NCBI GenBank assembly: GCA_045651685.1 | Contig: JAZRSV010000020.1 | Span: forward strand, 4,449 to 68,448 | Reading direction: 5' to 3' | DNA: 64,000 bases | DNA from: Clostridia bacterium | GTDB lineage: Bacteria > Bacillota > Clostridia > Christensenellales > UBA1242 | Part shown: positions 1-64,000 of the stretch, piece after piece | Numbering within the stretch: position 1 is the first letter of the stretch | Layout: each line of letters begins with the position of its first letter | Notes under the pieces: generated by a model | What the model saw: only the letters and a program-made list of their open reading frames with translations | Database searches by the model: none | Told to the model about the DNA's origin: nothing | Program-made: the position numbers and the translations under genes

Positions 1-288
1 TTTTTCTCTAGGAAATGCAGCCTCGTTAGCCAGACTAATGAAAGTATTAATCATAATCAATCCACCGAATATAAACTTGCAAACAATATTGTTAATAAAC
101 ATTGACATGTAAAACAAATCTAAAAGCCAAGCATATATAATATAAAACACAACTTTAATATTTGCTTTTCTGTTCATCTCTGGTGTTATAACTTTTGTTC
201 CAAAGTTGTGTGCAATAATTTTCAAAAAGGGGAAGGCTAACAAATCAGAAAAAGCAATCAGCCCAAAAGAGACCCAATACCCTACCAT
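1..288 (-). CDS. Partial CDS (N-terminal ~96 codons, continues past the left edge): hydrophobic multi-pass membrane protein, function unknown
   Basis: My own minus-strand translation from the ATG at 288-286 gives MVGYWVSFGLIAFSDLLAFPFLKIIAHNFG... with no stop before position 1. The ATG overlaps the hsdS stop in a TAATG junction. It is absent from the supplied ORF track because it is open-ended. Confidence 0.4.
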   Translation of the reverse strand, partial: MVGYWVSFGLIAFSDLLAFPFLKIIAHNFGTKVITPEMNRKANIKVVFYIIYAWLLDLFYMSMFINNIVCKFIFGGLIMINTFISLANEAAFPREK

Positions 289-1598
289 TAGTTAATCTCC
301 TTTTTACCCGTGACATACTCGTATATCATTGATTTTTTATATTGTTGTAATTCTTCTATTTTTTTGTTTTTAACAACAATCAAAGAATCAATATCTAAAC
401 ATTTTTTATCTAAATATTCGGCAATCATTTTCTGTTCATCTATCGGAGCATCAACAATATACATACTTTTTAGTTTATCTTGTCCTAAATTTGCTCTAGT
501 TATTGAATTATCGTTTGAAGATAAATATCTTCTACAAATATCACTTCTAAATAAATATTTCATAAACTCCGGATAATATTTGTCAAAAGAATAAGGTCTT
601 AATCTAATTGTAAAGCCATTAAAAACCGCGTTTTCCCAATCTTTTAATGCTACGGAAGAAAAGCCAAGTTCATCTACAGTTTCTGAAGAACCAGTAAAAA
701 ATGCATCTCCATATTTTACACTATATTTTTCCCTATCTTCTACTGTAGAGTTAACCAAATCTTCAGCATCCAAATCAATACTATAATTTTTATATACGTT
801 TTTATAGGTCAAAAAGGGAAATCCAAAGCCAAAATCTTCTGGTTTTTTATTTGCAATACCACTTCTTGTCCAACCTAAGTTTTTGATTCGTTGAATCGTC
901 CAATTCTCAGGAATGTCTCCTATCCACTCTATACCACTATCTTTCATTTTGGCATTTTTATCTAAACCTTTAGTTACAGCTTCGGTAATAACGGCTTGTT
1001 TATATTCTTTAAGCTTTTCAATTTGTTGATTTTCTAGTTCTATTAGCCTATCAACTTCTAAGCATTTTTTATCTAAAAATTCAACAATCTTCTTTTGCTT
1101 TTCTGGTGATGGATAAGGACATTTCATATTACCCATATCTGTCGCATTTAATGCGCTTCTTACACCATCTCCACCTAAAGAGTTGTAAACACAATTATAA
1201 TATAACGACATTAGATAATAGTATGTAAACTTAACTTCTTGCTCTTTGTTTTTAGGCGAAAACCTTATATATGCTGGTGAAACCAATCCTGTATAAGACG
1301 ACAATCCAACACGACTAGTACTAATATTTTGCAAATCTATCATTTTAAAAACAAAGTCATTTGCTTCGAGTATTTGATATGTTTCAAATTCTTTAGGTTG
1401 CAACCCTTCAGAATCTTCTTTTGATCTCTTTATAACACCATTAAGTGTCAACGCAAGTCTTTCATATTCGGAAGCTTTCTCTTTTGCAATTTCTTTTTTG
1501 TTTTCCCAATAATCTTTTAACCTTACAATTTTCCAATTTTCTGGAATCTGACCAATCCAATCTACACCACTTTCTTTGTAGTTAGTCATTATTGACAA
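288..1598 (-). CDS. hsdS: Type I restriction-modification specificity subunit HsdS (two target-recognition domains)
   Basis: Each half opens with WIGxIPENW (WIGQIPENWKIVRLKD and WIGDIPENWTIQRIKN). The conserved coiled-coil spacers are duplicated (FLDKKCLEVDRLIELENQQIEKLKEYKQ and YLDKKCLDIDSLIVVKNKKIEELQQYKK). The gene overlaps the upstream gene by 17 nt. Confidence 0.9.
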   Translation of the reverse strand: MSIMTNYKESGVDWIGQIPENWKIVRLKDYWENKKEIAKEKASEYERLALTLNGVIKRSKEDSEGLQPKEFETYQILEANDFVFKMIDLQNISTSRVGLSSYTGLVSPAYIRFSPKNKEQEVKFTYYYLMSLYYNCVYNSLGGDGVRSALNATDMGNMKCPYPSPEKQKKIVEFLDKKCLEVDRLIELENQQIEKLKEYKQAVITEAVTKGLDKNAKMKDSGIEWIGDIPENWTIQRIKNLGWTRSGIANKKPEDFGFGFPFLTYKNVYKNYSIDLDAEDLVNSTVEDREKYSVKYGDAFFTGSSETVDELGFSSVALKDWENAVFNGFTIRLRPYSFDKYYPEFMKYLFRSDICRRYLSSNDNSITRANLGQDKLKSMYIVDAPIDEQKMIAEYLDKKCLDIDSLIVVKNKKIEELQQYKKSMIYEYVTGKKEIN

Positions 1599-2295
1599 CT
1601 CCTTCTTCGTTTTTTACAACTTTGCGCTTTTCTTCTTTTATTTCTGCTAATCCTACAATATCTTCGTAAAGTTGTTCTTCTTCATGTCTAGCTATGTACC
1701 ACTTTTCAAGCAGAAGCTCTATTAATTTTTTTAATTGTAATGCTTCACTTGAACATATATCAACAATTAAATTAACATCTTTTTCCATGTGAGCACCAAT
1801 ATTCCCAATTGATCTAAGTCCATCAATTGCCTTCCATTGAGAAGATGTAATTTTTTCTTTTAAACTGGTTATTTCTGCATTTAAGTTTTTTTCTTTAATC
1901 TCCCAAAAATCATGTATCATGCCCTGCAAACATCTTCTAAGTAGTGTTGCAGCTGCTTTTGGAGATTTGTCTAAAATCATACATGCTTCTTTATAATCAT
2001 TTCTAATTTGCTCTGGAATGTAATCTGGGAATTCTCTACAAACATTTTCTGGAATTAAATCCCATTGTTTAGTAGAAGATTCACTTTTTGCTACAACAGT
2101 GATTTTATTGCAAGCTACATTATTACATTTTATGTGAAAAGTTTCTATGTCCGTATTAACACACTCATCCCTTCTTGTCGTATAGTGTCTGCGATAACCA
2201 CAAATATTTCCTTCATAGTTATCTCTCGAAAATGCTTGTTGCTTTTTACAAAAAGGGCATTCATAAGTATTATTCTTAAAATCAATATTAATCAT
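1582..2295 (-). CDS. DUF4145-like protein with N-terminal CxxC zinc-ribbon, embedded between hsdM and hsdS
   Basis: The C-terminal half has LLRRCLQGMIHD ... LRSIGNIGAH, typical of DUF4145 inserts in Type I R-M operons. The N-terminus has CPFC ... C pairs. It overlaps hsdM by 8 nt and hsdS by 17 nt. Confidence 0.65.
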   Translation of the reverse strand: MINIDFKNNTYECPFCKKQQAFSRDNYEGNICGYRRHYTTRRDECVNTDIETFHIKCNNVACNKITVVAKSESSTKQWDLIPENVCREFPDYIPEQIRNDYKEACMILDKSPKAAATLLRRCLQGMIHDFWEIKEKNLNAEITSLKEKITSSQWKAIDGLRSIGNIGAHMEKDVNLIVDICSSEALQLKKLIELLLEKWYIARHEEEQLYEDIVGLAEIKEEKRKVVKNEEGVVNND

Positions 2296-4063
2296 TTCCC
2301 AAAATCTCCTTCATAAGATCTTGTTCTTGTTTAGACAATTCTTTTAACTCTGCAAAAATCTCTGAGCTTTTGCGTGGTTCTACAAATTTATAGAAAACTC
2401 TTGTAAAAGGGATTTCGTAGCCGATTTTGTCTTTTGTTCTATCCATAAAAGCATGTTTATTATATGGCAAAACATTTTTTGCAAAATAATCATCAATATT
2501 TTCTTGTAAAGGAATAGATTCTGTATCTGTTTTACCTTTTATAGCTACAGGATTGCCTTTTTTAAGGATAATATTGCCTTTTTCATCTGTTTCTGCAGTT
2601 TCTACAGTAACTTTTGTATAACCAAAGAAAGCATTTTCAAAGATTTTTGATTCTACAAATCTTCCGCCTTTTACAAAAGTTGTATCTTTATATTGGTTAT
2701 AAGCCTCAAGTATCATTGTAATACATGTGTCTGACAAATCAACCCTTTTGCTACCAATATTTTTTCTTCTCTTTTCATAGCATTTTGAAGCGTCAATTAG
2801 TTGGACTTTGCCCAATCTTTTTTCTTCTTTGTCTTTGGTAATTATCCAGATATATGTAGCGATGCCTGTGTTGTAGAATAAGTCTGTAGGCAACTGAATA
2901 ATGGCGTCAACCAAATCATTTTCAATCAGGTATTTTCTTATATTACTTGGACCACTACCAGCATCACCATTAAACAATGAAGAGCCGTTTTGAATAATTG
3001 CCATTCTGCCATTATCCTTAAGCTTTTTAACACCATTAAGCATAAATAAAAGTTGTCCATCGCCAATAGCAGGAAGACCTGGTCCAAATCTACCTTCAAA
3101 GCCAAGCTTTGCTTCTTTTTCTACTTTATCTTTTTCTCTTTTCCAGTCAATACCAAAAGGTGGGTTTGAAATGATATAGTCAAACTCATAACCACTATAT
3201 GCATCTTCACTTAATGTATCGCCATACTTCATACCTGAGGCATTGCCGCCTTTGATAAGCATATCTGCTTTTGCTATAGCATAAGTTTCTGGATTAAACT
3301 CTTGACCAAAACAAGTAATATCTGCATCTTCATTTATTTCTTTTATTTTTTCGCTTAAGCAACCAAGCATCTGGCTTGTTCCCATAGCCATATCATAAGC
3401 AGTTTTTGAACAACCATTTTGTTGAATCTCTTCTCTTTCACCAGCAACTAACAATTCTGTCATAAGATAAATAATATCTCTACTTGTAAAGTGAGCTCCG
3501 GCTTGTTCATCATAACTTTCTGAGAATTTTCTGATAAGTTCTTCAAAAATATAACCCATATCCATTGATGTAATTTTATCTGGGCTCATATTTGCTTTTT
3601 TAGAACAAAATTCTTGTAGAACAATAAATAAAACTTTTCCTTTTACCATTGTTTTTACTTCATCAGCAAATTTAAAGTTGGCTAAGATATCTTGAATATT
3701 TGGTGAAAAACCTTGAAGATAATCTTCAAAGTTATCTTCTAAATTTTCAGGGTCAGCAATAAGTTTTGCAAAGTTAAATTTACTTGTATTGTAAAATTCG
3801 TAACCAGAAGTTTGAGTTAAAATACCATCTCTTGCTGGGCCATCTACATTTTTCTTTTTACAAGTTTCTGCCATTTCAACAACTTTATCTTTTGTTGCTG
3901 CCAAGGCGTCATCAAATCTTTTAAGAACTGTCATTGGCAAAATAACTTTGCCATATTCGTGTGGCTTATATAACCCAACCAAATGTGTAGCAATTTCCCA
4001 AATTAAATTTGCTTTTTCTTGTATATTAATATTCGTTTGTTTTTGAATTTCGTTTATTGTCAT
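2288..4063 (-). CDS. hsdM: Type I R-M N6-adenine DNA methyltransferase HsdM
   Basis: Catalytic NPPF motif (YIISNPPFGIDW). HsdM N-terminal helical domain (LWEIATHLVGLYKPHEYGKVILPMTVLKRFD). GGAGGA SD upstream of the ATG. Confidence 0.92.
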   Translation of the reverse strand: MTINEIQKQTNINIQEKANLIWEIATHLVGLYKPHEYGKVILPMTVLKRFDDALAATKDKVVEMAETCKKKNVDGPARDGILTQTSGYEFYNTSKFNFAKLIADPENLEDNFEDYLQGFSPNIQDILANFKFADEVKTMVKGKVLFIVLQEFCSKKANMSPDKITSMDMGYIFEELIRKFSESYDEQAGAHFTSRDIIYLMTELLVAGEREEIQQNGCSKTAYDMAMGTSQMLGCLSEKIKEINEDADITCFGQEFNPETYAIAKADMLIKGGNASGMKYGDTLSEDAYSGYEFDYIISNPPFGIDWKREKDKVEKEAKLGFEGRFGPGLPAIGDGQLLFMLNGVKKLKDNGRMAIIQNGSSLFNGDAGSGPSNIRKYLIENDLVDAIIQLPTDLFYNTGIATYIWIITKDKEEKRLGKVQLIDASKCYEKRRKNIGSKRVDLSDTCITMILEAYNQYKDTTFVKGGRFVESKIFENAFFGYTKVTVETAETDEKGNIILKKGNPVAIKGKTDTESIPLQENIDDYFAKNVLPYNKHAFMDRTKDKIGYEIPFTRVFYKFVEPRKSSEIFAELKELSKQEQDLMKEILGND

Positions 4064-4195
4064 TATTTCCTCCGTTAAGGCAATTTTTCTTTAGAACTTT
4101 TTAAATTATTAATATTTTTATTATAACATAATCAATTTATTTTATATATAAAATGAACATAATTTAACTATAATTTTTCTGCCAAGCACAAGTGT

Positions 4196-4705
4196 TTATA
4201 ATCCCTTAGTTTTATAATAATCTTTACATTTCTCTAGCAGCTCTTTTAAAACTTCACTGCCTTCTTCAATAAGATTTCTGTTTCTATCTCCATTTTCACC
4301 AATTAAACTTTTAGACCCGTGAAATAGATTACATCTAACTATATAAATGGCAAGAAACAATTCATATATATTTTTTTCTTCTATTTCTTTTGCAATAGCC
4401 CTAACATTGGTTTTCTCTGAACGCACATTTCTTTTGTGATATTCTGATTTTTTGCCTAATTTATCAAATATATCAATCTCATTTAAAATTTCCATAGATC
4501 TATAACTGTCTATAAAATTGTAAATTTGATTTATTTCACTATCCATATGCGTGCTCGGTTTTTTGTCCCTAAACCTTTCCTCTCCATTGTATAAAAAATT
4601 AAAAGCTATATAATAAGAAATAAATCTATACGGCTCTTTTACCTTTTCTTCAGAACCATACCTTAACCATTCTTCTAAAAAATCAGAGCACTTAAAATTA
4701 GTCAT
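4196..4705 (-). CDS. Small HEPN-like protein (putative RNase/abortive-infection type), family unresolved
   Basis: The 169-aa all-helical-looking protein has an Rx4H motif followed by G in the C-terminal helix (IYIVRCNLFHGSK). It sits between two methyltransferase genes. The call rests on this motif only. Confidence 0.4.
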   Translation of the reverse strand: MTNFKCSDFLEEWLRYGSEEKVKEPYRFISYYIAFNFLYNGEERFRDKKPSTHMDSEINQIYNFIDSYRSMEILNEIDIFDKLGKKSEYHKRNVRSEKTNVRAIAKEIEEKNIYELFLAIYIVRCNLFHGSKSLIGENGDRNRNLIEEGSEVLKELLEKCKDYYKTKGL

Positions 4706-4834
4706 TCTTTTTTCCCTCCCAATACATTACTTAAATAAAATTTTTAGAAATTAAAAATTAGACATTGTGTCACTATGCGTTAACTTATCAATTATCTCTT
4801 GGAGTTGGTACAAATCTAGTATTTCATCCATAGA

Positions 4835-6613
4835 TTAGCCCTCCACAAAATCATCATAAATACTTTTAAGTTTTTGTTCAAGCTTTTTTATTTTCATTTT
4901 TTCTAACTTTATCATGTCTAAGGTTCCTAGATATTTTATTGATAATTCTTCTTGTTTTTCCAAATCTACACAAGCAATAGTTAATCCCATTAGAGCTTTT
5001 GGATTTATTGATATAATAATCGTTCCTGTTTGAATAGACGCCAATAATTTTGTTCCTATATCAGAATCTAAAAACATTTTTAAATATACAGGTTTAAGCT
5101 TTGATGTATCACAACGGACAACTATTATACTACCTGAAGGGATAACCTTTTCGCCTTCTTTTATATCAACAATAGCTGTTTTTACCTTTGTGCTCTTACA
5201 AGAGATAAGAACATCATTATTTTTAAGAAGATATCTGTCATAATTTTTTTGACTTTCAAATTTTTCTAATTTATCTACATCAAAAGAACTATCAACTATA
5301 TCTCCTGAAGCAACAATTTTATAAACACCGTCAGAATCTTCATTTGTTGTGTATTTATGAAGGACATCTGCTTGAATTTGAACACCTCTAAAAACATCTT
5401 CAACCAAACTTTCAAGTTTTACAGGATTTTCAATTTTAATGTCTTCCAATCCTTTATATTTATTTACGGTCAAAACATACTCGTTTTTTACAATTTCTTC
5501 AATAGAAACTTCTGTTGTTTCATTTGAATTATATAATTTTAAAATATCATCAACTCTAAGAGTGACAATCCTTCCATTTTTATCGCATAATTCAGAAGCA
5601 TCAATAAATTTACACATTTTTGAGTTTTTGTTTTTTCTTAACACGATTAATGAAGTAGAAATTGAAGTATAAGGAAATAAATTTACAGGCAATTTGATTA
5701 CAGCTTCAATGTAATTATTGTCAACCAAAAATTTTCTTTGTTCCATATCCAAAAGGTTTATTAACGCACCCTCTGGAACAACAACGACTCCTCTACCTTC
5801 TTCATTTAACCCGGATATAATTCTATTAATAAACAACCATTCGGCAGTTTGAGATGGTCTATATTTTAAACCATATAGATGCTCTGTTTCTCTGTTTTCT
5901 TCAAAAATTCTTCCAACCCTTAATCCAAATGGAGGATGAGAGAAAATAAAATCTGCCTTTCTAATATTATCTTGTTTTAAAACATCACCTTCATAAACAA
6001 TATTATTAACTCCCAAAAGAGTTAGTCTAATATTAGACAATAATTTTGAATTATAATTTATTTCATAACCATAATAAACATTGTTTGGGCTTTCTTTTGC
6101 ACAATTAACAAGAAAATCTCCATTGCCACAACCAAGGTCCATAATGCTGCCGCTATCTTTGATATTAAACAACCCTTTAACCAGATCACAAAGAGTAGCT
6201 GGGGTTCCACAATTTTCTCTATAACCAAAATTATCTACACCGTAAATTATAAACTCTTTCAAACCTTCTAAAGAAAGTTCTTCCATCATATAAAGAGCTT
6301 GTTCAAATCCAGAATTTTTTTCGTTATATGTAGAAAAGCTTACAATACAATCTAAAACTACATCTTTAAATTGATTGCCTAGCGACTTGCTAATTTCATC
6401 CAAGTTTTTATAAACATCTTCGCGCAAAGATTCAAAATATGCAGAAACATTATCAGAAAAATCTTTAATTGACTTAACATTTTTATTTACAGTCAATAAA
6501 GCATATCTCAAAACCATGCTCTTTATTAAAGAATAACCTTGCTGATTATAACTAAATTGCCTTTGCATACAAGCCATTTTCCATTTAAAATTTTCTAAAT
6601 TTTTGTTTTCCAC
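4835..6613 (-). CDS. N6-adenine DNA methyltransferase fused to one HsdS-like target-recognition domain (M-S fusion, no nuclease domain)
   Basis: SAM motif I is MDLGCGNGDFLV and motif IV is FSHPPFG (an NPPF variant). The C-terminal ~200 aa resemble a single TRD followed by a conserved helix (LEKQEELSIKYL...KLEQKLKSIYD). GTG start with an AAAGGAAG SD. Confidence 0.8.
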   Translation of the reverse strand: MENKNLENFKWKMACMQRQFSYNQQGYSLIKSMVLRYALLTVNKNVKSIKDFSDNVSAYFESLREDVYKNLDEISKSLGNQFKDVVLDCIVSFSTYNEKNSGFEQALYMMEELSLEGLKEFIIYGVDNFGYRENCGTPATLCDLVKGLFNIKDSGSIMDLGCGNGDFLVNCAKESPNNVYYGYEINYNSKLLSNIRLTLLGVNNIVYEGDVLKQDNIRKADFIFSHPPFGLRVGRIFEENRETEHLYGLKYRPSQTAEWLFINRIISGLNEEGRGVVVVPEGALINLLDMEQRKFLVDNNYIEAVIKLPVNLFPYTSISTSLIVLRKNKNSKMCKFIDASELCDKNGRIVTLRVDDILKLYNSNETTEVSIEEIVKNEYVLTVNKYKGLEDIKIENPVKLESLVEDVFRGVQIQADVLHKYTTNEDSDGVYKIVASGDIVDSSFDVDKLEKFESQKNYDRYLLKNNDVLISCKSTKVKTAIVDIKEGEKVIPSGSIIVVRCDTSKLKPVYLKMFLDSDIGTKLLASIQTGTIIISINPKALMGLTIACVDLEKQEELSIKYLGTLDMIKLEKMKIKKLEQKLKSIYDDFVEG

Positions 6614-6639
6614 TTTTCAAAACTTCCTTTAAAATATAT

Positions 6640-6657
6640 TTGGTTTTTAAAAACCAA
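6640..6657. repeat. Perfect palindrome TTGGTTTTTAAAAACCAA just downstream of the methyltransferase -10 box
   Basis: Read directly. The core GGTTTTTAAAAACC occupies 6642-6655. Confidence 0.8.
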
Positions 6658-6661
6658 TTAC

Positions 6662-6690
6662 ATAATAACTTAAAAAACGCCAATTGTCAA
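6662..6690 (-). promoter_or_regulatory. Predicted sigma-A promoter of the M-S methyltransferase gene
   Basis: The minus strand reads TTGACA (6690-6685), a 17-nt spacer, then TATTAT (6667-6662). Confidence 0.55.
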
Positions 6691-6713
6691 CAGTTTTTGT
6701 AAAAAAATTTTTA

Positions 6714-6727
6714 GGTTTTTAAAAACC
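6714..6727. repeat. Second copy of palindrome GGTTTTTAAAAACC, upstream of the methyltransferase -35 box
   Basis: Read directly. The 14-nt core is identical to 6642-6655, and the two centres are 72 bp apart. Confidence 0.8.
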
Positions 6728-6737
6728 AAAAATAAAA

Positions 6738-6757
6738 GTCGGTAAAATTTTACCGAC
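6738..6757 (-). terminator. Intrinsic terminator of the GIY-YIG gene
   Basis: GTCGGTAAAATTTTACCGAC hairpin followed on the minus strand by TTTTATTTTT. Confidence 0.75.
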
Positions 6758-7572
6758 TAATCTCTATAGTATTTGTAATCTTTGTTAACTAATCTATAAT
6801 CTGATATTCCACAATTTGATTTATTGCCATTATTTGGAATAAATGCGGCAAAACTTTTAATTGTGTGATATTCAACTTCCTTTAGATCTTCATGGTATTT
6901 TGGATGCACTATGGCATACATAAATTTATTCCAATTAGGAATTTCTTTTCTGCCTGGTTTTACCCTATCCCCTAATCTCGTCGCGCTACCAATATAAATC
7001 TCTTTGTTTTGTTCATCTAACAAATAATATACTACATGATTTTGTTCTGCATGTTCTTTTATTTTTGTTATATCTAACCACTTAGTATACTTGGTAACCA
7101 TTTGATTATTATTTTCTTTACTCAACCAACCAAAAACGTTGGAATCTACAAAATGCTTAAAAAGATTATCATATGGGGTTTCAACTTTTATAAAAGTAAT
7201 TAATTCTACAGTTTTATTGTCAATAGGCTTAAATATCAGAACCTCTTGATTGCCACCAATTAGCTCTGTATGAAACTTGCCTTCTTTTTTAAGTATTTTT
7301 TGGCTTTCTATTGCGAAATATGATTGTATAAACTCTTTCTTTAATGCGTGGATAAGTTCTTTATCAGGAAATATTTGCAATACTGTTCTTCCTGTTGTTT
7401 GTGCAACAAAAGAATATCTACCAGAATAAACTTTGCCTTTAAACTTTAGGACAATACTTCTACTAGTTCCCCATTGCTCTTCTTCAGCCTTTATAAAATA
7501 CCCTTCATATTCCTTTGGTATTGTAATTCTTCCATCAAAAGTTGACTTGTCTATCTTTTTGTAATATTCCAT
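6757..7572 (-). CDS. GIY-YIG nuclease-domain protein with an N-terminal putative DNA-binding domain
   Basis: The C-terminal region HVVYYLLDEQNKEIYIGSATRLGDRVKPGR fits the GIY ... YIG ... R motif, with a downstream E (LKEVEYH) and N (LVNKD). N-terminal GRITIPKEYEGYF ... IVLKFKGKVY resembles B3/AbrB-like barrels, but that part is speculative. GGAGA SD. Confidence 0.6.
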   Translation of the reverse strand: MEYYKKIDKSTFDGRITIPKEYEGYFIKAEEEQWGTSRSIVLKFKGKVYSGRYSFVAQTTGRTVLQIFPDKELIHALKKEFIQSYFAIESQKILKKEGKFHTELIGGNQEVLIFKPIDNKTVELITFIKVETPYDNLFKHFVDSNVFGWLSKENNNQMVTKYTKWLDITKIKEHAEQNHVVYYLLDEQNKEIYIGSATRLGDRVKPGRKEIPNWNKFMYAIVHPKYHEDLKEVEYHTIKSFAAFIPNNGNKSNCGISDYRLVNKDYKYYRD

Positions 7573-7616
7573 TTTTATCTCCTAACATTTTTATAAATTT
7601 AACACAATATGATTAG

Positions 7617-8813
7617 TTAATATGTCAGCATTTTTTCATATTCAAAGATAAATGTTTTTAATTTTTCAATGAGCTCTTCTTCTGTTGTCCCTACAAGTTT
7701 TTTCTGTCTTTCTTGAGTGTATAATACACTAAAATATTTTTGCTTTAAAATAGGATCAATCAAATCCGTAACATATCTAATCCATTTAAAAGGCGTCCCT
7801 TTAATAAATGCTGCACCCCTAATTTTATATATCCCCAAAATATCTTTTAAACGCCTATCATATGTAACAAAAAACGGGATACTAAAATCAATGATTTTAT
7901 CAGACTGAAACGATATATTTCCAATAACATTTTGAATGTGAAAAATATCCCACGCCATATTTTTTAAACTTTGTATAATATCATTTCTGCCTTTTTGAAT
8001 TTTGCCAAAAAAACTAATTTTTGTACCATAAAGAAAAAATAATTTTGCCAAATTAGCCTCTCTATCTGACAGTATAAATATATTGTTATGAAAAAAATCC
8101 AAGAACTGTTCTTCTTTTTTTAACAATGACCATTTTGAATGATTTAGTTGCATATCTACCATCACCAACAACATTAAATAAATGAATAAATATCTTCTTC
8201 TATACCAATTGCCCATTGATCCAAAAAATACATTTTTTTCAACATTTATTATTTGTTGAGCGTAATCTTTTGCTTCATTCTCATTTTCAAAAAAATAAGT
8301 TTCCAAAGCCACCATATTATCTAAATATAATTGGTCGTTAAGCATTTTTTCATTAAATAAAACATTTTCCATAGAATAAGCTAAACAATCAACACTCCAT
8401 TTCCTATTCTTTATTAGTTCTAATATTTCATCAATATTTGCAGGCACCATCTTAATATCTTTTTTATACTTTCTATATAAATAGCTCTGAATTTGAGTAT
8501 CTAATGATACTGTTGTTTCAATCTTTAACACATGATTAAAATCAACTGCCCCCGCCATGATAAAATCATAATTTAAACAAATCAATTTATTTGAAGAAAA
8601 AAAATAATTAACTTCTATATCTTTAAGATTCAATTCAGAAAATTTTCCAACATAATCAATACCATCCTCTCCATTGCTTGGCAAAATAAAATGCACATCT
8701 CTTAATAAATCAATATTTGCAACAACAGTGTCAATAGCCTTATCCCTATTTGAATCCAAAATCTCTGATACTTTTATACCAATTTGAAGAAGTTTGTTTT
8801 CTTTTTGATCCAT
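7617..8813 (-). CDS. Hypothetical 398-aa protein, no recognisable family
   Basis: Long ORF. I moved the start to the ATG at 8813 (MDQKENK) because the track's GTG at 8828 lies inside the GAGGTG SD. An extended -10 promoter (TGTGATATAAT) sits upstream. The next gene lies 44 nt downstream with its own SD. Confidence 0.6.
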   Translation of the reverse strand: MDQKENKLLQIGIKVSEILDSNRDKAIDTVVANIDLLRDVHFILPSNGEDGIDYVGKFSELNLKDIEVNYFFSSNKLICLNYDFIMAGAVDFNHVLKIETTVSLDTQIQSYLYRKYKKDIKMVPANIDEILELIKNRKWSVDCLAYSMENVLFNEKMLNDQLYLDNMVALETYFFENENEAKDYAQQIINVEKNVFFGSMGNWYRRRYLFIYLMLLVMVDMQLNHSKWSLLKKEEQFLDFFHNNIFILSDREANLAKLFFLYGTKISFFGKIQKGRNDIIQSLKNMAWDIFHIQNVIGNISFQSDKIIDFSIPFFVTYDRRLKDILGIYKIRGAAFIKGTPFKWIRYVTDLIDPILKQKYFSVLYTQERQKKLVGTTEEELIEKLKTFIFEYEKMLTY

Positions 8814-8834
8814 ACAACCACCTCGCACAATTTT

Positions 8835-8863
8835 ATTATATCACACAACTATAAATTCTTAAA
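8835..8863 (-). promoter_or_regulatory. Predicted extended -10 promoter for the 398-aa/GIY-YIG unit
   Basis: The minus strand reads TTTAAG, a 17-nt spacer ending in TGA, then TATAAT (8840-8835). The -35 box is weak. Confidence 0.45.
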
Positions 8864-8940
8864 ATAATAAAACAAATTGCTTATGTATCTAATAAAAAAT
8901 ATTTACCCATTATTTTGCAAACAAGTTCAACAAAATTCTA

Positions 8941-9040
8941 AACGCCCTACCGTTTGGGACTCAGCTGAACAAAAGTGCCTATTTATGCGGGTTATAGGGG
9001 TTCGGATTCCAATCCCAAACGCTCCGCTAAGTGAGATTTT
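8941..9040. ncRNA. Candidate structured RNA or relic element (GC-rich island between two divergent promoters); class and strand unresolved
   Basis: The block is locally GC-rich in an AT-rich spacer. CGTTTGGGA (8951-8959) is perfectly complementary to TCCCAAACG (9013-9021). Inside lie a GGATTCCAATCC hairpin plus CCCTA/TAGGG and GCGG/CCGC pairs. It lies outside both neighbouring predicted transcripts. Confidence 0.3.
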
Positions 9041-9159
9041 GATTTACAATAATAGATACAATCTTTTTCTATGACAGGAATATTTTAGGCTTTGTTATAA
9101 ATAATAAAATGTTATTTCAATTTAATACAAATTTTGAAATTGTGTGTTATAATAAAAAT

Positions 9160-10089
9160 ATGAAAATATTAAATTTTATTGAAGCTTTAACAACCTCTAA
9201 TCAAGAGAAAATGAAGGCGATTCCTAAAGCAGATTTACACAATCATGCGGTTTTTTCTTGTGATAGAGATTACTTAATTAAAAATTGCATAGATATTCCA
9301 TCTAATGAAAGAGTTAATAATATTACTGACTTAATCAACTTTGCAAGAAAATATATAAAACCTTTACAAAATAATATAGAGGGTTTAACCCTATTATTAA
9401 ATGGAACTTTTGAAAAATGTTTAGAAACTGGCGTAAGCATCGTAGATACTGATATCGATTATAAAATTTGTATTCAAGTATTTGATAATGATGTTAATAA
9501 GTTTGTAGAATTTCTTAAAACTTTTAAATACGACCATTTGCAAATTCGTTGGGTCATTGATATTAGCAGAGATAGCTATAATGAAGAATATGAAAATATT
9601 ATTATCGAATTAATAAAGACAAAGTTTTTTTATGGCATTGATTTAACATCAACAGAAAATTATGTTCCAAATTCTAAATTCAAAAATATTTATGATTTTG
9701 CAAATAAAAATGGTTTGACAACCAAAGTTCATTGTGGAGAACAACTCGGAGCATCATATATAAAGCAATGTATCATAGATTTTAATCCAAAACAAATTCA
9801 ACATGGTATTCATATTGTAGAAGATGAAGATGTAATGCAGTTGGCTAAGGAAAGAAATATTATATTTAATGTGTGCCCTACCAGCAACTTAATTTTGAAT
9901 TATGTAAAAGACATTAAAACACATCCAATCAAAAAAATGGTTGATTTTGGATTAAAAATAACTATTGGTACAGACGACTATTTGCTATTTGAAAGCGATC
10001 TAAATGAAGAATATTTAAGTTTGTATAATAACAAAGTTTTAACTGCCGAGCAATTAGATACTATTAGAGAATTCTCATTAACAATCTAA
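9160..10089 (+). CDS. Adenosine/adenine deaminase-family metallo-hydrolase
   Basis: Metal-binding signatures are present: ADLHNH (HxH), KVHCGE (HxxE) and TIGTDD. I moved the start to the ATG at 9160 (MKILNF), which sits 6 nt after TGTTATAAT. Confidence 0.75.
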   Translation: MKILNFIEALTTSNQEKMKAIPKADLHNHAVFSCDRDYLIKNCIDIPSNERVNNITDLINFARKYIKPLQNNIEGLTLLLNGTFEKCLETGVSIVDTDIDYKICIQVFDNDVNKFVEFLKTFKYDHLQIRWVIDISRDSYNEEYENIIIELIKTKFFYGIDLTSTENYVPNSKFKNIYDFANKNGLTTKVHCGEQLGASYIKQCIIDFNPKQIQHGIHIVEDEDVMQLAKERNIIFNVCPTSNLILNYVKDIKTHPIKKMVDFGLKITIGTDDYLLFESDLNEEYLSLYNNKVLTAEQLDTIREFSLTI

Positions 10090-10318
10090 TCGTCATAAGG
10101 TTATTACCAGTTTTTAATTTTGTCAGACAAAACCTAAATCGAAATTGATTTAGGTTTATTTTTTATTATTGGTTTTAATTACTTTTTTAACTTATTGTAC
10201 AATTTATAATAAAATGTTTTTTGATAGTTAGTGTATTAATTAAGATTGCGATGAACTTATAATAATTTTTGCAAAGTTTTTAGTTTTTTAATTTTGTGAA
10301 ATTTGCTACAATATAAAT

Positions 10319-11182
10319 ATGAGAAAGTTTAAGCAAATTTATATAGAAATAACAAACATATGCAATCTTAATTGTTCGTTTTGTCCTAAAAATAATCGTC
10401 CAAAAAAATTTATGACTGTAAGAGAATTTGACACAATTACTGATCAAATATCTCCCCTAACTGACACTATTTGTTTACATCTTATGGGAGAACCATTGTT
10501 GCATCCAAATATAAAAGAGATATTTGAAATTTGCAACAAAAAAAATCTTAATGTTTATTTGACAACTAATGGAACACTTATTAAGCAAAATTTGAACCTA
10601 TTAAAAACTGGTTGTACAAAAAAAATATCTGTTAGTTTGCATAGTTTTGAAGCAAACAAAAGTTTAGGCCTTTTGAACAATTATTTAGAAGATGTGATTT
10701 TTTCTTGTAAAGAAATTGCTGAAAATAGCAAAACCTGCATTGAGTTTAGATTGTGGAATGAGGCCAGCGATAACAATGCAAAAAATACACTAAACAAAGA
10801 TATTATAGAAAAAATAAACAAAACATTTAATACAAATTTAGCTATCAAAAACACACAACAACACATTAGTCTAACCGACACTATTTATATAAGTTTTGCA
10901 GATGTTTTTGAGTGGCCAATTAACACCGAAAACAAAAAAAATAATGCTAGAAAATTTTGCTACGGCTTAAGATCTCATTTTGGCATTTTGTGTGATGGTA
11001 CCGTTGTTGCGTGCTGCCTAGACAGTGAAGGCAAACTTGCACTTGGCAATATTTTTGAAAGCAAAATAGCTGACATCTTAAATACACCACGAGCGCAAAA
11101 TATTTATAAAGGTTTTACCGACAGGAACCCTACAGAAGACTTTTGCAAAAGCTGCACCTATGCCAATAAGTTTATTGGATAA
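10319..11182 (+). CDS. Radical SAM enzyme with C-terminal Cys-rich (SPASM/twitch-like) extension
   Basis: CNLNCSFC is a CxxxCxxC cluster near the N-terminus. C-terminal VVACCLDSEGKLALGNIF ... FCKSCTY. Confidence 0.8.
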   Translation: MRKFKQIYIEITNICNLNCSFCPKNNRPKKFMTVREFDTITDQISPLTDTICLHLMGEPLLHPNIKEIFEICNKKNLNVYLTTNGTLIKQNLNLLKTGCTKKISVSLHSFEANKSLGLLNNYLEDVIFSCKEIAENSKTCIEFRLWNEASDNNAKNTLNKDIIEKINKTFNTNLAIKNTQQHISLTDTIYISFADVFEWPINTENKKNNARKFCYGLRSHFGILCDGTVVACCLDSEGKLALGNIFESKIADILNTPRAQNIYKGFTDRNPTEDFCKSCTYANKFIG

Positions 11183-11280
11183 ACAGCATTTGATAGTTTA
11201 ATATTGCAATACCAACATTTATTTTTGTTAATTTCTTGACTTTAGCCAACTAAAACTTTAGAATAACTACGAGGATAATT

Positions 11281-11868
11281 ATGGATAAGCAAATAAAAAG
11301 AAAAAATGTATCTTTGAATCTATACAGCGATGATGTTTATTGCTACTATGGTACAGATTCGGGAGCTATACTAAACACAGATATTTCTTCTACTATAGAA
11401 GAGCGTGCAAACAACCACAAGATAAAAGAAAAACTTTCTATTAATTTTCAAACATACAAAGAGTCTCCTATTAACCAAGAAGAGTTTGTTAATGCGTATC
11501 ACAATACATTTTCAAGCAAAATTAAAACAAAAAAACACGAGTTTAAGCGCTGCTTAATAACAGGCATCATTCTTTTGCTTGTTGGTTTGGCGATGCTATG
11601 CTTTGATGTATTTATTGAAAATAAAGTTTCTTATTTTTGGTTTGAGTTTTTTAATGTATTTTCTTGGGTATTTTGTTGGGGCGCTATAGAAGTATTAACT
11701 ATACAATTAATACAAATACAAATGGAGATAAACAAAATCAAAAAGATAACAGAAGCTGATATAACTTTTACTTCTACAAGTCTTCATCCAGCAGTAAAAG
11801 CTCGCAAAACTACTGCTAGCAAAACTACAAAGAAAGAAAAAACAGCTACCGAAAAAACTGAAAAGTAA
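11281..11868 (+). CDS. Hypothetical membrane protein (2 TM) with Lys/Thr-rich tail
   Basis: GAGGA SD. Hydrophobic segments ITGIILLLVGLAMLCFDVFI and FNVFSWVFCWGAIEVLTI. Confidence 0.55.
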   Translation: MDKQIKRKNVSLNLYSDDVYCYYGTDSGAILNTDISSTIEERANNHKIKEKLSINFQTYKESPINQEEFVNAYHNTFSSKIKTKKHEFKRCLITGIILLLVGLAMLCFDVFIENKVSYFWFEFFNVFSWVFCWGAIEVLTIQLIQIQMEINKIKKITEADITFTSTSLHPAVKARKTTASKTTKKEKTATEKTEK

Positions 11869-11872
11869 AAAA

Positions 11873-11901
11873 CAAAACTGGGTACAATTGCCCAGTTTTT
11901 T
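11873..11901 (+). terminator. Intrinsic terminator
   Basis: CTGGG (11878-11882) pairs with CCCAG (11891-11895), followed by a T-run. Confidence 0.7.
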
Positions 11902-11964
11902 ATATTATTTATTTTAATAAACATAGTATATAATAAAACTCCTGATATTGTCAGGAGTTTTTGT

Positions 11965-12678
11965 TTATTGTATAACTGTTTGTTCTTGTTTGTTAGATTG
12001 CAAATTGTCTACTAATTGATTATTAGCTATACTTGTGTCTTGGTCTTGGGAGTCTTGTTTTTCTAACATTTCGACATATTCTTCTAAACATAAACCACTT
12101 TGATTGATTGCTTTTGCATTTTCTTGGCCTACATATCTGATGTGCCATCTTTCTGGTCTAACGCCTGTTTTGTCTTGCTTTTCGGCAGTGTAGCGTACTA
12201 TAAAACCAAATTGCTCTAATTCTTGGTGCAATAAGGCATACATTTGCTTTTTTTGCTCGGCATCTGGTTGTTTTAGATAAGCTAATCTTTCTGGCAATGG
12301 CAATTTGTCAATAAGTGCTTGTACCATGGCAGAATGTGCAAACTCTGGATGCACATCAAGCGCCAAACCTGTATGATGTTCGCTTGTGCCAGGCTTTGCT
12401 ACTGTTTTTTGAGTTTCTTCTTCGGAGTGAGTTTTTCTAAACTCGTCCATTACTTGTTGTTGAGTCTCTACACTACGACCAGCAGAAACCAAAAACAAAG
12501 CTATATTATATTTTTCTAACATGTGTTGTTTTAGTTGCATGTATGCTTGGTGAGTTTCGCGCTCTATATATGTCTTTCCATCGGTATCTCTTATTGTGTC
12601 AAAATCAAATTGTTTTAACATCTCCGGATCAAAGACATTATCTTTGTTGACAAGCCATAGGTATTTGTCTTTTGTCAT
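11965..12678 (-). CDS. VanY/M15-family D-alanyl-D-alanine carboxypeptidase
   Basis: SAGRSVETQ, PGTSEHHTGLALDV and ERWHIRYVG match the M15B zinc-peptidase motifs. Confidence 0.8.
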   Translation of the reverse strand: MTKDKYLWLVNKDNVFDPEMLKQFDFDTIRDTDGKTYIERETHQAYMQLKQHMLEKYNIALFLVSAGRSVETQQQVMDEFRKTHSEEETQKTVAKPGTSEHHTGLALDVHPEFAHSAMVQALIDKLPLPERLAYLKQPDAEQKKQMYALLHQELEQFGFIVRYTAEKQDKTGVRPERWHIRYVGQENAKAINQSGLCLEEYVEMLEKQDSQDQDTSIANNQLVDNLQSNKQEQTVIQ

Positions 12679-12846
12679 ATGTATATCTCCTATTATTTAT
12701 TTTATCATACTTTGAGCAAAAATAAAAGTTCTAATTTTTTAATGCCCTATAGGGCAATTTTTATTCTAGACAAAATGCAAAACATGGCCTTTTATATTTG
12801 TCTTTTTTTATAATATTATTTACAATAAACATAGGAGAAAAAAGAC

Positions 12847-13428
12847 ATGTCAAAGTTGTATTTTAAGTATGGCGCTATGGGTAGCTCAAAAACTGCACAA
12901 GCTCTTATGACAAGATTTAATTATCTACAAAAAGGTTATGAAGTTTTGCTAATAAAACCAGTTATAGACAATAGAGATGTTGTTGATGGTGAGATTGTTG
13001 TAAAAAGTAGAATTGGCATATATGCAAAATGCAAAGTTTTTGACAAAAACACTAACTTGTATGACTTTATTGCAGAGCATAACTTTTTGACTGGTAAAAA
13101 AGTTGTTATTGTTGATGAAGTACAATTTTGCACAGAACAACAAATCGACCAACTACATGATGTGTCTACACAAGTACCAGTTTTGTGTTATGGCCTACTT
13201 ACCAACTTTAAGACAAAATTGTTTGAAGGTTCAAAACGCCTTGTAGAAGTAGCAGAATCTATAAGCGAGATAAAGTCGGTATGTCACTGTGGTAGAAAAG
13301 CTACCATTAATGGCAGATTTGTAGATAACAAACTTGTATCTGATGGCGCAGAAATCTCTATTGGCGCAGAAGAGTCTTATATGAGTATGTGCTACACTTG
13401 TTATAAAGCATTAAAAGATAAAAATTAA
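12847..13428 (+). CDS. tdk: Thymidine kinase
   Basis: P-loop GAMGSSKT, VVIVDEVQF, and a C-terminal zinc site (CHCGRKA ... CYTCY). The length of 193 aa is typical. Confidence 0.93.
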   Translation: MSKLYFKYGAMGSSKTAQALMTRFNYLQKGYEVLLIKPVIDNRDVVDGEIVVKSRIGIYAKCKVFDKNTNLYDFIAEHNFLTGKKVVIVDEVQFCTEQQIDQLHDVSTQVPVLCYGLLTNFKTKLFEGSKRLVEVAESISEIKSVCHCGRKATINGRFVDNKLVSDGAEISIGAEESYMSMCYTCYKALKDKN

Positions 13429-13499
13429 CACAAAACAATATTGATAAAATAAAAAGAATCCAAATAAAATTTGGATTCTTTTTTGTTTGTTATGCTCAA

Positions 13500-14765
13500 T
13501 TATTTTGTAATTGTGATAGCAGAACCTACTGCTGAAGTATAAGTTGCATCTGCCAAAGCAACATTGTCTACAGTATTGACACTTACTGTGATACTAGAAA
13601 CTGCATCGATGTTGTTTTCTGTTTTTACAAGTTGACCATCACCATTAGTTGCATTAGTAAATGTGTTATTGCTAATAGTGACAGTTGCATTGTCTAAAAT
13701 ATAAAATCTAATAGCTCTGTTAGAAACATCTCTAATAACATTGCCGTCGATTAATACAACACCTCTTGTTTGACCACCTTGCAAGTTGATTGCGTTGTGA
13801 ATAGTGTTTTTGATAGTGTTGTTTGTAATTGTCACATTGTTTGCACTGTCACAGATAATACCTTGGAAATGACCATCAATAACGCAGTTATTAATTGTTA
13901 TGTTCTTTTTGTTATCAGCAGCATAATCGATTTGTCCATCATTTCTAAAAGAAATACCAGCAAAACCGGTTGAGCCACCATTAAATGACCATGGAGTGTC
14001 TGTGATAAATGTGCAACTTTCTACAGTTATATCTTCGACTTGATCTGTATAGGTACTACCAACCAAAATTCTACCATACTCGCCAGCAAAATCCATATTT
14101 ACAAATTTAACATTTTTCATATTAATATGATCTGCATAAGCAGTATCTTCTACACCAACTGTAGATGTAAGTGGTACAACATTAGCAACTGGGATATTTC
14201 TGATAATATCAAAGTCATTAAGAATAGTGTCTGATAAGCCAGTTTCTAAATCGTCAAGATAGTTATATTGGATATAGTCTTTTGATTGAATTGAAAATAG
14301 ACCTCTAAAATTAGCGCCGTCTACACCAGCAAAAGTGACATTAGTAAGATCTCTTACATAGTGGTAAGAACCAGTATTTGTAAGAGCGCCAACTTCTACT
14401 TCGGTAGCTCTGTCTAGTCTATCTGATGTATTGTATGCATAGATAGCTGATAGTGTTGCTCTAGTTGGTCTAACTTTTAATGCGCCATAGTCACCAGCGC
14501 TAAATACAACTGTTTTGCCGTTGATATCGCTATCAAGAGCTGCTTGTGCATTAGTTGGGGTCACTATAACTGCATCTTTAATCTCTTCTTTTGCAGTGTC
14601 GCCACATGAACATTTTGTTGTGTAATAAGCAGTGCCTTTTTCGATAACTACTTCGTTAGTATTAACATGAGCATGGGTGTGTTTTTCGTTACAACCAGTC
14701 AATGCAAATACACCAGGTATTAGCAAAAATGCCGCCAACACAAATGATAAAAACTTCTTTTTCAT
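13500..14765 (-). CDS. Lipoprotein with right-handed parallel beta-helix repeats
   Basis: Signal peptide plus lipobox (FALTGC). Repeated NNxxI/V...N beta-helix turns (ITINNCVIDGHFQGIICDSANNVTITNNTIKNTIHNAINL). Confidence 0.65.
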   Translation of the reverse strand: MKKKFLSFVLAAFLLIPGVFALTGCNEKHTHAHVNTNEVVIEKGTAYYTTKCSCGDTAKEEIKDAVIVTPTNAQAALDSDINGKTVVFSAGDYGALKVRPTRATLSAIYAYNTSDRLDRATEVEVGALTNTGSYHYVRDLTNVTFAGVDGANFRGLFSIQSKDYIQYNYLDDLETGLSDTILNDFDIIRNIPVANVVPLTSTVGVEDTAYADHINMKNVKFVNMDFAGEYGRILVGSTYTDQVEDITVESCTFITDTPWSFNGGSTGFAGISFRNDGQIDYAADNKKNITINNCVIDGHFQGIICDSANNVTITNNTIKNTIHNAINLQGGQTRGVVLIDGNVIRDVSNRAIRFYILDNATVTISNNTFTNATNGDGQLVKTENNIDAVSSITVSVNTVDNVALADATYTSAVGSAITITK

Positions 14766-14889
14766 ATTTGTCCTCCTAAATATATTTATTAATATCTTAT
14801 CACTATAGATAGTATAATATTTTTTATTTTATTGTGTCAACAAAATACACTTTTATGTGTTTTATTTTACAATTTACAAACTACTATTA

Positions 14890-15225
14890 TTATCTTGCTA
14901 AACTAAAGTCTTCTGGCGAAGTGGTATCGTCTTTGCCATTGTAGATATCTATAAAAATATCATACACATGATAAAAATTTTTGCTTTTGTCAATACATAC
15001 AAATATTGCATATTGATCTATCATGTGCCCAGAGTTTTGGTCATAATGACTACCAACCCGTGTGTATTTCTGTAAGTTGCCGTGTTGATGACGCAGGTCG
15101 GTTAGATAATTATGCAAGCCAATCACATTAAAAACTTTTATTGGATTTTCTTTGCAATAACCATATCCGTCTTTTTTTATTTTTTCAAACTTGGGCAAAT
15201 TAAAAATTATTTGATCTATTGTCAT
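14890..15225 (-). CDS. Hypothetical protein (111 aa)
   Basis: I set the start to the ATG at 15225 (MTIDQ), preceded by a GGAGGG SD. Confidence 0.5.
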   Translation of the reverse strand: MTIDQIIFNLPKFEKIKKDGYGYCKENPIKVFNVIGLHNYLTDLRHQHGNLQKYTRVGSHYDQNSGHMIDQYAIFVCIDKSKNFYHVYDIFIDIYNGKDDTTSPEDFSLAR

Positions 15226-15390
15226 AAATATACCCTCCAATATAATTATAACAAATATCTTGTACCATAATTAGACCAAGCAAAAAAATATTTGTATAAG
15301 CAATTTTTTTGTGTTGATTGTTTGTTTTTTTTACCTTATATTGTTATACTATAGGCGTTCAAAAATTATATACAGACAAAGGTGTTTTTT

Positions 15391-16098
15391 ATGAATTTTG
15401 TTTATTTTTTGATATTTAGTGTAGTTATATTTTTGCTATCACTTATCAGCTACGAAAAGTTTAGAACAACCACCCTTTATGCTTTAGCTATAGGCGGTGC
15501 TGTAAATGCAAACTTTTTTCATGCGGGCAATTATCCTATCAACTGCTTTGGTTTGCCATTTGGTATAGATAGCATAATTTATTCTGTATTTGCTTTTTGT
15601 GTAGTTGTTATGTTTTTGAAAGCTAACAAAAAAGAAGCTTACATATTGATGTTTTCTAGCGTTATTGCTATTATGTTTTCGGCTTGCATGCAACTTGTTG
15701 CAGATTTGTTTACAAAGGGATCTTCTCTTGCTATATGGCAAACTTTCTTTTGCTTTTGTGTTAGTTCTGCAGCGACTGTTATTGCAGTATGTGAGATGCT
15801 AGAGATATTGCAAAAGTTAAAAGAAAAAGGACTAAACCAATATCTTTTGATGGTTATTGGTATGGCTATTGTATTGTTTATCAATAGTATTATTTATTAT
15901 CCTATCATTGTATTGATTAGTGGCACTCCTGCCAACCTATGGCAACAACTACTGACATCTGTTATTGGCAAAGCAATTGGCATTGTATGTGCGATAGGTT
16001 CTTTGTACTTAATGAGCAAACTAGATATAGCAATACAAAAAAGAAAAGACAAAAAAGAATTAAGCAAGGTAGCTAAAAATAACGAAACCGAAAATTAG
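15391..16098 (+). CDS. Multi-pass membrane protein, unknown function
   Basis: About 6 hydrophobic segments. ATG at 15391 follows AAAGGTG. A terminator hairpin follows at ~16108-16140. Confidence 0.55.
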   Translation: MNFVYFLIFSVVIFLLSLISYEKFRTTTLYALAIGGAVNANFFHAGNYPINCFGLPFGIDSIIYSVFAFCVVVMFLKANKKEAYILMFSSVIAIMFSACMQLVADLFTKGSSLAIWQTFFCFCVSSAATVIAVCEMLEILQKLKEKGLNQYLLMVIGMAIVLFINSIIYYPIIVLISGTPANLWQQLLTSVIGKAIGIVCAIGSLYLMSKLDIAIQKRKDKKELSKVAKNNETEN

Positions 16099-16145
16099 AT
16101 AATAAAAAAGCGAAGAGATATATTTTTTCTCTTCGCTTTTATTTT

Positions 16146-16844
16146 TTATTGAACTGGGGTTTGGTTAGGATCTTGCGTAAGCATATTGTCCATTTTGTCT
16201 AGCAACTTAAGAGAGTTTTGGGTCATCTCTGGATTTTGAGCTAGATTGTCTGCTCTACCAACCATAATAAGTTGACTAAGCAATTCTTTGCCACTACCCA
16301 CACCGACATTATCATAACTGTCTACCAACTCTTGGACAAGTGGATATGATAGTGCCTTGTGATGTTTGTTATTGTCTGGGTCTAGAGTTATAAACATAAA
16401 TATATCATGCTCATGTACTAGATGTTTGATTTTGGTTTGTTCGTCTGCGTCAAAACCAAATTGACCAAGCACTCTATCGGCAATTTTTACACTTGCTTTG
16501 TTGTGGTTAAAAAAGCTGTCTATCTCTCTGCCATAAAGCTTTGAGTAGCGTCTTAAGTGAGTTTCTGGTTTGCCAATGTCATGCAAAAACATGGTATAAG
16601 CAAGTTGTCTGCGGGTTGCATCATCAAGATCTTTTGTTTGGCTATTAATACTCTCAACAGAGTGCAAAATATGATCTAAACAACCATAGACATGCCAAGG
16701 GTTGTCTTGCTTAAGTTGTTTGGCATCTTCTATCTCTGGCAATATACCAACTAGCCAGCTCTTAAACTCTGGGTCTTGATATTGTTTGTAAAAGTCTTGT
16801 GTTGCATTGTCGCTTAATAAAACTTTGTCTAATGTTTTTAACAT
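16146..16844 (-). CDS. HD-domain phosphohydrolase
   Basis: H...HD signature (HILHS ... FLHDIGKP). GGGAGA SD. Confidence 0.72.
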   Translation of the reverse strand: MLKTLDKVLLSDNATQDFYKQYQDPEFKSWLVGILPEIEDAKQLKQDNPWHVYGCLDHILHSVESINSQTKDLDDATRRQLAYTMFLHDIGKPETHLRRYSKLYGREIDSFFNHNKASVKIADRVLGQFGFDADEQTKIKHLVHEHDIFMFITLDPDNNKHHKALSYPLVQELVDSYDNVGVGSGKELLSQLIMVGRADNLAQNPEMTQNSLKLLDKMDNMLTQDPNQTPVQ

Positions 16845-16979
16845 AATATTCTCCCTATATATACATTATAACATATATCTAACAAAAAATCACTACTTGT
16901 TTTAGACAATGTGCCAGAAGCAAAAATTTTTGAATGCTTTGTTGTTGACAAACTTTACAAAGTATCGTATGATAATACC

Positions 16980-17024
16980 ATACAGGATACAGAACGATTT
17001 ATCGGCATCCTGTATATTTTTTTT
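16980..17024 (+). ncRNA. Candidate very short transcript: orphan promoter immediately followed by an intrinsic terminator
   Basis: TTGACA (16945-16950), a 17-nt spacer, TATGAT (16968-16973). Then hairpin ATACAGGAT (16980-16988) / ATCCTGTAT (17007-17015) followed by T8 (17017-24). There is no plus-strand gene upstream. Confidence 0.25.
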
Positions 17025-17176
17025 ATTTAAATGGAGTTTTTGCCTAAAAATATGTAGAAGATTATAAAGATAAATTAAACAAAAGCTATTCTTAAAAAAG
17101 ATAAAACCAAGCAAATTTTTGCTTGGTTTTTACTTTTCGCTAGTTTCAATTTGGCTAGGTCCTTCTTTTACTTTTA

Positions 17177-17581
17177 TTATTTTGCGTATTTATCTACTAC
17201 CAATTGTGCTACAGGCACATCTGCTGCTGCCCATTCTAAACTCATCATCTCTGCAGGAGTTAGCCACTTGATACCTTTGTGTACATTCATCTTCATCTCT
17301 TTAGAGATAAGTGTGCACTCGTACACTGCCATTGATAGGTGAAAATCTGGATAGTCATGCTCTACTTGATAAAAGAAGTTGTTAATTTCTACATCTATTT
17401 CTAATTCTTCGTGTAGTTCTCTTGTCAAAGTTTGCTCTCTTGTTTCGCCTTCTTCTACTTTGCCACCAGGAAACTCCCACTTAAAAGATACATAATCATA
17501 TTTGCCTTGATCTCTTAATGTGCAAAGAATTTTGCCTTCTTCATTTTTTATAACACCTGCTACTGTTGTAATTGTTTTCAT
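17177..17581 (-). CDS. mutT: NUDIX hydrolase, MutT-like (8-oxo-dGTP diphosphatase type)
   Basis: Nudix box GGKVEEGETREQTLTRELHEELEI. The size of 134 aa fits. Confidence 0.82.
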   Translation of the reverse strand: MKTITTVAGVIKNEEGKILCTLRDQGKYDYVSFKWEFPGGKVEEGETREQTLTRELHEELEIDVEINNFFYQVEHDYPDFHLSMAVYECTLISKEMKMNVHKGIKWLTPAEMMSLEWAAADVPVAQLVVDKYAK

Positions 17582-17640
17582 TGTTTTTCTCCTTGTTTGT
17601 TTTACATTATTAATATATCACACTTTTTTTAGTTTGTAAA

Positions 17641-17670
17641 TAGTTTTTTCTAGTTTTTTCTAGTTTTTTC
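17641..17670. repeat. Three perfect tandem copies of TAGTTTTTTC (10-bp period), flanked by degenerate copies
   Basis: Read directly. Degenerate units are tagtttgtaaa (~17630), tagttttatt (17681) and tagtttttgt (17691). Confidence 0.9.
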
Positions 17671-17733
17671 AAAATATTTTTAGTTTTATTTAGTTTTTGT
17701 TGCTTTTATTGTAAGATATGGTATAATAAAAGT

Positions 17734-18174
17734 ATGAATTACGAAGAAGAAATAATTAACCTAAAAAAACGAATAGACGAGTTGGAGAGAGCACTTGCTA
17801 TAAAATCTCAACCAAAAACCGAACCAACAAACACCAACAGAGACAAAACAAAATACATGTTTGAAGGCAAGGTTTATCCAAAAAATAGACTTGTGCTTGC
17901 TATTATCAAAAGATATGCCTGCGAGCACAACCCTACCTTTGACGAGCTTGCCAATGTTTTTGACAAGTCTTTGCAAGGATCTTTGGGTGTGGTAGAGCTA
18001 TATGACAACGCTGCAAAAGTTAGCGATGCTGCAAAAAGATATTTTATGCAAGATGCCGATGTACTAACTCTAGATGGACACAAAGTTGTTGTGTGTACCC
18101 AATGGGGCATCTTTAATATTGTAAAGTTTGTTAAGCGTGCGCAATCTTTGGGTTTTGATATAGAAACTATTTAA
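17734..18174 (+). CDS. Hypothetical protein (146 aa), N-terminal coiled coil
   Basis: No SD is present, and the ATG lies 6 nt after TATAAT (17722-17727). Confidence 0.5.
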   Translation: MNYEEEIINLKKRIDELERALAIKSQPKTEPTNTNRDKTKYMFEGKVYPKNRLVLAIIKRYACEHNPTFDELANVFDKSLQGSLGVVELYDNAAKVSDAAKRYFMQDADVLTLDGHKVVVCTQWGIFNIVKFVKRAQSLGFDIETI

Positions 18175-18185
18175 CAAAAAAGACT

Positions 18186-18213
18186 GTTGACAAACTACTA
18201 CTTTATGATATAA
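18186..18213 (+). promoter_or_regulatory. Strong sigma-A promoter of the yjjX-like leader
   Basis: TTGACA (18186-18191), a 16-nt spacer ending in TGA, then TATAAT (18208-18213). Confidence 0.7.
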
Positions 18214-18279
18214 TCATAGTGCGTAATCCCTATACCATTCCGGATTGATAAACGCGTGGGATCTTCTATAACTTTTTAG

Positions 18280-18343
18280 AACTTCTTATGAATGGGCAAA
18301 AACAACTTATGCTGTTTTTTGTTTATTCGTAAGAAGTTTTTTT
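18280..18343 (+). terminator. Intrinsic terminator inside the 5' leader (attenuator / riboswitch expression platform)
   Basis: AACTTCTTATGAAT (18280-18293) pairs with ATTCGTAAGAAGTT (18325-18338), giving 14 bp with one G-U. A T-run follows, and the structure ends 33 nt before the start codon. Confidence 0.65.
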
Positions 18344-18376
18344 AACAGCAAAAAAAAGTAAAGGGAGAATAAAAAT

Positions 18377-18928
18377 ATGAAAGTACTAATCGGAACAAAA
18401 AATCCAGGAAAAATCGAGGGGGCAAAAAGAGCTTTTGAACACTACTTTGAAGATGTCGAAGTAATAGGTATCAAAGCAGCATCTGATGTTAGCGAGCAAC
18501 CAGTAGGTCAAGAAACATTGCAAGGCGCAAAAAACAGAGTAGACAACCTAATGAAGTTTGCTCAAGAAAATGGCATACCTGCAGACTACTTTGTAGCTGT
18601 AGAGTCAGGCATAACACAAGACCTTGGCTTTTGGTCAATAACCAATATTGCCGTTATCAAAAATGCTCTTGGCGAAACAGGCATAGGCGCAAGTGAGAGC
18701 TTCCCTGTACCTAACAAGTATGTAGACACTATTATCAAAGACACTCTTGCACCTGTTATGGACAAAATTTTTGAAGAGTCTGACTTAAGAAGTTCTACTG
18801 GTGGCATCGGCCTACTTACCCATGATGTTCTTACAAGAATAGACATCACTACACATGCTTTTGTTATGGCACTTACACCATTTGTTAACAAAAACTTGTG
18901 GAAAGACGAACCAGAAATAACACAATAA
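18377..18928 (+). CDS. yjjX: YjjX-family non-canonical purine NTP phosphatase (inosine/xanthosine triphosphatase)
   Basis: KVLIGTKNPGKIEGAKRAF ... SEQPVGQETLQGAKNRV ... FVAVESGI is collinear with E. coli YjjX motifs. Confidence 0.78.
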   Translation: MKVLIGTKNPGKIEGAKRAFEHYFEDVEVIGIKAASDVSEQPVGQETLQGAKNRVDNLMKFAQENGIPADYFVAVESGITQDLGFWSITNIAVIKNALGETGIGASESFPVPNKYVDTIIKDTLAPVMDKIFEESDLRSSTGGIGLLTHDVLTRIDITTHAFVMALTPFVNKNLWKDEPEITQ

Positions 18929-18931
18929 TAC

Positions 18932-18961
18932 AAAAACCTCGGATAGTCTCCGAGGTTTTTT
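18932..18961 (+). terminator. Intrinsic terminator of yjjX
   Basis: CCTCGGA (18937-43) pairs with TCCGAGG (18949-55), followed by T6. Confidence 0.8.
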
Positions 18962-18966
18962 GATAA

Positions 18967-19152
18967 AAACATTTTTTGCCAAAGGTCGGTGTTGGTTATG
19001 TTATGCACATATCACGAGACGGATACTTTTTCAAAGATGGTTCTAACGGTCAATACATAATTGTTAACTTCGAAAAAGATATCATTATCACTATATTATC
19101 AAGCGAAAGCGATATGAGTTGTGTGACAGAAATTTTAAGAAATCTTATTTAA
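18967..19152 (+). pseudogene. C-terminal remnant of a serine hydrolase / beta-lactamase-related gene
   Basis: An open frame with no start or SD encodes ...GVGYVMHISRDGYFFKDGSNGQYIIVNFEKDIIITILSSES.... This resembles the C-terminal strands of class C beta-lactamase-like proteins. It begins right after the yjjX terminator. Confidence 0.35.
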
Positions 19153-19163
19153 TATTTTTAAGC

Positions 19164-19198
19164 AAAAAAAACAACCTAAAATTTAGGTTGTTTTTTTA
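19164..19198. terminator. Bidirectional terminator
   Basis: ACAACCTAAA (19171-80) pairs with TTTAGGTTGT (19182-91), flanked by A and T runs. Confidence 0.75.
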
Positions 19199-22100
19199 TT
19201 AAAAACCTTTTTTGCGTTTTTTTACAGCTACAATAATTATTATTGTCACTATCAACACTACTGCGCCGCCGCCTGCAGCAATATAAATTATCATCATATT
19301 GTTGCCAGCAGGAGCTGTAGGTTCTGGTGTTGTTTCTACTGCGAAGTGTGCTACAAATACTGTATCATCTACTACTGCTGGTAGTGATGTATATACTTGA
19401 GAGGCGCCTTCGATAGTCCAACCGTCAAAAGTATATTTTACCTTTTCGGTATTTTGTCTAGTTGGTATTTCGCCATCATATACAGGTTTCTCATTGTATG
19501 TCAACTCTTGAGTTGTTATAACTGTGTCGCCATCTTTGAAGATGATAGTATAGTATCTAACATCTCTTGCAAATGTAGCTGTTATTGTTAAGTTTTCTTC
19601 TACAGTATCTTGTAGACCTTGCCACTCTACAAAGTTATAAACATGTGTTGCAGTTTGTTGTGTAGGTAGCGCACTAACTAAAGTTGTGCCTATAACAACT
19701 TGATTGCCTTGCACGGTTATTGGAGTGCCATACTTAACGCCTTCTGCTTTGTTAATATCTACATTGCCATAAGCTGTATTGTCAGAAACAAATGCTATCT
19801 CATGCAATGTAAGGCGATAATAAACTTTAAGCACCAAAGAACCATTAGCAGCTATGACACCTTGTGTCGCATTTTGTGTGTTAGTGTCATCAAATACATA
19901 ACCTGTTTTGGTCAACACATCAGCAGTGATCAAAGAATCTGTCACACCTTGTAGTCTTTGTGTTTTTGATGTATCTTGTATAAAGCCACCTTGTAGGTTT
20001 TCGTAATAATGTCTTACAACATATTGAGTATCATCTCTACCAACAAACATAGCTGTTATTGTAGCATGGCCATAGTTGCCTGGTTGCCATTCAAAATCTT
20101 CGTCTACAGTCCAGCTACCATTAGAATGAGTTATAACCCATTTGTCAAACCTATAACCTTGAGCTGCTTCAAACACTGGCAAATCTGATAGTAGTGTTGT
20201 TAGTTCGATATTGTAGTCATAGTCAACAGGAGATCCATTGCCATGGGTACCTGCCTTAAATGTTAACTTATAAGTTATTATTTCGTATCTTGGTGTTAAT
20301 GTAACATTTCCAGTCATGCCTGTACCAACCTCAAAGGTTTCGATTGTTGTACCTCCGAAACGGGTTTGCCATGCTGCATTGTATGAGTTAGCAACAAATG
20401 TATAATGTGTTAGAGTGTATCCATCTTTGATATGATCAGGCAACTCAATGTTTGTTGTCACATTGTATTTTATTGTGATAGGTTCGTCTGCATTGATAGT
20501 CACTGTATATTCTCTATATGCTGCAGAAGCAACGATTTTTATATCGCCTACAGCAGCTGCTTGATATAGTTGAATATAACCACCAGCAGTGCTTACAGCA
20601 TAGCCAGTTTCGATCAAAACATCATCAACATAAACTTGTACAGTGTTAGTTGTAGGATATGTATATTGTACACTATCCCAAAGTAGAGTTAGAGGTATTT
20701 TTAGACCTGTTTTGTACTCGATCTTTGTATAATCTGTTTCGCCATCTTCTGTTATTTCTACACCAGTAAGCTCGTAAGTGATGTCAAAAGCATTTAGTCT
20801 ACCCTCTGCAATAATTTCTAAATCGCCAGCGATAGAGCCTGCTTCGAAGAATAGTCTATTAGAAGTTGCAGCTTTTGTAAAAGTCACATCATCCTCTACA
20901 CCATCTACCTTAAATGTTATATAATCTACATTTAGGTGATAGTCATCGGTGTTTGGTTGTAGATATACATAAAATGGTTCGCCATATAGAGTACTATATG
21001 GGTCATATACTCTGCTGTATACTGTTGCAGATTGTTCTGTTAAGTTTGTTAAAGTATACTTAATGGTATAAGTATCTCTATCGTAAAATAGAACATATAC
21101 TTCTGTACCATAGCCTTGCAAAGTATGTGTTAACACATTGTCCTTGTGGGTACTGTTAAATGTAAAACCTCTTAAGTCTGCAGGGGTTTCGGTTATAGTA
21201 TTCCAAGTTGTGCCAGAGCCTACTACAATATTTTCTGGCAACAATTCATAAGAATCACCAGATAAAGTTTCTGTCCAATATTCGATTGTGTATTGACTTT
21301 GAAGAGCATTATAAACGGCAGTTAGTGTCACATCACCATAATTTTCTGCCTTCCAGCTAAAGGTCTCTCCTGCTACCCAAGAACCAACACTTTCTTTAAC
21401 TTGCCAACAAGCAAATTCATAACCATCATTTAGAGTTGTTGGAGTTTCTAAAGTTGGCATTGTTGTGTCTAAATATGTATAGTGATAATAAGTATTTGAT
21501 AAATTACCAAAATCTGTTACTTCAAGATTGATTGTATACAAATGTAACATAAAGTCTGGTCTTAATGTGATATTGCCATATTCGCTAGGAGAATATATAA
21601 ATATCGATTCTTGATCCCAAGATCCATCTGATTCAACTACCTTCCAAGCATCAAATTCCCAATGATCATCAATATCAATTGTTGGCAAAACAATAGTTGG
21701 TTGTCCGGCAGTATATTCTATAGGTGTCATGTCATAAGTACCATGCTCACCCGCTACAAAGGTAATAGTATATTTTACTTCTTCGTATTGAGCAACTACT
21801 ACGACATCTCCATAAGAACCTACTCCACCCCAAACATAATCGCCAGCTGTCCAGCTACCAACAGGTTCTTGAATAACCCATTTTGTAAATACAAATTGTG
21901 CTGGAGCTGTTGGAGTCTCAAGGTCTTGCATAGTTTCGGTCTCTACAGTATAGTAAAATACTGTCGGACCAGTAAGAGATCCAAACAATGGATCTAAAGT
22001 TATAGTATATCTAGTAAGTTCGTATATAGCAGTGACATCTACATTGCCGTAGTTGCCAGAAGAATTTATTGCAAAGTCTTCGCCTACTACCCAAGAACTA

Positions 22101-24001
22101 TCTGCATCAGTGCTAGTGATTTGCCATTTTACAAAAGTATAATGCTCATCTGGAGTTGGTACTGGCAAGGTAAACGATGAAGAGGTGACCTTATATGTGC
22201 CTCTAGTGATTGATGTAGAGCCATGAAGTCCTGCAGAAAAGTTAATGTTGTAGTTATTTGTTTGATAAGCTGGATTAAGCGAAATACTTCCATAACTGCC
22301 AGCTACCCAAGTATATGTAGATCCATCTTGCCAAGAAGTTTGGGAAATGATCGATGTTACTGTTATTCTCCAATAGCTAAGAGCATAACCTTTTTTTACA
22401 GAAATGATTACATCTTTCATAGGATCTTCTACTGTTTCTCTAGTATAAGTCACTTGTGTTACAGAAGTTGTCACGATAGAGTTCTGTTTAATATTTATTG
22501 TATATTCGGTTGGTATTGCTCTAGCAACAATTTTTAGTTCGCTACACAAAGTTGCTGCTTTGTTAAGAGTTAGCTTATATGCAGAAGATGATATTGACCA
22601 CCCACTTGTTAACTCTACACCGTCAGCGATAACCTTAAAATATTCTCTATCAGTATTAGCAGGCTTGCTATAACCTATGTCTTCGACATATGTTAATATC
22701 ATGTTCAAACCAGTAGTATTATATGTCCAAGTTGTAGGAGCACTATCTATAGTAAATCTGTTAAGATCATATGTTATGTTGATAGTTGTTGTGACAGACT
22801 TTGCTGTTATCTCAATGTCTCCATCAATAATGCCACTTTTGATCCAAAGTCTGTTGCTTGTTGAAGCTACCTCATAATTTTCTTTAATATTTTCTAATAC
22901 AACACCATTTATCTTAATAACAATTTGGTCTTTTAGTAGTCTGTAGTCCTCATGTATAGGATTTAATACTACATACCAAGTATTACCTTGCAATACTTGC
23001 AATGGATCGTATGTGATAGAACCAGCATAAGCTGAATATTCTGTATCTGTTAAGTTGTATGTGATGTGTGCAACTTTTTGAGAACCATTTATATGTACAC
23101 AAAGAACATCTGTCACTTTGTCAGCAGGTATAGTCACGCGACCTGTTGCTTTGTCCCAGATAAAATCTTCTTCTGCCATAAATTCGCCATCACTAGTTGC
23201 GTATGTTATTGCTATTGTATCTGGCAACTCATAAAATTTTTCTGCTGTAACAGTAAAAGATATTTCTTGGCCTAAAGTAATTGCAATATCTTCTTGATCT
23301 GAAGTCACGCGACTAAAGAATGTTTTTAACACTAATGGTTGAGCGTTCCAGATAATTTCGACATTGCCTGTTACATATTGGTTTTTTAATACAACAGTAC
23401 CGGTACTTCTATCATATGTATAAGCTTCGGGATTGTCTAAAAGGCTTACACCACCTACGGCAATTTCGTAAGGAGCTGGATACAAGATAGAGCCTGCAGG
23501 TGCAGAAAACTTTGCACCAACCTGACCAAATCTTTCGATATACATTAAGTCAGACTCGACAATAGCACTAGATGATGTAATTTCTACACTATAGATAGTA
23601 GGTGTCATTTTTGATCTGCAAGATATCTCAATGTCACCAGTTATAGCGTCACCACTAATTATCAATGTACCATTGTAAGAGTCAAAGGTATAAGCATCGC
23701 TAACACTGCCACCAATCATGACAGATATAGACTCATGGTCAAGCTCAACATAACCGGCTCCAAAATCGATATCCATATCAATAGCAAAATCAACACCATT
23801 TGTTGCTGTCATGTGTGATTCTTGATCAACAATGTTAATACCTGTTAGATTATAGGTTACTGTATATGATTCGCCTGCAGCATAGGCACTGCTCGAAGTT
23901 TTTAAGCTAATAAAACTTGCAGCACCAACCATAGATGCTAATAAAAATACGGCTATCAAAAATAAATTAAGTCTCTTATTTAGACTTTTTAATAGTCTCA
24001 T
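19199..24001 (-). CDS. Giant (1600 aa) modular surface protein with Listeria-Bacteroides-type repeats (YxFxxW beta modules) and a C-terminal membrane anchor
   Basis: Start moved to the ATG at 24001 (MRLLKSL), after a GAGGAGGA SD. N-terminal signal peptide. At least 7 modules of the type Y.I.F.AG.HG...Y.F.KW.V..GSW. The C-terminus is MMIIYIAAGGGAVVLIVTIIIIVAVKKRKKGF. Confidence 0.8.
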   Translation of the reverse strand: MRLLKSLNKRLNLFLIAVFLLASMVGAASFISLKTSSSAYAAGESYTVTYNLTGINIVDQESHMTATNGVDFAIDMDIDFGAGYVELDHESISVMIGGSVSDAYTFDSYNGTLIISGDAITGDIEISCRSKMTPTIYSVEITSSSAIVESDLMYIERFGQVGAKFSAPAGSILYPAPYEIAVGGVSLLDNPEAYTYDRSTGTVVLKNQYVTGNVEIIWNAQPLVLKTFFSRVTSDQEDIAITLGQEISFTVTAEKFYELPDTIAITYATSDGEFMAEEDFIWDKATGRVTIPADKVTDVLCVHINGSQKVAHITYNLTDTEYSAYAGSITYDPLQVLQGNTWYVVLNPIHEDYRLLKDQIVIKINGVVLENIKENYEVASTSNRLWIKSGIIDGDIEITAKSVTTTINITYDLNRFTIDSAPTTWTYNTTGLNMILTYVEDIGYSKPANTDREYFKVIADGVELTSGWSISSSAYKLTLNKAATLCSELKIVARAIPTEYTINIKQNSIVTTSVTQVTYTRETVEDPMKDVIISVKKGYALSYWRITVTSIISQTSWQDGSTYTWVAGSYGSISLNPAYQTNNYNINFSAGLHGSTSITRGTYKVTSSSFTLPVPTPDEHYTFVKWQITSTDADSSWVVGEDFAINSSGNYGNVDVTAIYELTRYTITLDPLFGSLTGPTVFYYTVETETMQDLETPTAPAQFVFTKWVIQEPVGSWTAGDYVWGGVGSYGDVVVVAQYEEVKYTITFVAGEHGTYDMTPIEYTAGQPTIVLPTIDIDDHWEFDAWKVVESDGSWDQESIFIYSPSEYGNITLRPDFMLHLYTINLEVTDFGNLSNTYYHYTYLDTTMPTLETPTTLNDGYEFACWQVKESVGSWVAGETFSWKAENYGDVTLTAVYNALQSQYTIEYWTETLSGDSYELLPENIVVGSGTTWNTITETPADLRGFTFNSTHKDNVLTHTLQGYGTEVYVLFYDRDTYTIKYTLTNLTEQSATVYSRVYDPYSTLYGEPFYVYLQPNTDDYHLNVDYITFKVDGVEDDVTFTKAATSNRLFFEAGSIAGDLEIIAEGRLNAFDITYELTGVEITEDGETDYTKIEYKTGLKIPLTLLWDSVQYTYPTTNTVQVYVDDVLIETGYAVSTAGGYIQLYQAAAVGDIKIVASAAYREYTVTINADEPITIKYNVTTNIELPDHIKDGYTLTHYTFVANSYNAAWQTRFGGTTIETFEVGTGMTGNVTLTPRYEIITYKLTFKAGTHGNGSPVDYDYNIELTTLLSDLPVFEAAQGYRFDKWVITHSNGSWTVDEDFEWQPGNYGHATITAMFVGRDDTQYVVRHYYENLQGGFIQDTSKTQRLQGVTDSLITADVLTKTGYVFDDTNTQNATQGVIAANGSLVLKVYYRLTLHEIAFVSDNTAYGNVDINKAEGVKYGTPITVQGNQVVIGTTLVSALPTQQTATHVYNFVEWQGLQDTVEENLTITATFARDVRYYTIIFKDGDTVITTQELTYNEKPVYDGEIPTRQNTEKVKYTFDGWTIEGASQVYTSLPAVVDDTVFVAHFAVETTPEPTAPAGNNMMIIYIAAGGGAVVLIVTIIIIVAVKKRKKGF

Positions 24002-24099
24002 TTTTATCCTCCTCACTAGATGTATATATTATATTTATATAATAACTAATTTTACATATATTAGGCAACCAAATAGCTCCTAAAAGTTAGTTATTTTTA

Positions 24100-24618
24100 T
24101 TATAGTTTATTAAAACTTTGTTTTGCTTGATATATTAGTTGTGAGACATATTTGCTTTTTATCTCTCTATACATCGCTCTATCGGTCGAGATAAGATTGA
24201 TAATTTGCTTTTTGTGGTCAGAATAGGCTTGGGCCTTGGTAGGATTGGCAAGCAAATAATCTCGCAAAATAACAAACTCGTTATACCTATCTGTACCAAT
24301 TACAACCAAATGTATATGCACATCTCCATCACCAGTTTCGCTCTGGCTAGATGCAAAAAATTGGTATATATCTGTTTTGCTTTTTTGGCTGCCAAAATAA
24401 CCGTTTTGTTCTAGCACTTTGGCAAACTCATCTAGCTGTACGCTACTGTCTACCCCTAGCAAAACATCAATTATATTTTTGCCATACATATTGGGTATTG
24501 CTGTAGAACCAACATGCTCTACACAAACATTTTTGCCAAATATATCTTGCAATTTTTGTTGTATTAAAAGGTATAGCTTTTTGTTTTTTGCATAGTTTTG
24601 TTTTTTTAATTTTACCAT
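24100..24618 (-). CDS. GrpB-family (nucleotidyltransferase-fold) protein
   Basis: VEHVGSTAIPNMYGKNIIDVLLGV and HIHLV are typical of GrpB. Confidence 0.75.
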   Translation of the reverse strand: MVKLKKQNYAKNKKLYLLIQQKLQDIFGKNVCVEHVGSTAIPNMYGKNIIDVLLGVDSSVQLDEFAKVLEQNGYFGSQKSKTDIYQFFASSQSETGDGDVHIHLVVIGTDRYNEFVILRDYLLANPTKAQAYSDHKKQIINLISTDRAMYREIKSKYVSQLIYQAKQSFNKL

Positions 24619-24788
24619 AACAACCTCTTACGGCTTTAGTATACCAGTTTTTTTATTTAATGTCATACTAATAGCGCCCTTATATAGAATATAAGAGTCA
24701 AAATTGATATTAAAGTTATTATATAAAGTTTGCTATAAAATCTGTCTTGTGTTAAAATGTTTTATATAAAAAAGGGGATATTTTTGTT

Positions 24789-25934
24789 ATGGACGAAATA
24801 AAACCATCAACCAGCAATGGTAGCGCAAAAAGTCTTAAATGTTCTAACTGCGGTTCTTCAAACTTTATACAAAGTTCTTACGAAGTATTTAAGTGTGCAT
24901 ATTGCGGTTCGACTGTACAACTAACCAACGACTTACGAGACAAGTTTATATCTAACATAGATGTCGCTGGCAAATCTAACGACACATTGCATCTGATACA
25001 AGCAACCAAGTCAGAAGAAGATTTTATCAAAGAATCTCTTATCTCACTAGGTATGAATCCTGACACTCCAGACGATGTTTTGCAAGCTGCTTTTGGCGAA
25101 GTAAAGACAAACTATTCTTACTACCTAGCATTAGAAGTAGAATATAATGTTATAAAAATTTCTAGCAAGGCAGAGCCATCTACTTTGCGCCAAGAAGAAA
25201 CTCTTGCCGATCCAGAGCAATCATCATCTTATCTAACTTGCGTCAAGGTGCCAGAAAAAGAAGTCACTCCACTATCTAGAGTATTGATGGAAGATCTTGA
25301 AGCAATAGATAAAAAGTTTGTGACAACATCTTTGACAAAAACAAAAGCAAAAGAATTAAAATTGCACATACCGGATAGACAGATTATTGACGAGGCAATT
25401 GATGAAAGAGTAGAACATATCAAACAAAGCGTATTTGGCAAAGTAAAAAATTCTAACATCACAATTGTGCCAACAATAAAGAAAATTGACCTATATATTG
25501 CTCCCGAATACTCGGTCGACTACGAATATCAGGGCAAAACATACACAATTAGGTCATTTGCGTACGATATCAGATCAGAAGAAGACCAACCGGTCGCTAA
25601 AAAAGCTTTGTCAAAAAGAGTGAAAAAAACATCCCTTTCTTGCGCATTGACATCAATGGCAATGTCAACTATTGCAATAATTTTTGCCCTAGTACATTTG
25701 TGTGTATTAAAAACTAAAAACTTCTTGCCAATTGATGCTACCTTAATCGTACTATCTCTTATAGTATTTGCAATAACAAAAATAATTAACAAAATTGTAA
25801 TTGTAAAACTTAAAAAGAATACTTTTGAGAAAAAGCGAAAGCAGGTATTTGCTCACTTTGCCCAAAACAAAGCCTTGCCTCAACTAACTAATATTGACAA
25901 GGCTACCGCAGATAATTGTGTGAGGTGGTATTAA
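24789..25934 (+). CDS. Hypothetical protein with N-terminal double-CxxC zinc ribbon and C-terminal TM segments
   Basis: CSNCGS ... CAYCGS near the N-terminus. Two hydrophobic helices near the C-terminus. GGGGA SD. Confidence 0.55.
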   Translation: MDEIKPSTSNGSAKSLKCSNCGSSNFIQSSYEVFKCAYCGSTVQLTNDLRDKFISNIDVAGKSNDTLHLIQATKSEEDFIKESLISLGMNPDTPDDVLQAAFGEVKTNYSYYLALEVEYNVIKISSKAEPSTLRQEETLADPEQSSSYLTCVKVPEKEVTPLSRVLMEDLEAIDKKFVTTSLTKTKAKELKLHIPDRQIIDEAIDERVEHIKQSVFGKVKNSNITIVPTIKKIDLYIAPEYSVDYEYQGKTYTIRSFAYDIRSEEDQPVAKKALSKRVKKTSLSCALTSMAMSTIAIIFALVHLCVLKTKNFLPIDATLIVLSLIVFAITKIINKIVIVKLKKNTFEKKRKQVFAHFAQNKALPQLTNIDKATADNCVRWY

Positions 25935-25935
25935 T

Positions 25936-27060
25936 ATGCAAAAGATAAGTAATATATTTGTTATAATTGCCATGGCATTATGTAGCATCGCAATGATTGC
26001 ATGCGCGGCAAAACCACTACCAGAAAGAATCTCGATAAAAGCTGCTTTTAATCAAACAGAACTTTATTTGCAAGATTCGGTTATGTCATTAGAAGCAATA
26101 ATTTATCCAGCAGAAGCAGAACATAACACCGAGGTGACATGGTCATCTTCTAACACAAATGTTGTGCAAGTAAATGATTTGGGATATTGCAAAGCGATTA
26201 GTTGTGGCACAGCAGTTATCACAGCAAAAACATCTAATAACAAAAAAGCTACATATACCATTACTGTATCAAACAAACCCGTAAACTCTGTATCAGTATC
26301 TGCAGAGTACACTCTTGTGACAGTTGGCAGTCAACAAAACTTGAGTGCTGTTGTAAAACCAAACGATGCTGCAGACAAAAATGTAGTATGGACCAGTTCT
26401 AACCCTGCCGTTATAGAGGTGACCGAAACAGGCGTCGCAACTGCAAAAAGTTTAGGCACTGCTACAATAACAGCAACTGCTGCAAGTGGCGTTTCTGACA
26501 GCATAACAATAACAGTAGCTAGCGAAGTACCAGTAGAATCATTATCATTAAACAAAACTGGACACGACTTGAGACTTTACTCTTCTTACACATTAAGCTA
26601 CACTGCCTACCCAACTAATGCAACAAATACAGAAGTGACTTGGCATAGTTCTGATCCAACCACTGTAGAAGTTGACCAAAATGGTAAAATAACAGCTCTA
26701 AAACCAGGCTCTGCAACAATAACAATAACCAGTAGCAATGGCAAAACAAAATCTTGTCATGTAAGCGTATACGAAGTGCACGCATCAAGAGTAGATATTA
26801 ATTTGGGCGGTGGCGTAAATCAAGAACTTAATAATCTAAAAGTTGGCGATACTTATAAACTAACTTACAAAGCTATAGCCGAAAACTGGCCAACAGGAGA
26901 CTCTGTTGTGACAGACATTGGTGTATGGTCAAGCTCTAATCATGAAGTAGCAACTATAGAGCAAGACGGTACTATAACAATACACGGCACAGGCATGACC
27001 ATAATAAAAGTTCAAGTTGGATCAAAAGAAAGTTCAATTCCACTTACTATTTATAGTTAA
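25936..27060 (+). CDS. Lipoprotein with four Big_2 (bacterial Ig-like group 2) domains
   Basis: Lipobox (AMIAC). The motif VTW(S/H)SS(N/D)..V..V...G...A...G.A.ITA occurs four times. Confidence 0.8.
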   Translation: MQKISNIFVIIAMALCSIAMIACAAKPLPERISIKAAFNQTELYLQDSVMSLEAIIYPAEAEHNTEVTWSSSNTNVVQVNDLGYCKAISCGTAVITAKTSNNKKATYTITVSNKPVNSVSVSAEYTLVTVGSQQNLSAVVKPNDAADKNVVWTSSNPAVIEVTETGVATAKSLGTATITATAASGVSDSITITVASEVPVESLSLNKTGHDLRLYSSYTLSYTAYPTNATNTEVTWHSSDPTTVEVDQNGKITALKPGSATITITSSNGKTKSCHVSVYEVHASRVDINLGGGVNQELNNLKVGDTYKLTYKAIAENWPTGDSVVTDIGVWSSSNHEVATIEQDGTITIHGTGMTIIKVQVGSKESSIPLTIYS

Positions 27061-27172
27061 ACATATAAAAAACAACCAGCAAAAATGGTTGTTTTTTTAT
27101 GACTGTTTTATAAAAATATTTTGCAAACATTTTTTTGTATGATAAAATATAATAAACAAAGGAGAAAATTAT

Positions 27173-27550
27173 ATGAAACAAAAATTTTATATTTGCGAAA
27201 CATGTGGACAAATGATAGCTATGGTAAAACCTACCGTTGTACCAGTAAAATGCTGTGGTCAAAACATGACAGAATTAGAAGCAAACACTTTTGAGGCTGC
27301 TACCGAAAAACATATACCAGTATACACTGTAGAAAATGGCAAAGTACATGTGACAGTTGGTTCTGTAGAACACCCTATGGGCGCAGACCATTATATTGAG
27401 TGGATTTCACTACAAACTAACAAAGGCAACCAAAGAAAAGTTCTTGCACCTAATGACAAACCTCAAGCTTGCTTTGCTATATGCGAAGGCGAAGAAGTAG
27501 AAGCAGTTTATGCTTATTGCAACCTACATAGCCTTTGGGTTAACAAATAA
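27173..27550 (+). CDS. dfx: Desulfoferrodoxin (class I superoxide reductase)
   Basis: N-terminal desulforedoxin Cys set (CETCGQ ... KCCGQ). SOR centre II ligands (KHIPV, HPM..DHYIEW, CNLHSLW). Confidence 0.88.
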   Translation: MKQKFYICETCGQMIAMVKPTVVPVKCCGQNMTELEANTFEAATEKHIPVYTVENGKVHVTVGSVEHPMGADHYIEWISLQTNKGNQRKVLAPNDKPQACFAICEGEEVEAVYAYCNLHSLWVNK

Positions 27551-27555
27551 TAATT

Positions 27556-27591
27556 AAAAAACACCTTGCAAACTGCAAGGTGTTTTTTTTT
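27556..27591. terminator. Bidirectional terminator
   Basis: ACACCTTGCA (27561-70) pairs with TGCAAGGTGT (27574-83), followed by T9. Confidence 0.8.
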
Positions 27592-28795
27592 ATTCTATTT
27601 CGTTGTTTTGTAGGTAGTTAACCAGCTTGCGTCTTAAACGCTCCTCCATAATATGTGTATATATAGAATATACAAGCAATGCAGCTATCATAACAAAAAA
27701 CACTGGTATAACCGAACCAAATATCATAACAATAATTGGTGCAAACATTTGACCAACAATAATACCATCTTGTCTAGCAAGCAACGCCCTATTGTTGGCA
27801 CCTATTAGCTTGCACTTGGTCATAAATGAGTTCATCATAAAGTAAGAACATAATGAGTATGTAAAACCAAATACAAACATCATAATATATACAACCAAAT
27901 AACTTTGTACAAATGGTATAACACCTAATGGTACTGCACATACCAAACCACAAATTGTATTAACTATGCGCAAATCAAATTTTTTGTTTAGATATGTGAC
28001 AAGCAATGCTCCTGCAAGATTTGCCGCTTGAAACATTGCTGTTAGATAACCTGCTTTTGCAAATGTTGGCACATCTATAAACAAGTGCAATGTATACATA
28101 TTTGTAAAAGGATCTATAACACAAAAGATTGTATAAAACAAAAAGTATTGTGTGACAAAATGTTTTACAATATTTTTGCGTTTTTGCTTTAGCAATGGGT
28201 CTTGATCATACGCCACTGCTGCATTAGAAATAAAGTCTTTGTTAAAGCCAGCTTTGCCTTTGTTGATAAGAAAGTATATAAACAAAGGCAACACACTTAT
28301 TAAATATAGCGCTGTACTAAAAATAATAAGTGCTGTAGCATTCCAGTCGATAAATAAGCCACCAGCTATACAAGCAACGATAGCGCTTATTGCCTCAACT
28401 ATACGAGTGTAGGTTAAATTTTTTGATGTCTTTTTTTGACTGGTATAATTTAGCAACACACCTGCGGCATTGTTCTTAAATGACATATTAATACCATAAC
28501 TGATAGTCACAAGTATCAAACCAATCACCATAAAGTCTTCTAAAAAGATTAGTGAAATATTGTATATAAGCAGCGGCATTAATCTTAATATTAATGTAAA
28601 CTGCGGATAATTGTTAAACAACTTTTTGAAAACATGGTTAGAGATAATTCTGCAAAGGTTTTGTCCAAACAAAAACAAAACTGCCAATCTCAAACTACCT
28701 GTAGCTTTATATACCATAAGTGGTATAAAAGTACCTACCAAAGAAGTCGCAAAGTTTCCTACAAATTTATGAAAATTTAATAATTTGAATTGCAT
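27590..28795 (-). CDS. MFS-type transporter (12 TM-like)
   Basis: Highly hydrophobic with two 6-TM halves. Start set to the ATG at 28795 (MQFKLLNF) after GAAGGT, because the track start is a TTG. Confidence 0.65.
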   Translation of the reverse strand: MQFKLLNFHKFVGNFATSLVGTFIPLMVYKATGSLRLAVLFLFGQNLCRIISNHVFKKLFNNYPQFTLILRLMPLLIYNISLIFLEDFMVIGLILVTISYGINMSFKNNAAGVLLNYTSQKKTSKNLTYTRIVEAISAIVACIAGGLFIDWNATALIIFSTALYLISVLPLFIYFLINKGKAGFNKDFISNAAVAYDQDPLLKQKRKNIVKHFVTQYFLFYTIFCVIDPFTNMYTLHLFIDVPTFAKAGYLTAMFQAANLAGALLVTYLNKKFDLRIVNTICGLVCAVPLGVIPFVQSYLVVYIMMFVFGFTYSLCSYFMMNSFMTKCKLIGANNRALLARQDGIIVGQMFAPIIVMIFGSVIPVFFVMIAALLVYSIYTHIMEERLRRKLVNYLQNNEIE

Positions 28796-28949
28796 TATTT
28801 TTTTACCTTCGCTCAATTATATCAAATATTTATTTTTAAGCAAACTAAACAACCACTTTTGTATAATTAATTGTTTTTTTAGCTGCTTTTGTGCACAATA
28901 AGCCTTGTTTGTGATATATTATTAGTAGATACTTTTTTAGGGGGATAAT

Positions 28950-29414
28950 ATGGAAGAGTACGAAAAATTATCTGACAATTGTAAAATTCGTTGGATAGAA
29001 AATTTTGAATTAACTACACAAAAACACACTCAAGTTAGCGCATATGTTTTTAACGAAAATAACGAACTACTAATTGTACGCAACGAAAATACTTGGACCG
29101 TACCTGGTGGGCACCCAGAAAATACCGAAAAACCTAGCGAAACTTTAGCTAGAGAGCTTATGGAAGAAGCTTGTGTGACTCTAAAAGAAGAACAATATAT
29201 CGGCGCTGTAGAAGTTGTAGAAAATGGCGAAACATACTATCAACTACGCTATGTCGCTAGAGTTAACGAGTTGTTGCCTTTTAGCCAAGAATGGGAAATT
29301 AGCGAAAGACTTTTTGTCAGTCTTGAAGATTTGCCAAACTACATCAAGTGGTCAAAAGGTATAACCTTTGCAGCACAAATACAATCTGCGCTAAAAGCAC
29401 TAAAAAATAAATAA
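28950..29414 (+). CDS. NUDIX hydrolase
   Basis: Nudix box GGHPENTEKPSETLARELMEEACV. Confidence 0.8.
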   Translation: MEEYEKLSDNCKIRWIENFELTTQKHTQVSAYVFNENNELLIVRNENTWTVPGGHPENTEKPSETLARELMEEACVTLKEEQYIGAVEVVENGETYYQLRYVARVNELLPFSQEWEISERLFVSLEDLPNYIKWSKGITFAAQIQSALKALKNK

Positions 29415-29453
29415 TACAAATAAAAAAGATACCAAATAATTGGTATCTTTTTT

Positions 29454-31016
29454 TTATTCTACAGATTCTGGTGTCAATATTTCTATTTGACCATTTGTTT
29501 CATAATATTTTTTTAGATTGTCTATGTTATATACTTCACCAGAGTCAAAACCTTCACCAAACTCATACCATCTTGCATCATAAAAAGTTAATGTAGTATT
29601 GTTTAAGTCGCTTGCAAATATATATGTTGAATATACAACCCTTTCTATCCTGTTATTAACAATTAATACTGAAGCGTCTTGGACTGCATCGATACTTAAA
29701 ATTCCACTTGCTTCGTGTGCGCAGTTGTTAGCAATTATTATTTTGCCAGAAACTGCTCGACCTGATGAATGACCCGAAATAGAAGCAACTACACCTGATT
29801 GATATGAAGTGCAATTTACAACTTTTAGATTATTAACACCTTTTGTAATTTCTACACCAGCACTGCCAATGCAGGCAAATTCACAATTTTTTACAACTAT
29901 ATTTTCTGCCTTTACCCCTATTCTTACGCCTGAAGCACTACCATGTGCTTCTGAAGTAAAATGACAGTTTTGGACTGTAAAGTTTTTGATAGAATGTTTA
30001 TAAGTGCCACCATTGTCAGCATTGCTAATATCGACAAAAGATCTATCTGCTTCTGGTGAAACAAAATTAATATTTTGTATTTTTATATTTTCATACTTAC
30101 TATTATTTTGGCTTAAGGCAGAAACAGATATAGATATATCGTAGTCCTCACCATCGCTTGTTATGACAATATTTTCCATTCCATGGTCAAAAACCATACC
30201 TTGTGTATTTTCTACATAAAGATCCTTCTTGATGTATATTACTTTATTACTAATATCATATCCCTCAAATTGAAGACCATCTGTCATAATAACATATTCA
30301 CTTTCGTCCATTGTTTGCCATTCGCCAATATGTTGGCAAGTAGGACACACTCTAGCCTTTTGCAATTTGTTATCTTCAGTACATGAGTAGTTGTATTCAT
30401 ATTCAAAGCCAGTAAGACTTGCACTTTCTGCTTCAGAATACATATCAATATCTATAGAACCTTCAAATGTTTGTGAACCATAAAAATCTTGTGTTGCAAG
30501 CATTCTTAATTCTAGATATATAGTGCCACCTTTGTGTACAACCAAATAATCATCTACTTTTGCAGTAAAGTTTGTACCATTAATAGAATAGTACCATATA
30601 GTCATAAAGTCATCTACAGTATTGTTGATATCATTTACTTTGATGATAAGATCTGAATTGTCCGAATATGTTGAGTTGTTTTTTACTTCAAAATAAAGCT
30701 TTGCTGACTGTTCATCATTGTTTACAGTTATTGGATCTTCAAATTCTAGTGTAATTTCTTCGTCTGCTCTTTCATCATCAAAACTAATAGCACTTAAAGA
30801 TTCTTGCACTTCGTCACTGCCTGCACTATAAGACGAACCTTTGATTGTAGCATTAACATATCTACCACCACTAATGTTAACATTAAAACCTGCATTGTAC
30901 TTATAGTGGTTTCTTGCGATAGCCCATACAGTTGCGCCAACACCTGCTACACATGTAGTGACTGCAACAACGCAAATAAGTACCTTAAAGATAGACCATG
31001 ATATTTTCTTTTTCAC
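29454..31016 (-). CDS. Membrane-anchored surface protein with C-terminal parallel beta-helix repeats
   Basis: N-terminal TM/signal (VLICVVAVTTCVAGVGATVWAI). C-terminal repeats (VQNCHFTSE..., VKNCEFACIG..., VVNCTSYQSG..., IANNCAHE...). Confidence 0.6.
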   Translation of the reverse strand: MKKKISWSIFKVLICVVAVTTCVAGVGATVWAIARNHYKYNAGFNVNISGGRYVNATIKGSSYSAGSDEVQESLSAISFDDERADEEITLEFEDPITVNNDEQSAKLYFEVKNNSTYSDNSDLIIKVNDINNTVDDFMTIWYYSINGTNFTAKVDDYLVVHKGGTIYLELRMLATQDFYGSQTFEGSIDIDMYSEAESASLTGFEYEYNYSCTEDNKLQKARVCPTCQHIGEWQTMDESEYVIMTDGLQFEGYDISNKVIYIKKDLYVENTQGMVFDHGMENIVITSDGEDYDISISVSALSQNNSKYENIKIQNINFVSPEADRSFVDISNADNGGTYKHSIKNFTVQNCHFTSEAHGSASGVRIGVKAENIVVKNCEFACIGSAGVEITKGVNNLKVVNCTSYQSGVVASISGHSSGRAVSGKIIIANNCAHEASGILSIDAVQDASVLIVNNRIERVVYSTYIFASDLNNTTLTFYDARWYEFGEGFDSGEVYNIDNLKKYYETNGQIEILTPESVE

Positions 31017-31189
31017 TTTTACCCTCCATCAATATAAATATTTACATAAAAATTATATCAAAATTTTATACTTTTGCACAACCGTTTGCAAGCAGTTTAT
31101 ACTCAAGGAATATTTTTATTAAACAAAAAAAACACACTTACCGTTTGCAAGTGTGTTTTTGTTAATTTATATCACTTATTATCAATATT

Positions 31190-31843
31190 TTATTTTCTTT
31201 TTAGCGCGCTATTTACTACGGCAGGTATTTCTCTTGCGTCTGTGACATGATATGTGTTGATGCCTAAAGCTTTTGCAGGGTCTAGATCGCTTGTTATACT
31301 ATCGCCAAACACATACGCATTGTTTGGTTTGCAATTTTCTCTTTGCAAGATGCTTTGATAATAATGCTTTTTTGAAGGGTCTTTAACTGTAAATTTGTTG
31401 CTAATAATTTTTGTAAACCATTTTGGATTAACATTAATACGCTTCATAAAGTAGTTAATGTGTGTAGGTGCAGAGTTGCTAACAACATAAACAGGATATT
31501 GCTTGCAAAGTTCTTGCAAAAAGTTTGGATCTACAGTCATGTCGTCATGTATAACAACTGGTTCTCTAGTCACATTTTGCCAGCGCCAAAAATCTCTTGC
31601 AGAAATGTCCCATGTAGGATATTTTTTTCTAAATATATAGATATGTTTGATTAGGTCTGCCCCAACAAATATCTCTTGCCATGATGGATTTTCTTTTACT
31701 ATAACATCGTATTGCTCTTGTGATAGTCTTGGCAAAAAACATTTTTTGTGTCTGTGTACAAACTCTGGTAAAAGTGAAAAGATGTCATCGCCAGAATAAA
31801 ATGTACCATCAAAATCAAATATTATAACTTGTTTGTCTCTCAT
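31190..31843 (-). CDS. HAD-superfamily phosphatase
   Basis: Motif I FDFDGT, motif II VVSNS, motif IV GDSITSD. GGAGA SD. Confidence 0.78.
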   Translation of the reverse strand: MRDKQVIIFDFDGTFYSGDDIFSLLPEFVHRHKKCFLPRLSQEQYDVIVKENPSWQEIFVGADLIKHIYIFRKKYPTWDISARDFWRWQNVTREPVVIHDDMTVDPNFLQELCKQYPVYVVSNSAPTHINYFMKRINVNPKWFTKIISNKFTVKDPSKKHYYQSILQRENCKPNNAYVFGDSITSDLDPAKALGINTYHVTDAREIPAVVNSALKRK

Positions 31844-31857
31844 ATTGTCTCCGATAT

Positions 31858-31888
31858 TTTGACAAATTATATCATAGTGGCAATTTTT
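31858..31888. repeat. Left copy of the inverted repeat bracketing the RT unit (TTTGACA + 9-nt insert + ATAGTGGCAATTTTT)
   Basis: Read directly. The 15-mer at 31874-31888 is the exact reverse complement of 33268-33282. Confidence 0.9.
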
Positions 31889-31894
31889 AGTCTA
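31866..31894 (-). promoter_or_regulatory. Predicted promoter of the HAD gene (overlaps the RT stop codon)
   Basis: The minus strand reads TAGACT (31894-31889), the 17-nt spacer AAAAATTGCCACTATGA, then TATAAT (31871-31866). Confidence 0.5.
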
Positions 31895-33115
31895 GTTGTT
31901 TTGCGCTTTATTAATTTTAACAAACTTATGATATTCGTTTACTAAACTTCTAAAGCCATATTGTTTAATTTGCTCGTAAGTAAGGTTATAATTCTTTTTG
32001 CTAAACTTGCCCGTCTGCAAATATCTTATATATTGCACTAAGTATTCATCAATAATTTTTAAGCTTTTGTGAGTGTTAATCACAGGGAAAAACCATTTGC
32101 TCCAAGTAAGATCTTTTGTGTTGGTTTCGCGATAAAATTTGTTATTAAAAATGCGCAAAAGAACTTTTGTTGCATGCTCTGCTGTTTTGTTGTTTTTTGT
32201 GCGCCAACGATACAAAGCTCTTGCCTTGCGTCTAATTTTGTCTTTGATTTTTTTTACTGTTATCATAGACAAGTCTATATTGCCACCGCCATACTCAAAG
32301 CCCAAAAAGCTCCATGTTTGACCAGGCAAAAACATGCTTTCTTTGTTAGGGTTTATTTGCAAATTTTTTGCTTGCAATTCGGTTAAAATGTGTTGCTTAT
32401 ATACCTCTAATTTTTCTTTCGAATCTGCAAATATAATGATATCGTCAGAATATCTTGCGTAGGTTATGTTGTTGTCAAAAAAATATTTATCTAGGTCCAT
32501 CAAATATACATTAGCAAGAAATGTTGATAGACATGTGCCGGCCATGGCGCCACGCTTTTCTGATATAATATTGCCATCAACATCTTTGCTTGCATCTACT
32601 GTTAATATGCTTTTTATAAAATTATACAATTTGTTATCATCAAAAAGCACATTTTGCAACATAGGCAAAAGCTGTTCTATATCAATCGTATTAAAATAAT
32701 TGCTTATATCTAATTTATAGGCGTACAAATTATCAATATTGCTTGTAGATAAGATGTTAAAAAATGCTTTTTTTACTGTGCAGTTTTTTCTAAACGAATA
32801 GCAATTTTGCGCAAAGCATTGGTCATACTTGTCCATAAGGTACAAAACAAACTTAAGCACAACGCTTTCGTTATATTCATAAGTATATACAACTCTTTTT
32901 TTGTTGCTGCCGGTTTTGTTAATAAAACTTTTTGTTGGCAACGAAAAAGTATAGGTACCTTGTTTGATACCATCTGCTATATCATAATATTTTTTGCCGA
33001 TGACAAAGTCGACAAGGGCTTGCTCTTCGCACTTTGATAGATGTGATTTTTCTATTTTGTATTGCAAAAATTCTGCCCATTTGCTCTCATCTAATAAATA
33101 ATCTAAAATACTCAT
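31892..33115 (-). CDS. Stand-alone reverse transcriptase (RT domain plus thumb only), non-retron, group-II-intron-like/UG-type; class unresolved
   Basis: RT motifs: KKRVVYTY (1/2), LDISNYFNTID (3/A), RGAMAGTCLSTFLANVYL (4/B), YARYSDDIIIFA (5/C, YxDD), LQINPNKE (6/D), WSFLGFEY (7/E). There is no endonuclease or maturase D/En region and no retron VTG motif. Start placed at the ATG at 33115 (MSILDYLLDE). The track's TTG at 33154 is an alternative. Confidence 0.85.
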   Translation of the reverse strand: MSILDYLLDESKWAEFLQYKIEKSHLSKCEEQALVDFVIGKKYYDIADGIKQGTYTFSLPTKSFINKTGSNKKRVVYTYEYNESVVLKFVLYLMDKYDQCFAQNCYSFRKNCTVKKAFFNILSTSNIDNLYAYKLDISNYFNTIDIEQLLPMLQNVLFDDNKLYNFIKSILTVDASKDVDGNIISEKRGAMAGTCLSTFLANVYLMDLDKYFFDNNITYARYSDDIIIFADSKEKLEVYKQHILTELQAKNLQINPNKESMFLPGQTWSFLGFEYGGGNIDLSMITVKKIKDKIRRKARALYRWRTKNNKTAEHATKVLLRIFNNKFYRETNTKDLTWSKWFFPVINTHKSLKIIDEYLVQYIRYLQTGKFSKKNYNLTYEQIKQYGFRSLVNEYHKFVKINKAQNN

Positions 33116-33253
33116 ATTGCATAAAAAAAGAAAGGAAATTTGCTTTGAAAGCAATGTATTGCTACAAGACTGAACATGTTTTGGTTATCTGCAAAACCGT
33201 TATATAAAACATGCTTCGCCCCACCACAGATGCCTAATATGCGTTCCTTTCTA
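33116..33253 (-). ncRNA. Structured ~138-nt 5' leader / candidate RT-associated non-coding RNA
   Basis: The predicted TSS is ~7 nt after the -10 box. AGAAAGGAA (33252-33244) pairs with UUCCUUUCU (33137-33129), closing the leader. An internal hairpin CAUGUUUU...GGUU...AACC AAAACAUG maps to 33213-33175. A further AGCAA/UUGCU hairpin is present. The AUG is preceded by a polypyrimidine tract with no SD. Confidence 0.45.
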
Positions 33254-33259
33254 TTTATT

Positions 33260-33288
33260 ATTATATCAAAAATTGCCACTATTGTCAA
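33260..33288 (-). promoter_or_regulatory. Consensus sigma-A promoter of the RT unit
   Basis: The minus strand reads TTGACA (33288-33283), the 17-nt spacer ATAGTGGCAATTTTTGA, then TATAAT (33265-33260). Confidence 0.65.
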
Positions 33289-33289
33289 A
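33268..33289. repeat. Right copy of the inverted repeat bracketing the RT unit
   Basis: The plus strand AAAAATTGCCACTATTGTCAAA is the reverse complement of TTTGACAATAGTGGCAATTTTT. Confidence 0.9.
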
Positions 33290-33432
33290 CAACCTACATT
33301 TAGCCAGCAAAAACACACGCCAAGGTGTACAAAACCACCTGCAAAAAACTTGATAATAAGCGTTTTTTGTTATGTCTTGCTTTGACATATTATTTTTGTT
33401 TTGATATGGTAAAAACACGGAGGGTAAAAAAT

Positions 33433-33840
33433 ATGTTTAAGGTAAATATTCATCCATTACAAGAAGATAAATATGCAGAACTAACCCGCGTTGTTTGTGT
33501 TGCTAGGTATAATGGCAAGTGGGTTTTTTGCAAACACAAAGAGCGCGACACTTGGGAGATACCAGGTGGACACATCGAACCAGGCGAAGACTGGACACAA
33601 GCAGCAACAAGAGAATTGTTTGAAGAAACTGGCGCTACTCAAGTAGAACTAGAACAAGTTAGTATGTATTCTATATCTACTTATGGTTTGTTGTGTTATG
33701 CCGAGATAAAAGAGTTTGAGCCATTGCCAGAGTCAGAGATAGAACTTGTAGCCTTGTTTGATGACTTGCCACAAGAGCTAACTTATCCTGATGCTCACAC
33801 ATTATTTTTTAATACAGTAAAAGATTATAAAAAACTTTAA
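33433..33840 (+). CDS. NUDIX hydrolase
   Basis: Nudix box GGHIEPGEDWTQAATRELFEETG. Start moved to the ATG at 33433 after a GGAGGG SD. The promoter is TTGACA-N17-TATGGT at 33383-33411. Confidence 0.85.
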   Translation: MFKVNIHPLQEDKYAELTRVVCVARYNGKWVFCKHKERDTWEIPGGHIEPGEDWTQAATRELFEETGATQVELEQVSMYSISTYGLLCYAEIKEFEPLPESEIELVALFDDLPQELTYPDAHTLFFNTVKDYKKL

Positions 33841-33946
33841 TCTAATAAAAAGCACTTGCAGTTTTTTGCAAGTGTTTTTTTTGCGTATTGTTGACAATCA
33901 AAATTTGTGATACTAAAATAAAAGTATAATAATTTAGGAGAAAGTT

Positions 33947-34432
33947 ATGTTAACAACTCAATTTTTGCAAGCTACTTTGCAAGATGTAGAAAATATCATG
34001 TCACTATATAGATATGTTATAAAAACAACCTTTACTACCTGGGACGACAACTACCCTGACAAAGAACTTATAGTGCGAGATATCAACAACAAAAACTTGT
34101 TTGTACTAAAACACAATAACAACATTATTGCCGTTAGCTTTGTCGGATATAAAGAAGAAGAAAACGAAAACTGGACTTATCCACTACTTTCGCCAATTGG
34201 AGTTGCGAGAATTTGTGTTAGTCCCGACTATCAAGGTCAAGGCATTGGCACACACTTTATGAAACAGCTTATTAACATTGCAAAAGAGCGTGGCGCAGAT
34301 GGCATGCACTTTCATGTGTGTACACAAAATCCTGCCGCGATGAAAATGTACGAAAAAGTTGGCTTTGTCAATTGTGGGCTTGGCAAGTCAAATTATGGCT
34401 TTGATTATTACAAATACGAGCAAGTATTTTAA
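33947..34432 (+). CDS. GNAT N-acetyltransferase
   Basis: Acetyl-CoA motif A: QGQGIGTHFMKQLINIAKERG. Confidence 0.8.
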   Translation: MLTTQFLQATLQDVENIMSLYRYVIKTTFTTWDDNYPDKELIVRDINNKNLFVLKHNNNIIAVSFVGYKEEENENWTYPLLSPIGVARICVSPDYQGQGIGTHFMKQLINIAKERGADGMHFHVCTQNPAAMKMYEKVGFVNCGLGKSNYGFDYYKYEQVF

Positions 34433-34482
34433 TACAAATAGCTGTTATTGTATTTTTTGTAAAGAGATGATATAATAAAAGT

Positions 34483-34941
34483 ATGGATAGAATAAAATTT
34501 ATAGATTATTGCAAAGAATATTGCACACAACTAAATACCTGGCACAAGATAGAACAACAACAAGGCTATAACGGGCTAAATCAATTTGTAGTACTTGATG
34601 GCACTTTGCTTGGCGATTATATGCAATACATTAGCGAAAATATCGTTGACATCAACTGCCAACTAGCAATGTTAGAAGATAAGTTAGTAGGCTTTATTTG
34701 CTACACTCAAGAAAATGACGCTGCACATATCGAGATAATGGGCACCAACCCAGAAATGCGTGGCCAAGGCATCGCAAAAAACATACTAACAACTTTTAAG
34801 CAAGATATGTCACAGCAAGGTGTTGACAAAATAACACTCGAAGTAAGAAAAAACAACGAGTCTGGCATAAAAAGTTTTTCTAAAGTGGCAGAAAAAAGTG
34901 CATCTCAACCTAACCAAAATTATATTAGCTTTGAGATGTAG
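34483..34941 (+). CDS. GNAT N-acetyltransferase
   Basis: RGQGIAKNILTTFKQDMSQQG motif A. Leaderless-type start. Confidence 0.78.
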   Translation: MDRIKFIDYCKEYCTQLNTWHKIEQQQGYNGLNQFVVLDGTLLGDYMQYISENIVDINCQLAMLEDKLVGFICYTQENDAAHIEIMGTNPEMRGQGIAKNILTTFKQDMSQQGVDKITLEVRKNNESGIKSFSKVAEKSASQPNQNYISFEM

Positions 34942-34967
34942 TAAACTTACAAAAGGACACAACTATT

Positions 34968-35438
34968 ATGGAGATACGCCTAATAAAAGAAGACGAAATA
35001 CAAGATGTTTATAATCTTATCAAAAAAACTGTACAAATAAGTTTTAAGACATATTATCCACAATCTTCTATCGACTATGTTATCGAATCACTTAGTCCCG
35101 AAACATTAAAAAGAAGATCTGGCTGGACACACTTTTATATAATAAAAGACTGCGACCAAATTGTAGCTTGTGGTGCAATAGGACCTTACTGGGACAGCCA
35201 GACCGAAAGTGGTTTGTTTAATATATTTGTTGACCCAGACCATCAAGGCAAAGGTTATGGTCGCAAACTAATGCAAACACTAGAAGCTGACGAATATGCT
35301 TTGAGAGCAGATCGTATAGAAATACCTGCAAGTCTAGTTGCAATACCATTTTATAGAAAAATGGGATACAAACATAAAAATGACGAGCTAATCTTCGAAG
35401 ATGGACATATAAAACTAGAAAAGTACACAAAAAAGTAA
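34968..35438 (+). CDS. GNAT N-acetyltransferase
   Basis: HQGKGYGRKLMQTLE motif A. Confidence 0.8.
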   Translation: MEIRLIKEDEIQDVYNLIKKTVQISFKTYYPQSSIDYVIESLSPETLKRRSGWTHFYIIKDCDQIVACGAIGPYWDSQTESGLFNIFVDPDHQGKGYGRKLMQTLEADEYALRADRIEIPASLVAIPFYRKMGYKHKNDELIFEDGHIKLEKYTKK

Positions 35439-35533
35439 TATAAAGCTGCCAAAACACATTTTGCATAGCAAGATGTGTTTTTTTGTTAATAATTTTTATT
35501 TATTAAAGCAGCAAAGTATGTTATACTCAAGGT

Positions 35534-37531
35534 ATGAAGATTTTATCACCTGCAGGCAATTTTGATAGTCTAAAAGCTGCTGTATACAACGGCGCTGATG
35601 AAGTTTATGTTGGCATAAACTCTTTTAACGCGCGCAATAATATTGATGGCTTTGACATAAACACTCTAAAAGATGCTGTTGTCTTTGCACACATCTTTGG
35701 AGTTAAAGTGCACCTTGCTATCAATATTTTGTTTGACAATACCGAAATAAAACAAGCACTAGACAATATAGTGACCGCTTATAATTATGGCGTAGATGCT
35801 TTTATCATACAAGACATTGGCCTTATTAGTTTGGTCAAACAACACTATCCAAACATACCAGTGCATGCTAGCACCCAGATGGGTCTACACAACTACGAAG
35901 GTATCAAAGCACTAGAAAAGTATAATATCGAAAGAGTTGTGCTTGCTAGAGAAACACCTTTTGACGAGGTAAAAAGAATAAACAACAACTCTAATGTTGA
36001 GTTAGAATATTTTGCCCAAGGCGCTTTGTGCGTTGCTTTTAGCGGCAACTGCTATTTGAGTTCTTACCTATGCGATGCAAGTGGCAATCGTGGCAAGTGC
36101 AAACAGCTTTGTAGACTAGCTTACACTTTGCAACACAACAACAAAAATATCAAAACTGGATATCTTTTGAGTGCAAAAGATTTTTGCATGATTGATAAAC
36201 TTGCCTTACTGCAACAATGCGGTATAGATGCAATAAAGATAGAAGGTAGAGCTCGTAGACCTTATTATGTAGCGACTACCACCAAACAATATTATAACGC
36301 AATCAATAATTTGCCATACGATATAGACCACATTAAGTTGGGTTTTAATAGAAATTATACCCACGGCTACTTTGACGGCAATGACAAAATAATATCTACT
36401 TACAACAACCATATTGGCATTTGTGTCGGCAAAATAACCAAAGTTGTTGGTGGCAAAACTTTTAGTGAAGTATATTTTAGTAGCAATAGGTTGTTAACAC
36501 CAAAGTCTACCTTTAAGTTATATGATCAAGACACAGAACGCTCTACTCTAACTGCTTACGACCTAAAGAGGGTTGACAACAATACATACAAACTTACTAC
36601 AACTCAAAAAGCATGTGTAGGCGACAATATACATCTTATATTGGATGCCGAGCTAGAACAACAAACTTTGCTCACTACCAAAAAGCGCAATATTGATATA
36701 ACACTATCTTTGCAAGTAGACAAACCAATACAAGCAACAGTAAATATCAATAATCAAACTTTGACAATAACTGGTGACATATGCGCCCCAGCTCAAAAAC
36801 AACCAATAACTCTCGAAGATTTGCAAAAAAACTTTAATAAGCACGAACTGTTTGTTGGCAATATAACTATAGACAAACTAGACAATGTCTTTATGCCAAA
36901 GCAACAACTAAACAATTTTAGGCGAGAAGTTTTTGATCAGATATATAGCACATTTTTATTGCCAGCTCACAACGAAAAACTTACAAGCATACAAAGCGGC
37001 TATAAGGCGAAGGTTTTTGACAACTTTGTTTTTGTGACAGATATTGAGCAAAACTTTGAAAAAGACAATGTTATTTATTCGCCAGAAGTTTATACTTTGC
37101 AAGATGTACAAGCTTTTGTCGATAAGTGCAAAACCCTTAACAAAACACCATATCTTGACACACCAAACTTTGCTTTGCAAAACGATATACAATTGTTAAA
37201 AGATATAATAGACAAAACTAATATTGCAATAGTTGCCAATAACTATTATGCCACTACTTTAACAGACAATTATATTGTAGGCGGCGGATTAAATATTTAT
37301 AACGACTACGCAGCAAGTGTTTATGACAAACCTGTTATATTTGCAGAAGGTGAGTTAAAACACAACTTTGCATATATGACATTAAGACATTGTCCATTAA
37401 AAAATCATTTGTGTGCAACTTGCGACAAATGCCCTTATGATGGCAATTATACCTATCGCATGGACAATGGCAAAATACTTAAGTTAAGACGCAAAAAGCT
37501 GTCTACATGCACATTTTATCTTGTTGACTAA
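35534..37531 (+). CDS. U32-family peptidase-like protein (long form)
   Basis: N-terminal GADEVYVG...FNAR, the E..R..Y block (IKIEGRARRPYY) and the Cys cluster (CYLSSYLCDASGNRGKCKQLC) are typical of U32. Confidence 0.82.
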   Translation: MKILSPAGNFDSLKAAVYNGADEVYVGINSFNARNNIDGFDINTLKDAVVFAHIFGVKVHLAINILFDNTEIKQALDNIVTAYNYGVDAFIIQDIGLISLVKQHYPNIPVHASTQMGLHNYEGIKALEKYNIERVVLARETPFDEVKRINNNSNVELEYFAQGALCVAFSGNCYLSSYLCDASGNRGKCKQLCRLAYTLQHNNKNIKTGYLLSAKDFCMIDKLALLQQCGIDAIKIEGRARRPYYVATTTKQYYNAINNLPYDIDHIKLGFNRNYTHGYFDGNDKIISTYNNHIGICVGKITKVVGGKTFSEVYFSSNRLLTPKSTFKLYDQDTERSTLTAYDLKRVDNNTYKLTTTQKACVGDNIHLILDAELEQQTLLTTKKRNIDITLSLQVDKPIQATVNINNQTLTITGDICAPAQKQPITLEDLQKNFNKHELFVGNITIDKLDNVFMPKQQLNNFRREVFDQIYSTFLLPAHNEKLTSIQSGYKAKVFDNFVFVTDIEQNFEKDNVIYSPEVYTLQDVQAFVDKCKTLNKTPYLDTPNFALQNDIQLLKDIIDKTNIAIVANNYYATTLTDNYIVGGGLNIYNDYAASVYDKPVIFAEGELKHNFAYMTLRHCPLKNHLCATCDKCPYDGNYTYRMDNGKILKLRRKKLSTCTFYLVD

Positions 37532-37554
37532 AAAGAAACTAAAAAAGGATTAAC

Positions 37555-38043
37555 ATGAACAAACTCGTACTACTATGTGGCAAACCAGGTTCTGGCAAGA
37601 CCACCATTGCAAAATTTTTACAACAAAACCACAGCTATATACATTTTAGCGCAGATGACTTTATGCTAAAGCTCTTTGGCGAAATAACCGACAGAAAAAT
37701 ATTTGACCAGAAGTTGCAAGCAACAAAAGATATGATATACTCTATTTGCGACCAGTTATTACCTAACAATAATGTAGTTTTAGATTTTGGCTTTTGGACT
37801 AAAAAAGAAAGGCAATCTATCATAAATCGCTTTACAGACAGTCAAGTCAAAATTGTCTATATCAAACTTGACGATGACGAAATCTACTCTCGAATACAAA
37901 ACAGAAACATCAACCTTCAGTCAAACGAATATTATATGGACAAAAACACCTATAACATCTTGGCCGGCAAGTTTGAAGAGCCGAGCACAGACGAAAACTA
38001 TATCATATACACAACCAATCAAGACTTAATAAAACAACTATAA
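37555..38043 (+). CDS. P-loop kinase/ATPase (AAA_33/zeta-like small kinase)
   Basis: Walker A: CGKPGSGKTT. Size 162 aa. Confidence 0.65.
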   Translation: MNKLVLLCGKPGSGKTTIAKFLQQNHSYIHFSADDFMLKLFGEITDRKIFDQKLQATKDMIYSICDQLLPNNNVVLDFGFWTKKERQSIINRFTDSQVKIVYIKLDDDEIYSRIQNRNINLQSNEYYMDKNTYNILAGKFEEPSTDENYIIYTTNQDLIKQL

Positions 38044-38077
38044 TACAACAAAAAAAGAGCTATTTTAGGCTCTTTTT

Positions 38078-38236
38078 TTAATTTATATCGTATTGTCCAA
38101 TACCCTTTCGACTAACTCGAAAATTTTGATTAAACCACATTTCTAAATCGGAATCAAATTTACCAAAAAAATCACAACAAGAAAAAGTAAAACATATAAT
38201 TAATACCATCAAAAAGACTTTTTTATTTTCATACAA
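38078..38236 (-). CDS. Possible small (52-aa) lipoprotein/secreted peptide ORF, TTG start
   Basis: My own translation: (M)YENKKVFLMVLIICFTFSCCDFFGKFDSDLEMWFNQNFRVSRKGIGQYDIN. It has a signal-like n/h region and an FSC lipobox. It falls below the ORF-track cutoff. The RBS is weak, so the call is very uncertain. Confidence 0.2.
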   Translation of the reverse strand: MYENKKVFLMVLIICFTFSCCDFFGKFDSDLEMWFNQNFRVSRKGIGQYDIN

Positions 38237-38271
38237 ACATTATTCCATCAGTTTGTGATATATACTAAATT

Positions 38272-38477
38272 ATGGAATTAACAAAACAAATTGGTCAAAA
38301 TATCAAAACGGCAAGAAAACTCAAAAGATTAACTCAAAAACAAGTCGCCGATATTTTTATATGACTCGACAACAATATAGCAGGTTTGAAAATGGAATCT
38401 TTGAATTAAACTACAAACAAATAATAGACATCTGCTGTTTGTTAGATATAACCCCTAACAAATTATTTGAACTATAA
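38272..38477 (+). pseudogene. Frameshifted XRE-family HTH regulator (~68 aa if intact)
   Basis: Frame 1 gives MELTKQIGQNIKTARKLKRLTQKQVADIFI and stops at 38362. Another frame continues MTRQQYSRFENGIFELNYKQIIDICCLLDITPNKLFEL. The break lies at a T5 run (38354-38358), and T6 would restore one ORF. Confidence 0.6.
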
Positions 38478-38511
38478 AAGACTTAAACCCTAGTGGTTTA
38501 AGTCTTTTTTC
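38477..38511. terminator. Bidirectional terminator
   Basis: AGACTTAAACC (38479-89) pairs with GGTTTAAGTCT (38495-505), followed by a T-run. Confidence 0.8.
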
Positions 38512-38516
38512 ATTTT

Positions 38517-40088
38517 TCAAAGATTGTTATATATACTTTCGGCGACTTTGATGCCGTCTTGCGCACTTGACATAATGCCGCCTGCATAACCTGCACCTTC
38601 GCCTACTGGATAAAGGCCTTTTAGGCTGCTCTCATAATTGTCATCTCTAACAATAGTAAGTGGACAGCTAGATCTTGACTCGATAGCTATAAGCAAGTTG
38701 GTATCTTTGGCAAAGTTTTTTAACTTTTGATTAAGTATTGGTAGAGCTAGCTTTAGGCTCTCGGCAACAAAATCAGGCATACATTTTTTAATCTTGCACA
38801 AGGTGATATCTGGTCTATAACTATAATTAATATCAGTAGATATACCTTTATCTTTTACAAAACTACCTACACTTTCTGCAGGGGCGCTATAATTGCCGCC
38901 GCCTACTTCAAAAGCTAATTTTTCGTACTTTGACTGAAAGTATACACCGGCCAAAGGATGATCGCTACCATAGTCTTCTGGCACGACATTGACAAGCACT
39001 GCACTATTGGCATTTTCGTCATTACGAGCAAAGTTGCTCATACCGTTGGTGACTATTGTATTTTCTTCGCTACTTGATGCAACAACTTGTCCGCCAGGGC
39101 ACATACAAAAAGTAAATACAGATCTACCGTTTGGCAAGTGTGCCACTAGCTTATAGTCGGCGTTTGGCAAACCTCCTATTTTTTCTGCACCGTATTGAGC
39201 TAGGTTGATATCAGATTGTTTTTGCTCTATTCTTACACCCATGGCAAAAGGTTTTTGTTGTAAGTGTACACCTTTGTTATTAAGTAGCTCAAAGGTATCT
39301 CTAGCGCTATGTCCTACACACAACAAAACATCTTGAGTGTCTATAGTATCAACAGTATTGTCGACAACATTTTTTACTGTTATTTGTTGCAATTTATTGT
39401 TTTTGATATTGATATCAACAAGTTTAGTATTAAACAAAAATGTACCACCAAGCTCTTTGATATGCTCTCTAATATTTTTTACAACATTTTTTAATTTGTC
39501 ACTACCTATGTGTGGCTTGTTGATATATGTTATCTCACTAGGTGCGCCAAACTTATGTAGTTCGTTAATAACTATTTTGCAGTATTCGTTGTTAAGATTG
39601 GTGTTGAGCTTACCATCACTAAATGTACCAGCGCCACCTTCACCAAATTGAACATTAGAATATTGATTAAGCTTGCGATTGGTCCAAAACTCTATGACAT
39701 CTTTTTCTCTCTCGTCTACAGGCTTGCCTTGCTCTATAATGATAGGTTTTAGTCCCATACGAGCAAGAGATAATGCGGCAAACATGCCACTAGGGCCAAA
39801 ACCTACTACAACAAACTTTTTGTCAGTTGTTTTTGGGGTATATTGCAAAAGTTTTGTCACTTTGGTATATTGCAAATTTTTGTATTTGCTTTCGGCATTG
39901 TTTTTTAATACAACACCTATCGAAGCAATGTATTTTATATTAGGTTTTTTGCGAGCATCAATAGATAGTTTTAGTATCTCGCATTTTTGCACTATGTCTT
40001 TGTTTATTTTTAGAGTTTTGCACACTTGTTGCAAAATGTCTTTATCATCAAATATAACAGGTAGTGATATTTGGTCAAGTTTTAACAT
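38517..40088 (-). CDS. FAD-dependent oxidoreductase (COG2509-like)
   Basis: Dinucleotide-binding motif VVVGFGPSGMFAAL. Start moved to the ATG at 40088 (MLKLDQ) after an AGGAGA SD. It overlaps the upstream gene by 7 nt. Confidence 0.78.
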   Translation of the reverse strand: MLKLDQISLPVIFDDKDILQQVCKTLKINKDIVQKCEILKLSIDARKKPNIKYIASIGVVLKNNAESKYKNLQYTKVTKLLQYTPKTTDKKFVVVGFGPSGMFAALSLARMGLKPIIIEQGKPVDEREKDVIEFWTNRKLNQYSNVQFGEGGAGTFSDGKLNTNLNNEYCKIVINELHKFGAPSEITYINKPHIGSDKLKNVVKNIREHIKELGGTFLFNTKLVDINIKNNKLQQITVKNVVDNTVDTIDTQDVLLCVGHSARDTFELLNNKGVHLQQKPFAMGVRIEQKQSDINLAQYGAEKIGGLPNADYKLVAHLPNGRSVFTFCMCPGGQVVASSSEENTIVTNGMSNFARNDENANSAVLVNVVPEDYGSDHPLAGVYFQSKYEKLAFEVGGGNYSAPAESVGSFVKDKGISTDINYSYRPDITLCKIKKCMPDFVAESLKLALPILNQKLKNFAKDTNLLIAIESRSSCPLTIVRDDNYESSLKGLYPVGEGAGYAGGIMSSAQDGIKVAESIYNNL

Positions 40089-41227
40089 AAGCTTTCTCCT
40101 ACGATATGGCCACTTGTCCATGCCCATTGCAAGTTGTATCCACCACACACCCCATCAACATCGCAAACCTCGCCTACAAAATAAAGGTTTTTGATAGTTT
40201 TGCTCATAAGGTTGTCATCAAGACTATCAAGCATCACACCACCACTATATACTTGGTTGTTATCATAATATCCGTTTACTTTGTATTGCAAGTTTTTGAT
40301 AGTATTTGCAAGGTTTGATATTTCTTGTTCGGTTAGTTTGTTTGTAGGTTTGTTAGTGTTAGTTTTTGCTTGCCAAAATATCTCGTTAGCAAGAGCATTA
40401 TTAAACATACCTACAAACATCTTGTCAACTGCCACATTTAGTTTGGTGCGTTGTTTTAGTTTTTCGATTAGCTTCTCTATAGACCATTTTGGCAACAAGT
40501 CTATATTTACTAACCCTGTATAGTTGTTTTGTCTAGCAAACATAGCAGACAAATTAAACACAACTATACCACTTATACCAGCATCCTTAAAAATCACTTC
40601 GCCTAGTTCGCTGCATGATTGGTTGTTTGCTTTTACAGTCACTTGCACATCAGAAACTTTTACACCGTTTAGGTCTTTTAGACCTTCGCACTTTAGCGCA
40701 ACAAGACTAGGTACAAAAGGCTTTGTCTTAATATCTAAATTTTTCAAAACTTGCATCATGGTGTTGCCACCTGTTGCAACAACCACATTGCTAGCAAAAA
40801 ACTTTTCTTGTTCGGTCTCTACTACAAAACCATTGTCTTTTTGCTCTATATTGATCACTGTTTGGCCAAGGTACATGTCTGCTTTTTCTTGCAACTTATT
40901 TACAACAACATCTTGTACAGACTTTGCTTGATTAGATAAAGGATAAATTCTACCCTCATCATCAGAGACTGTCTCTAGGCCTAGCTTTTCAAAAAAGTTA
41001 AGGGTGTCTTTTACGCCAAATTTGTTAAAATATTTGTCTAAATTTTGATTATAAAAATCAGAAGAAATATTGGCATTAGTTAAGTTGCATCTACCGTTGC
41101 CGGTGACCAAAATTTTCTTAAAAGGTTTTGTCGCTGTGTCAATAATTGCGGTTTTGCCATTAGTAGACAAAGCGCACATACTACCTGCAGCGCCACAACC
41201 TATAATGATAGTTTTATAATTTTTCAT
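40082..41227 (-). CDS. HI0933/BaiN-family NAD(FAD)-utilising flavoprotein
   Basis: IIIGCGAAGSMCAL Rossmann motif. C-terminal FVGEVCDVDGVCGGYNLQWAWTSG signature. Start at the ATG at 41227. Confidence 0.8.
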   Translation of the reverse strand: MKNYKTIIIGCGAAGSMCALSTNGKTAIIDTATKPFKKILVTGNGRCNLTNANISSDFYNQNLDKYFNKFGVKDTLNFFEKLGLETVSDDEGRIYPLSNQAKSVQDVVVNKLQEKADMYLGQTVINIEQKDNGFVVETEQEKFFASNVVVATGGNTMMQVLKNLDIKTKPFVPSLVALKCEGLKDLNGVKVSDVQVTVKANNQSCSELGEVIFKDAGISGIVVFNLSAMFARQNNYTGLVNIDLLPKWSIEKLIEKLKQRTKLNVAVDKMFVGMFNNALANEIFWQAKTNTNKPTNKLTEQEISNLANTIKNLQYKVNGYYDNNQVYSGGVMLDSLDDNLMSKTIKNLYFVGEVCDVDGVCGGYNLQWAWTSGHIVGESLC

Positions 41228-41356
41228 AAAAGACTCCGTTATTATTATTTCTTTTTGATTATAACACAATATATTACAAATTTCAAAACCTACTTTATTA
41301 TGTTATAAAAAATAAATTGCAAATAAAAAACCTTACCAAAAAAGGTAAGGCTTTGT

Positions 41357-42493
41357 TTACCACAACATTAGTGACAAATAACTTAACGGTACTAATATAA
41401 TAGCACCTACCACATTAAACAAAGTGTCTAGTCCGATATAAAACCAAACACCATGCTTTTTGTCTAGTTTTTCTTTTTTGACAACTTTGATATATTCTTT
41501 AAGAGCAATAACGCCCGACAAAGAAGAAAATATTATACCAAGACTTGCTACATTGACAGATACAAGTAGTGGCGCATAGTTGTTGGTGAACTTTGACAAA
41601 AGCACTGCTGTTGGCACATTGGATATTAGCTGACAACTAAAATAAGCTGTTATAAATGTATGATCATTAATAAACGACTCCATAACATTGATAATGGCTG
41701 GTATGCGAGAAAGGTTGCCAGAAAATATAAAAAACGCAACGAAAGTTAGTGGTATTGTATAGTCGACAAGTAAAAAAGCTTTTATGTCAGATGCAAGCAT
41801 AGTACCAATAACTACAATGGTTGCAACCCACCAAGGGATAATGCCAAGTACTACCAAAATAGTGACTACAAACAAACAACCATAAATAATTGCCTTTGGT
41901 ATGCTAAATTTTGTTTCTTCTTCGTCATTATATTCTAGTGGAGTTTTTTTGACAAACAAGCAAACTACAATTATTAGTACCAAAGCTATTAGTGTAGGTA
42001 TTAACATTATTTTGAAAAACTCTAACAAACCCATATCATAAAAAGAATATATGTATAAATTTTGTGGGTTGCCAATAGGTGTTATCATACCACCTAAGTT
42101 GCTTGCTATGTTTTGCATAACAAAAGTAAATGCTACATATCTGATATTGTTAGTGTATTTTAGTACAATATATGCAAGAGGCAAAAATGTAAGCAAAGAC
42201 ATGTCGTTGGCATTAACCAAAGCAGACACATATGTGATAAAAATAAGGCACATAATAATACTGCGAGTTGTCTTAAATTTTTTTACTAACCACCTTGCAA
42301 CCTTTTGAAAAAACTGTATATTAGAAAACCCCGCAATAACAAGTAGCAATAGCGTGATACAAGCAATAGTATCAACATCAAAATATCCTAAATATTCTTT
42401 GTCGATAGGGACAAAAAAACAAGAAATAATTGCTGCTATTATAGCAACGGTAAAAATAAAATTTGTCTTAAAAAACAATAAAATCTTTTTCAT
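41357..42493 (-). CDS. Ion/anion permease (ArsB/NhaD/CitMHS-like fold)
   Basis: 378 aa with ~10 TM. The assignment is by overall architecture only. Confidence 0.5.
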   Translation of the reverse strand: MKKILLFFKTNFIFTVAIIAAIISCFFVPIDKEYLGYFDVDTIACITLLLLVIAGFSNIQFFQKVARWLVKKFKTTRSIIMCLIFITYVSALVNANDMSLLTFLPLAYIVLKYTNNIRYVAFTFVMQNIASNLGGMITPIGNPQNLYIYSFYDMGLLEFFKIMLIPTLIALVLIIVVCLFVKKTPLEYNDEEETKFSIPKAIIYGCLFVVTILVVLGIIPWWVATIVVIGTMLASDIKAFLLVDYTIPLTFVAFFIFSGNLSRIPAIINVMESFINDHTFITAYFSCQLISNVPTAVLLSKFTNNYAPLLVSVNVASLGIIFSSLSGVIALKEYIKVVKKEKLDKKHGVWFYIGLDTLFNVVGAIILVPLSYLSLMLW

Positions 42494-42689
42494 AAAAAAT
42501 ATAACCTTTGTATGTTTGCAAAAATCGCATTTGGTCTTTGCATCAAAAAACTACTTTATTATACAAAAACACAATTTTTTTATCAACGAAAAATACCATA
42601 ATAATACTTTAATAATGTTTTTTATAATTTGACAAAAATATCGCACATGCTATACTTGAGTTATATTATTAACAAAGGACAAAGCAAGC

Positions 42690-43508
42690 GTGACAAATAC
42701 TAAACAAGACTTAACAAAACTAAAAAACAAAAAATTGTTTTTGTTTGATATTGATGGCGTTATTAGAGTTGGTGATATCATATTAGACGGTGCCAAGCAA
42801 TTGGTAGAATATATTAATCAAACCGGTGGCAAATCAATTTTTATAACCAACAACTCTACCAAAAACTGTAATAGTTATGTACAATACTTTAGAGACTTTG
42901 GCTTTGATGTAGATGAGAGCAACTTTTTTACAGCTCTATCTGTGACTGTAAAATATTTGTTATCACATCACAAGCAAGACAAAATTTTTGTACTTGGCAC
43001 AAAATCACTTGTTGACGAGCTTGTAGCAAATGGTCTTAACATAACAACTATGGTAGAAGATCATATTGATGTAGTTTTGGTCGCTTATGATAACGAATTA
43101 ACTTATCAAAAACTATCTGATGTATGCAAGGTATTGCAAACACAACAAACAACTTATCTTGCAACAAATATTGACAACTGCTGCCCTATTGATTTTGGCT
43201 TTGTGCCTGATTGTGGATCTATAGTTGATATGATCTATGGTTCTACCAAACAAAAACCAAAGTTTTTGGGCAAGCCTAATCCTGACATGGTAAATGCTGC
43301 AATTGCTAGCACCAACTTTACTCAAGAACAAACTATTGTTGTTGGCGATAGATTATATACTGACATTGCTTGTGGTATTAATGCTGGAGTTGATACTTGT
43401 ACAGTCTTTACCGGAGAAGTAAAACCTGCAGACTTGCAAAATACAGAGTATATGCCTACTTATCAATTTGACAACATTATGCAACTATATCTTGCTTATA
43501 AAGAATAA
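42690..43508 (+). CDS. HAD-IIA (NagD-like) sugar phosphatase
   Basis: LFDIDGVI, FITNNS, VGDRLYTDI. GTG start after AAGGA. Confidence 0.78.
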   Translation: MTNTKQDLTKLKNKKLFLFDIDGVIRVGDIILDGAKQLVEYINQTGGKSIFITNNSTKNCNSYVQYFRDFGFDVDESNFFTALSVTVKYLLSHHKQDKIFVLGTKSLVDELVANGLNITTMVEDHIDVVLVAYDNELTYQKLSDVCKVLQTQQTTYLATNIDNCCPIDFGFVPDCGSIVDMIYGSTKQKPKFLGKPNPDMVNAAIASTNFTQEQTIVVGDRLYTDIACGINAGVDTCTVFTGEVKPADLQNTEYMPTYQFDNIMQLYLAYKE

Positions 43509-43551
43509 TAAAAAAAACTTATTAGATTGCTTCTAATAAGTTTTTATTTTT

Positions 43552-44223
43552 TTAGTCTATTTTGCAAATTGTATACGCATTGCCAAAAATCTCAACCTTG
43601 TCAGTCACCACTATACAAGCATCTACTGCAAGACCTACTATATCAGTCTTAAGCTCTTGACAAAACTTTTTAATTTCTTTAATACGATTTTGCGTATACA
43701 AGCTATCATCAAGCTCAAAGTTTGGCTCGATTGTTGCAGAAACTCTCTTTAGCCCAAGATAGCTCAAAGCTTGCTTAAAATCATCATCGGTGGTTATTAT
43801 TGAGTGTGTTGACAAGTTTATTGCACCAGCACACATGCCGATGACAACTCCTTCGTACTTTTCTAAAGTTTGTTCTAGGGCAAAGTCTTTAATTATTTTG
43901 CGTTGTGTCAAAGGATTGCCACCCATCAAAAAGTAAACCCTATCATTGGCTGCAAAGTTATCAAAGTCATTTTTGTCTGTTGTGTCGGTTAACTCGATGC
44001 TTGAGGTAAATTTTATACCCAACTTTTCAAAACAAGACAACATTGTCTGATAATAATTTTTGTCATTGTTAAGACCAGGAGCATTGATAAAAACCAAGTT
44101 GCTACCGCTTGTTATATATTTTTTAAGTTGAGCTGCAGTGTTTTCATTAAAACTACAAACATCTTTGCTATTTTCGGCATATATATTGCCGTTTACATTG
44201 CTAAATAATATAGTTGTTTTCAT
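43552..44223 (-). CDS. Peptidase S51 / type-1 glutamine-amidotransferase-like protein
   Basis: FLMGGNPLTQ and GMCAGA nucleophile-elbow-like motifs. Confidence 0.55.
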   Translation of the reverse strand: MKTTILFSNVNGNIYAENSKDVCSFNENTAAQLKKYITSGSNLVFINAPGLNNDKNYYQTMLSCFEKLGIKFTSSIELTDTTDKNDFDNFAANDRVYFLMGGNPLTQRKIIKDFALEQTLEKYEGVVIGMCAGAINLSTHSIITTDDDFKQALSYLGLKRVSATIEPNFELDDSLYTQNRIKEIKKFCQELKTDIVGLAVDACIVVTDKVEIFGNAYTICKID

Positions 44224-44355
44224 GATTAATCCTTTAATGATATATTTTTCTTTATTAGTATATCACAAATAATACTTGTAAAAAATGTTTTTTCAAAAAT
44301 TAATTAAAAAATATTCTTCACAAACAAAAAAAGAGAGCAAAAGCTCTCTTTTTTG

Positions 44356-44670
44356 TTAAGCGGCAGGACCTCGTGGCAAAGTAAGATTAAGCACAAAGTT
44401 TGGAGCTGTGCCTGTTATACTTGCACTCGCAGCACTGCCTGGTGCCCCTGTTGTCACTGTGCCGATAGTTAAGGTTGGGGTTAAACCATCTTCGCCTGCT
44501 GGGCCTTGTGGACCGGCAGGACCTGTTGGGCCTTGTGGGCCGGTAGGACCTGTTGGGCCAGCTGGACCTTGTGGACCGATAGGACCAATCGGGCCTTGCG
44601 GGCCCACTACCGAAATAGTATGCCACCCCTGATTGCGATTGCAACAACAATTATTGCTATAAAACATCAA
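44356..44670 (-). CDS. Miniature collagen-like (GXY triple-helix repeat) protein
   Basis: 13 uninterrupted GXY triplets ([39 protein letters not shown]). Cys-rich N-terminus (NNCCCN). Short tail [42 protein letters not shown]. Confidence 0.75.
44488..44604 (-). repeat. GXY-encoding triplet repeat (GC-rich island)
   Basis: The 9-nt periodic GGNCCN... block gives open frames in several registers on both strands. Confidence 0.85.
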
Positions 44671-44818
44671 AAATACTCCTTTTTTTTTAAGGCAAAGTCT
44701 ACTACATAATATGTGTCAAAACCCCCGTGTGTGCTTGCCAAAAGGCACCCCTATTGACAATTGGGCCAATCAATGATAAAATATAGTTGTTATCAAAAAG
44801 GAGATAATACGATATAGA

Positions 44819-46111
44819 ATGTTTTTTAGACCAGCAAAGACTTTGTTTGGAACCTACTTGCAAAATGCAAGAAAGGAAAATTTTAAGCCAAGTGCATTTA
44901 CTTTTTTAGACACTTGGAAACCTTATGTTGACCGTAAAACTATGAAGATTGGTTTTAATAACCTAGACCCAAGAGTGCCTAGTATCCCAGCCAACTTTGA
45001 TAATTTTACAGTGACAGACCCAATTTCAATTATTACTTGCACAGACGGACTGCACGGAGTTATAACTCCACAAGGCGAAATCGTTAAGCCAGAATTTGCC
45101 TCAATTATTAATTATGGCAATGTAGCTATAGTAAACCACGGCTCGCTAAAAAAACCTCAAGATTGTGGTTTGCTTGATATGAGAACAGGTGAATATATTA
45201 TCCCACCAAAATATGACAAATTAGAAGCTCATGTCTGCAAAGCAACTGACAGAATAATAAGCTTTAGTGCTTACAAAACTGTAGATGGCGAAACTAAACA
45301 ACAATTGTTTAGCACTACAGGCAAGGTTATCATCCCACTAAATGCAACCGAATTAAGAGAACATTATTTTGCAGGGGGTACTGCTTATTCTTACAGAAAC
45401 CCAACTAACCCTGCACAAAAAATACTTGTAGACCAAAAAGGCACACAAATACTTTCTACAGTTGGTGATTTTGAAGTTCACCCAGAACTAATTATCGCTA
45501 ACAGTGTTGGTGGCGCATTTGTATATGGTACAACTGACAAAGGTGCTATAAAAGCATTAATGCATAGCCCATATCCACTAACCTACCTAGACGATATTGT
45601 TCTGCTTGACGAAAAGCTATTTAAGCAAACATATCCAACTGGCGTTATTGGCAAAGACGGCCAAGAAATATTTGCTTGCCAAATTATTAACCACGAAGGC
45701 AAAGTATTGAGTGATTCTTATGAAGATATCAAAGTGTTTGACGGAGATTATTTCAAAACTAAACAAGATGGCTTGTGGGGCCTAATATCAAGAGAAGATT
45801 ACCAACCAGCCCTACCACACGAGTTTGACGAAATTCTACCACAATTTGGGAGACCAACATTTGCACAAAAAGATGGTCTTTGGGGCGTACTTGGCAAAGG
45901 GCCAGAATTTAAGACTGTTGTACCTTATGCTTATGATGCTCAAAGTATCAGCAAACGCAGACAAATACTTGATGGTAGAGATATAAACGGCAAAGAAGTT
46001 TCTATCGAGATCGGCAGAAACTCTGTATATGTTAGCACTTATGCTTACGAAAACGAAACTGACCCAGTTAGCACAGAGACCTTCCACGATACATATAGAG
46101 AACAAAAATAA
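44819..46111 (+). CDS. WG-repeat (KWG-like) protein
   Basis: Repeated DGLWG(L/V) motifs (KQDGLWGLISRE, QKDGLWGVLGKG). The start is uncertain because the SD lies ~15 nt from the ATG. Confidence 0.6.
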   Translation: MFFRPAKTLFGTYLQNARKENFKPSAFTFLDTWKPYVDRKTMKIGFNNLDPRVPSIPANFDNFTVTDPISIITCTDGLHGVITPQGEIVKPEFASIINYGNVAIVNHGSLKKPQDCGLLDMRTGEYIIPPKYDKLEAHVCKATDRIISFSAYKTVDGETKQQLFSTTGKVIIPLNATELREHYFAGGTAYSYRNPTNPAQKILVDQKGTQILSTVGDFEVHPELIIANSVGGAFVYGTTDKGAIKALMHSPYPLTYLDDIVLLDEKLFKQTYPTGVIGKDGQEIFACQIINHEGKVLSDSYEDIKVFDGDYFKTKQDGLWGLISREDYQPALPHEFDEILPQFGRPTFAQKDGLWGVLGKGPEFKTVVPYAYDAQSISKRRQILDGRDINGKEVSIEIGRNSVYVSTYAYENETDPVSTETFHDTYREQK

Positions 46112-46149
46112 CAAACAAAAAAGACTTGCAATAATGCAAGCCTTTTTTT

Positions 46150-46797
46150 TTATTCTTCTGTTTCGGTTTCTTCTTGTCCGATATTATACAATCTTTTTAT
46201 CTTACGATCATATTGTCTGATATGAACTTTAGCATTCATAAGTCTATAACTCTTAATCTGTTGTGTGCGCAATGGCGGCACATCAAAAATAAATATTTCT
46301 GAACCGTCCCACAAAAATACCCAACCGATAATGTCTATTAGAGTATCTAACATTGAGTTATAAAAAATATCCCACAAAAGTATTTTACCAACAAGTATCG
46401 CTACACCAATAACACACAATATAACGCCTAGCCAAATTTGTTTTTTTAGATTCTTTTCTGTGACAACAACTTGTTCTGCATTGTGTCTTTTGATAGCTTC
46501 TCTCATACGCTTCTTTTCGATATTAGTTGTATTTTCTTCGGTATAAAAGTCAAGACAAATGTTGTCTTGCAATGGTATTTCACCTTCGCACATGTCGATA
46601 TACTCTATAATATCAGGATTCATCAAATCATATGATTTGTAAGAATATGGATGAAAGAACTCTTCGGTTGTTTTTAGACCGATGCTTATTACGGCGTCGC
46701 CTGTCTTTTCGTCATAGTCTATCGATTGAGCCTCTTTCATTGCGCTACTCTTACGCAATTTTTGCAATATTTTTCTTCTTGTTTGCTTTTTTGGCAT
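46150..46797 (-). CDS. Hypothetical membrane protein (2 TM)
   Basis: Basic N-terminus. TM pair IWLGVILCVIGVAILVGKILLW and IIGWVFLWDGSEIFIF. Confidence 0.5.
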   Translation of the reverse strand: MPKKQTRRKILQKLRKSSAMKEAQSIDYDEKTGDAVISIGLKTTEEFFHPYSYKSYDLMNPDIIEYIDMCEGEIPLQDNICLDFYTEENTTNIEKKRMREAIKRHNAEQVVVTEKNLKKQIWLGVILCVIGVAILVGKILLWDIFYNSMLDTLIDIIGWVFLWDGSEIFIFDVPPLRTQQIKSYRLMNAKVHIRQYDRKIKRLYNIGQEETETEE

Positions 46798-46932
46798 AAA
46801 AAATTAAATTTCTCCTTTTACCTTATAAAATTATACCTATTAAAAATTTTTTGTCAAATCGCAAATTAACATAAAAAAGGCGCCCTTTTTATAAGGCACC
46901 TTTTATATATGTTATTAAAAATATATTTTACT

Positions 46933-48016
46933 TTAATTATTTGCAGTGGCGTCGTTATTCTTTTGATTGATTATATTTTTTCTCTCAACATATTTGTCTT
47001 TTATCTTTTTTAACAAAATCACAAACAATTGGCGCAACGCTTCGATAATGGCGCAAAAAACAAATTTGCCTAAAGCTACTAGCAATACCCATATTGGAGA
47101 TATTGGAGAAGCATAGTAATTTTGTATTCTAAATATATTCCAATGGAAATAATTATGTAAAAAACTACCTTCTATGATGTATATACCAAAGGTTAATGTT
47201 GCCACATAACATATGATGTTATGCATATAAAGATTTTTAATATTGACATTCTTAAACAATAATAGCAATGCAACACTTGCAATAATCACTAATGGCGATG
47301 TGTAGTCTAAAGAATTATACACTAGATTATACCAATAATTGTTTGCTGGATTCATGCTAAATATCCACAATAATGCAGTCGCTACAAAATATATGATCAA
47401 CAAATATCTTTTTTTGATATTAATTGGGTAAAGCTTTAATGTGCCGGCAAAAATATATAAACAAATAAACCACAAGACAGAAAATCCTGCACTTAAGTTA
47501 AACACCCCACCTATTGGATGTTTCGTAGAAAGGTATGCTAATATAAACAAAATAATACTCAAACAATACAATTCTTTTTTTGTTGCATTGTTTAATATTT
47601 TGTTTAGAAAAGGACTTAATAGCATTAATACAAAGTACGCAGTAAAAAACCAGTACTTGCCTGTTATAACAGGAAAAAAGCAACTTATTAGTGTTTTTAT
47701 AGAAAAGTCTTTAGCTATAAAGCAACTAGAAATCAAATATGTGACAATACAGTAAAAAACTACTTGCGCCCATAACTTTAATAATTTTTTGGCTTTTATT
47801 TGTGATGACACCAAAAAATAAGCCGATATCAAAATAAAGACATTTACAGCTGTTGAAAAAAAAAAAATACAATACAAGATGATATGGACGAGTACTAGCG
47901 CTGGCATTAGCCAACATGCCTCCCGCATTTAATAAGTGAACAATCATAATAAAAAACATGGCAAGTATTCTTAATATTTCAAAACCAGTTTCTCTTTTGT
48001 TTCTTACCTTAAACAT
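46933..48016 (-). pseudogene. Acyltransferase-3 family (O-acyltransferase) gene interrupted by a frameshift in a poly-T tract; probably phase-variable
   Basis: The N-terminal ORF (48016-47726) begins RETGFEILRILAMFFIMIVHLLN. The C-terminal ORF continues STAVNVFILISAYFLVSSQIKAKKLLKLW. The two frames meet at the homopolymer 47856-47867. Confidence 0.75.
47856..47867 (-). repeat. A12 on the plus strand (T12 on the coding strand) homopolymer at the frameshift site
   Basis: Counted directly: tgttg-A12-tacaat. Confidence 0.95.
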
Positions 48017-48150
48017 AAATACCTCAATCTATTTTTACTATATCATAGTACATATAATTTGTCATATTTAATTTGGCAAAATTAAAAACTTACCATCATC
48101 AATAAGATAATAAAAAAAGTTAGAGCAAAATCTCTAACTTTTTATTTTTA

Positions 48151-49374
48151 TTAATTTAATTTTGACTTGATTAGGCTGTGAATATTAACTTTTAACTCTT
48201 CTACTGCTGGTTGCAAGAATGGGTTAAGCTTCATTAATATGCCTAGGTAGCAAATAGTCATTTGCATAAATGTAAGTACTGCGCCTACAGATTCTTCGTC
48301 AACTTTTTCTACATTCATAGTAAAAGCAAGTCTCTTGTGTGCTGTAAGTGTTTGAAGTGTTGCTTGACATTCTGCATTGATAACTTGGCTTAAGTAGTCG
48401 CATTTGCTATCAAGAATTTCTTTGTTTTCTAGTCTGATGTCAGTTGGGAATTTGTTAAGTCTAACCAACATTGTATATCTATATTTGTTGCCCTCTAAAA
48501 CCTCTTCAAAAAAGCTATGTTGACAGTTAGCACCAACCATAACTACAGTTGTTGGGCATTTGTCAATTTTGCCAAGGCTCTCTGCTAGAGTTTGAGAATA
48601 ATAATAATAGATATCTGTTAGGCTGTTGGTATATGGCAATATTGCCATTTCGCCTTTACCCTTTTTTAGCAAAGAATGTTGCAATATAGCATATCTATAT
48701 GCATCATTATCTAAAGGATCTTTTTTGATAGCTGCCAAAACTTTGTTTGCACCTGCTAACAATTTTTTGATATCAAGACCAGCTACAGCAGCAGGCAACA
48801 AACCAACTGCGCTTAAACCGCTAAATCTACCAACAATATCTTTTGGCATACCAACTACTCTTACTTTATAGCGAGTAGCAAAACGATACAAAGGATTGTC
48901 GCTCTCGGTAGTTGTCACTATAACTTGACGCTTTACTGCAGTTTTTGTTTTTAGTTTGTCCAAAACAATTTGCAAAACTGACAATACTTCTACTGTGTTG
49001 CCACTTTTTGAAACAAAGTTAAAAGCTGTTTTCTTTAGGTCAAATTGTGCAAGAGTGTTTGCAACCAATGTTGGGTCAACATTGTCCAAAACAACAACAT
49101 TAACACCTTTTGTTTTTATAGAGTTAAGTATACCTTGTGTTGCAAGTGAAGAACCACCAATACCAACTACTACCAAATTTTCAAAATTTTGTTTGATATA
49201 CTCTGCGCAATCAATGATGTCTGCTACAGACTCTGGTGCAATATTAGCAAACAAAGAATGTTGGTTGTTGTCAAAATAACCTTGCATAGTTGTTTGGATA
49301 AATTCTTGATTGTATTTTTTTTCTAACTTTTGATTGTATAGACCATTAAAGTCTATATTAATAATGTCTTTCAT
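48151..49374 (-). CDS. pgi: Glucose-6-phosphate isomerase (short form)
   Basis: VVVGIGGSSLATQ and VSKSGNTVEV SIS-domain motifs. Confidence 0.8.
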   Translation of the reverse strand: MKDIINIDFNGLYNQKLEKKYNQEFIQTTMQGYFDNNQHSLFANIAPESVADIIDCAEYIKQNFENLVVVGIGGSSLATQGILNSIKTKGVNVVVLDNVDPTLVANTLAQFDLKKTAFNFVSKSGNTVEVLSVLQIVLDKLKTKTAVKRQVIVTTTESDNPLYRFATRYKVRVVGMPKDIVGRFSGLSAVGLLPAAVAGLDIKKLLAGANKVLAAIKKDPLDNDAYRYAILQHSLLKKGKGEMAILPYTNSLTDIYYYYSQTLAESLGKIDKCPTTVVMVGANCQHSFFEEVLEGNKYRYTMLVRLNKFPTDIRLENKEILDSKCDYLSQVINAECQATLQTLTAHKRLAFTMNVEKVDEESVGAVLTFMQMTICYLGILMKLNPFLQPAVEELKVNIHSLIKSKLN

Positions 49375-49458
49375 ACTTCTCCCTCTTTATTTTATATCTT
49401 GATAAAATTATATGACTTTTAATAAAAAATGTTAAACAAATTGTGACAATATTTTTTA

Positions 49459-49929
49459 TTAATTAAAATTTTTGTTTTTATAATAATCGGTTGGCAGGCA
49501 ACACATAACAAGCACGATAATTGCACCAATCGGTATAAAAGCAATTAGCAGCAGTTCTTTTTGAAAGCCAGCGTCATTAAACCTTCTAAAAAACAATGCA
49601 ACAAAAGGAGTTATCATTGCAAGTGCAAACGGCACAATAAGGTACGCCTTAAAACTTAATAAGCACGCCACAACAAAAAGCCAAGCATATGTTATCCAAA
49701 AATCTTTTCTGCTAGTTCTGCCATTAAAGTTAATATAGCTGGCCCAAAAGTCAACAAAAGGTTTTGTAGTCATGATAAAAAACTTTTTGACCTTGCTACT
49801 ACTTGGCGATGCTTTTGAGGTGTTGTTTACCTCATATATTGTAGTGTTTGTTGTATCTACAATTCGGTTGCAATGGGGACACTTGTTTATATTTTGCTTA
49901 ATATGTTTGTTGCAATAAGGACACTTCAT
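49459..49929 (-). CDS. DUF805-family membrane protein with N-terminal zinc ribbon
   Basis: CPYCNK ... CPHCNR. GRTSRKDFW signature followed by 3-4 TM segments. Confidence 0.68.
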   Translation of the reverse strand: MKCPYCNKHIKQNINKCPHCNRIVDTTNTTIYEVNNTSKASPSSSKVKKFFIMTTKPFVDFWASYINFNGRTSRKDFWITYAWLFVVACLLSFKAYLIVPFALAMITPFVALFFRRFNDAGFQKELLLIAFIPIGAIIVLVMCCLPTDYYKNKNFN

Positions 49930-50499
49930 ATTTTTTGTGTTTAGACAATGTTAAAAACAACCTTATCTAATGCTCCTATTTTTATATTTTTTTGATATAT
50001 TTTTTTACTTACGATTACGCTATTATTATACCATTATTTTGACCTGTCTCAAGCAAATTTTGCCTATATTTTTTATATTATCTCAACCGACCTTTTGGTT
50101 TTGTTTCAAAATTTATTATCTATAAGTGCCTATTTTACTACATTTTTGCCATTTATTTACTATCGACCGTATAGTCGGCAATGTATTTTTTTGTTTTTTA
50201 AGCAAAACAATCTGGCAAGCGTCATTTTTTTGGCAGAAAAATTTTTGCAGACCTTTTGGTCGAAAAGTGACAGTTTTTTGACAAAATTTACACAACATTT
50301 GACGATTAAACTTGTCGCATTTGTCGGATATGTTTTTTGGTTTTGTAAAAAGTTTTATAAAAAAAGTGTTGCAAAAGGGACACTTTTTGTTAAAAAAATA
50401 TTGACTACTGCCTTTATATTATATATAATATATTTCGTAATTATATAATCATATTGTATGCCCTATTTTGGGGAGTAAAAATTATTAAGGAGTGGTCTT

Positions 50500-51249
50500 A
50501 TGGCTCGCAAGGCAAGAGAGATTAGTTTAATCAATAGCTATACTGTTGGCTTTAGTAGTGCTGGCAATGTCAAATTTGACAAGGCTGATATCGAAAGTTT
50601 TTTAAGCACTATTGATTTGTTTAAGCAAGACGGCAGCTACAAACTTATCGCATATCACTGCAACGCAACTAACTTTTATCTAGTACTAACAGATTTGAAA
50701 ATTAGCATTGATATTTTGCTTCGCAAGATTTCTGTTAGCTTTGCAAAAAAATATAACACCCTACACTCTCGCCGTGGCGAAGTGTTTGGTTCTAGAGCAA
50801 ATACCGTACCTGCAAAAGACTACAACCAATTAGACAATATGATTTGCAAAATACACAATCTTAACAAGATAACAAAAACAAATTTTTGTAGCGACAAAGC
50901 TTACTTTGCCAATAAGCTAATCGACATCGATTATGCTACTGGTAGATTTGGAGACGAGCAAGGTTATAAAGATTTTTGCAAAAAGTACAATCAATCAAAA
51001 GACAGTTCTTTTCAACGAAAACTTACTGACGAAGAACTTGCAAAATACATCAACGACACCTTTACTATCACAATGGTTGACATGCAAACAATGTCAAAGG
51101 GCGTTTTAGAAACTGTCATCAGTCAAGTTATAAACATAACAAAAGCTTCGGCTAGACAGATAAGTCGTGTGACAAGTTTACCACTGCGCTTTTTGTGGAA
51201 CTTGTTAGGTAAAAACAAAAAAGAGAAAGGTGAAGGCGATGAAGAATAA
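50500..51249 (+). CDS. IS200/RayT-like (Y1 transposase fold) protein lacking the HUH motif, with C-terminal HTH; probably a domesticated regulator
   Basis: The N-terminal MARKARE and overall collinearity match Firmicute Y1_Tnp-like proteins. Where HxH is expected it reads AYHCNATNFYLVL (N-F-Y). The C-terminus has RKLTDEELAKYI ... ASARQISRVTSLPLRFL, which is HTH-like. AAGGAG SD. Confidence 0.65.
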   Translation: MARKAREISLINSYTVGFSSAGNVKFDKADIESFLSTIDLFKQDGSYKLIAYHCNATNFYLVLTDLKISIDILLRKISVSFAKKYNTLHSRRGEVFGSRANTVPAKDYNQLDNMICKIHNLNKITKTNFCSDKAYFANKLIDIDYATGRFGDEQGYKDFCKKYNQSKDSSFQRKLTDEELAKYINDTFTITMVDMQTMSKGVLETVISQVINITKASARQISRVTSLPLRFLWNLLGKNKKEKGEGDEE

Positions 51250-52333
51250 ACAAACAAAACCTTCGGATGAGATAAAGCAGTCTAAACAAAAACAAGTTAA
51301 GACTACTGCCAAAAAACAACCAGCAAAAACAGCTACCAACAAAAACAAAAAAGAAAAGAAACAACTAACACGCAGATCACTAGCATCACTTATGGTATTA
51401 TTGATACTAGGTGTCACAACCGGATCAATTGTTGGTGTATGGTTTAAGAAAAATCTTTTGGGTGGCAACATTGTTGTCCCAGATTATTCTGCTATGTCCG
51501 AAGCACAATTAAGAGATAACGAAGAAGAAATAGCAATTAATTATGGAACTAGAACTCCATTTGCAGAAAAGACATCTTTGATAAATGCTTTTATATCTGC
51601 AGACTACAATATCAACAACAAAGCTACATCTTATAGCTCTATTACCAATGGTGTTGTACAAACAATCGCTCAACAAGATACTTTTACAGAAAAGTTATTT
51701 GACGGTACTACTTACTATGGTTCATCTGTAAGTGCAGGCATCATAAGCGTTGGTGAAGCTTTTAAGTTTAATGTAAGCAATCCTGATGATATCAGCGTAT
51801 ATATTGGCTCTAACATTTCTAAACAAAGCACAGTTCAAAAGTTAATTTGCCCAATGGATACTTGCTTTTATAAAAATGCAAACAAGTATATTTATAATGT
51901 CACTTATAGCGAGAGCAATATGCAAAAACAAACCCTAGCTCAATACAAAGAAATTATGGGCTCTGCTCCAAATACAATTATACCTTATATTGTTTCGTCA
52001 AAAACCGTACTTAACGACCCTGCAGCAACATTCAAAAAGGTTACTGCTAGTGATGGTACAGAATGTTTTACTTTTTCACTATACCTAAACCCACAAACAA
52101 GTGTAAAAAACTATGTTAACCAAATGAGCCACATGAGTGGCCTAAACGATCTACCTGCTTTTACCAGTGTAAAACTTGATGTTGCACTATGTATGGTAGG
52201 AGATTATATACACTTCAAAGCTATTGATATTGAAGAACACTACAGTATCAAATATGGCATACTAACCCCACAATGTACTGGCAGATCACATATAGAGTTT
52301 ACTATTAATCAACCAGTCACCCTTCCCCTATAA
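51239..52333 (+). CDS. Membrane-anchored extracytoplasmic protein (Lys-rich N-terminus, 1 TM)
   Basis: The ATG at 51239 follows AGGTGA and overlaps the upstream stop by 11 nt. TM segment SLASLMVLLILGVTTGSIVGVWF. Confidence 0.6.
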   Translation: MKNKQTKPSDEIKQSKQKQVKTTAKKQPAKTATNKNKKEKKQLTRRSLASLMVLLILGVTTGSIVGVWFKKNLLGGNIVVPDYSAMSEAQLRDNEEEIAINYGTRTPFAEKTSLINAFISADYNINNKATSYSSITNGVVQTIAQQDTFTEKLFDGTTYYGSSVSAGIISVGEAFKFNVSNPDDISVYIGSNISKQSTVQKLICPMDTCFYKNANKYIYNVTYSESNMQKQTLAQYKEIMGSAPNTIIPYIVSSKTVLNDPAATFKKVTASDGTECFTFSLYLNPQTSVKNYVNQMSHMSGLNDLPAFTSVKLDVALCMVGDYIHFKAIDIEEHYSIKYGILTPQCTGRSHIEFTINQPVTLPL

Positions 52334-52346
52334 AGGATAATAAAGA

Positions 52347-55300
52347 ATGAAAAAACTTTTTAGAACATTAAAATTTTTAGGAGCATACCTGTTAATCACG
52401 ATAGTCACTGCGGCTGGCGTGGTCTTTTTGGTGCCTGTAAGCGGATCAAGTGCTAACATCGGCGCACCTGGACAAGACTCATTTACCACTCCGATTGAAA
52501 GCAATTTTACAAAAATTGTTAACAATCTGATGCAGCTAAAAGACTTTGCTGTTGATGCAGATATCAAAGTGACACTACCTAATGACCAAAAGATAACTCT
52601 TGATATGATCGCAGGTGTACACGCAACTGCAGGTTTTGGTACAGTTGCCGCCAATGCTCAACTAAACCTAACCTACGGACAAGACAATTATAATATGTCT
52701 TTTGTATTTGTAGACAATCAACTATACCTACAACTTAATGACATATTAGTACCACAAGAATTTGATAGCAACTTTGCTATAAAATCACAACAAGTACAAG
52801 ATATAAAATTTACAACAAGCGTAAATACCCTTACAGAAGCTATCGGACAAATAATGTCTTTACTTAATATTGATATGTCTATGGGCGACAGTTTTGCAAA
52901 CTTTGACATGTCTATGATAGCTACAATGTTAGAAGATTATCAAGATTCTCCTACAGAATATGGCTACGATGTAAGCATTGTAGTTATGGGTCAATCAATT
53001 TATCTAACAACCGATCACGACTTTAATATTACAGCAGTACATATCCCAACAATTAATCTTGACGGCACAAAACTTAATATTGATCTTACATTAAAAAGAT
53101 ACGAACAAGTTATCGAAGTTGCTGCCCCACAAGATAGCCAATCTTATTTAGACCTAGCAAAGGTGACTAACCTAATTGGTTTTGCTTCTTCTGCAATTGA
53201 CAATAAGTTTGTTTCTACCAACATCAACGCATCTTTTGCAGGTACAAACATTGCATTAGATACTACAATTGATTTTGCAGACGGTATCAAACTTGTTGCA
53301 ACTAGCAACTCACTTGGCGATTCGCTAAAAGTTATGTATTACAACGATACTTTGTATATTGCTTTTGGCAATGTAAAAGTAAGCACAACTTTTGACGAGT
53401 TAAAAGAGTTTGCAAACTACTCAATCGACACAATCTTGCCTCAACTAAAAGGCATGAATATTAATAGGCTAACAAGCATCATTGATTATGTACAAGATTT
53501 AACAAACAATGTTAGCTTACCTACTATATCAACACCTAGCATTGCTTCTATGATAGGTCTTGCAGCATTTATCAATACCGATGGCGACAACCTAACATTT
53601 GCTTTGCCTGGCATTGTTGACTCTACCATCGTTGTAAACAACGGCAACATAACAGACATATCTATTGTTAATAGCAACTTTGAAGTTAGCTTAAACAACA
53701 TAGATATCACTAGACGCGATGTTATATATGACATACAAGGTTATACTCCACTACAAAACATACTACCTACAGTAAAAGCTGCTATCAACACTTTAACTTG
53801 CCAAGGTATCAACGGAGATATTACCTTTACATACGGCGACCAAACTTATACACTTAACCTAAAAGCAAAATTGCAAGCAACAGACTTAACATTAAGCTTG
53901 AGCACTGTTGTATTTGGCAAAGTTGTACAAATAGATATTCAAAACGAAACTTTGTATCTAACAATTGATCAAACAAAAACAAAAATACCTTTTAACAAAG
54001 CTCAAGATTTGTTAGGTTTGATATCAACACTATTTGATATAAAACTACCAACAATTGATACAAATATCAATCTTAAACTACAAGATATTTCGTTAGACTT
54101 TATTTCTACACTTACAGCAACTGGCGACAACTTAACTATCACTGGCAAAGACTATACTGTTTCGCTTAACAACAAAAATGGATATATCAACAAAGTTAAC
54201 TTAAACATCGCCGATATCGCACTAGAATTTTTGACACTAAAGTGCGGCAATGTAAATATTGATACTATTGACGATACACAATATACTCATTACGAAGACA
54301 TCTTTAACTTTATATCAAACATAAAAGACCTTACTACAAAAACAAACTTTGACTTGACTGTATCAGCACAAGCAAGATACAACGGTCAAATGTTTGATGT
54401 AAACATACTAGCTACTGTTGATACAAAAACTTTTGACATAACATTGCTTGTAATGCTAAACATCAATGGAGAGACTTACACTGTTAATGCAGCATTTGTA
54501 GACAAAGTTTTGTATATCAACTATCAAGATCTAAAAGTAAAAGTTGACAAACAACTATTAGACACTATCGATGGCATTATTAACAACATTATACCAAAAT
54601 ATATCAACATTGATAATATAAGAGAACTTTGGAACAGCTTAACCAATGTAGATATTAACATGACAATGCCTACAATAGAGTTAACAATACCACAAATTAT
54701 AGAACTTGTAAAAACTTATACCAATGCATTGCGTAGCATTGCATTTGAAGGCAATACACTAAATATTTCGGTTAACCTTGGTTCTATACTAAATATTAAT
54801 CAAACACTAAACCTATCTGTAAAAGCAACTTCTGAATATGTAGAAGTTGGAATTGCAGAATTTGCAATCGATGCTGCTTCTGTTCAATTTGTTGCAACTA
54901 TTAGCGTTAATGATGATGAGATACTAGCACCATACGATGCAAACACTTACAAAGACATAAACGATTATCTAAAACTTGTAGAAGTATTAGACAATACTAT
55001 ATCAAGCAACTATTTTGACATCGGCGCAACTGTTATTACTGGCGACTACAGAATAGATACAAACATTATCGCAGACCTAACTGATGATTATAAATTTGCA
55101 ATAAGCACTGATAGTTTGGGCAGCCCACTTGATATCAAATATGTACCAAGCGCAGCTGGCAAACAAGATGTTTTCTTTGTGACATTTGGCAACCTAAAAC
55201 TTAACTGCTCAATTGAACAACTAAAACAACTTTATAACTATCTAACCGATACTGTACTAAAAGAAGTCAAAGGTCTAGACATTGCAGAATTGCAACCTAT

Positions 55301-58300
55301 ACTAGATAAAATTGATAGTTTGCTTACTCAAACAATTTCTACCCCAACTATACAAATTGATAATCCACAACCACTAAAAGAACAACTAGACAGCTACATC
55401 AAACTATTTAATAGCATAACTGTCACAGACTCTTATGTGTTGGTAGAGTTAGATGATATATCAATTAACTTATATATCACTGACAACAGATTAGAAAGTA
55501 TCATAATAGATACAAACGATTTGTTTGTAGAACTTGCTATCAACAGTCTTGTTTATGAAGACAACTTTGATATCAATACAAACTCTTATCTAGAATTTGA
55601 CAAAGTATTTACTCAAATCGATGCTTTAGTTTCTACACTAATCACTAAAGAAATTGGTGGCACTGTTGCTATCGAAGTACTTGATGGAGATTTTGTCGGA
55701 CAATATACTGCTACATATGCATTAAGCTATGTTGGCAACAAAGTATATTTTTACATTGATACAAAAATATTTAATCACGATTTAACACTTACTTATCAAA
55801 ACGGCGAATTGTACCTAAAGCTTGACCAATTAAATATTAGGGTTGGTTGGAACGAAAGATACAAGCTTGTAGACTATATTAACAATCGTTTTGGTACAAA
55901 CTTTGTATTCCCTGATCTAAAGCTTGGCGATCTATCTAGCGACAAACCTTTGGTACTAGAAGATATCAATATTGCTATGCTAACAAGCATTACATCTACT
56001 GATACAGGCTTAGAAATTGTTTTGGGCGATACTACAATAACCTTTACAAACAAAGGCACAATCGTCACTAATATTACAATTAGCAATCCACAATTTGGAC
56101 TAAATATGAATATCGACCAAGTTGGTAGTCAAGTGACTTTGCCAGAAGCTGTCCCTGCTCTATATAATCACTATACAGTTGTGACAGATTATATTGACGA
56201 AGTAGCAAGACTAATGGAAAGCAGCAAAGACGAACAAACTGATCAATACTCAATCACCGGTAGTGCATATTTATTCTCTACTGACTTAAACGGCACTCCT
56301 TACTATATAGAGTACGAAGATGGTTCAAAACAATATAAGAGTTATGTTCAAATTGGTCTTGACAATCTAAACCTAGACATAACAAACAACTTGCTAGATC
56401 AATTAGCTATTGATATGTCTGTGACTGGACAAGGCGACTTATACAAAAACTCTATTGGTGGCCTAGATGCAGAGTTTGCCGCTTACTTTAACAGTGACCC
56501 AGCAAACGGCGGTTTGTATCTAAACTACAACAGACTAAAAGCTTTCTTGGACAAATCATCTCTTGCTAATATATTTGCAGTTGCAAAAGATTTGTTGCCA
56601 ATGTTTGTTGGTAATGATTTTAATGCAATATTTGATATGATTAAGTTTAACGAAAGAAACGACATTTATGTAGAACTTGGCAATATGCCAAATATTTCTG
56701 TAAACATGCTAGAGCTTATCGAAACTTACGCTCCTATGCTAACCAGTTTAGAGCTTGATACTAACAAAGTATTGTCAATAGGTTTTGACTTGACTTCTAT
56801 CACAGATATGTTTACACAACCTATCATACTAAAAATTTATCAAGATACTAACAAACAATTACACCTAGCTTGTGACAACTTGTTTATTGGCGGCAACAAA
56901 GAAGATGGTTATAAAGGTATTAGCTTTGACTTAACAGTTGATACTATTGCTCCATTTGTTGGACAACCAAAAACTCCTGCCGAATACAAAAACTATTCTA
57001 GAGTTGATAACTTATTGCAAACTTTATACAATACATTGCAAGATAGAAAACAATTCCACCTAGAATCTGTAATAAATCTATCTATACTAGATATACTAAA
57101 CTGGTATTTAGACCTAACTATCGACATCGAAATAATCGATGGCAAACCAGTTATCGCAGCAACTATTGGCGAAATACCTGTTGTAGAATTGCTAGTGACA
57201 GATGTAAACAACGATGTGCCTTATGAAGATGGTGACACTTCTGCAGGTAAAGACAGATATTTAACTATTTATTATAAAGACAACTATGTATACTTCTACC
57301 GTACTGAAAAAGTGACACAATGGTTTGTGACAGAGCGTAAATACGAAAAGAAGCTAAAAGTTAGCTTGCAAGAATTTATACAAGATCCATTGGGACTTGT
57401 ATTGCAATACGGATTTGGCTTCAAATCAATCGTTATGGACCCTATTAGAGAAGCTCTTGCAAAATCTGCAGCTGTTGATAGACCTACAGATTATAGTGTT
57501 GTAGTAAATGACTTTAAGCATACTCCTTACCCAGAATCAAATTCTCAAGAATTCTTTATAGACCTTAACTTGGCAGAGATATCTAAAAACGAAGACTTAA
57601 AGTCTATGCAATTAACTTTAGGCACTACTACAAAAAATAATGTAGAATACCTAAACAAAATTAACTTCTATATGGACTTTAACATTGGTATATCTATCTT
57701 GCTACAAACACAAAACTCTAGTGGCAATAAATCTCCTATCACGCTTAACCTAGACAAGGGTTGTGATATGACCAATGTAATAAACTACATCAATAATTAT
57801 ACTTATGCCCCTGGTGAAGAATGGCACTACTACAAAGGCAAATGGGTACAAGATGCTGGTATTTATACAATCAATTATAACACTAATTATGATGGTGTAA
57901 CTTATGACAGCGTAGAAGCAAAAGTTGGCTCTACAATAACATTGCCTACATTTACTTATGACAAAGTTGTTGTAAACGGCAACGATCGAGACACTTATAA
58001 ATTTGTTGGTTGGTGCACCAATGCTAACCTAACAGGTAAAGTCTATAACGGTAATTATACAGTAGGTCGTGGCGGAGCTAATCTATATGCAAAATGGGAG
58101 CTTGTAGAAAGCATTCGCTCATTAAACTACTATATAGATGGCAACCTAGTTTATACTCAAACAGGCAATGTTGGCGAAGCTATCAACTACAATGTATCTT
58201 TGCCAGATATCGAAGTTGTAGAAAATGGACAAAAGTTATACAAGATATTTAATGGTTGGATTGATCAAAACGGCGTTAAAGTGACCAACATCATGGCCGA

Positions 58301-59465
58301 AACTATCAATATCTATCCAGCATATACAACATTGTATACTTGGCGTACAATAACTTATGATGCAAACTTTACTGGTATGAACAACTTACCAAGCTACTCA
58401 AACTATAACGATACAGCTCTAACATTGTTAGATCCTGGTGTACAAAAAATGAATAATGACGGTTGGACAATTTCTTACGAACTTGTTGGCTGGTATTATG
58501 ACCAAGCTTGTACACAACCTTGCAACATCAATATCATGCCAGATCAAAACATGACATTGTATGCAAAATGGCAAGAAGTATCAAGAGTACGCGAAACAAA
58601 AATAACTGTATATGACAATACAACAGCTTATTCTGTAGCTCAAAATACTGGCACTACAGTTGTTGCTTCTTCATTAACTAACCTAGACGGAGTTAACCTA
58701 AAATATGTTGCTGGCGAAACAGAGTTCTACACAAGTGCAGACTTTGACCCAAGCAGCAAGGTTGATTTCCCTACAACAATGCCAGAAGCTACCGAAACTG
58801 TATTGTATGTACGCAACAAATACACTGTGACAATCAACTATTATAACAATGTTGATGGCACACACACATTAAAAACAATTTCTGCTTCGCTATATCAAGG
58901 CGAAAGCTATGCACACTTGTTGCCTACTCAAAGCAACTACGAAATAACATATTATCAAGATGCAGCAAAAACAATACCTACTGTTATGACAGCTTATTAC
59001 TTTGACGGTTATGCAGAAGGTGATGAAAAAGTATCTACCGACTATGTTATGACTAATTATGATTTGACTATCACAGACAACTATACTACAACTAGCCTAA
59101 ACTACTACAAAATCTCATTCAAAACAGATTATGTAAGACCTAGTTGGTGGGTGTCTGATGGTACAGCAAGTTCTTATAAAGTTACCCCAGTAGCAGACAT
59201 GTATGTTCTTGAAGGATCAAGCATTACTTATTCGGTATTAACCAAAAAGACATCTATACTAAACAACTCAACTACTACCGTAAATATTAATGCTGCATTC
59301 TCTAAAAAATATGGCGTAACTTATAACTATGTATCTGCAGCATGGAACACAACAGCTTGCAAAAACCTAGATACTAGTTGGCTTGGCAAAGATTCTACAG
59401 CATATTCTGGCACAACTGTTATTAACGGCAATACAGATTTATTTGTAGAATGGGCATCAGCATAA
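52347..59465 (+). CDS. Giant (2372 aa) secreted/anchored protein. The N-terminal ~1800 aa are novel beta-rich modules, and the C-terminal ~500 aa carry Listeria-Bacteroides-type repeats
   Basis: N-terminal signal-anchor (LGAYLLITIVTAAGVVFLV). C-terminal modules YKFVGWCTN, FNGWIDQNG, LVGWYYDQACTQ. The start lies 13 nt after the upstream stop, with an AAAGGA SD. Confidence 0.8.
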   Translation: MKKLFRTLKFLGAYLLITIVTAAGVVFLVPVSGSSANIGAPGQDSFTTPIESNFTKIVNNLMQLKDFAVDADIKVTLPNDQKITLDMIAGVHATAGFGTVAANAQLNLTYGQDNYNMSFVFVDNQLYLQLNDILVPQEFDSNFAIKSQQVQDIKFTTSVNTLTEAIGQIMSLLNIDMSMGDSFANFDMSMIATMLEDYQDSPTEYGYDVSIVVMGQSIYLTTDHDFNITAVHIPTINLDGTKLNIDLTLKRYEQVIEVAAPQDSQSYLDLAKVTNLIGFASSAIDNKFVSTNINASFAGTNIALDTTIDFADGIKLVATSNSLGDSLKVMYYNDTLYIAFGNVKVSTTFDELKEFANYSIDTILPQLKGMNINRLTSIIDYVQDLTNNVSLPTISTPSIASMIGLAAFINTDGDNLTFALPGIVDSTIVVNNGNITDISIVNSNFEVSLNNIDITRRDVIYDIQGYTPLQNILPTVKAAINTLTCQGINGDITFTYGDQTYTLNLKAKLQATDLTLSLSTVVFGKVVQIDIQNETLYLTIDQTKTKIPFNKAQDLLGLISTLFDIKLPTIDTNINLKLQDISLDFISTLTATGDNLTITGKDYTVSLNNKNGYINKVNLNIADIALEFLTLKCGNVNIDTIDDTQYTHYEDIFNFISNIKDLTTKTNFDLTVSAQARYNGQMFDVNILATVDTKTFDITLLVMLNINGETYTVNAAFVDKVLYINYQDLKVKVDKQLLDTIDGIINNIIPKYINIDNIRELWNSLTNVDINMTMPTIELTIPQIIELVKTYTNALRSIAFEGNTLNISVNLGSILNINQTLNLSVKATSEYVEVGIAEFAIDAASVQFVATISVNDDEILAPYDANTYKDINDYLKLVEVLDNTISSNYFDIGATVITGDYRIDTNIIADLTDDYKFAISTDSLGSPLDIKYVPSAAGKQDVFFVTFGNLKLNCSIEQLKQLYNYLTDTVLKEVKGLDIAELQPILDKIDSLLTQTISTPTIQIDNPQPLKEQLDSYIKLFNSITVTDSYVLVELDDISINLYITDNRLESIIIDTNDLFVELAINSLVYEDNFDINTNSYLEFDKVFTQIDALVSTLITKEIGGTVAIEVLDGDFVGQYTATYALSYVGNKVYFYIDTKIFNHDLTLTYQNGELYLKLDQLNIRVGWNERYKLVDYINNRFGTNFVFPDLKLGDLSSDKPLVLEDINIAMLTSITSTDTGLEIVLGDTTITFTNKGTIVTNITISNPQFGLNMNIDQVGSQVTLPEAVPALYNHYTVVTDYIDEVARLMESSKDEQTDQYSITGSAYLFSTDLNGTPYYIEYEDGSKQYKSYVQIGLDNLNLDITNNLLDQLAIDMSVTGQGDLYKNSIGGLDAEFAAYFNSDPANGGLYLNYNRLKAFLDKSSLANIFAVAKDLLPMFVGNDFNAIFDMIKFNERNDIYVELGNMPNISVNMLELIETYAPMLTSLELDTNKVLSIGFDLTSITDMFTQPIILKIYQDTNKQLHLACDNLFIGGNKEDGYKGISFDLTVDTIAPFVGQPKTPAEYKNYSRVDNLLQTLYNTLQDRKQFHLESVINLSILDILNWYLDLTIDIEIIDGKPVIAATIGEIPVVELLVTDVNNDVPYEDGDTSAGKDRYLTIYYKDNYVYFYRTEKVTQWFVTERKYEKKLKVSLQEFIQDPLGLVLQYGFGFKSIVMDPIREALAKSAAVDRPTDYSVVVNDFKHTPYPESNSQEFFIDLNLAEISKNEDLKSMQLTLGTTTKNNVEYLNKINFYMDFNIGISILLQTQNSSGNKSPITLNLDKGCDMTNVINYINNYTYAPGEEWHYYKGKWVQDAGIYTINYNTNYDGVTYDSVEAKVGSTITLPTFTYDKVVVNGNDRDTYKFVGWCTNANLTGKVYNGNYTVGRGGANLYAKWELVESIRSLNYYIDGNLVYTQTGNVGEAINYNVSLPDIEVVENGQKLYKIFNGWIDQNGVKVTNIMAETINIYPAYTTLYTWRTITYDANFTGMNNLPSYSNYNDTALTLLDPGVQKMNNDGWTISYELVGWYYDQACTQPCNINIMPDQNMTLYAKWQEVSRVRETKITVYDNTTAYSVAQNTGTTVVASSLTNLDGVNLKYVAGETEFYTSADFDPSSKVDFPTTMPEATETVLYVRNKYTVTINYYNNVDGTHTLKTISASLYQGESYAHLLPTQSNYEITYYQDAAKTIPTVMTAYYFDGYAEGDEKVSTDYVMTNYDLTITDNYTTTSLNYYKISFKTDYVRPSWWVSDGTASSYKVTPVADMYVLEGSSITYSVLTKKTSILNNSTTTVNINAAFSKKYGVTYNYVSAAWNTTACKNLDTSWLGKDSTAYSGTTVINGNTDLFVEWASA

Positions 59466-59554
59466 TAAAAGAAAAAAGGACAATCTCATGATTGTTCTTT
59501 TTTTTGTTGCATAAAAAAACAACCTACAAAAAAGTTAGGTTGTTTTTATTTTGT

Positions 59555-61039
59555 TTATTGAGTTTTGTACATGCGCTCAAAATATTTTATAAGTGATTTT
59601 TTTGCACGCTCTGTATTGACATATGCTAGCCATCTTATTTGAGCAACAGGTACCGAAAAACCTTTTGCATCAAGTTCTGATATAATATTTATTTTGTCAT
59701 TATTGACAAGCTTGGTATAAAGCGGTTGATGCGTTGGCGAGTTGTTAATAAGCGCATACTTGCAAGATAGGCCTAGGTCATCATGTATCTTAAAGGCAAA
59801 GTCTAGTACGGTGCTATTTTCTGGCATTTTTATTATTTGTCCAGATCTTGTTTGTACTTCGATATAATTTTGTACAATTTCTGCACCCAAATTTTCTTCG
59901 TCAATTAGGTCTATATCTGTACCTTCGACAGTACCATTACGCATCAAAATATAATCTTCTAGACTAATCAGACACAAACGGTATTTTATACGGCGAGTAT
60001 CTTGTACCAAAAGATAATGTTTTTTGTACACATTATCACTTTCGAAACCTATTATTTTTAGATGCTTTGTGACAACTTTTTGATCAAACAATTCGTACAT
60101 CCATGCTAGTGCTTGGTTAGAAGAAATTTTACCATTAAGCACTATATAAATATTAGTTGCTGGCACTCTGTTAAACGAGTTGCGCTTAATTAGCTTAAAC
60201 TTGGTTAACTCTAGTGTTTTTTTGATACGCTCGTAGGTATTAAATACCGTTTCTTCTTCGACAACAACACGGTTAACTTCGCAGTTGCGTTTTGTACGCA
60301 AAATATAATCATGTGTCACACCATATAGGTCTTCTTCTATATTGCGATAAGTCGCTCTGTTGAGTTTGTGATAATAATTATAACGATACTCAAATTCTTC
60401 TATTTTGCTGCGATTTATTATTCTAAAACATTCGTTTTGCAACGCATCATAAAAATATTTTGTTTTTAACAAATATGCAAGAGGTATAACCCACTTTTGA
60501 GTTTCTTTTACTTTTTCTATTTGTTTGTATTGATTAAACACTTCGATAGTGCGCAAGTTATTAAGTCTATCTGCAAATTTGATAAAAAATGCAAACTTGT
60601 TTTCTTTACCTATTGATATAAGTTTTTTGAAAGTTTGATCTTCTAAATTATTTTTTAGAAAATCAGGATCGTCAAAAATATTATTAATATTAATGGTGTT
60701 TTGGTTAATAGCTGTCACCGCATCAACAATCTCGGCAACATTGTTATTAAACTTCTCTCTAATTTCGTCTAGAGTGCAGTTGCAATCTTCTACAACATCA
60801 TGCAAAAGTGCAGCGCTTATCATATCAGTATCAAAACCAAGATTACACAATATTTCTGCTACTGCAACTGGGTGCAAGATATATGGCTCGCCAGACTTTC
60901 TTGTTTGGCCCTTATGCAAACTCTCGGCAAGCATAAAAGCATTAGATACATTTGATATGCCGATGCTATTGTTTTTTTGAAGAGTTTTTATTATATTGTC
61001 GTATATTTGTCTATAATCAAGAGTTTTATTCGTCATCAT
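59555..61039 (-). CDS. RelA/SpoT homologue with intact HD (ppGpp hydrolase) and TGS domains but an apparently degenerate synthetase region and no C-terminal ACT region
   Basis: HD motifs: HKGQTRKSGEPYILHPVAVA, LLHDVVEDC, FADRLNNLRT. TGS motif: VQTRSGQIIKMPENSTVLDFAFKIHDDLG. I could not find the synthetase GRxK / EhQIRT signatures between them. Confidence 0.75.
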   Translation of the reverse strand: MMTNKTLDYRQIYDNIIKTLQKNNSIGISNVSNAFMLAESLHKGQTRKSGEPYILHPVAVAEILCNLGFDTDMISAALLHDVVEDCNCTLDEIREKFNNNVAEIVDAVTAINQNTININNIFDDPDFLKNNLEDQTFKKLISIGKENKFAFFIKFADRLNNLRTIEVFNQYKQIEKVKETQKWVIPLAYLLKTKYFYDALQNECFRIINRSKIEEFEYRYNYYHKLNRATYRNIEEDLYGVTHDYILRTKRNCEVNRVVVEEETVFNTYERIKKTLELTKFKLIKRNSFNRVPATNIYIVLNGKISSNQALAWMYELFDQKVVTKHLKIIGFESDNVYKKHYLLVQDTRRIKYRLCLISLEDYILMRNGTVEGTDIDLIDEENLGAEIVQNYIEVQTRSGQIIKMPENSTVLDFAFKIHDDLGLSCKYALINNSPTHQPLYTKLVNNDKINIISELDAKGFSVPVAQIRWLAYVNTERAKKSLIKYFERMYKTQ

Positions 61040-62024
61040 ATTCAGAGCCCTCTCTGATTAATCTAAAGTAACTATCATCCTCCATGTTAGATACTTTTGC
61101 AAAACGGAACATGTTGGCCTCCATCATATCAAGCAACATGTTTGACAAACTATCTTCTACTATTCGCTTTTTTTGGTGGTCACTTAATTGATTTGGATTT
61201 TCTTTGTTTTCTATATACAAAGTCTTAAATAAATTAACTAATTGCTCTGTTTCGTTATGCACGCTCACATCGCTAGTACCTAGCGCTAACATTTCGTACA
61301 ATTCGCCATCAGGCATGCGCAAAGCGCTACGAGACAAGATAATAAATTGTATACATGGCATTTGTTCTCTACCACGAGCTACAGAGTTGCATGTACCCAA
61401 ACCACCGATGTATTTGTTATTGCTTGGTGGATTGTTAAGAATAATCAAACAGTGGTCTTTATCTACAGGATTTTTTACAGAGATAAAGATTTGTAAATTT
61501 GACATTTCTAACATGCCGCTATAAGATGCTTTTTGCAGTTTATAAAACTCTTTTTTTACAGCTGCAGTTTTGCAAGTTGCCAAAGTTTTTAGGCCTTCTT
61601 CTGCCTCTCTACGAGAGATAAAAAAGCAAGCTTCTACTTTTAAGCTGTCGCCATCTTCGCCAAGTTCGTCATATACAGATAATACGCCATATTTTAGAAT
61701 ATTGGTAGAATAACTAACCCTACCCTTATAAACATTGGTGTCATAATAATAAATAACATAATCACCAACAAAACGGTTAAAAGAATTTTCTACCTCGGTC
61801 ACATCATTTTCTCTTGCGACAATTTCTTTTGTCAAAAAATCATCAATGTTGATACCATATGCCTTTTTTAATTTTAACAAAAACTTTACAGATGGCTCAC
61901 TATCTTTATTAAGATAATTATTAATACTAGCTGGGCTCACTTGTGTATCTTGCGCAAGTTGCTTTTGGCTGTATTGTTCGCTCAAAGTCTTTAGGTTATG
62001 TACAAAATAGTTTTTTTCGTTCAT
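61026..62024 (-). CDS. XRE-family HTH protein with a ~260-aa uncharacterised C-terminal domain
   Basis: N-terminal KQLAQDTQVSPASINNYLNKDSEPSVKFLLKLKKAYGINIDDFL. It overlaps the RSH gene by 14 nt. Confidence 0.7.
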   Translation of the reverse strand: MNEKNYFVHNLKTLSEQYSQKQLAQDTQVSPASINNYLNKDSEPSVKFLLKLKKAYGINIDDFLTKEIVARENDVTEVENSFNRFVGDYVIYYYDTNVYKGRVSYSTNILKYGVLSVYDELGEDGDSLKVEACFFISRREAEEGLKTLATCKTAAVKKEFYKLQKASYSGMLEMSNLQIFISVKNPVDKDHCLIILNNPPSNNKYIGGLGTCNSVARGREQMPCIQFIILSRSALRMPDGELYEMLALGTSDVSVHNETEQLVNLFKTLYIENKENPNQLSDHQKKRIVEDSLSNMLLDMMEANMFRFAKVSNMEDDSYFRLIREGSEYDDE

Positions 62025-62186
62025 AATACTTCTCCTTAATTTATTGTACCCCTAACAGTCTAAAAATACAAACAAAATAATGCATAAATTTATAAAACTA
62101 AATTATTTGTAGTAAAAATTTATTATCATAAATATAGTAAAAAACAAAAAAGACAGTACAAACAATATACTGTCTTTTTATTTTTG

Positions 62187-63629
62187 TTATTTTTTTGTCA
62201 ATTCGTCAAGTTTTACTTTGATGATAGGTCTTGCGATATCTACTTTTGCAGTACCACGAGACAATCTCATAGTTTGACCAATAATATAGTTAATAATGTC
62301 TTCTGGTTCTTTTAGATAATCTTGCAAAGCTTGTGGGTTTTGCTCAATAGCTTGATCGATTATTTTAATAAGTTCTTCGTCAGACATTGTTGACAAATAA
62401 CCTAGTTTTTTTGCAAGAGCTTTTGGATCTTGATCGCTAAAGCATACTTGTTCAAAAAGTTCTTTTGCGTTTACTCTTGTTATTTCTTTTTTCTCAACCA
62501 TCTTAATGATAGCTACCAAACTCTCTGGAGAGATAACTTGGTAAACATCTTGGTCGCCTTCAACCTCTTTTAGCTTGCGCAATACATCTGTCATAATCCA
62601 GTTAGAAACGATTTTTGCGCTATCAAACAAGCTTAAGCATTGTTCAAAATAATCTGCAGTTGTTTTTTCTTGAGTAAGAATTTTTGCATCATATTCTGGC
62701 AAGCCCAAAACTTGTACATATTCTTCTAATCTTTGAGGTGCTAGCTTTGGAAGTTCTTGTCTTATATGTTCAACAACTTCTCTACTAACTGTGATAGGCA
62801 AAATGTCAGGATCTGGGAAGTATCTATAGTCTTGCGCTTCTTCTTTAGAACGCATAGTAAAGCTTTTGCCTTTGTTGTCGTCCCATTTTCTGGTTTGTTG
62901 TGTAATAGTGCCGCCTTGCTCTAAAATTTCGATTTGACGATCTGCTTCATACTTAATAGCACGATAAACCATCTTAAAAGAGTTAAGGTTTTTCATCTCG
63001 GTACGAGTACCAAATGGTGTACCTTTTTTGTGTACTGACAAGTTAACATCACAACGCATACCACCTTGCTCCATACGACAATCTGCAATGTCGCCAAAAG
63101 TAAGGTTGCTGCGAAGCTTGGTCAAAAATTCTACAGCTTCTTCGGCAGAGTTAATGTCAGGCTCGGTGACAGTTTCGATAAGAGGTACGCCGCCACGGTT
63201 GTAGTCGACAAGTGTACCAACTTTTTCGTTAACATGCACAAGTTTGCCGGCATCTTCTTCTAGGTGGATACGGTTTAATCTAACTACTTTGCCACTATCA
63301 AGGGTAATGCTACCATTTAGGCAAAGAGGTTTTTGTAATTGGCTTATTTGATAAGCCTTTGATAAGTCTGGGTAAAAATAGTTTTTGCGTTCAAATATTG
63401 CAACATCGTTAATGTCACAACCAAAAGTCAAACCAGCTTTTATAGCAAGTTCTACAGCTCTTTTGTTAATAACTGGCAATGCGCCGGGTAAGCCTAAACA
63501 TACAGGGCAAACATTAGTGTTTGGTTGATCACCAAAACGGTTTTCGCAGCTACAAAAAACTTTTGTTTTTGTTTTTAGCTCGGCGTGAATTTCTAGACCG
63601 ATAACGACTTCATAATCTTCATACGCCAT
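62187..63629 (-). CDS. gatB: Asp/Glu-tRNA amidotransferase subunit B
   Basis: Full-length collinear GatB signatures: VIGLEIHAELKTKTKVFCSC, DYNRGGVPLIE, and the C-terminal YqeY-like tail. Confidence 0.95.
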   Translation of the reverse strand: MAYEDYEVVIGLEIHAELKTKTKVFCSCENRFGDQPNTNVCPVCLGLPGALPVINKRAVELAIKAGLTFGCDINDVAIFERKNYFYPDLSKAYQISQLQKPLCLNGSITLDSGKVVRLNRIHLEEDAGKLVHVNEKVGTLVDYNRGGVPLIETVTEPDINSAEEAVEFLTKLRSNLTFGDIADCRMEQGGMRCDVNLSVHKKGTPFGTRTEMKNLNSFKMVYRAIKYEADRQIEILEQGGTITQQTRKWDDNKGKSFTMRSKEEAQDYRYFPDPDILPITVSREVVEHIRQELPKLAPQRLEEYVQVLGLPEYDAKILTQEKTTADYFEQCLSLFDSAKIVSNWIMTDVLRKLKEVEGDQDVYQVISPESLVAIIKMVEKKEITRVNAKELFEQVCFSDQDPKALAKKLGYLSTMSDEELIKIIDQAIEQNPQALQDYLKEPEDIINYIIGQTMRLSRGTAKVDIARPIIKVKLDELTKK

Positions 63630-64000
63630 TATTTTTTACCCCCTGTGTATGATTTTTCGATAAAGCTTGCTACATCAATAACTGTTTGTTCGTCAAATTT
63701 TTTTGCCAATATTTGCAAACCTAAAGGCAAACCAGTTTGGCCTTTGTCATATGGTACGCTAATTGCTGGTACGCCAGTTAGGTTAGCTACTATTGTAAAC
63801 ATATCTTCTGCATACATGCTAACCGGGTCAGCTTTGCCACCTATCTTAAATGCCTCGCCAAAAGTTGTTGGCATAACAATAGCATCAAAACTCTCAAATA
63901 TATGAGCAAAGTCTGCTGACAACATTTGTTGTATGCGTTTTGCCTTTACATAATAAGCATCATAATAACCACTGCTCAATACAAAGTTGCCTAGCATGAT
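63629..64000 (-). CDS. gatA: Glu-tRNA(Gln) amidotransferase subunit A, C-terminal part (runs off the right edge)
   Basis: SSGYYDAYYVKAKRIQ ... DPVSMYAEDMFTIVANLTGVPAISVP ... GLPLGLQI. The stop overlaps the gatB ATG (ATGA-type junction). Confidence 0.9.
   Translation of the reverse strand: MMLGNFVLSSGYYDAYYVKAKRIQQMLSADFAHIFESFDAIVMPTTFGEAFKIGGKADPVSMYAEDMFTIVANLTGVPAISVPYDKGQTGLPLGLQILAKKFDEQTVIDVASFIEKSYTGGKK

Follow-up and report, generated by a model that had tools for sequence, protein, structure and literature searches.

The locus described here is a real pairing of a structured noncoding RNA (ncRNA) with a reverse transcriptase (RT), both of which belong to catalogued families rather than to a new class. 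The RT is placed by profile comparison, over its full length, in group UG26 of the class 2 UG/Abi RTs, and the RNA directly upstream of it matches the RT-5 RNA (Rfam RF03026). By analogy with characterised class 2 RTs, it is reasonably probable that this two-part UG26 locus, comprising an RT-5 ncRNA of ~125-130 nt with the RT gene directly behind it, would make RNA-templated DNA and act against phage. An initial annotation of the window (the whole 64,000-nucleotide stretch of clostridial DNA that was analysed) had held that the locus fits no described class, a view that is overturned by the full-length match of the RT to UG26 and by the match of the leader to RF03026 above the gathering score. 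Its suggested likeness to ncRNA-templated DRT systems, on the other hand, proved apt: like DRT2, DRT9 and DRT10, UG26 falls in class 2 of the UG/Abi RTs.

Features of the locus

The RT, promoter, closing helix and hairpins were all located on the minus strand where the initial annotation had placed them. In order of transcription, the features are as follows.

33283..33288, minus strand: -35 box TTGACA; 12/12 match to consensus together with the -10 box, 17-nt spacer
33260..33265, minus strand: -10 box TATAAT, TG-extended, from a promoter scan
33129..33252, minus strand: structured ncRNA domain (extended RT-5 RNA), from the 5' to the 3' strand of P0; 116.5 bits with our own covariance model, R1
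33244..33252, minus strand: P0 5' strand, AGAAAGGAA, all purine; perfect complement of UUCCUUUCU at 33137-33129
33136..33235, minus strand: match to RF03026 RT-5 RNA, the core of the domain; 64.9 bits, E 2e-11, full model 1-104
33232..33242, minus strand: P1, small hairpin of GCA...UGC type, 99% paired in the family
33225..33231, minus strand: pseudoknot 5' strand, AUCUGU(G), pairing with GCAGAU at 33192-33187
33166..33222, minus strand: long bent hairpin P2-P3-P4, from the Rfam structure line and covariation
33187..33193, minus strand: pseudoknot 3' strand, (U)GCAGAU, within the 8-nt loop of hairpin P4
33150..33163, minus strand: P5 hairpin, variable in sequence and length, from the RF03026 and family alignments
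33138..33149, minus strand: single-stranded linker from P5 to P0, UUCAAAGCAAAU; speculative candidate template
33129..33137, minus strand: P0 3' strand, UUCCUUUCU, all pyrimidine, pairing with AGAAAGGAA
31892..33115, minus strand: RT open reading frame, ATG at 33115 to stop at 31892-31894; 407 aa plus stop, UG26 group
32441..32452, minus strand: catalytic YSDD, residues 222-225; RYSDD invariant in 16 diverse homologues
31931..31933, minus strand: Tyr395 in the C-terminal LVNE[YF][YH] motif; speculative candidate priming residue

Assignment of the reverse transcriptase

The RT retains intact RYSDD (32452-32441) and SFLGFEY motifs, in keeping with the YSDD and FLGF-type motifs that had been annotated, although its length is 407 aa as opposed to the 408 aa originally given. 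The PADLOC RT_UG26 profile (entry PDLC03764) matched residues 1-399 of the protein at profile positions 1-396 of 398, with an E-value of 1.1e-157 and a score of 522.9 bits. The second-best RT group profile was UG27, at 129 bits; the UG17 profile gave 93 bits against 523 for UG26, the Drt9 profile 93 bits over residues 46-296 only, and the NCBIfam Drt2 equivalog 62.8 bits, below its cut-off of 390. RVT_1 was the sole domain returned by a Pfam search, indicating that no further domain is fused to the RT, as the initial annotation had maintained for effectors. The AlphaFold2 model describes a compact RT (pLDDT 90.2) and, with the lack of any additional known domain, matches the class 2 architecture. 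The window RT thus has in common with UG26 as described (PMC9226505; PDLC03764) the full-length profile match, a size of ~400 aa and the absence of a fused domain.

The possibility that the gene derives from a group II intron, as a degenerate relic or as the ORF left on its own, was also considered. The best matches among solved structures are indeed group II intron RTs, with Foldseek placing the GsI-IIC RT first (TM 0.75), followed by DRT9 and DRT2; the intron-type model TIGR04416 matches in part, and some relatives are named 'group II intron reverse transcriptase domain-containing protein' in databases. However, the TIGR04416 score of 110.5 bits falls short of the cut-off of 300, it is UG26 that the protein matches over its full length, no intron RNA domain was detected at E <= 5 within 29000-36000, in agreement with the initial annotation, and the conserved RNA that is present is a different one and lies on one side only. 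An intron origin is in effect refuted.

Group UG26 was defined by Mestre et al. (2022; PMC9226505) as a class 2 UG/Abi RT group with a COG2852 partner, which was present in 9 of 35 members; no ncRNA was reported for the group, and its association with defence was inconclusive, such that it could not be scored as a defence system. A literature search on RT-5 or UG26 revealed no experiment and no function for UG26, while a search on newer DRT numbers gave DRT11 as UG5.

Promoter and identity of the leader RNA

The best promoter in the region, as identified by a promoter scan, is the TTGACA-N17-TATAAT site with its TG extension, which scores 12/12 as had been annotated, showing that the RNA has its own promoter of consensus sigma-70 sequence. 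The 5' strand of P0 begins 8 nt past the -10 box, and transcription probably starts at 33252 or 1-2 nt before it. Promoters of the TTGACA-N17 type, equally spaced from the closing helix, were recognised by eye in loci L001-L009 and L072 of the comparison set described below.

The leader scored 64.9 bits against the RF03026 model, the gathering score of which is 45.7. The RT-5 motif was described by Weinberg et al. (2017; PMC5737381), and the window leader covers the whole 104-position model and adjoins the RT gene on the same strand, the match ending 20 nt short of the start codon. Since RF03026 extends only from within P1 to the opening bases of the P0 3' strand, it does not include P0, nor can it represent the pseudoknot. 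Covariation among relatives supports these two features beyond the Rfam model, namely the closing helix P0 and a pseudoknot of 6-7 bp.

Fold of the RNA in the window

The analysis shows the RNA to be a closed domain, the ends of which are joined by the long purine:pyrimidine helix P0. P0 encloses three hairpins, the small P1, the long bent P2-P3-P4 and P5, together with a single-stranded linker of 9-12 nt, and the 8-nt loop of the long hairpin forms a pseudoknot with the 5' single strand. The two hairpins of the initial annotation, the extended one (about 33214-33174) and the small one (33163-33150), are both present. Folding of the 130-nt RNA gave -33 kcal/mol (z = -2.99), none of 200 shuffled sequences folding as well, and both P0 and the long hairpin appear in the minimum-energy fold. 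Two interruptions occur in the P2-P3-P4 hairpin, an internal loop of conserved sequence (GAAGC/GUUCAG) and, on the 5' side, an A/U-rich bulge that varies. P1 is weak in the window, with two base pairs only (G-C and C-G), and no other family member has a weaker P1 or a shorter P0. Its pseudoknot, AUCUGU/GCAGAU, is a compensated form of the consensus GCCUGC/GCAGGC. A U run follows the domain, to 33123.

Conservation and covariation among relatives

The comparison set comprised 80 related loci, drawn from several phyla of gut and rumen bacteria. A single RNA was found in 78 of the 80, on the RT strand and just upstream of the RT, with no additional copies within 0.96 Mb, showing that RNA and RT occur together almost without exception across phyla. 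The annotated arrangement, a stand-alone RT preceded by a structured RNA in the same orientation, is borne out. Among 11 diverse relatives, nine had an RT-5 match above the gathering score. Conservation of the leader structure was apparent in the family alignment of 79 sequences, where 88% of cells are paired compared with 42-53% in slid controls. P0, which is perfectly complementary in the window, is 90.9% paired in the alignment with changes on both sides at eight of nine pairs; it ranges from 9 to 19 contiguous bp in relatives, and its 5' strand is 98% purine across the family. P1 is 99% paired and all three of its pairs covary. The pseudoknot is 98% paired with five of seven pairs changed on both sides, its core 6 bp having no unpaired cell. 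P3 and P4 are paired in 94% and 95% of cells, respectively, with many compensatory changes and most pairs compensated, and six of six P5 pairs covary, in a part of the alignment that is imperfect.

Between P5 and P0, the linker has a conserved UUCAAR and, after it, 3-6 nt that vary. By alignment-free pairing it measures 9-12 nt in 73 of 79 loci and 12 nt in the window; a fixed length of 10 nt, obtained for 73 of 79 loci in the covariance-model alignment, was discarded as forced by the model. A pairing scan found no covarying partner for the variable linker bases. The same scan gave one extra candidate tertiary pair. The linker region of the window contains an A-B-A' repeat, UUUC-AAAGCAAA-UUUC (33150-33135), and repeats of this kind occur in some clades, e.g. 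GAUUU...GAUUU in locus L069. In many relatives, including many Bacteroidales loci, the repeat amounts to 2 nt only (UC) in a U/C-rich sequence, and across the family it is indistinguishable from an effect of U/C-rich composition.

The arrangement recalls that of retrons, in which case P0 would correspond to the a1/a2 repeats and the conserved G inside P0 would prime via its 2'-OH to give branched msDNA. The RNA does lie upstream of the RT with its ends joined by a long helix, as in a retron msr-msd, a conserved A-Y-G-C directly follows the 5' strand of P0, and retron roles have been suggested for RT-1 to RT-19 (Weinberg et al., PMC5737381). The RT, however, belongs to another clade, as the initial annotation had recognised: the NCBIfam retron St85 model gave 52 bits against a cut-off of 235, and the PADLOC retron-type models score far below UG26. 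Furthermore, the conserved G, two nt after P0, is not unpaired but closes P1 (among 79 sequences, 74 with G-C, three with G-U and two with A-U), a covarying helix in which 99% of cells are paired; a long msd-like hairpin is absent, and the pseudoknot is without a retron counterpart. A retron-like mechanism is accordingly considered very improbable.

Relation of the RNA to the RT start codon

In the window, the 3' strand of P0 (UUCCUUUCU) ends 13 nt upstream of the AUG, and no purine-rich Shine-Dalgarno (SD) sequence precedes the start codon. Several relatives have GGAG or GAGG ahead of the RT start, and the SD-less start of the initial annotation, while correct for the window, is therefore a trait of its subclade rather than of the family. 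Between P0 and the RT start lie 7 to 584 nt, depending on the locus, with unrelated inserts in several Bacteroidales loci. The U run that follows P0 is base-paired to an A run on the 5' side in many relatives.

These observations bear on whether the RNA might serve chiefly in cis, as an autoregulatory or ligand-sensing 5' leader governing transcriptional read-through into or translation of the RT, rather than as a template or scaffold. The RNA always immediately precedes the RT in the same orientation, no canonical terminator intervenes, the AUG of the window sits behind the U run, and P0 with this U run could serve as an attenuator. Set against this are the variable and interrupted spacing, the presence of a normal SD after the RNA in many relatives, the location of the RNA within an operon in which the partner gene comes first (64 of 79 loci), and the fact that the adjacent RNA is the template in all characterised class 2 UG RTs. 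A principal role as a cis-acting leader is deemed distinctly unlikely. The leader and template roles of the RNA are not mutually exclusive.

Partner gene, neighbourhood and distribution

In 64 of 79 relatives, a gene for a small COG2852-like protein, of the Vsr/restriction-endonuclease fold, lies directly upstream of the RNA. The protein matches the PADLOC model RTasCOG2852 (cluster 1531, COG2852/YcjD-like), which is listed as accessory and not universal. Compared with the figures for UG26 of Mestre et al., the partner is thus seen in 64 of 79 loci as against 9 of 35 members, and an RNA in 78 of 80 loci as against none reported. Searches of the window by tblastn and by profile found no COG2852-like partner, and the closest relatives of the window also lack one. 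The usual form of the locus is partner, RNA and RT, and the window locus is a minimal variant of RNA and RT. The description of the RT as solitary consequently holds for the window subclade but not for the family at large.

The presence of a Vsr-fold partner raises the possibility that the RT and RNA form a real particle with a chromosomal role outside defence, e.g. in DNA repair or maintenance. Consistent with such a role, the genes flanking the related loci are mostly housekeeping, as had been annotated for the window: no enrichment of defence genes was found among 136 flanking proteins, about 10 of which match PADLOC defence models, three of these being partner proteins missed by the filter. 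Save for a NUDIX gene common to the window and locus L005, no synteny with relatives was observed, and the surroundings of the window copy show no hallmarks of a mobile element. Nor was any UG26 member found on phages or plasmids in the IMG/VR, INPHARED and PLSDB collections, which yielded only distant RTs of <=30% identity, and the group was not scorable as defence in 2022 (PMC9226505). Conversely, antiviral activity has been found in every UG/Abi group so far tested, and a patchy, cross-phylum spread (Firmicutes, Bacteroidota, Actinobacteriota and Acidobacteriota, from gut and rumen) with no conserved neighbourhood is typical of defence modules that move horizontally. On balance a non-defence role appears rather unlikely and an anti-phage function is preferred, although the genomic context lends no support to the latter.

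Proposed mechanism and comparison with characterised systems

Class 2 UG RTs employ ncRNAs as templates (10.64898/2026.05.04.722794; PMC12483538; 10.1101/2025.10.16.682844). By analogy with DRT2, DRT9 and DRT10, the UG26 RT would bind the RT-5 RNA as a scaffold and, most likely, reverse-transcribe a short segment from within it. The template is tentatively placed in the linker adjoining the inner end of P0, for which hairpin P5 might form the 5' boundary. The DNA product would act in trans, most likely against phage, and in most relatives the upstream-encoded COG2852-like protein, which is absent from the window, would take part.

Synthesis may be primed from a conserved C-terminal tyrosine. 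Priming from a C-terminal Tyr or Ser is known from DRT9 and DRT10 (PMC12483538; 10.1101/2025.10.16.682844), and the LVNE[YF][YH] motif was found in 113 of 120 homologues, mostly 4-15 aa from the C-terminus; in the window, Tyr395 may, speculatively, be the priming residue. The C-terminal 119 aa of the RT matched no solved structure, leaving the idea of a priming tyrosine to analogy.

Among characterised systems, DRT9 (UG28) resembles the window locus in having an RNA upstream of a class 2 RT, two components and conserved tyrosines near the C-terminus, and is the closest solved DRT fold to the window RT (TM 0.56-0.63). DRT9 carries out protein-primed poly-dA synthesis from a universally conserved, unpaired poly-U template, whereas the family of the window has no conserved unpaired run of at least four U in the domain, and the RNA architectures differ in that the window RNA has a pseudoknot and a closing helix. 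UG27, a phage-borne class 2 RT with the next-best profile, also has a conserved ncRNA, but is found in gut phages, accompanied by two further conserved genes, unlike UG26 with its absence from the three collections searched. A DRT2-like endless ORF (neo) was tried as a model and rejected: the RNA domains range from 117 to 179 nt and are not multiples of three, and concatenated domains are open in only 20 of 79 loci with no consistent strand. One open frame across ~129 nt of RNA is the chance expectation.

DRT10 (UG17), which comprises an RT, an ncRNA and a SLATT protein, performs telomerase-like tandem-repeat synthesis. It shares with the window locus a class 2 RT, an ncRNA of ~130 nt and a candidate C-terminal priming residue, and the window has a short single strand beside a hairpin and a possible A-B-A' repeat. 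Differences are that no SLATT neighbour was seen, the UG26 partner, where present, being COG2852-like, and that A-B-A' repeats in UG26 relatives are not consistently at least 3 nt long. A more specific but doubtful proposal is that the locus represents a DRT type with an RNA resembling the telomerase RNA core, in which P0 would be the core-enclosing helix, the pseudoknot would have its counterpart, P5 would mark the boundary of a 9-12-nt A-B-A' template, and short tandem-repeat DNA, made by copying this template over and over, would be primed from the C-terminal Tyr with no partner needed in the window. If the linker and A-B-A' model were true, the DNA would consist of tandem repeats of TTTGCTTTGAAA-like units, and if the telomerase-like reading were true, the window would hold a minimal two-part form that works without the COG2852-like partner.

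The class 2 relatives examined to date have each reportedly revealed a new kind of DNA synthesis, namely gene synthesis in DRT2, poly-dA synthesis in DRT9 and telomerase-like repeats in DRT10. UG26 is now tied to a specific and highly conserved RNA, extended here by a covarying helix that joins its ends and by a pseudoknot. At 1.4 kb and with its own consensus promoter, the compact two-part variant in the window lends itself well, as a construct, to cDNA sequencing and phage assays.

Identity of the reverse transcriptase

The reverse transcriptase (RT) gene of the window encodes a protein of 407 aa, as opposed to the 408 aa given in the initial annotation, whose other observations are upheld; the YSDD and FLGF-type motifs recorded there are present (RYSDD, SFLGFEY). 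A promoter, a closed, pseudoknotted RNA and an intact RT are all present, arranged as follows.

33288-33283, minus strand, -35 box TTGACA (promoter scan)
33265-33260, minus strand, -10 box TATAAT (promoter scan), 17-nt spacer to the -35 box
33252-33244, minus strand, 5' strand AGAAAGGAA of the end-joining closing helix P0, starting 8 nt past the -10 box
33231-33226, minus strand, pseudoknot strand AUCUGU (alignment)
33225 and 33172, minus strand, candidate tertiary pair (column-pair scan)
33192-33187, minus strand, pseudoknot strand GCAGAU (alignment)
33137-33129, minus strand, 3' strand UUCCUUUCU of P0, exact complement of AGAAAGGAA, ending 13 nt before the AUG
33115 (ATG) to 31892-31894 (stop), minus strand, RT ORF
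32452-32441, minus strand, RYSDD of the RT

A Pfam search returned RVT_1 as the sole domain, consistent with the absence of any fused effector noted initially. The PADLOC RT_UG26 profile covers the whole protein (E 1.1e-157, 522.9 bits), followed by UG27 (129 bits), UG4 (99), UG17 (93) and Drt9 (93). NCBIfam models for group II intron RTs (110 bits vs 300), Drt2 (63 vs 390), retron St85 (52 vs 235) and Drt3a all fell below their cut-offs, the retron score bearing out the earlier view that the RT is not of retron type. AlphaFold2 gives a high-confidence model (pLDDT 90.2, pTM 0.85); Foldseek placed the GsI-IIC group II intron RT on top (TM 0.75), followed by DRT9 (0.56-0.63) and G2L4 and DRT2 (0.59), a ranking with which a PDB sequence search was consistent.

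UG26 was described as a class 2 UG/Abi group of 35 members, nine of which adjoin a COG2852/YcjD-like protein; neither a conclusive defence prediction nor an ncRNA was reported (Mestre et al. 2022, PMC9226505). A literature search returned nothing on what UG26 or RT-5 does, nor any DRT number assigned to UG26.

The leader is an RT-5 RNA

The promoter proposed in the initial annotation matches the consensus at 12 of 12 positions, carries a TG extension and is the top site of the region; that annotation's further claims of pairing between the first 9 nt of the leader and the tract before the AUG, of an extended hairpin within the closed domain and of a start codon lacking an SD were likewise upheld. 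The 130-nt RNA folds at -33 kcal/mol (z = -2.99; none of 200 shuffles folded equally well), with the closing helix and the long hairpin both in the minimum-energy structure. The leader is a full-model match to Rfam RF03026, 'RT-5 RNA' (64.9 bits, gathering 45.7, E 2e-11), one among 19 RT-associated motifs without known function, for which retron or DGR roles had been guessed (Weinberg et al. 2017, PMC5737381). Since the RT_UG26 match is full length and the RF03026 match exceeds gathering, both parts are assigned by sequence to catalogued families, and the earlier statement that the locus fits no described class does not stand. Group II intron families were not found by Rfam at E <= 5 within 29000-36000, in agreement with the initial reading; a group II intron remnant is excluded.

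Coupling of RNA and RT among relatives

At E <= 1e-10 the protein database yielded 3320 RT homologues; the best 120 are almost all ∼400 aa long, the closest among them sharing 64% identity. A one-genome-per-species scan confirmed at least 489 matching stretches, from which 80 loci (L001-L080) were kept, mostly of gut or rumen source and drawn from Clostridia, Bacilli, Lachnospiraceae, Oscillospiraceae, Bacteroidales/Prevotella, Actinobacteriota and one Acidobacteriota MAG. Searches with a profile HMM, and then with a covariance model derived from 47 upstream regions, revealed near-obligate RNA-RT coupling across phyla: 78 of the 80 loci have exactly one RNA, which without exception shares the strand of the RT and precedes it, and no further copies turned up in 0.96 Mb. 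The exceptions are L004, a truncated contig, and L064. The latter, which encodes a UG26-like RT (45% identity), is the sole locus with a complete upstream region and neither RNA nor partner gene, within 13 kb. Of 11 diverse loci tested, 9 also exceed the gathering score of the Rfam model itself.

It is unlikely that the leader is purely cis-regulatory, because RNA and start codon are anywhere between 7 and 584 nt apart and the RNA is often found inside an operon. In the Bacteroidales loci L029, L031, L036, L047, L051 and L078 an insert of ∼85-140 nt separates RNA and RT start; its G/C-rich core is flanked by inverted GACACGAGACACGG...CCGTGTCTCGTGTC repeats, so that it resembles a terminator or a repeat element able to form a hairpin.

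Covariation was evident among the homologous loci, where the initial annotation had suggested looking for it. When 79 sequences are aligned to the model, standard pairs account for 88% of cells, compared with 42-53% in controls with partners slid by 1-3 columns, and 37 of 42 pairs change on both sides. P0 is 90.9% paired, with 8 of 9 pairs compensated (for example AGAAAGGAA/UUCCUUUCU, AAAAAGGGGA/UCCCCUUUUU, ACAGAGGGAAA/UUUCCCUCUGU and GGAGGGGAA/UUCCCCUCC). Measured alignment-free, it spans 9-19 contiguous bp, the window's 9 bp being in the shortest class; purines make up 98% of its 5' strand and pyrimidines 97% of its 3' strand, and in many relatives a U run 3' of P0 pairs with a 5' A run. The single strand that follows hairpin P1 (consensus RCCUGYG) and the 8-nt P4 loop (UUGCAGGY) form the pseudoknot, which is 98% paired, with 5 of 7 pairs compensated and zero unpaired cells in the 6-bp core. 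Additionally, an exhaustive column-pair scan points to one possible extra tertiary pair, between the base after the pseudoknot 5' strand and the C of a conserved GUUCAG internal loop, which covaries (G-C in 56 and A-U in 10 of the 79 sequences). P5 is connected to P0 by a single-stranded linker composed of UUCAAR followed by 3-6 variable bases; it measures 9-12 nt in 73 of 79 loci, and the same scan found no covarying partner for it. RF03026 extends from within P1 as far as the first bases of the 3' strand of P0, and so lacks P0 and is unable to model the pseudoknot.

Partner gene and neighbourhood

In 64 of 79 loci the RNA is immediately preceded, on its own strand, by a gene for a small protein of ∼120-200 aa (examples among L008-L080 are L012:5286-5834, L022:5241-5828 and L049:5313-5837). 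The protein matches PADLOC 'RTasCOG2852' (E down to 8e-8) and no Pfam family; its N-terminus is variable, its C-terminal domain conserved. The conserved C-terminal motifs are PY.F,.ML, INFY and PNE..YV..RI; they show no acidic or lysine catalytic triad that is clearly invariant, so the protein may not be an active PD-(D/E)xK nuclease. The partner gene is absent from the window and its closest relatives, L001-L007. By eye, a TTGACA-N17 promoter stands at the window's distance from P0 in L001-L009 and L072, and promoter-bearing L001-L007 and L072 are also without the partner.

Other conserved neighbours were not found in the relatives, nor was synteny with the window, except for a NUDIX hydrolase gene shared with L005 (28950-29414, plus strand; 63% identical to one ∼5.5 kb downstream of the L005 RT). 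A second NUDIX gene (33433-33840, plus strand), on the other side of the RT region, is divergent from the RNA promoter, with a TTGACA-N17-TATGGT site at 33382-33410. The window also holds a run of three ORFs of 152-161 aa that, judging by sequence, resemble GNAT-type acetyltransferases (33947-35438, plus strand), very large ORFs of 1605 and 2372 aa (19199-24016, minus; 52347-59465, plus) and, two genes downstream of the RT beyond a HAD gene, a repetitive, possibly beta-helix-like 520-aa protein with an N-terminal membrane anchor (29454-31016, minus). In L059, an Rfam group II intron D1-D4 match (16-83) precedes a 463-aa ORF (128-1519), ∼4.5 kb upstream of the UG26 RT; single-linkage BLAST clustering grouped this ORF with UG26 RTs, and it appears unrelated to the UG26 module.

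Possible mechanism and role

By family precedent, an antiviral role would be most likely; gene context lends it no support. Indeed, ∼10 of 136 immediately flanking proteins have PADLOC matches at E <= 1e-5, three being partner proteins missed by the filter, and the Pfam families of flanking proteins are housekeeping ones (ferredoxin/LUD, TrkH, SIS, ABC). Searches of IMG/VR, the INPHARED phages and the PLSDB plasmids yielded no UG26 member. Full-length, distant RT matches (21-24% identity), possibly UG27-type RTs, occur in the gut-phage records MT835776.1 and PQ571274.1 (Bacteroides phage BS-TP1); the BS-TP1 region is annotated 'tail protein'.

Judging from class 2 relatives, the RT would bind the RNA and reverse-transcribe a short part of it. 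DRT2 copies its ncRNA by rolling circle, DRT9 makes poly-dA from a U tract, and DRT10 uses an A-B-A' template beside a boundary hairpin to synthesise tandem repeats. A DRT2-like endless ORF in the RNA is not supported. A retron-like mechanism would fit the end-joining helix, but the RT clade does not fit and the conserved G is paired. Under templating of the class 2 kind, the favoured guess at a template is the linker beside P0's inner end, where P0 would be placed like a primer-template duplex and P5 would form the 5' boundary. The linker region of the window, UUUC-AAAGCAAA-UUUC (33150-33135), has an A-B-A' pattern, which is a lead rather than a result because many relatives repeat 2 nt only. 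C-terminal priming uses tyrosines in DRT9 and Ser or Tyr in DRT10 (PMC12483538; 10.1101/2025.10.16.682844). An LVNE[YF][YH] motif occurs in 113 of 120 homologues, mostly 4-15 residues from the C-terminus, and reads NEYH in the window RT, with Tyr395.

The locus is a genuine RT-ncRNA module within the known families UG26 and RT-5. To these are added the explicit link between the two families, a closing helix and pseudoknot beyond the Rfam RF03026 model, the high frequency of the partner gene and a minimal two-part variant, RNA plus RT, that is suited to experiments.
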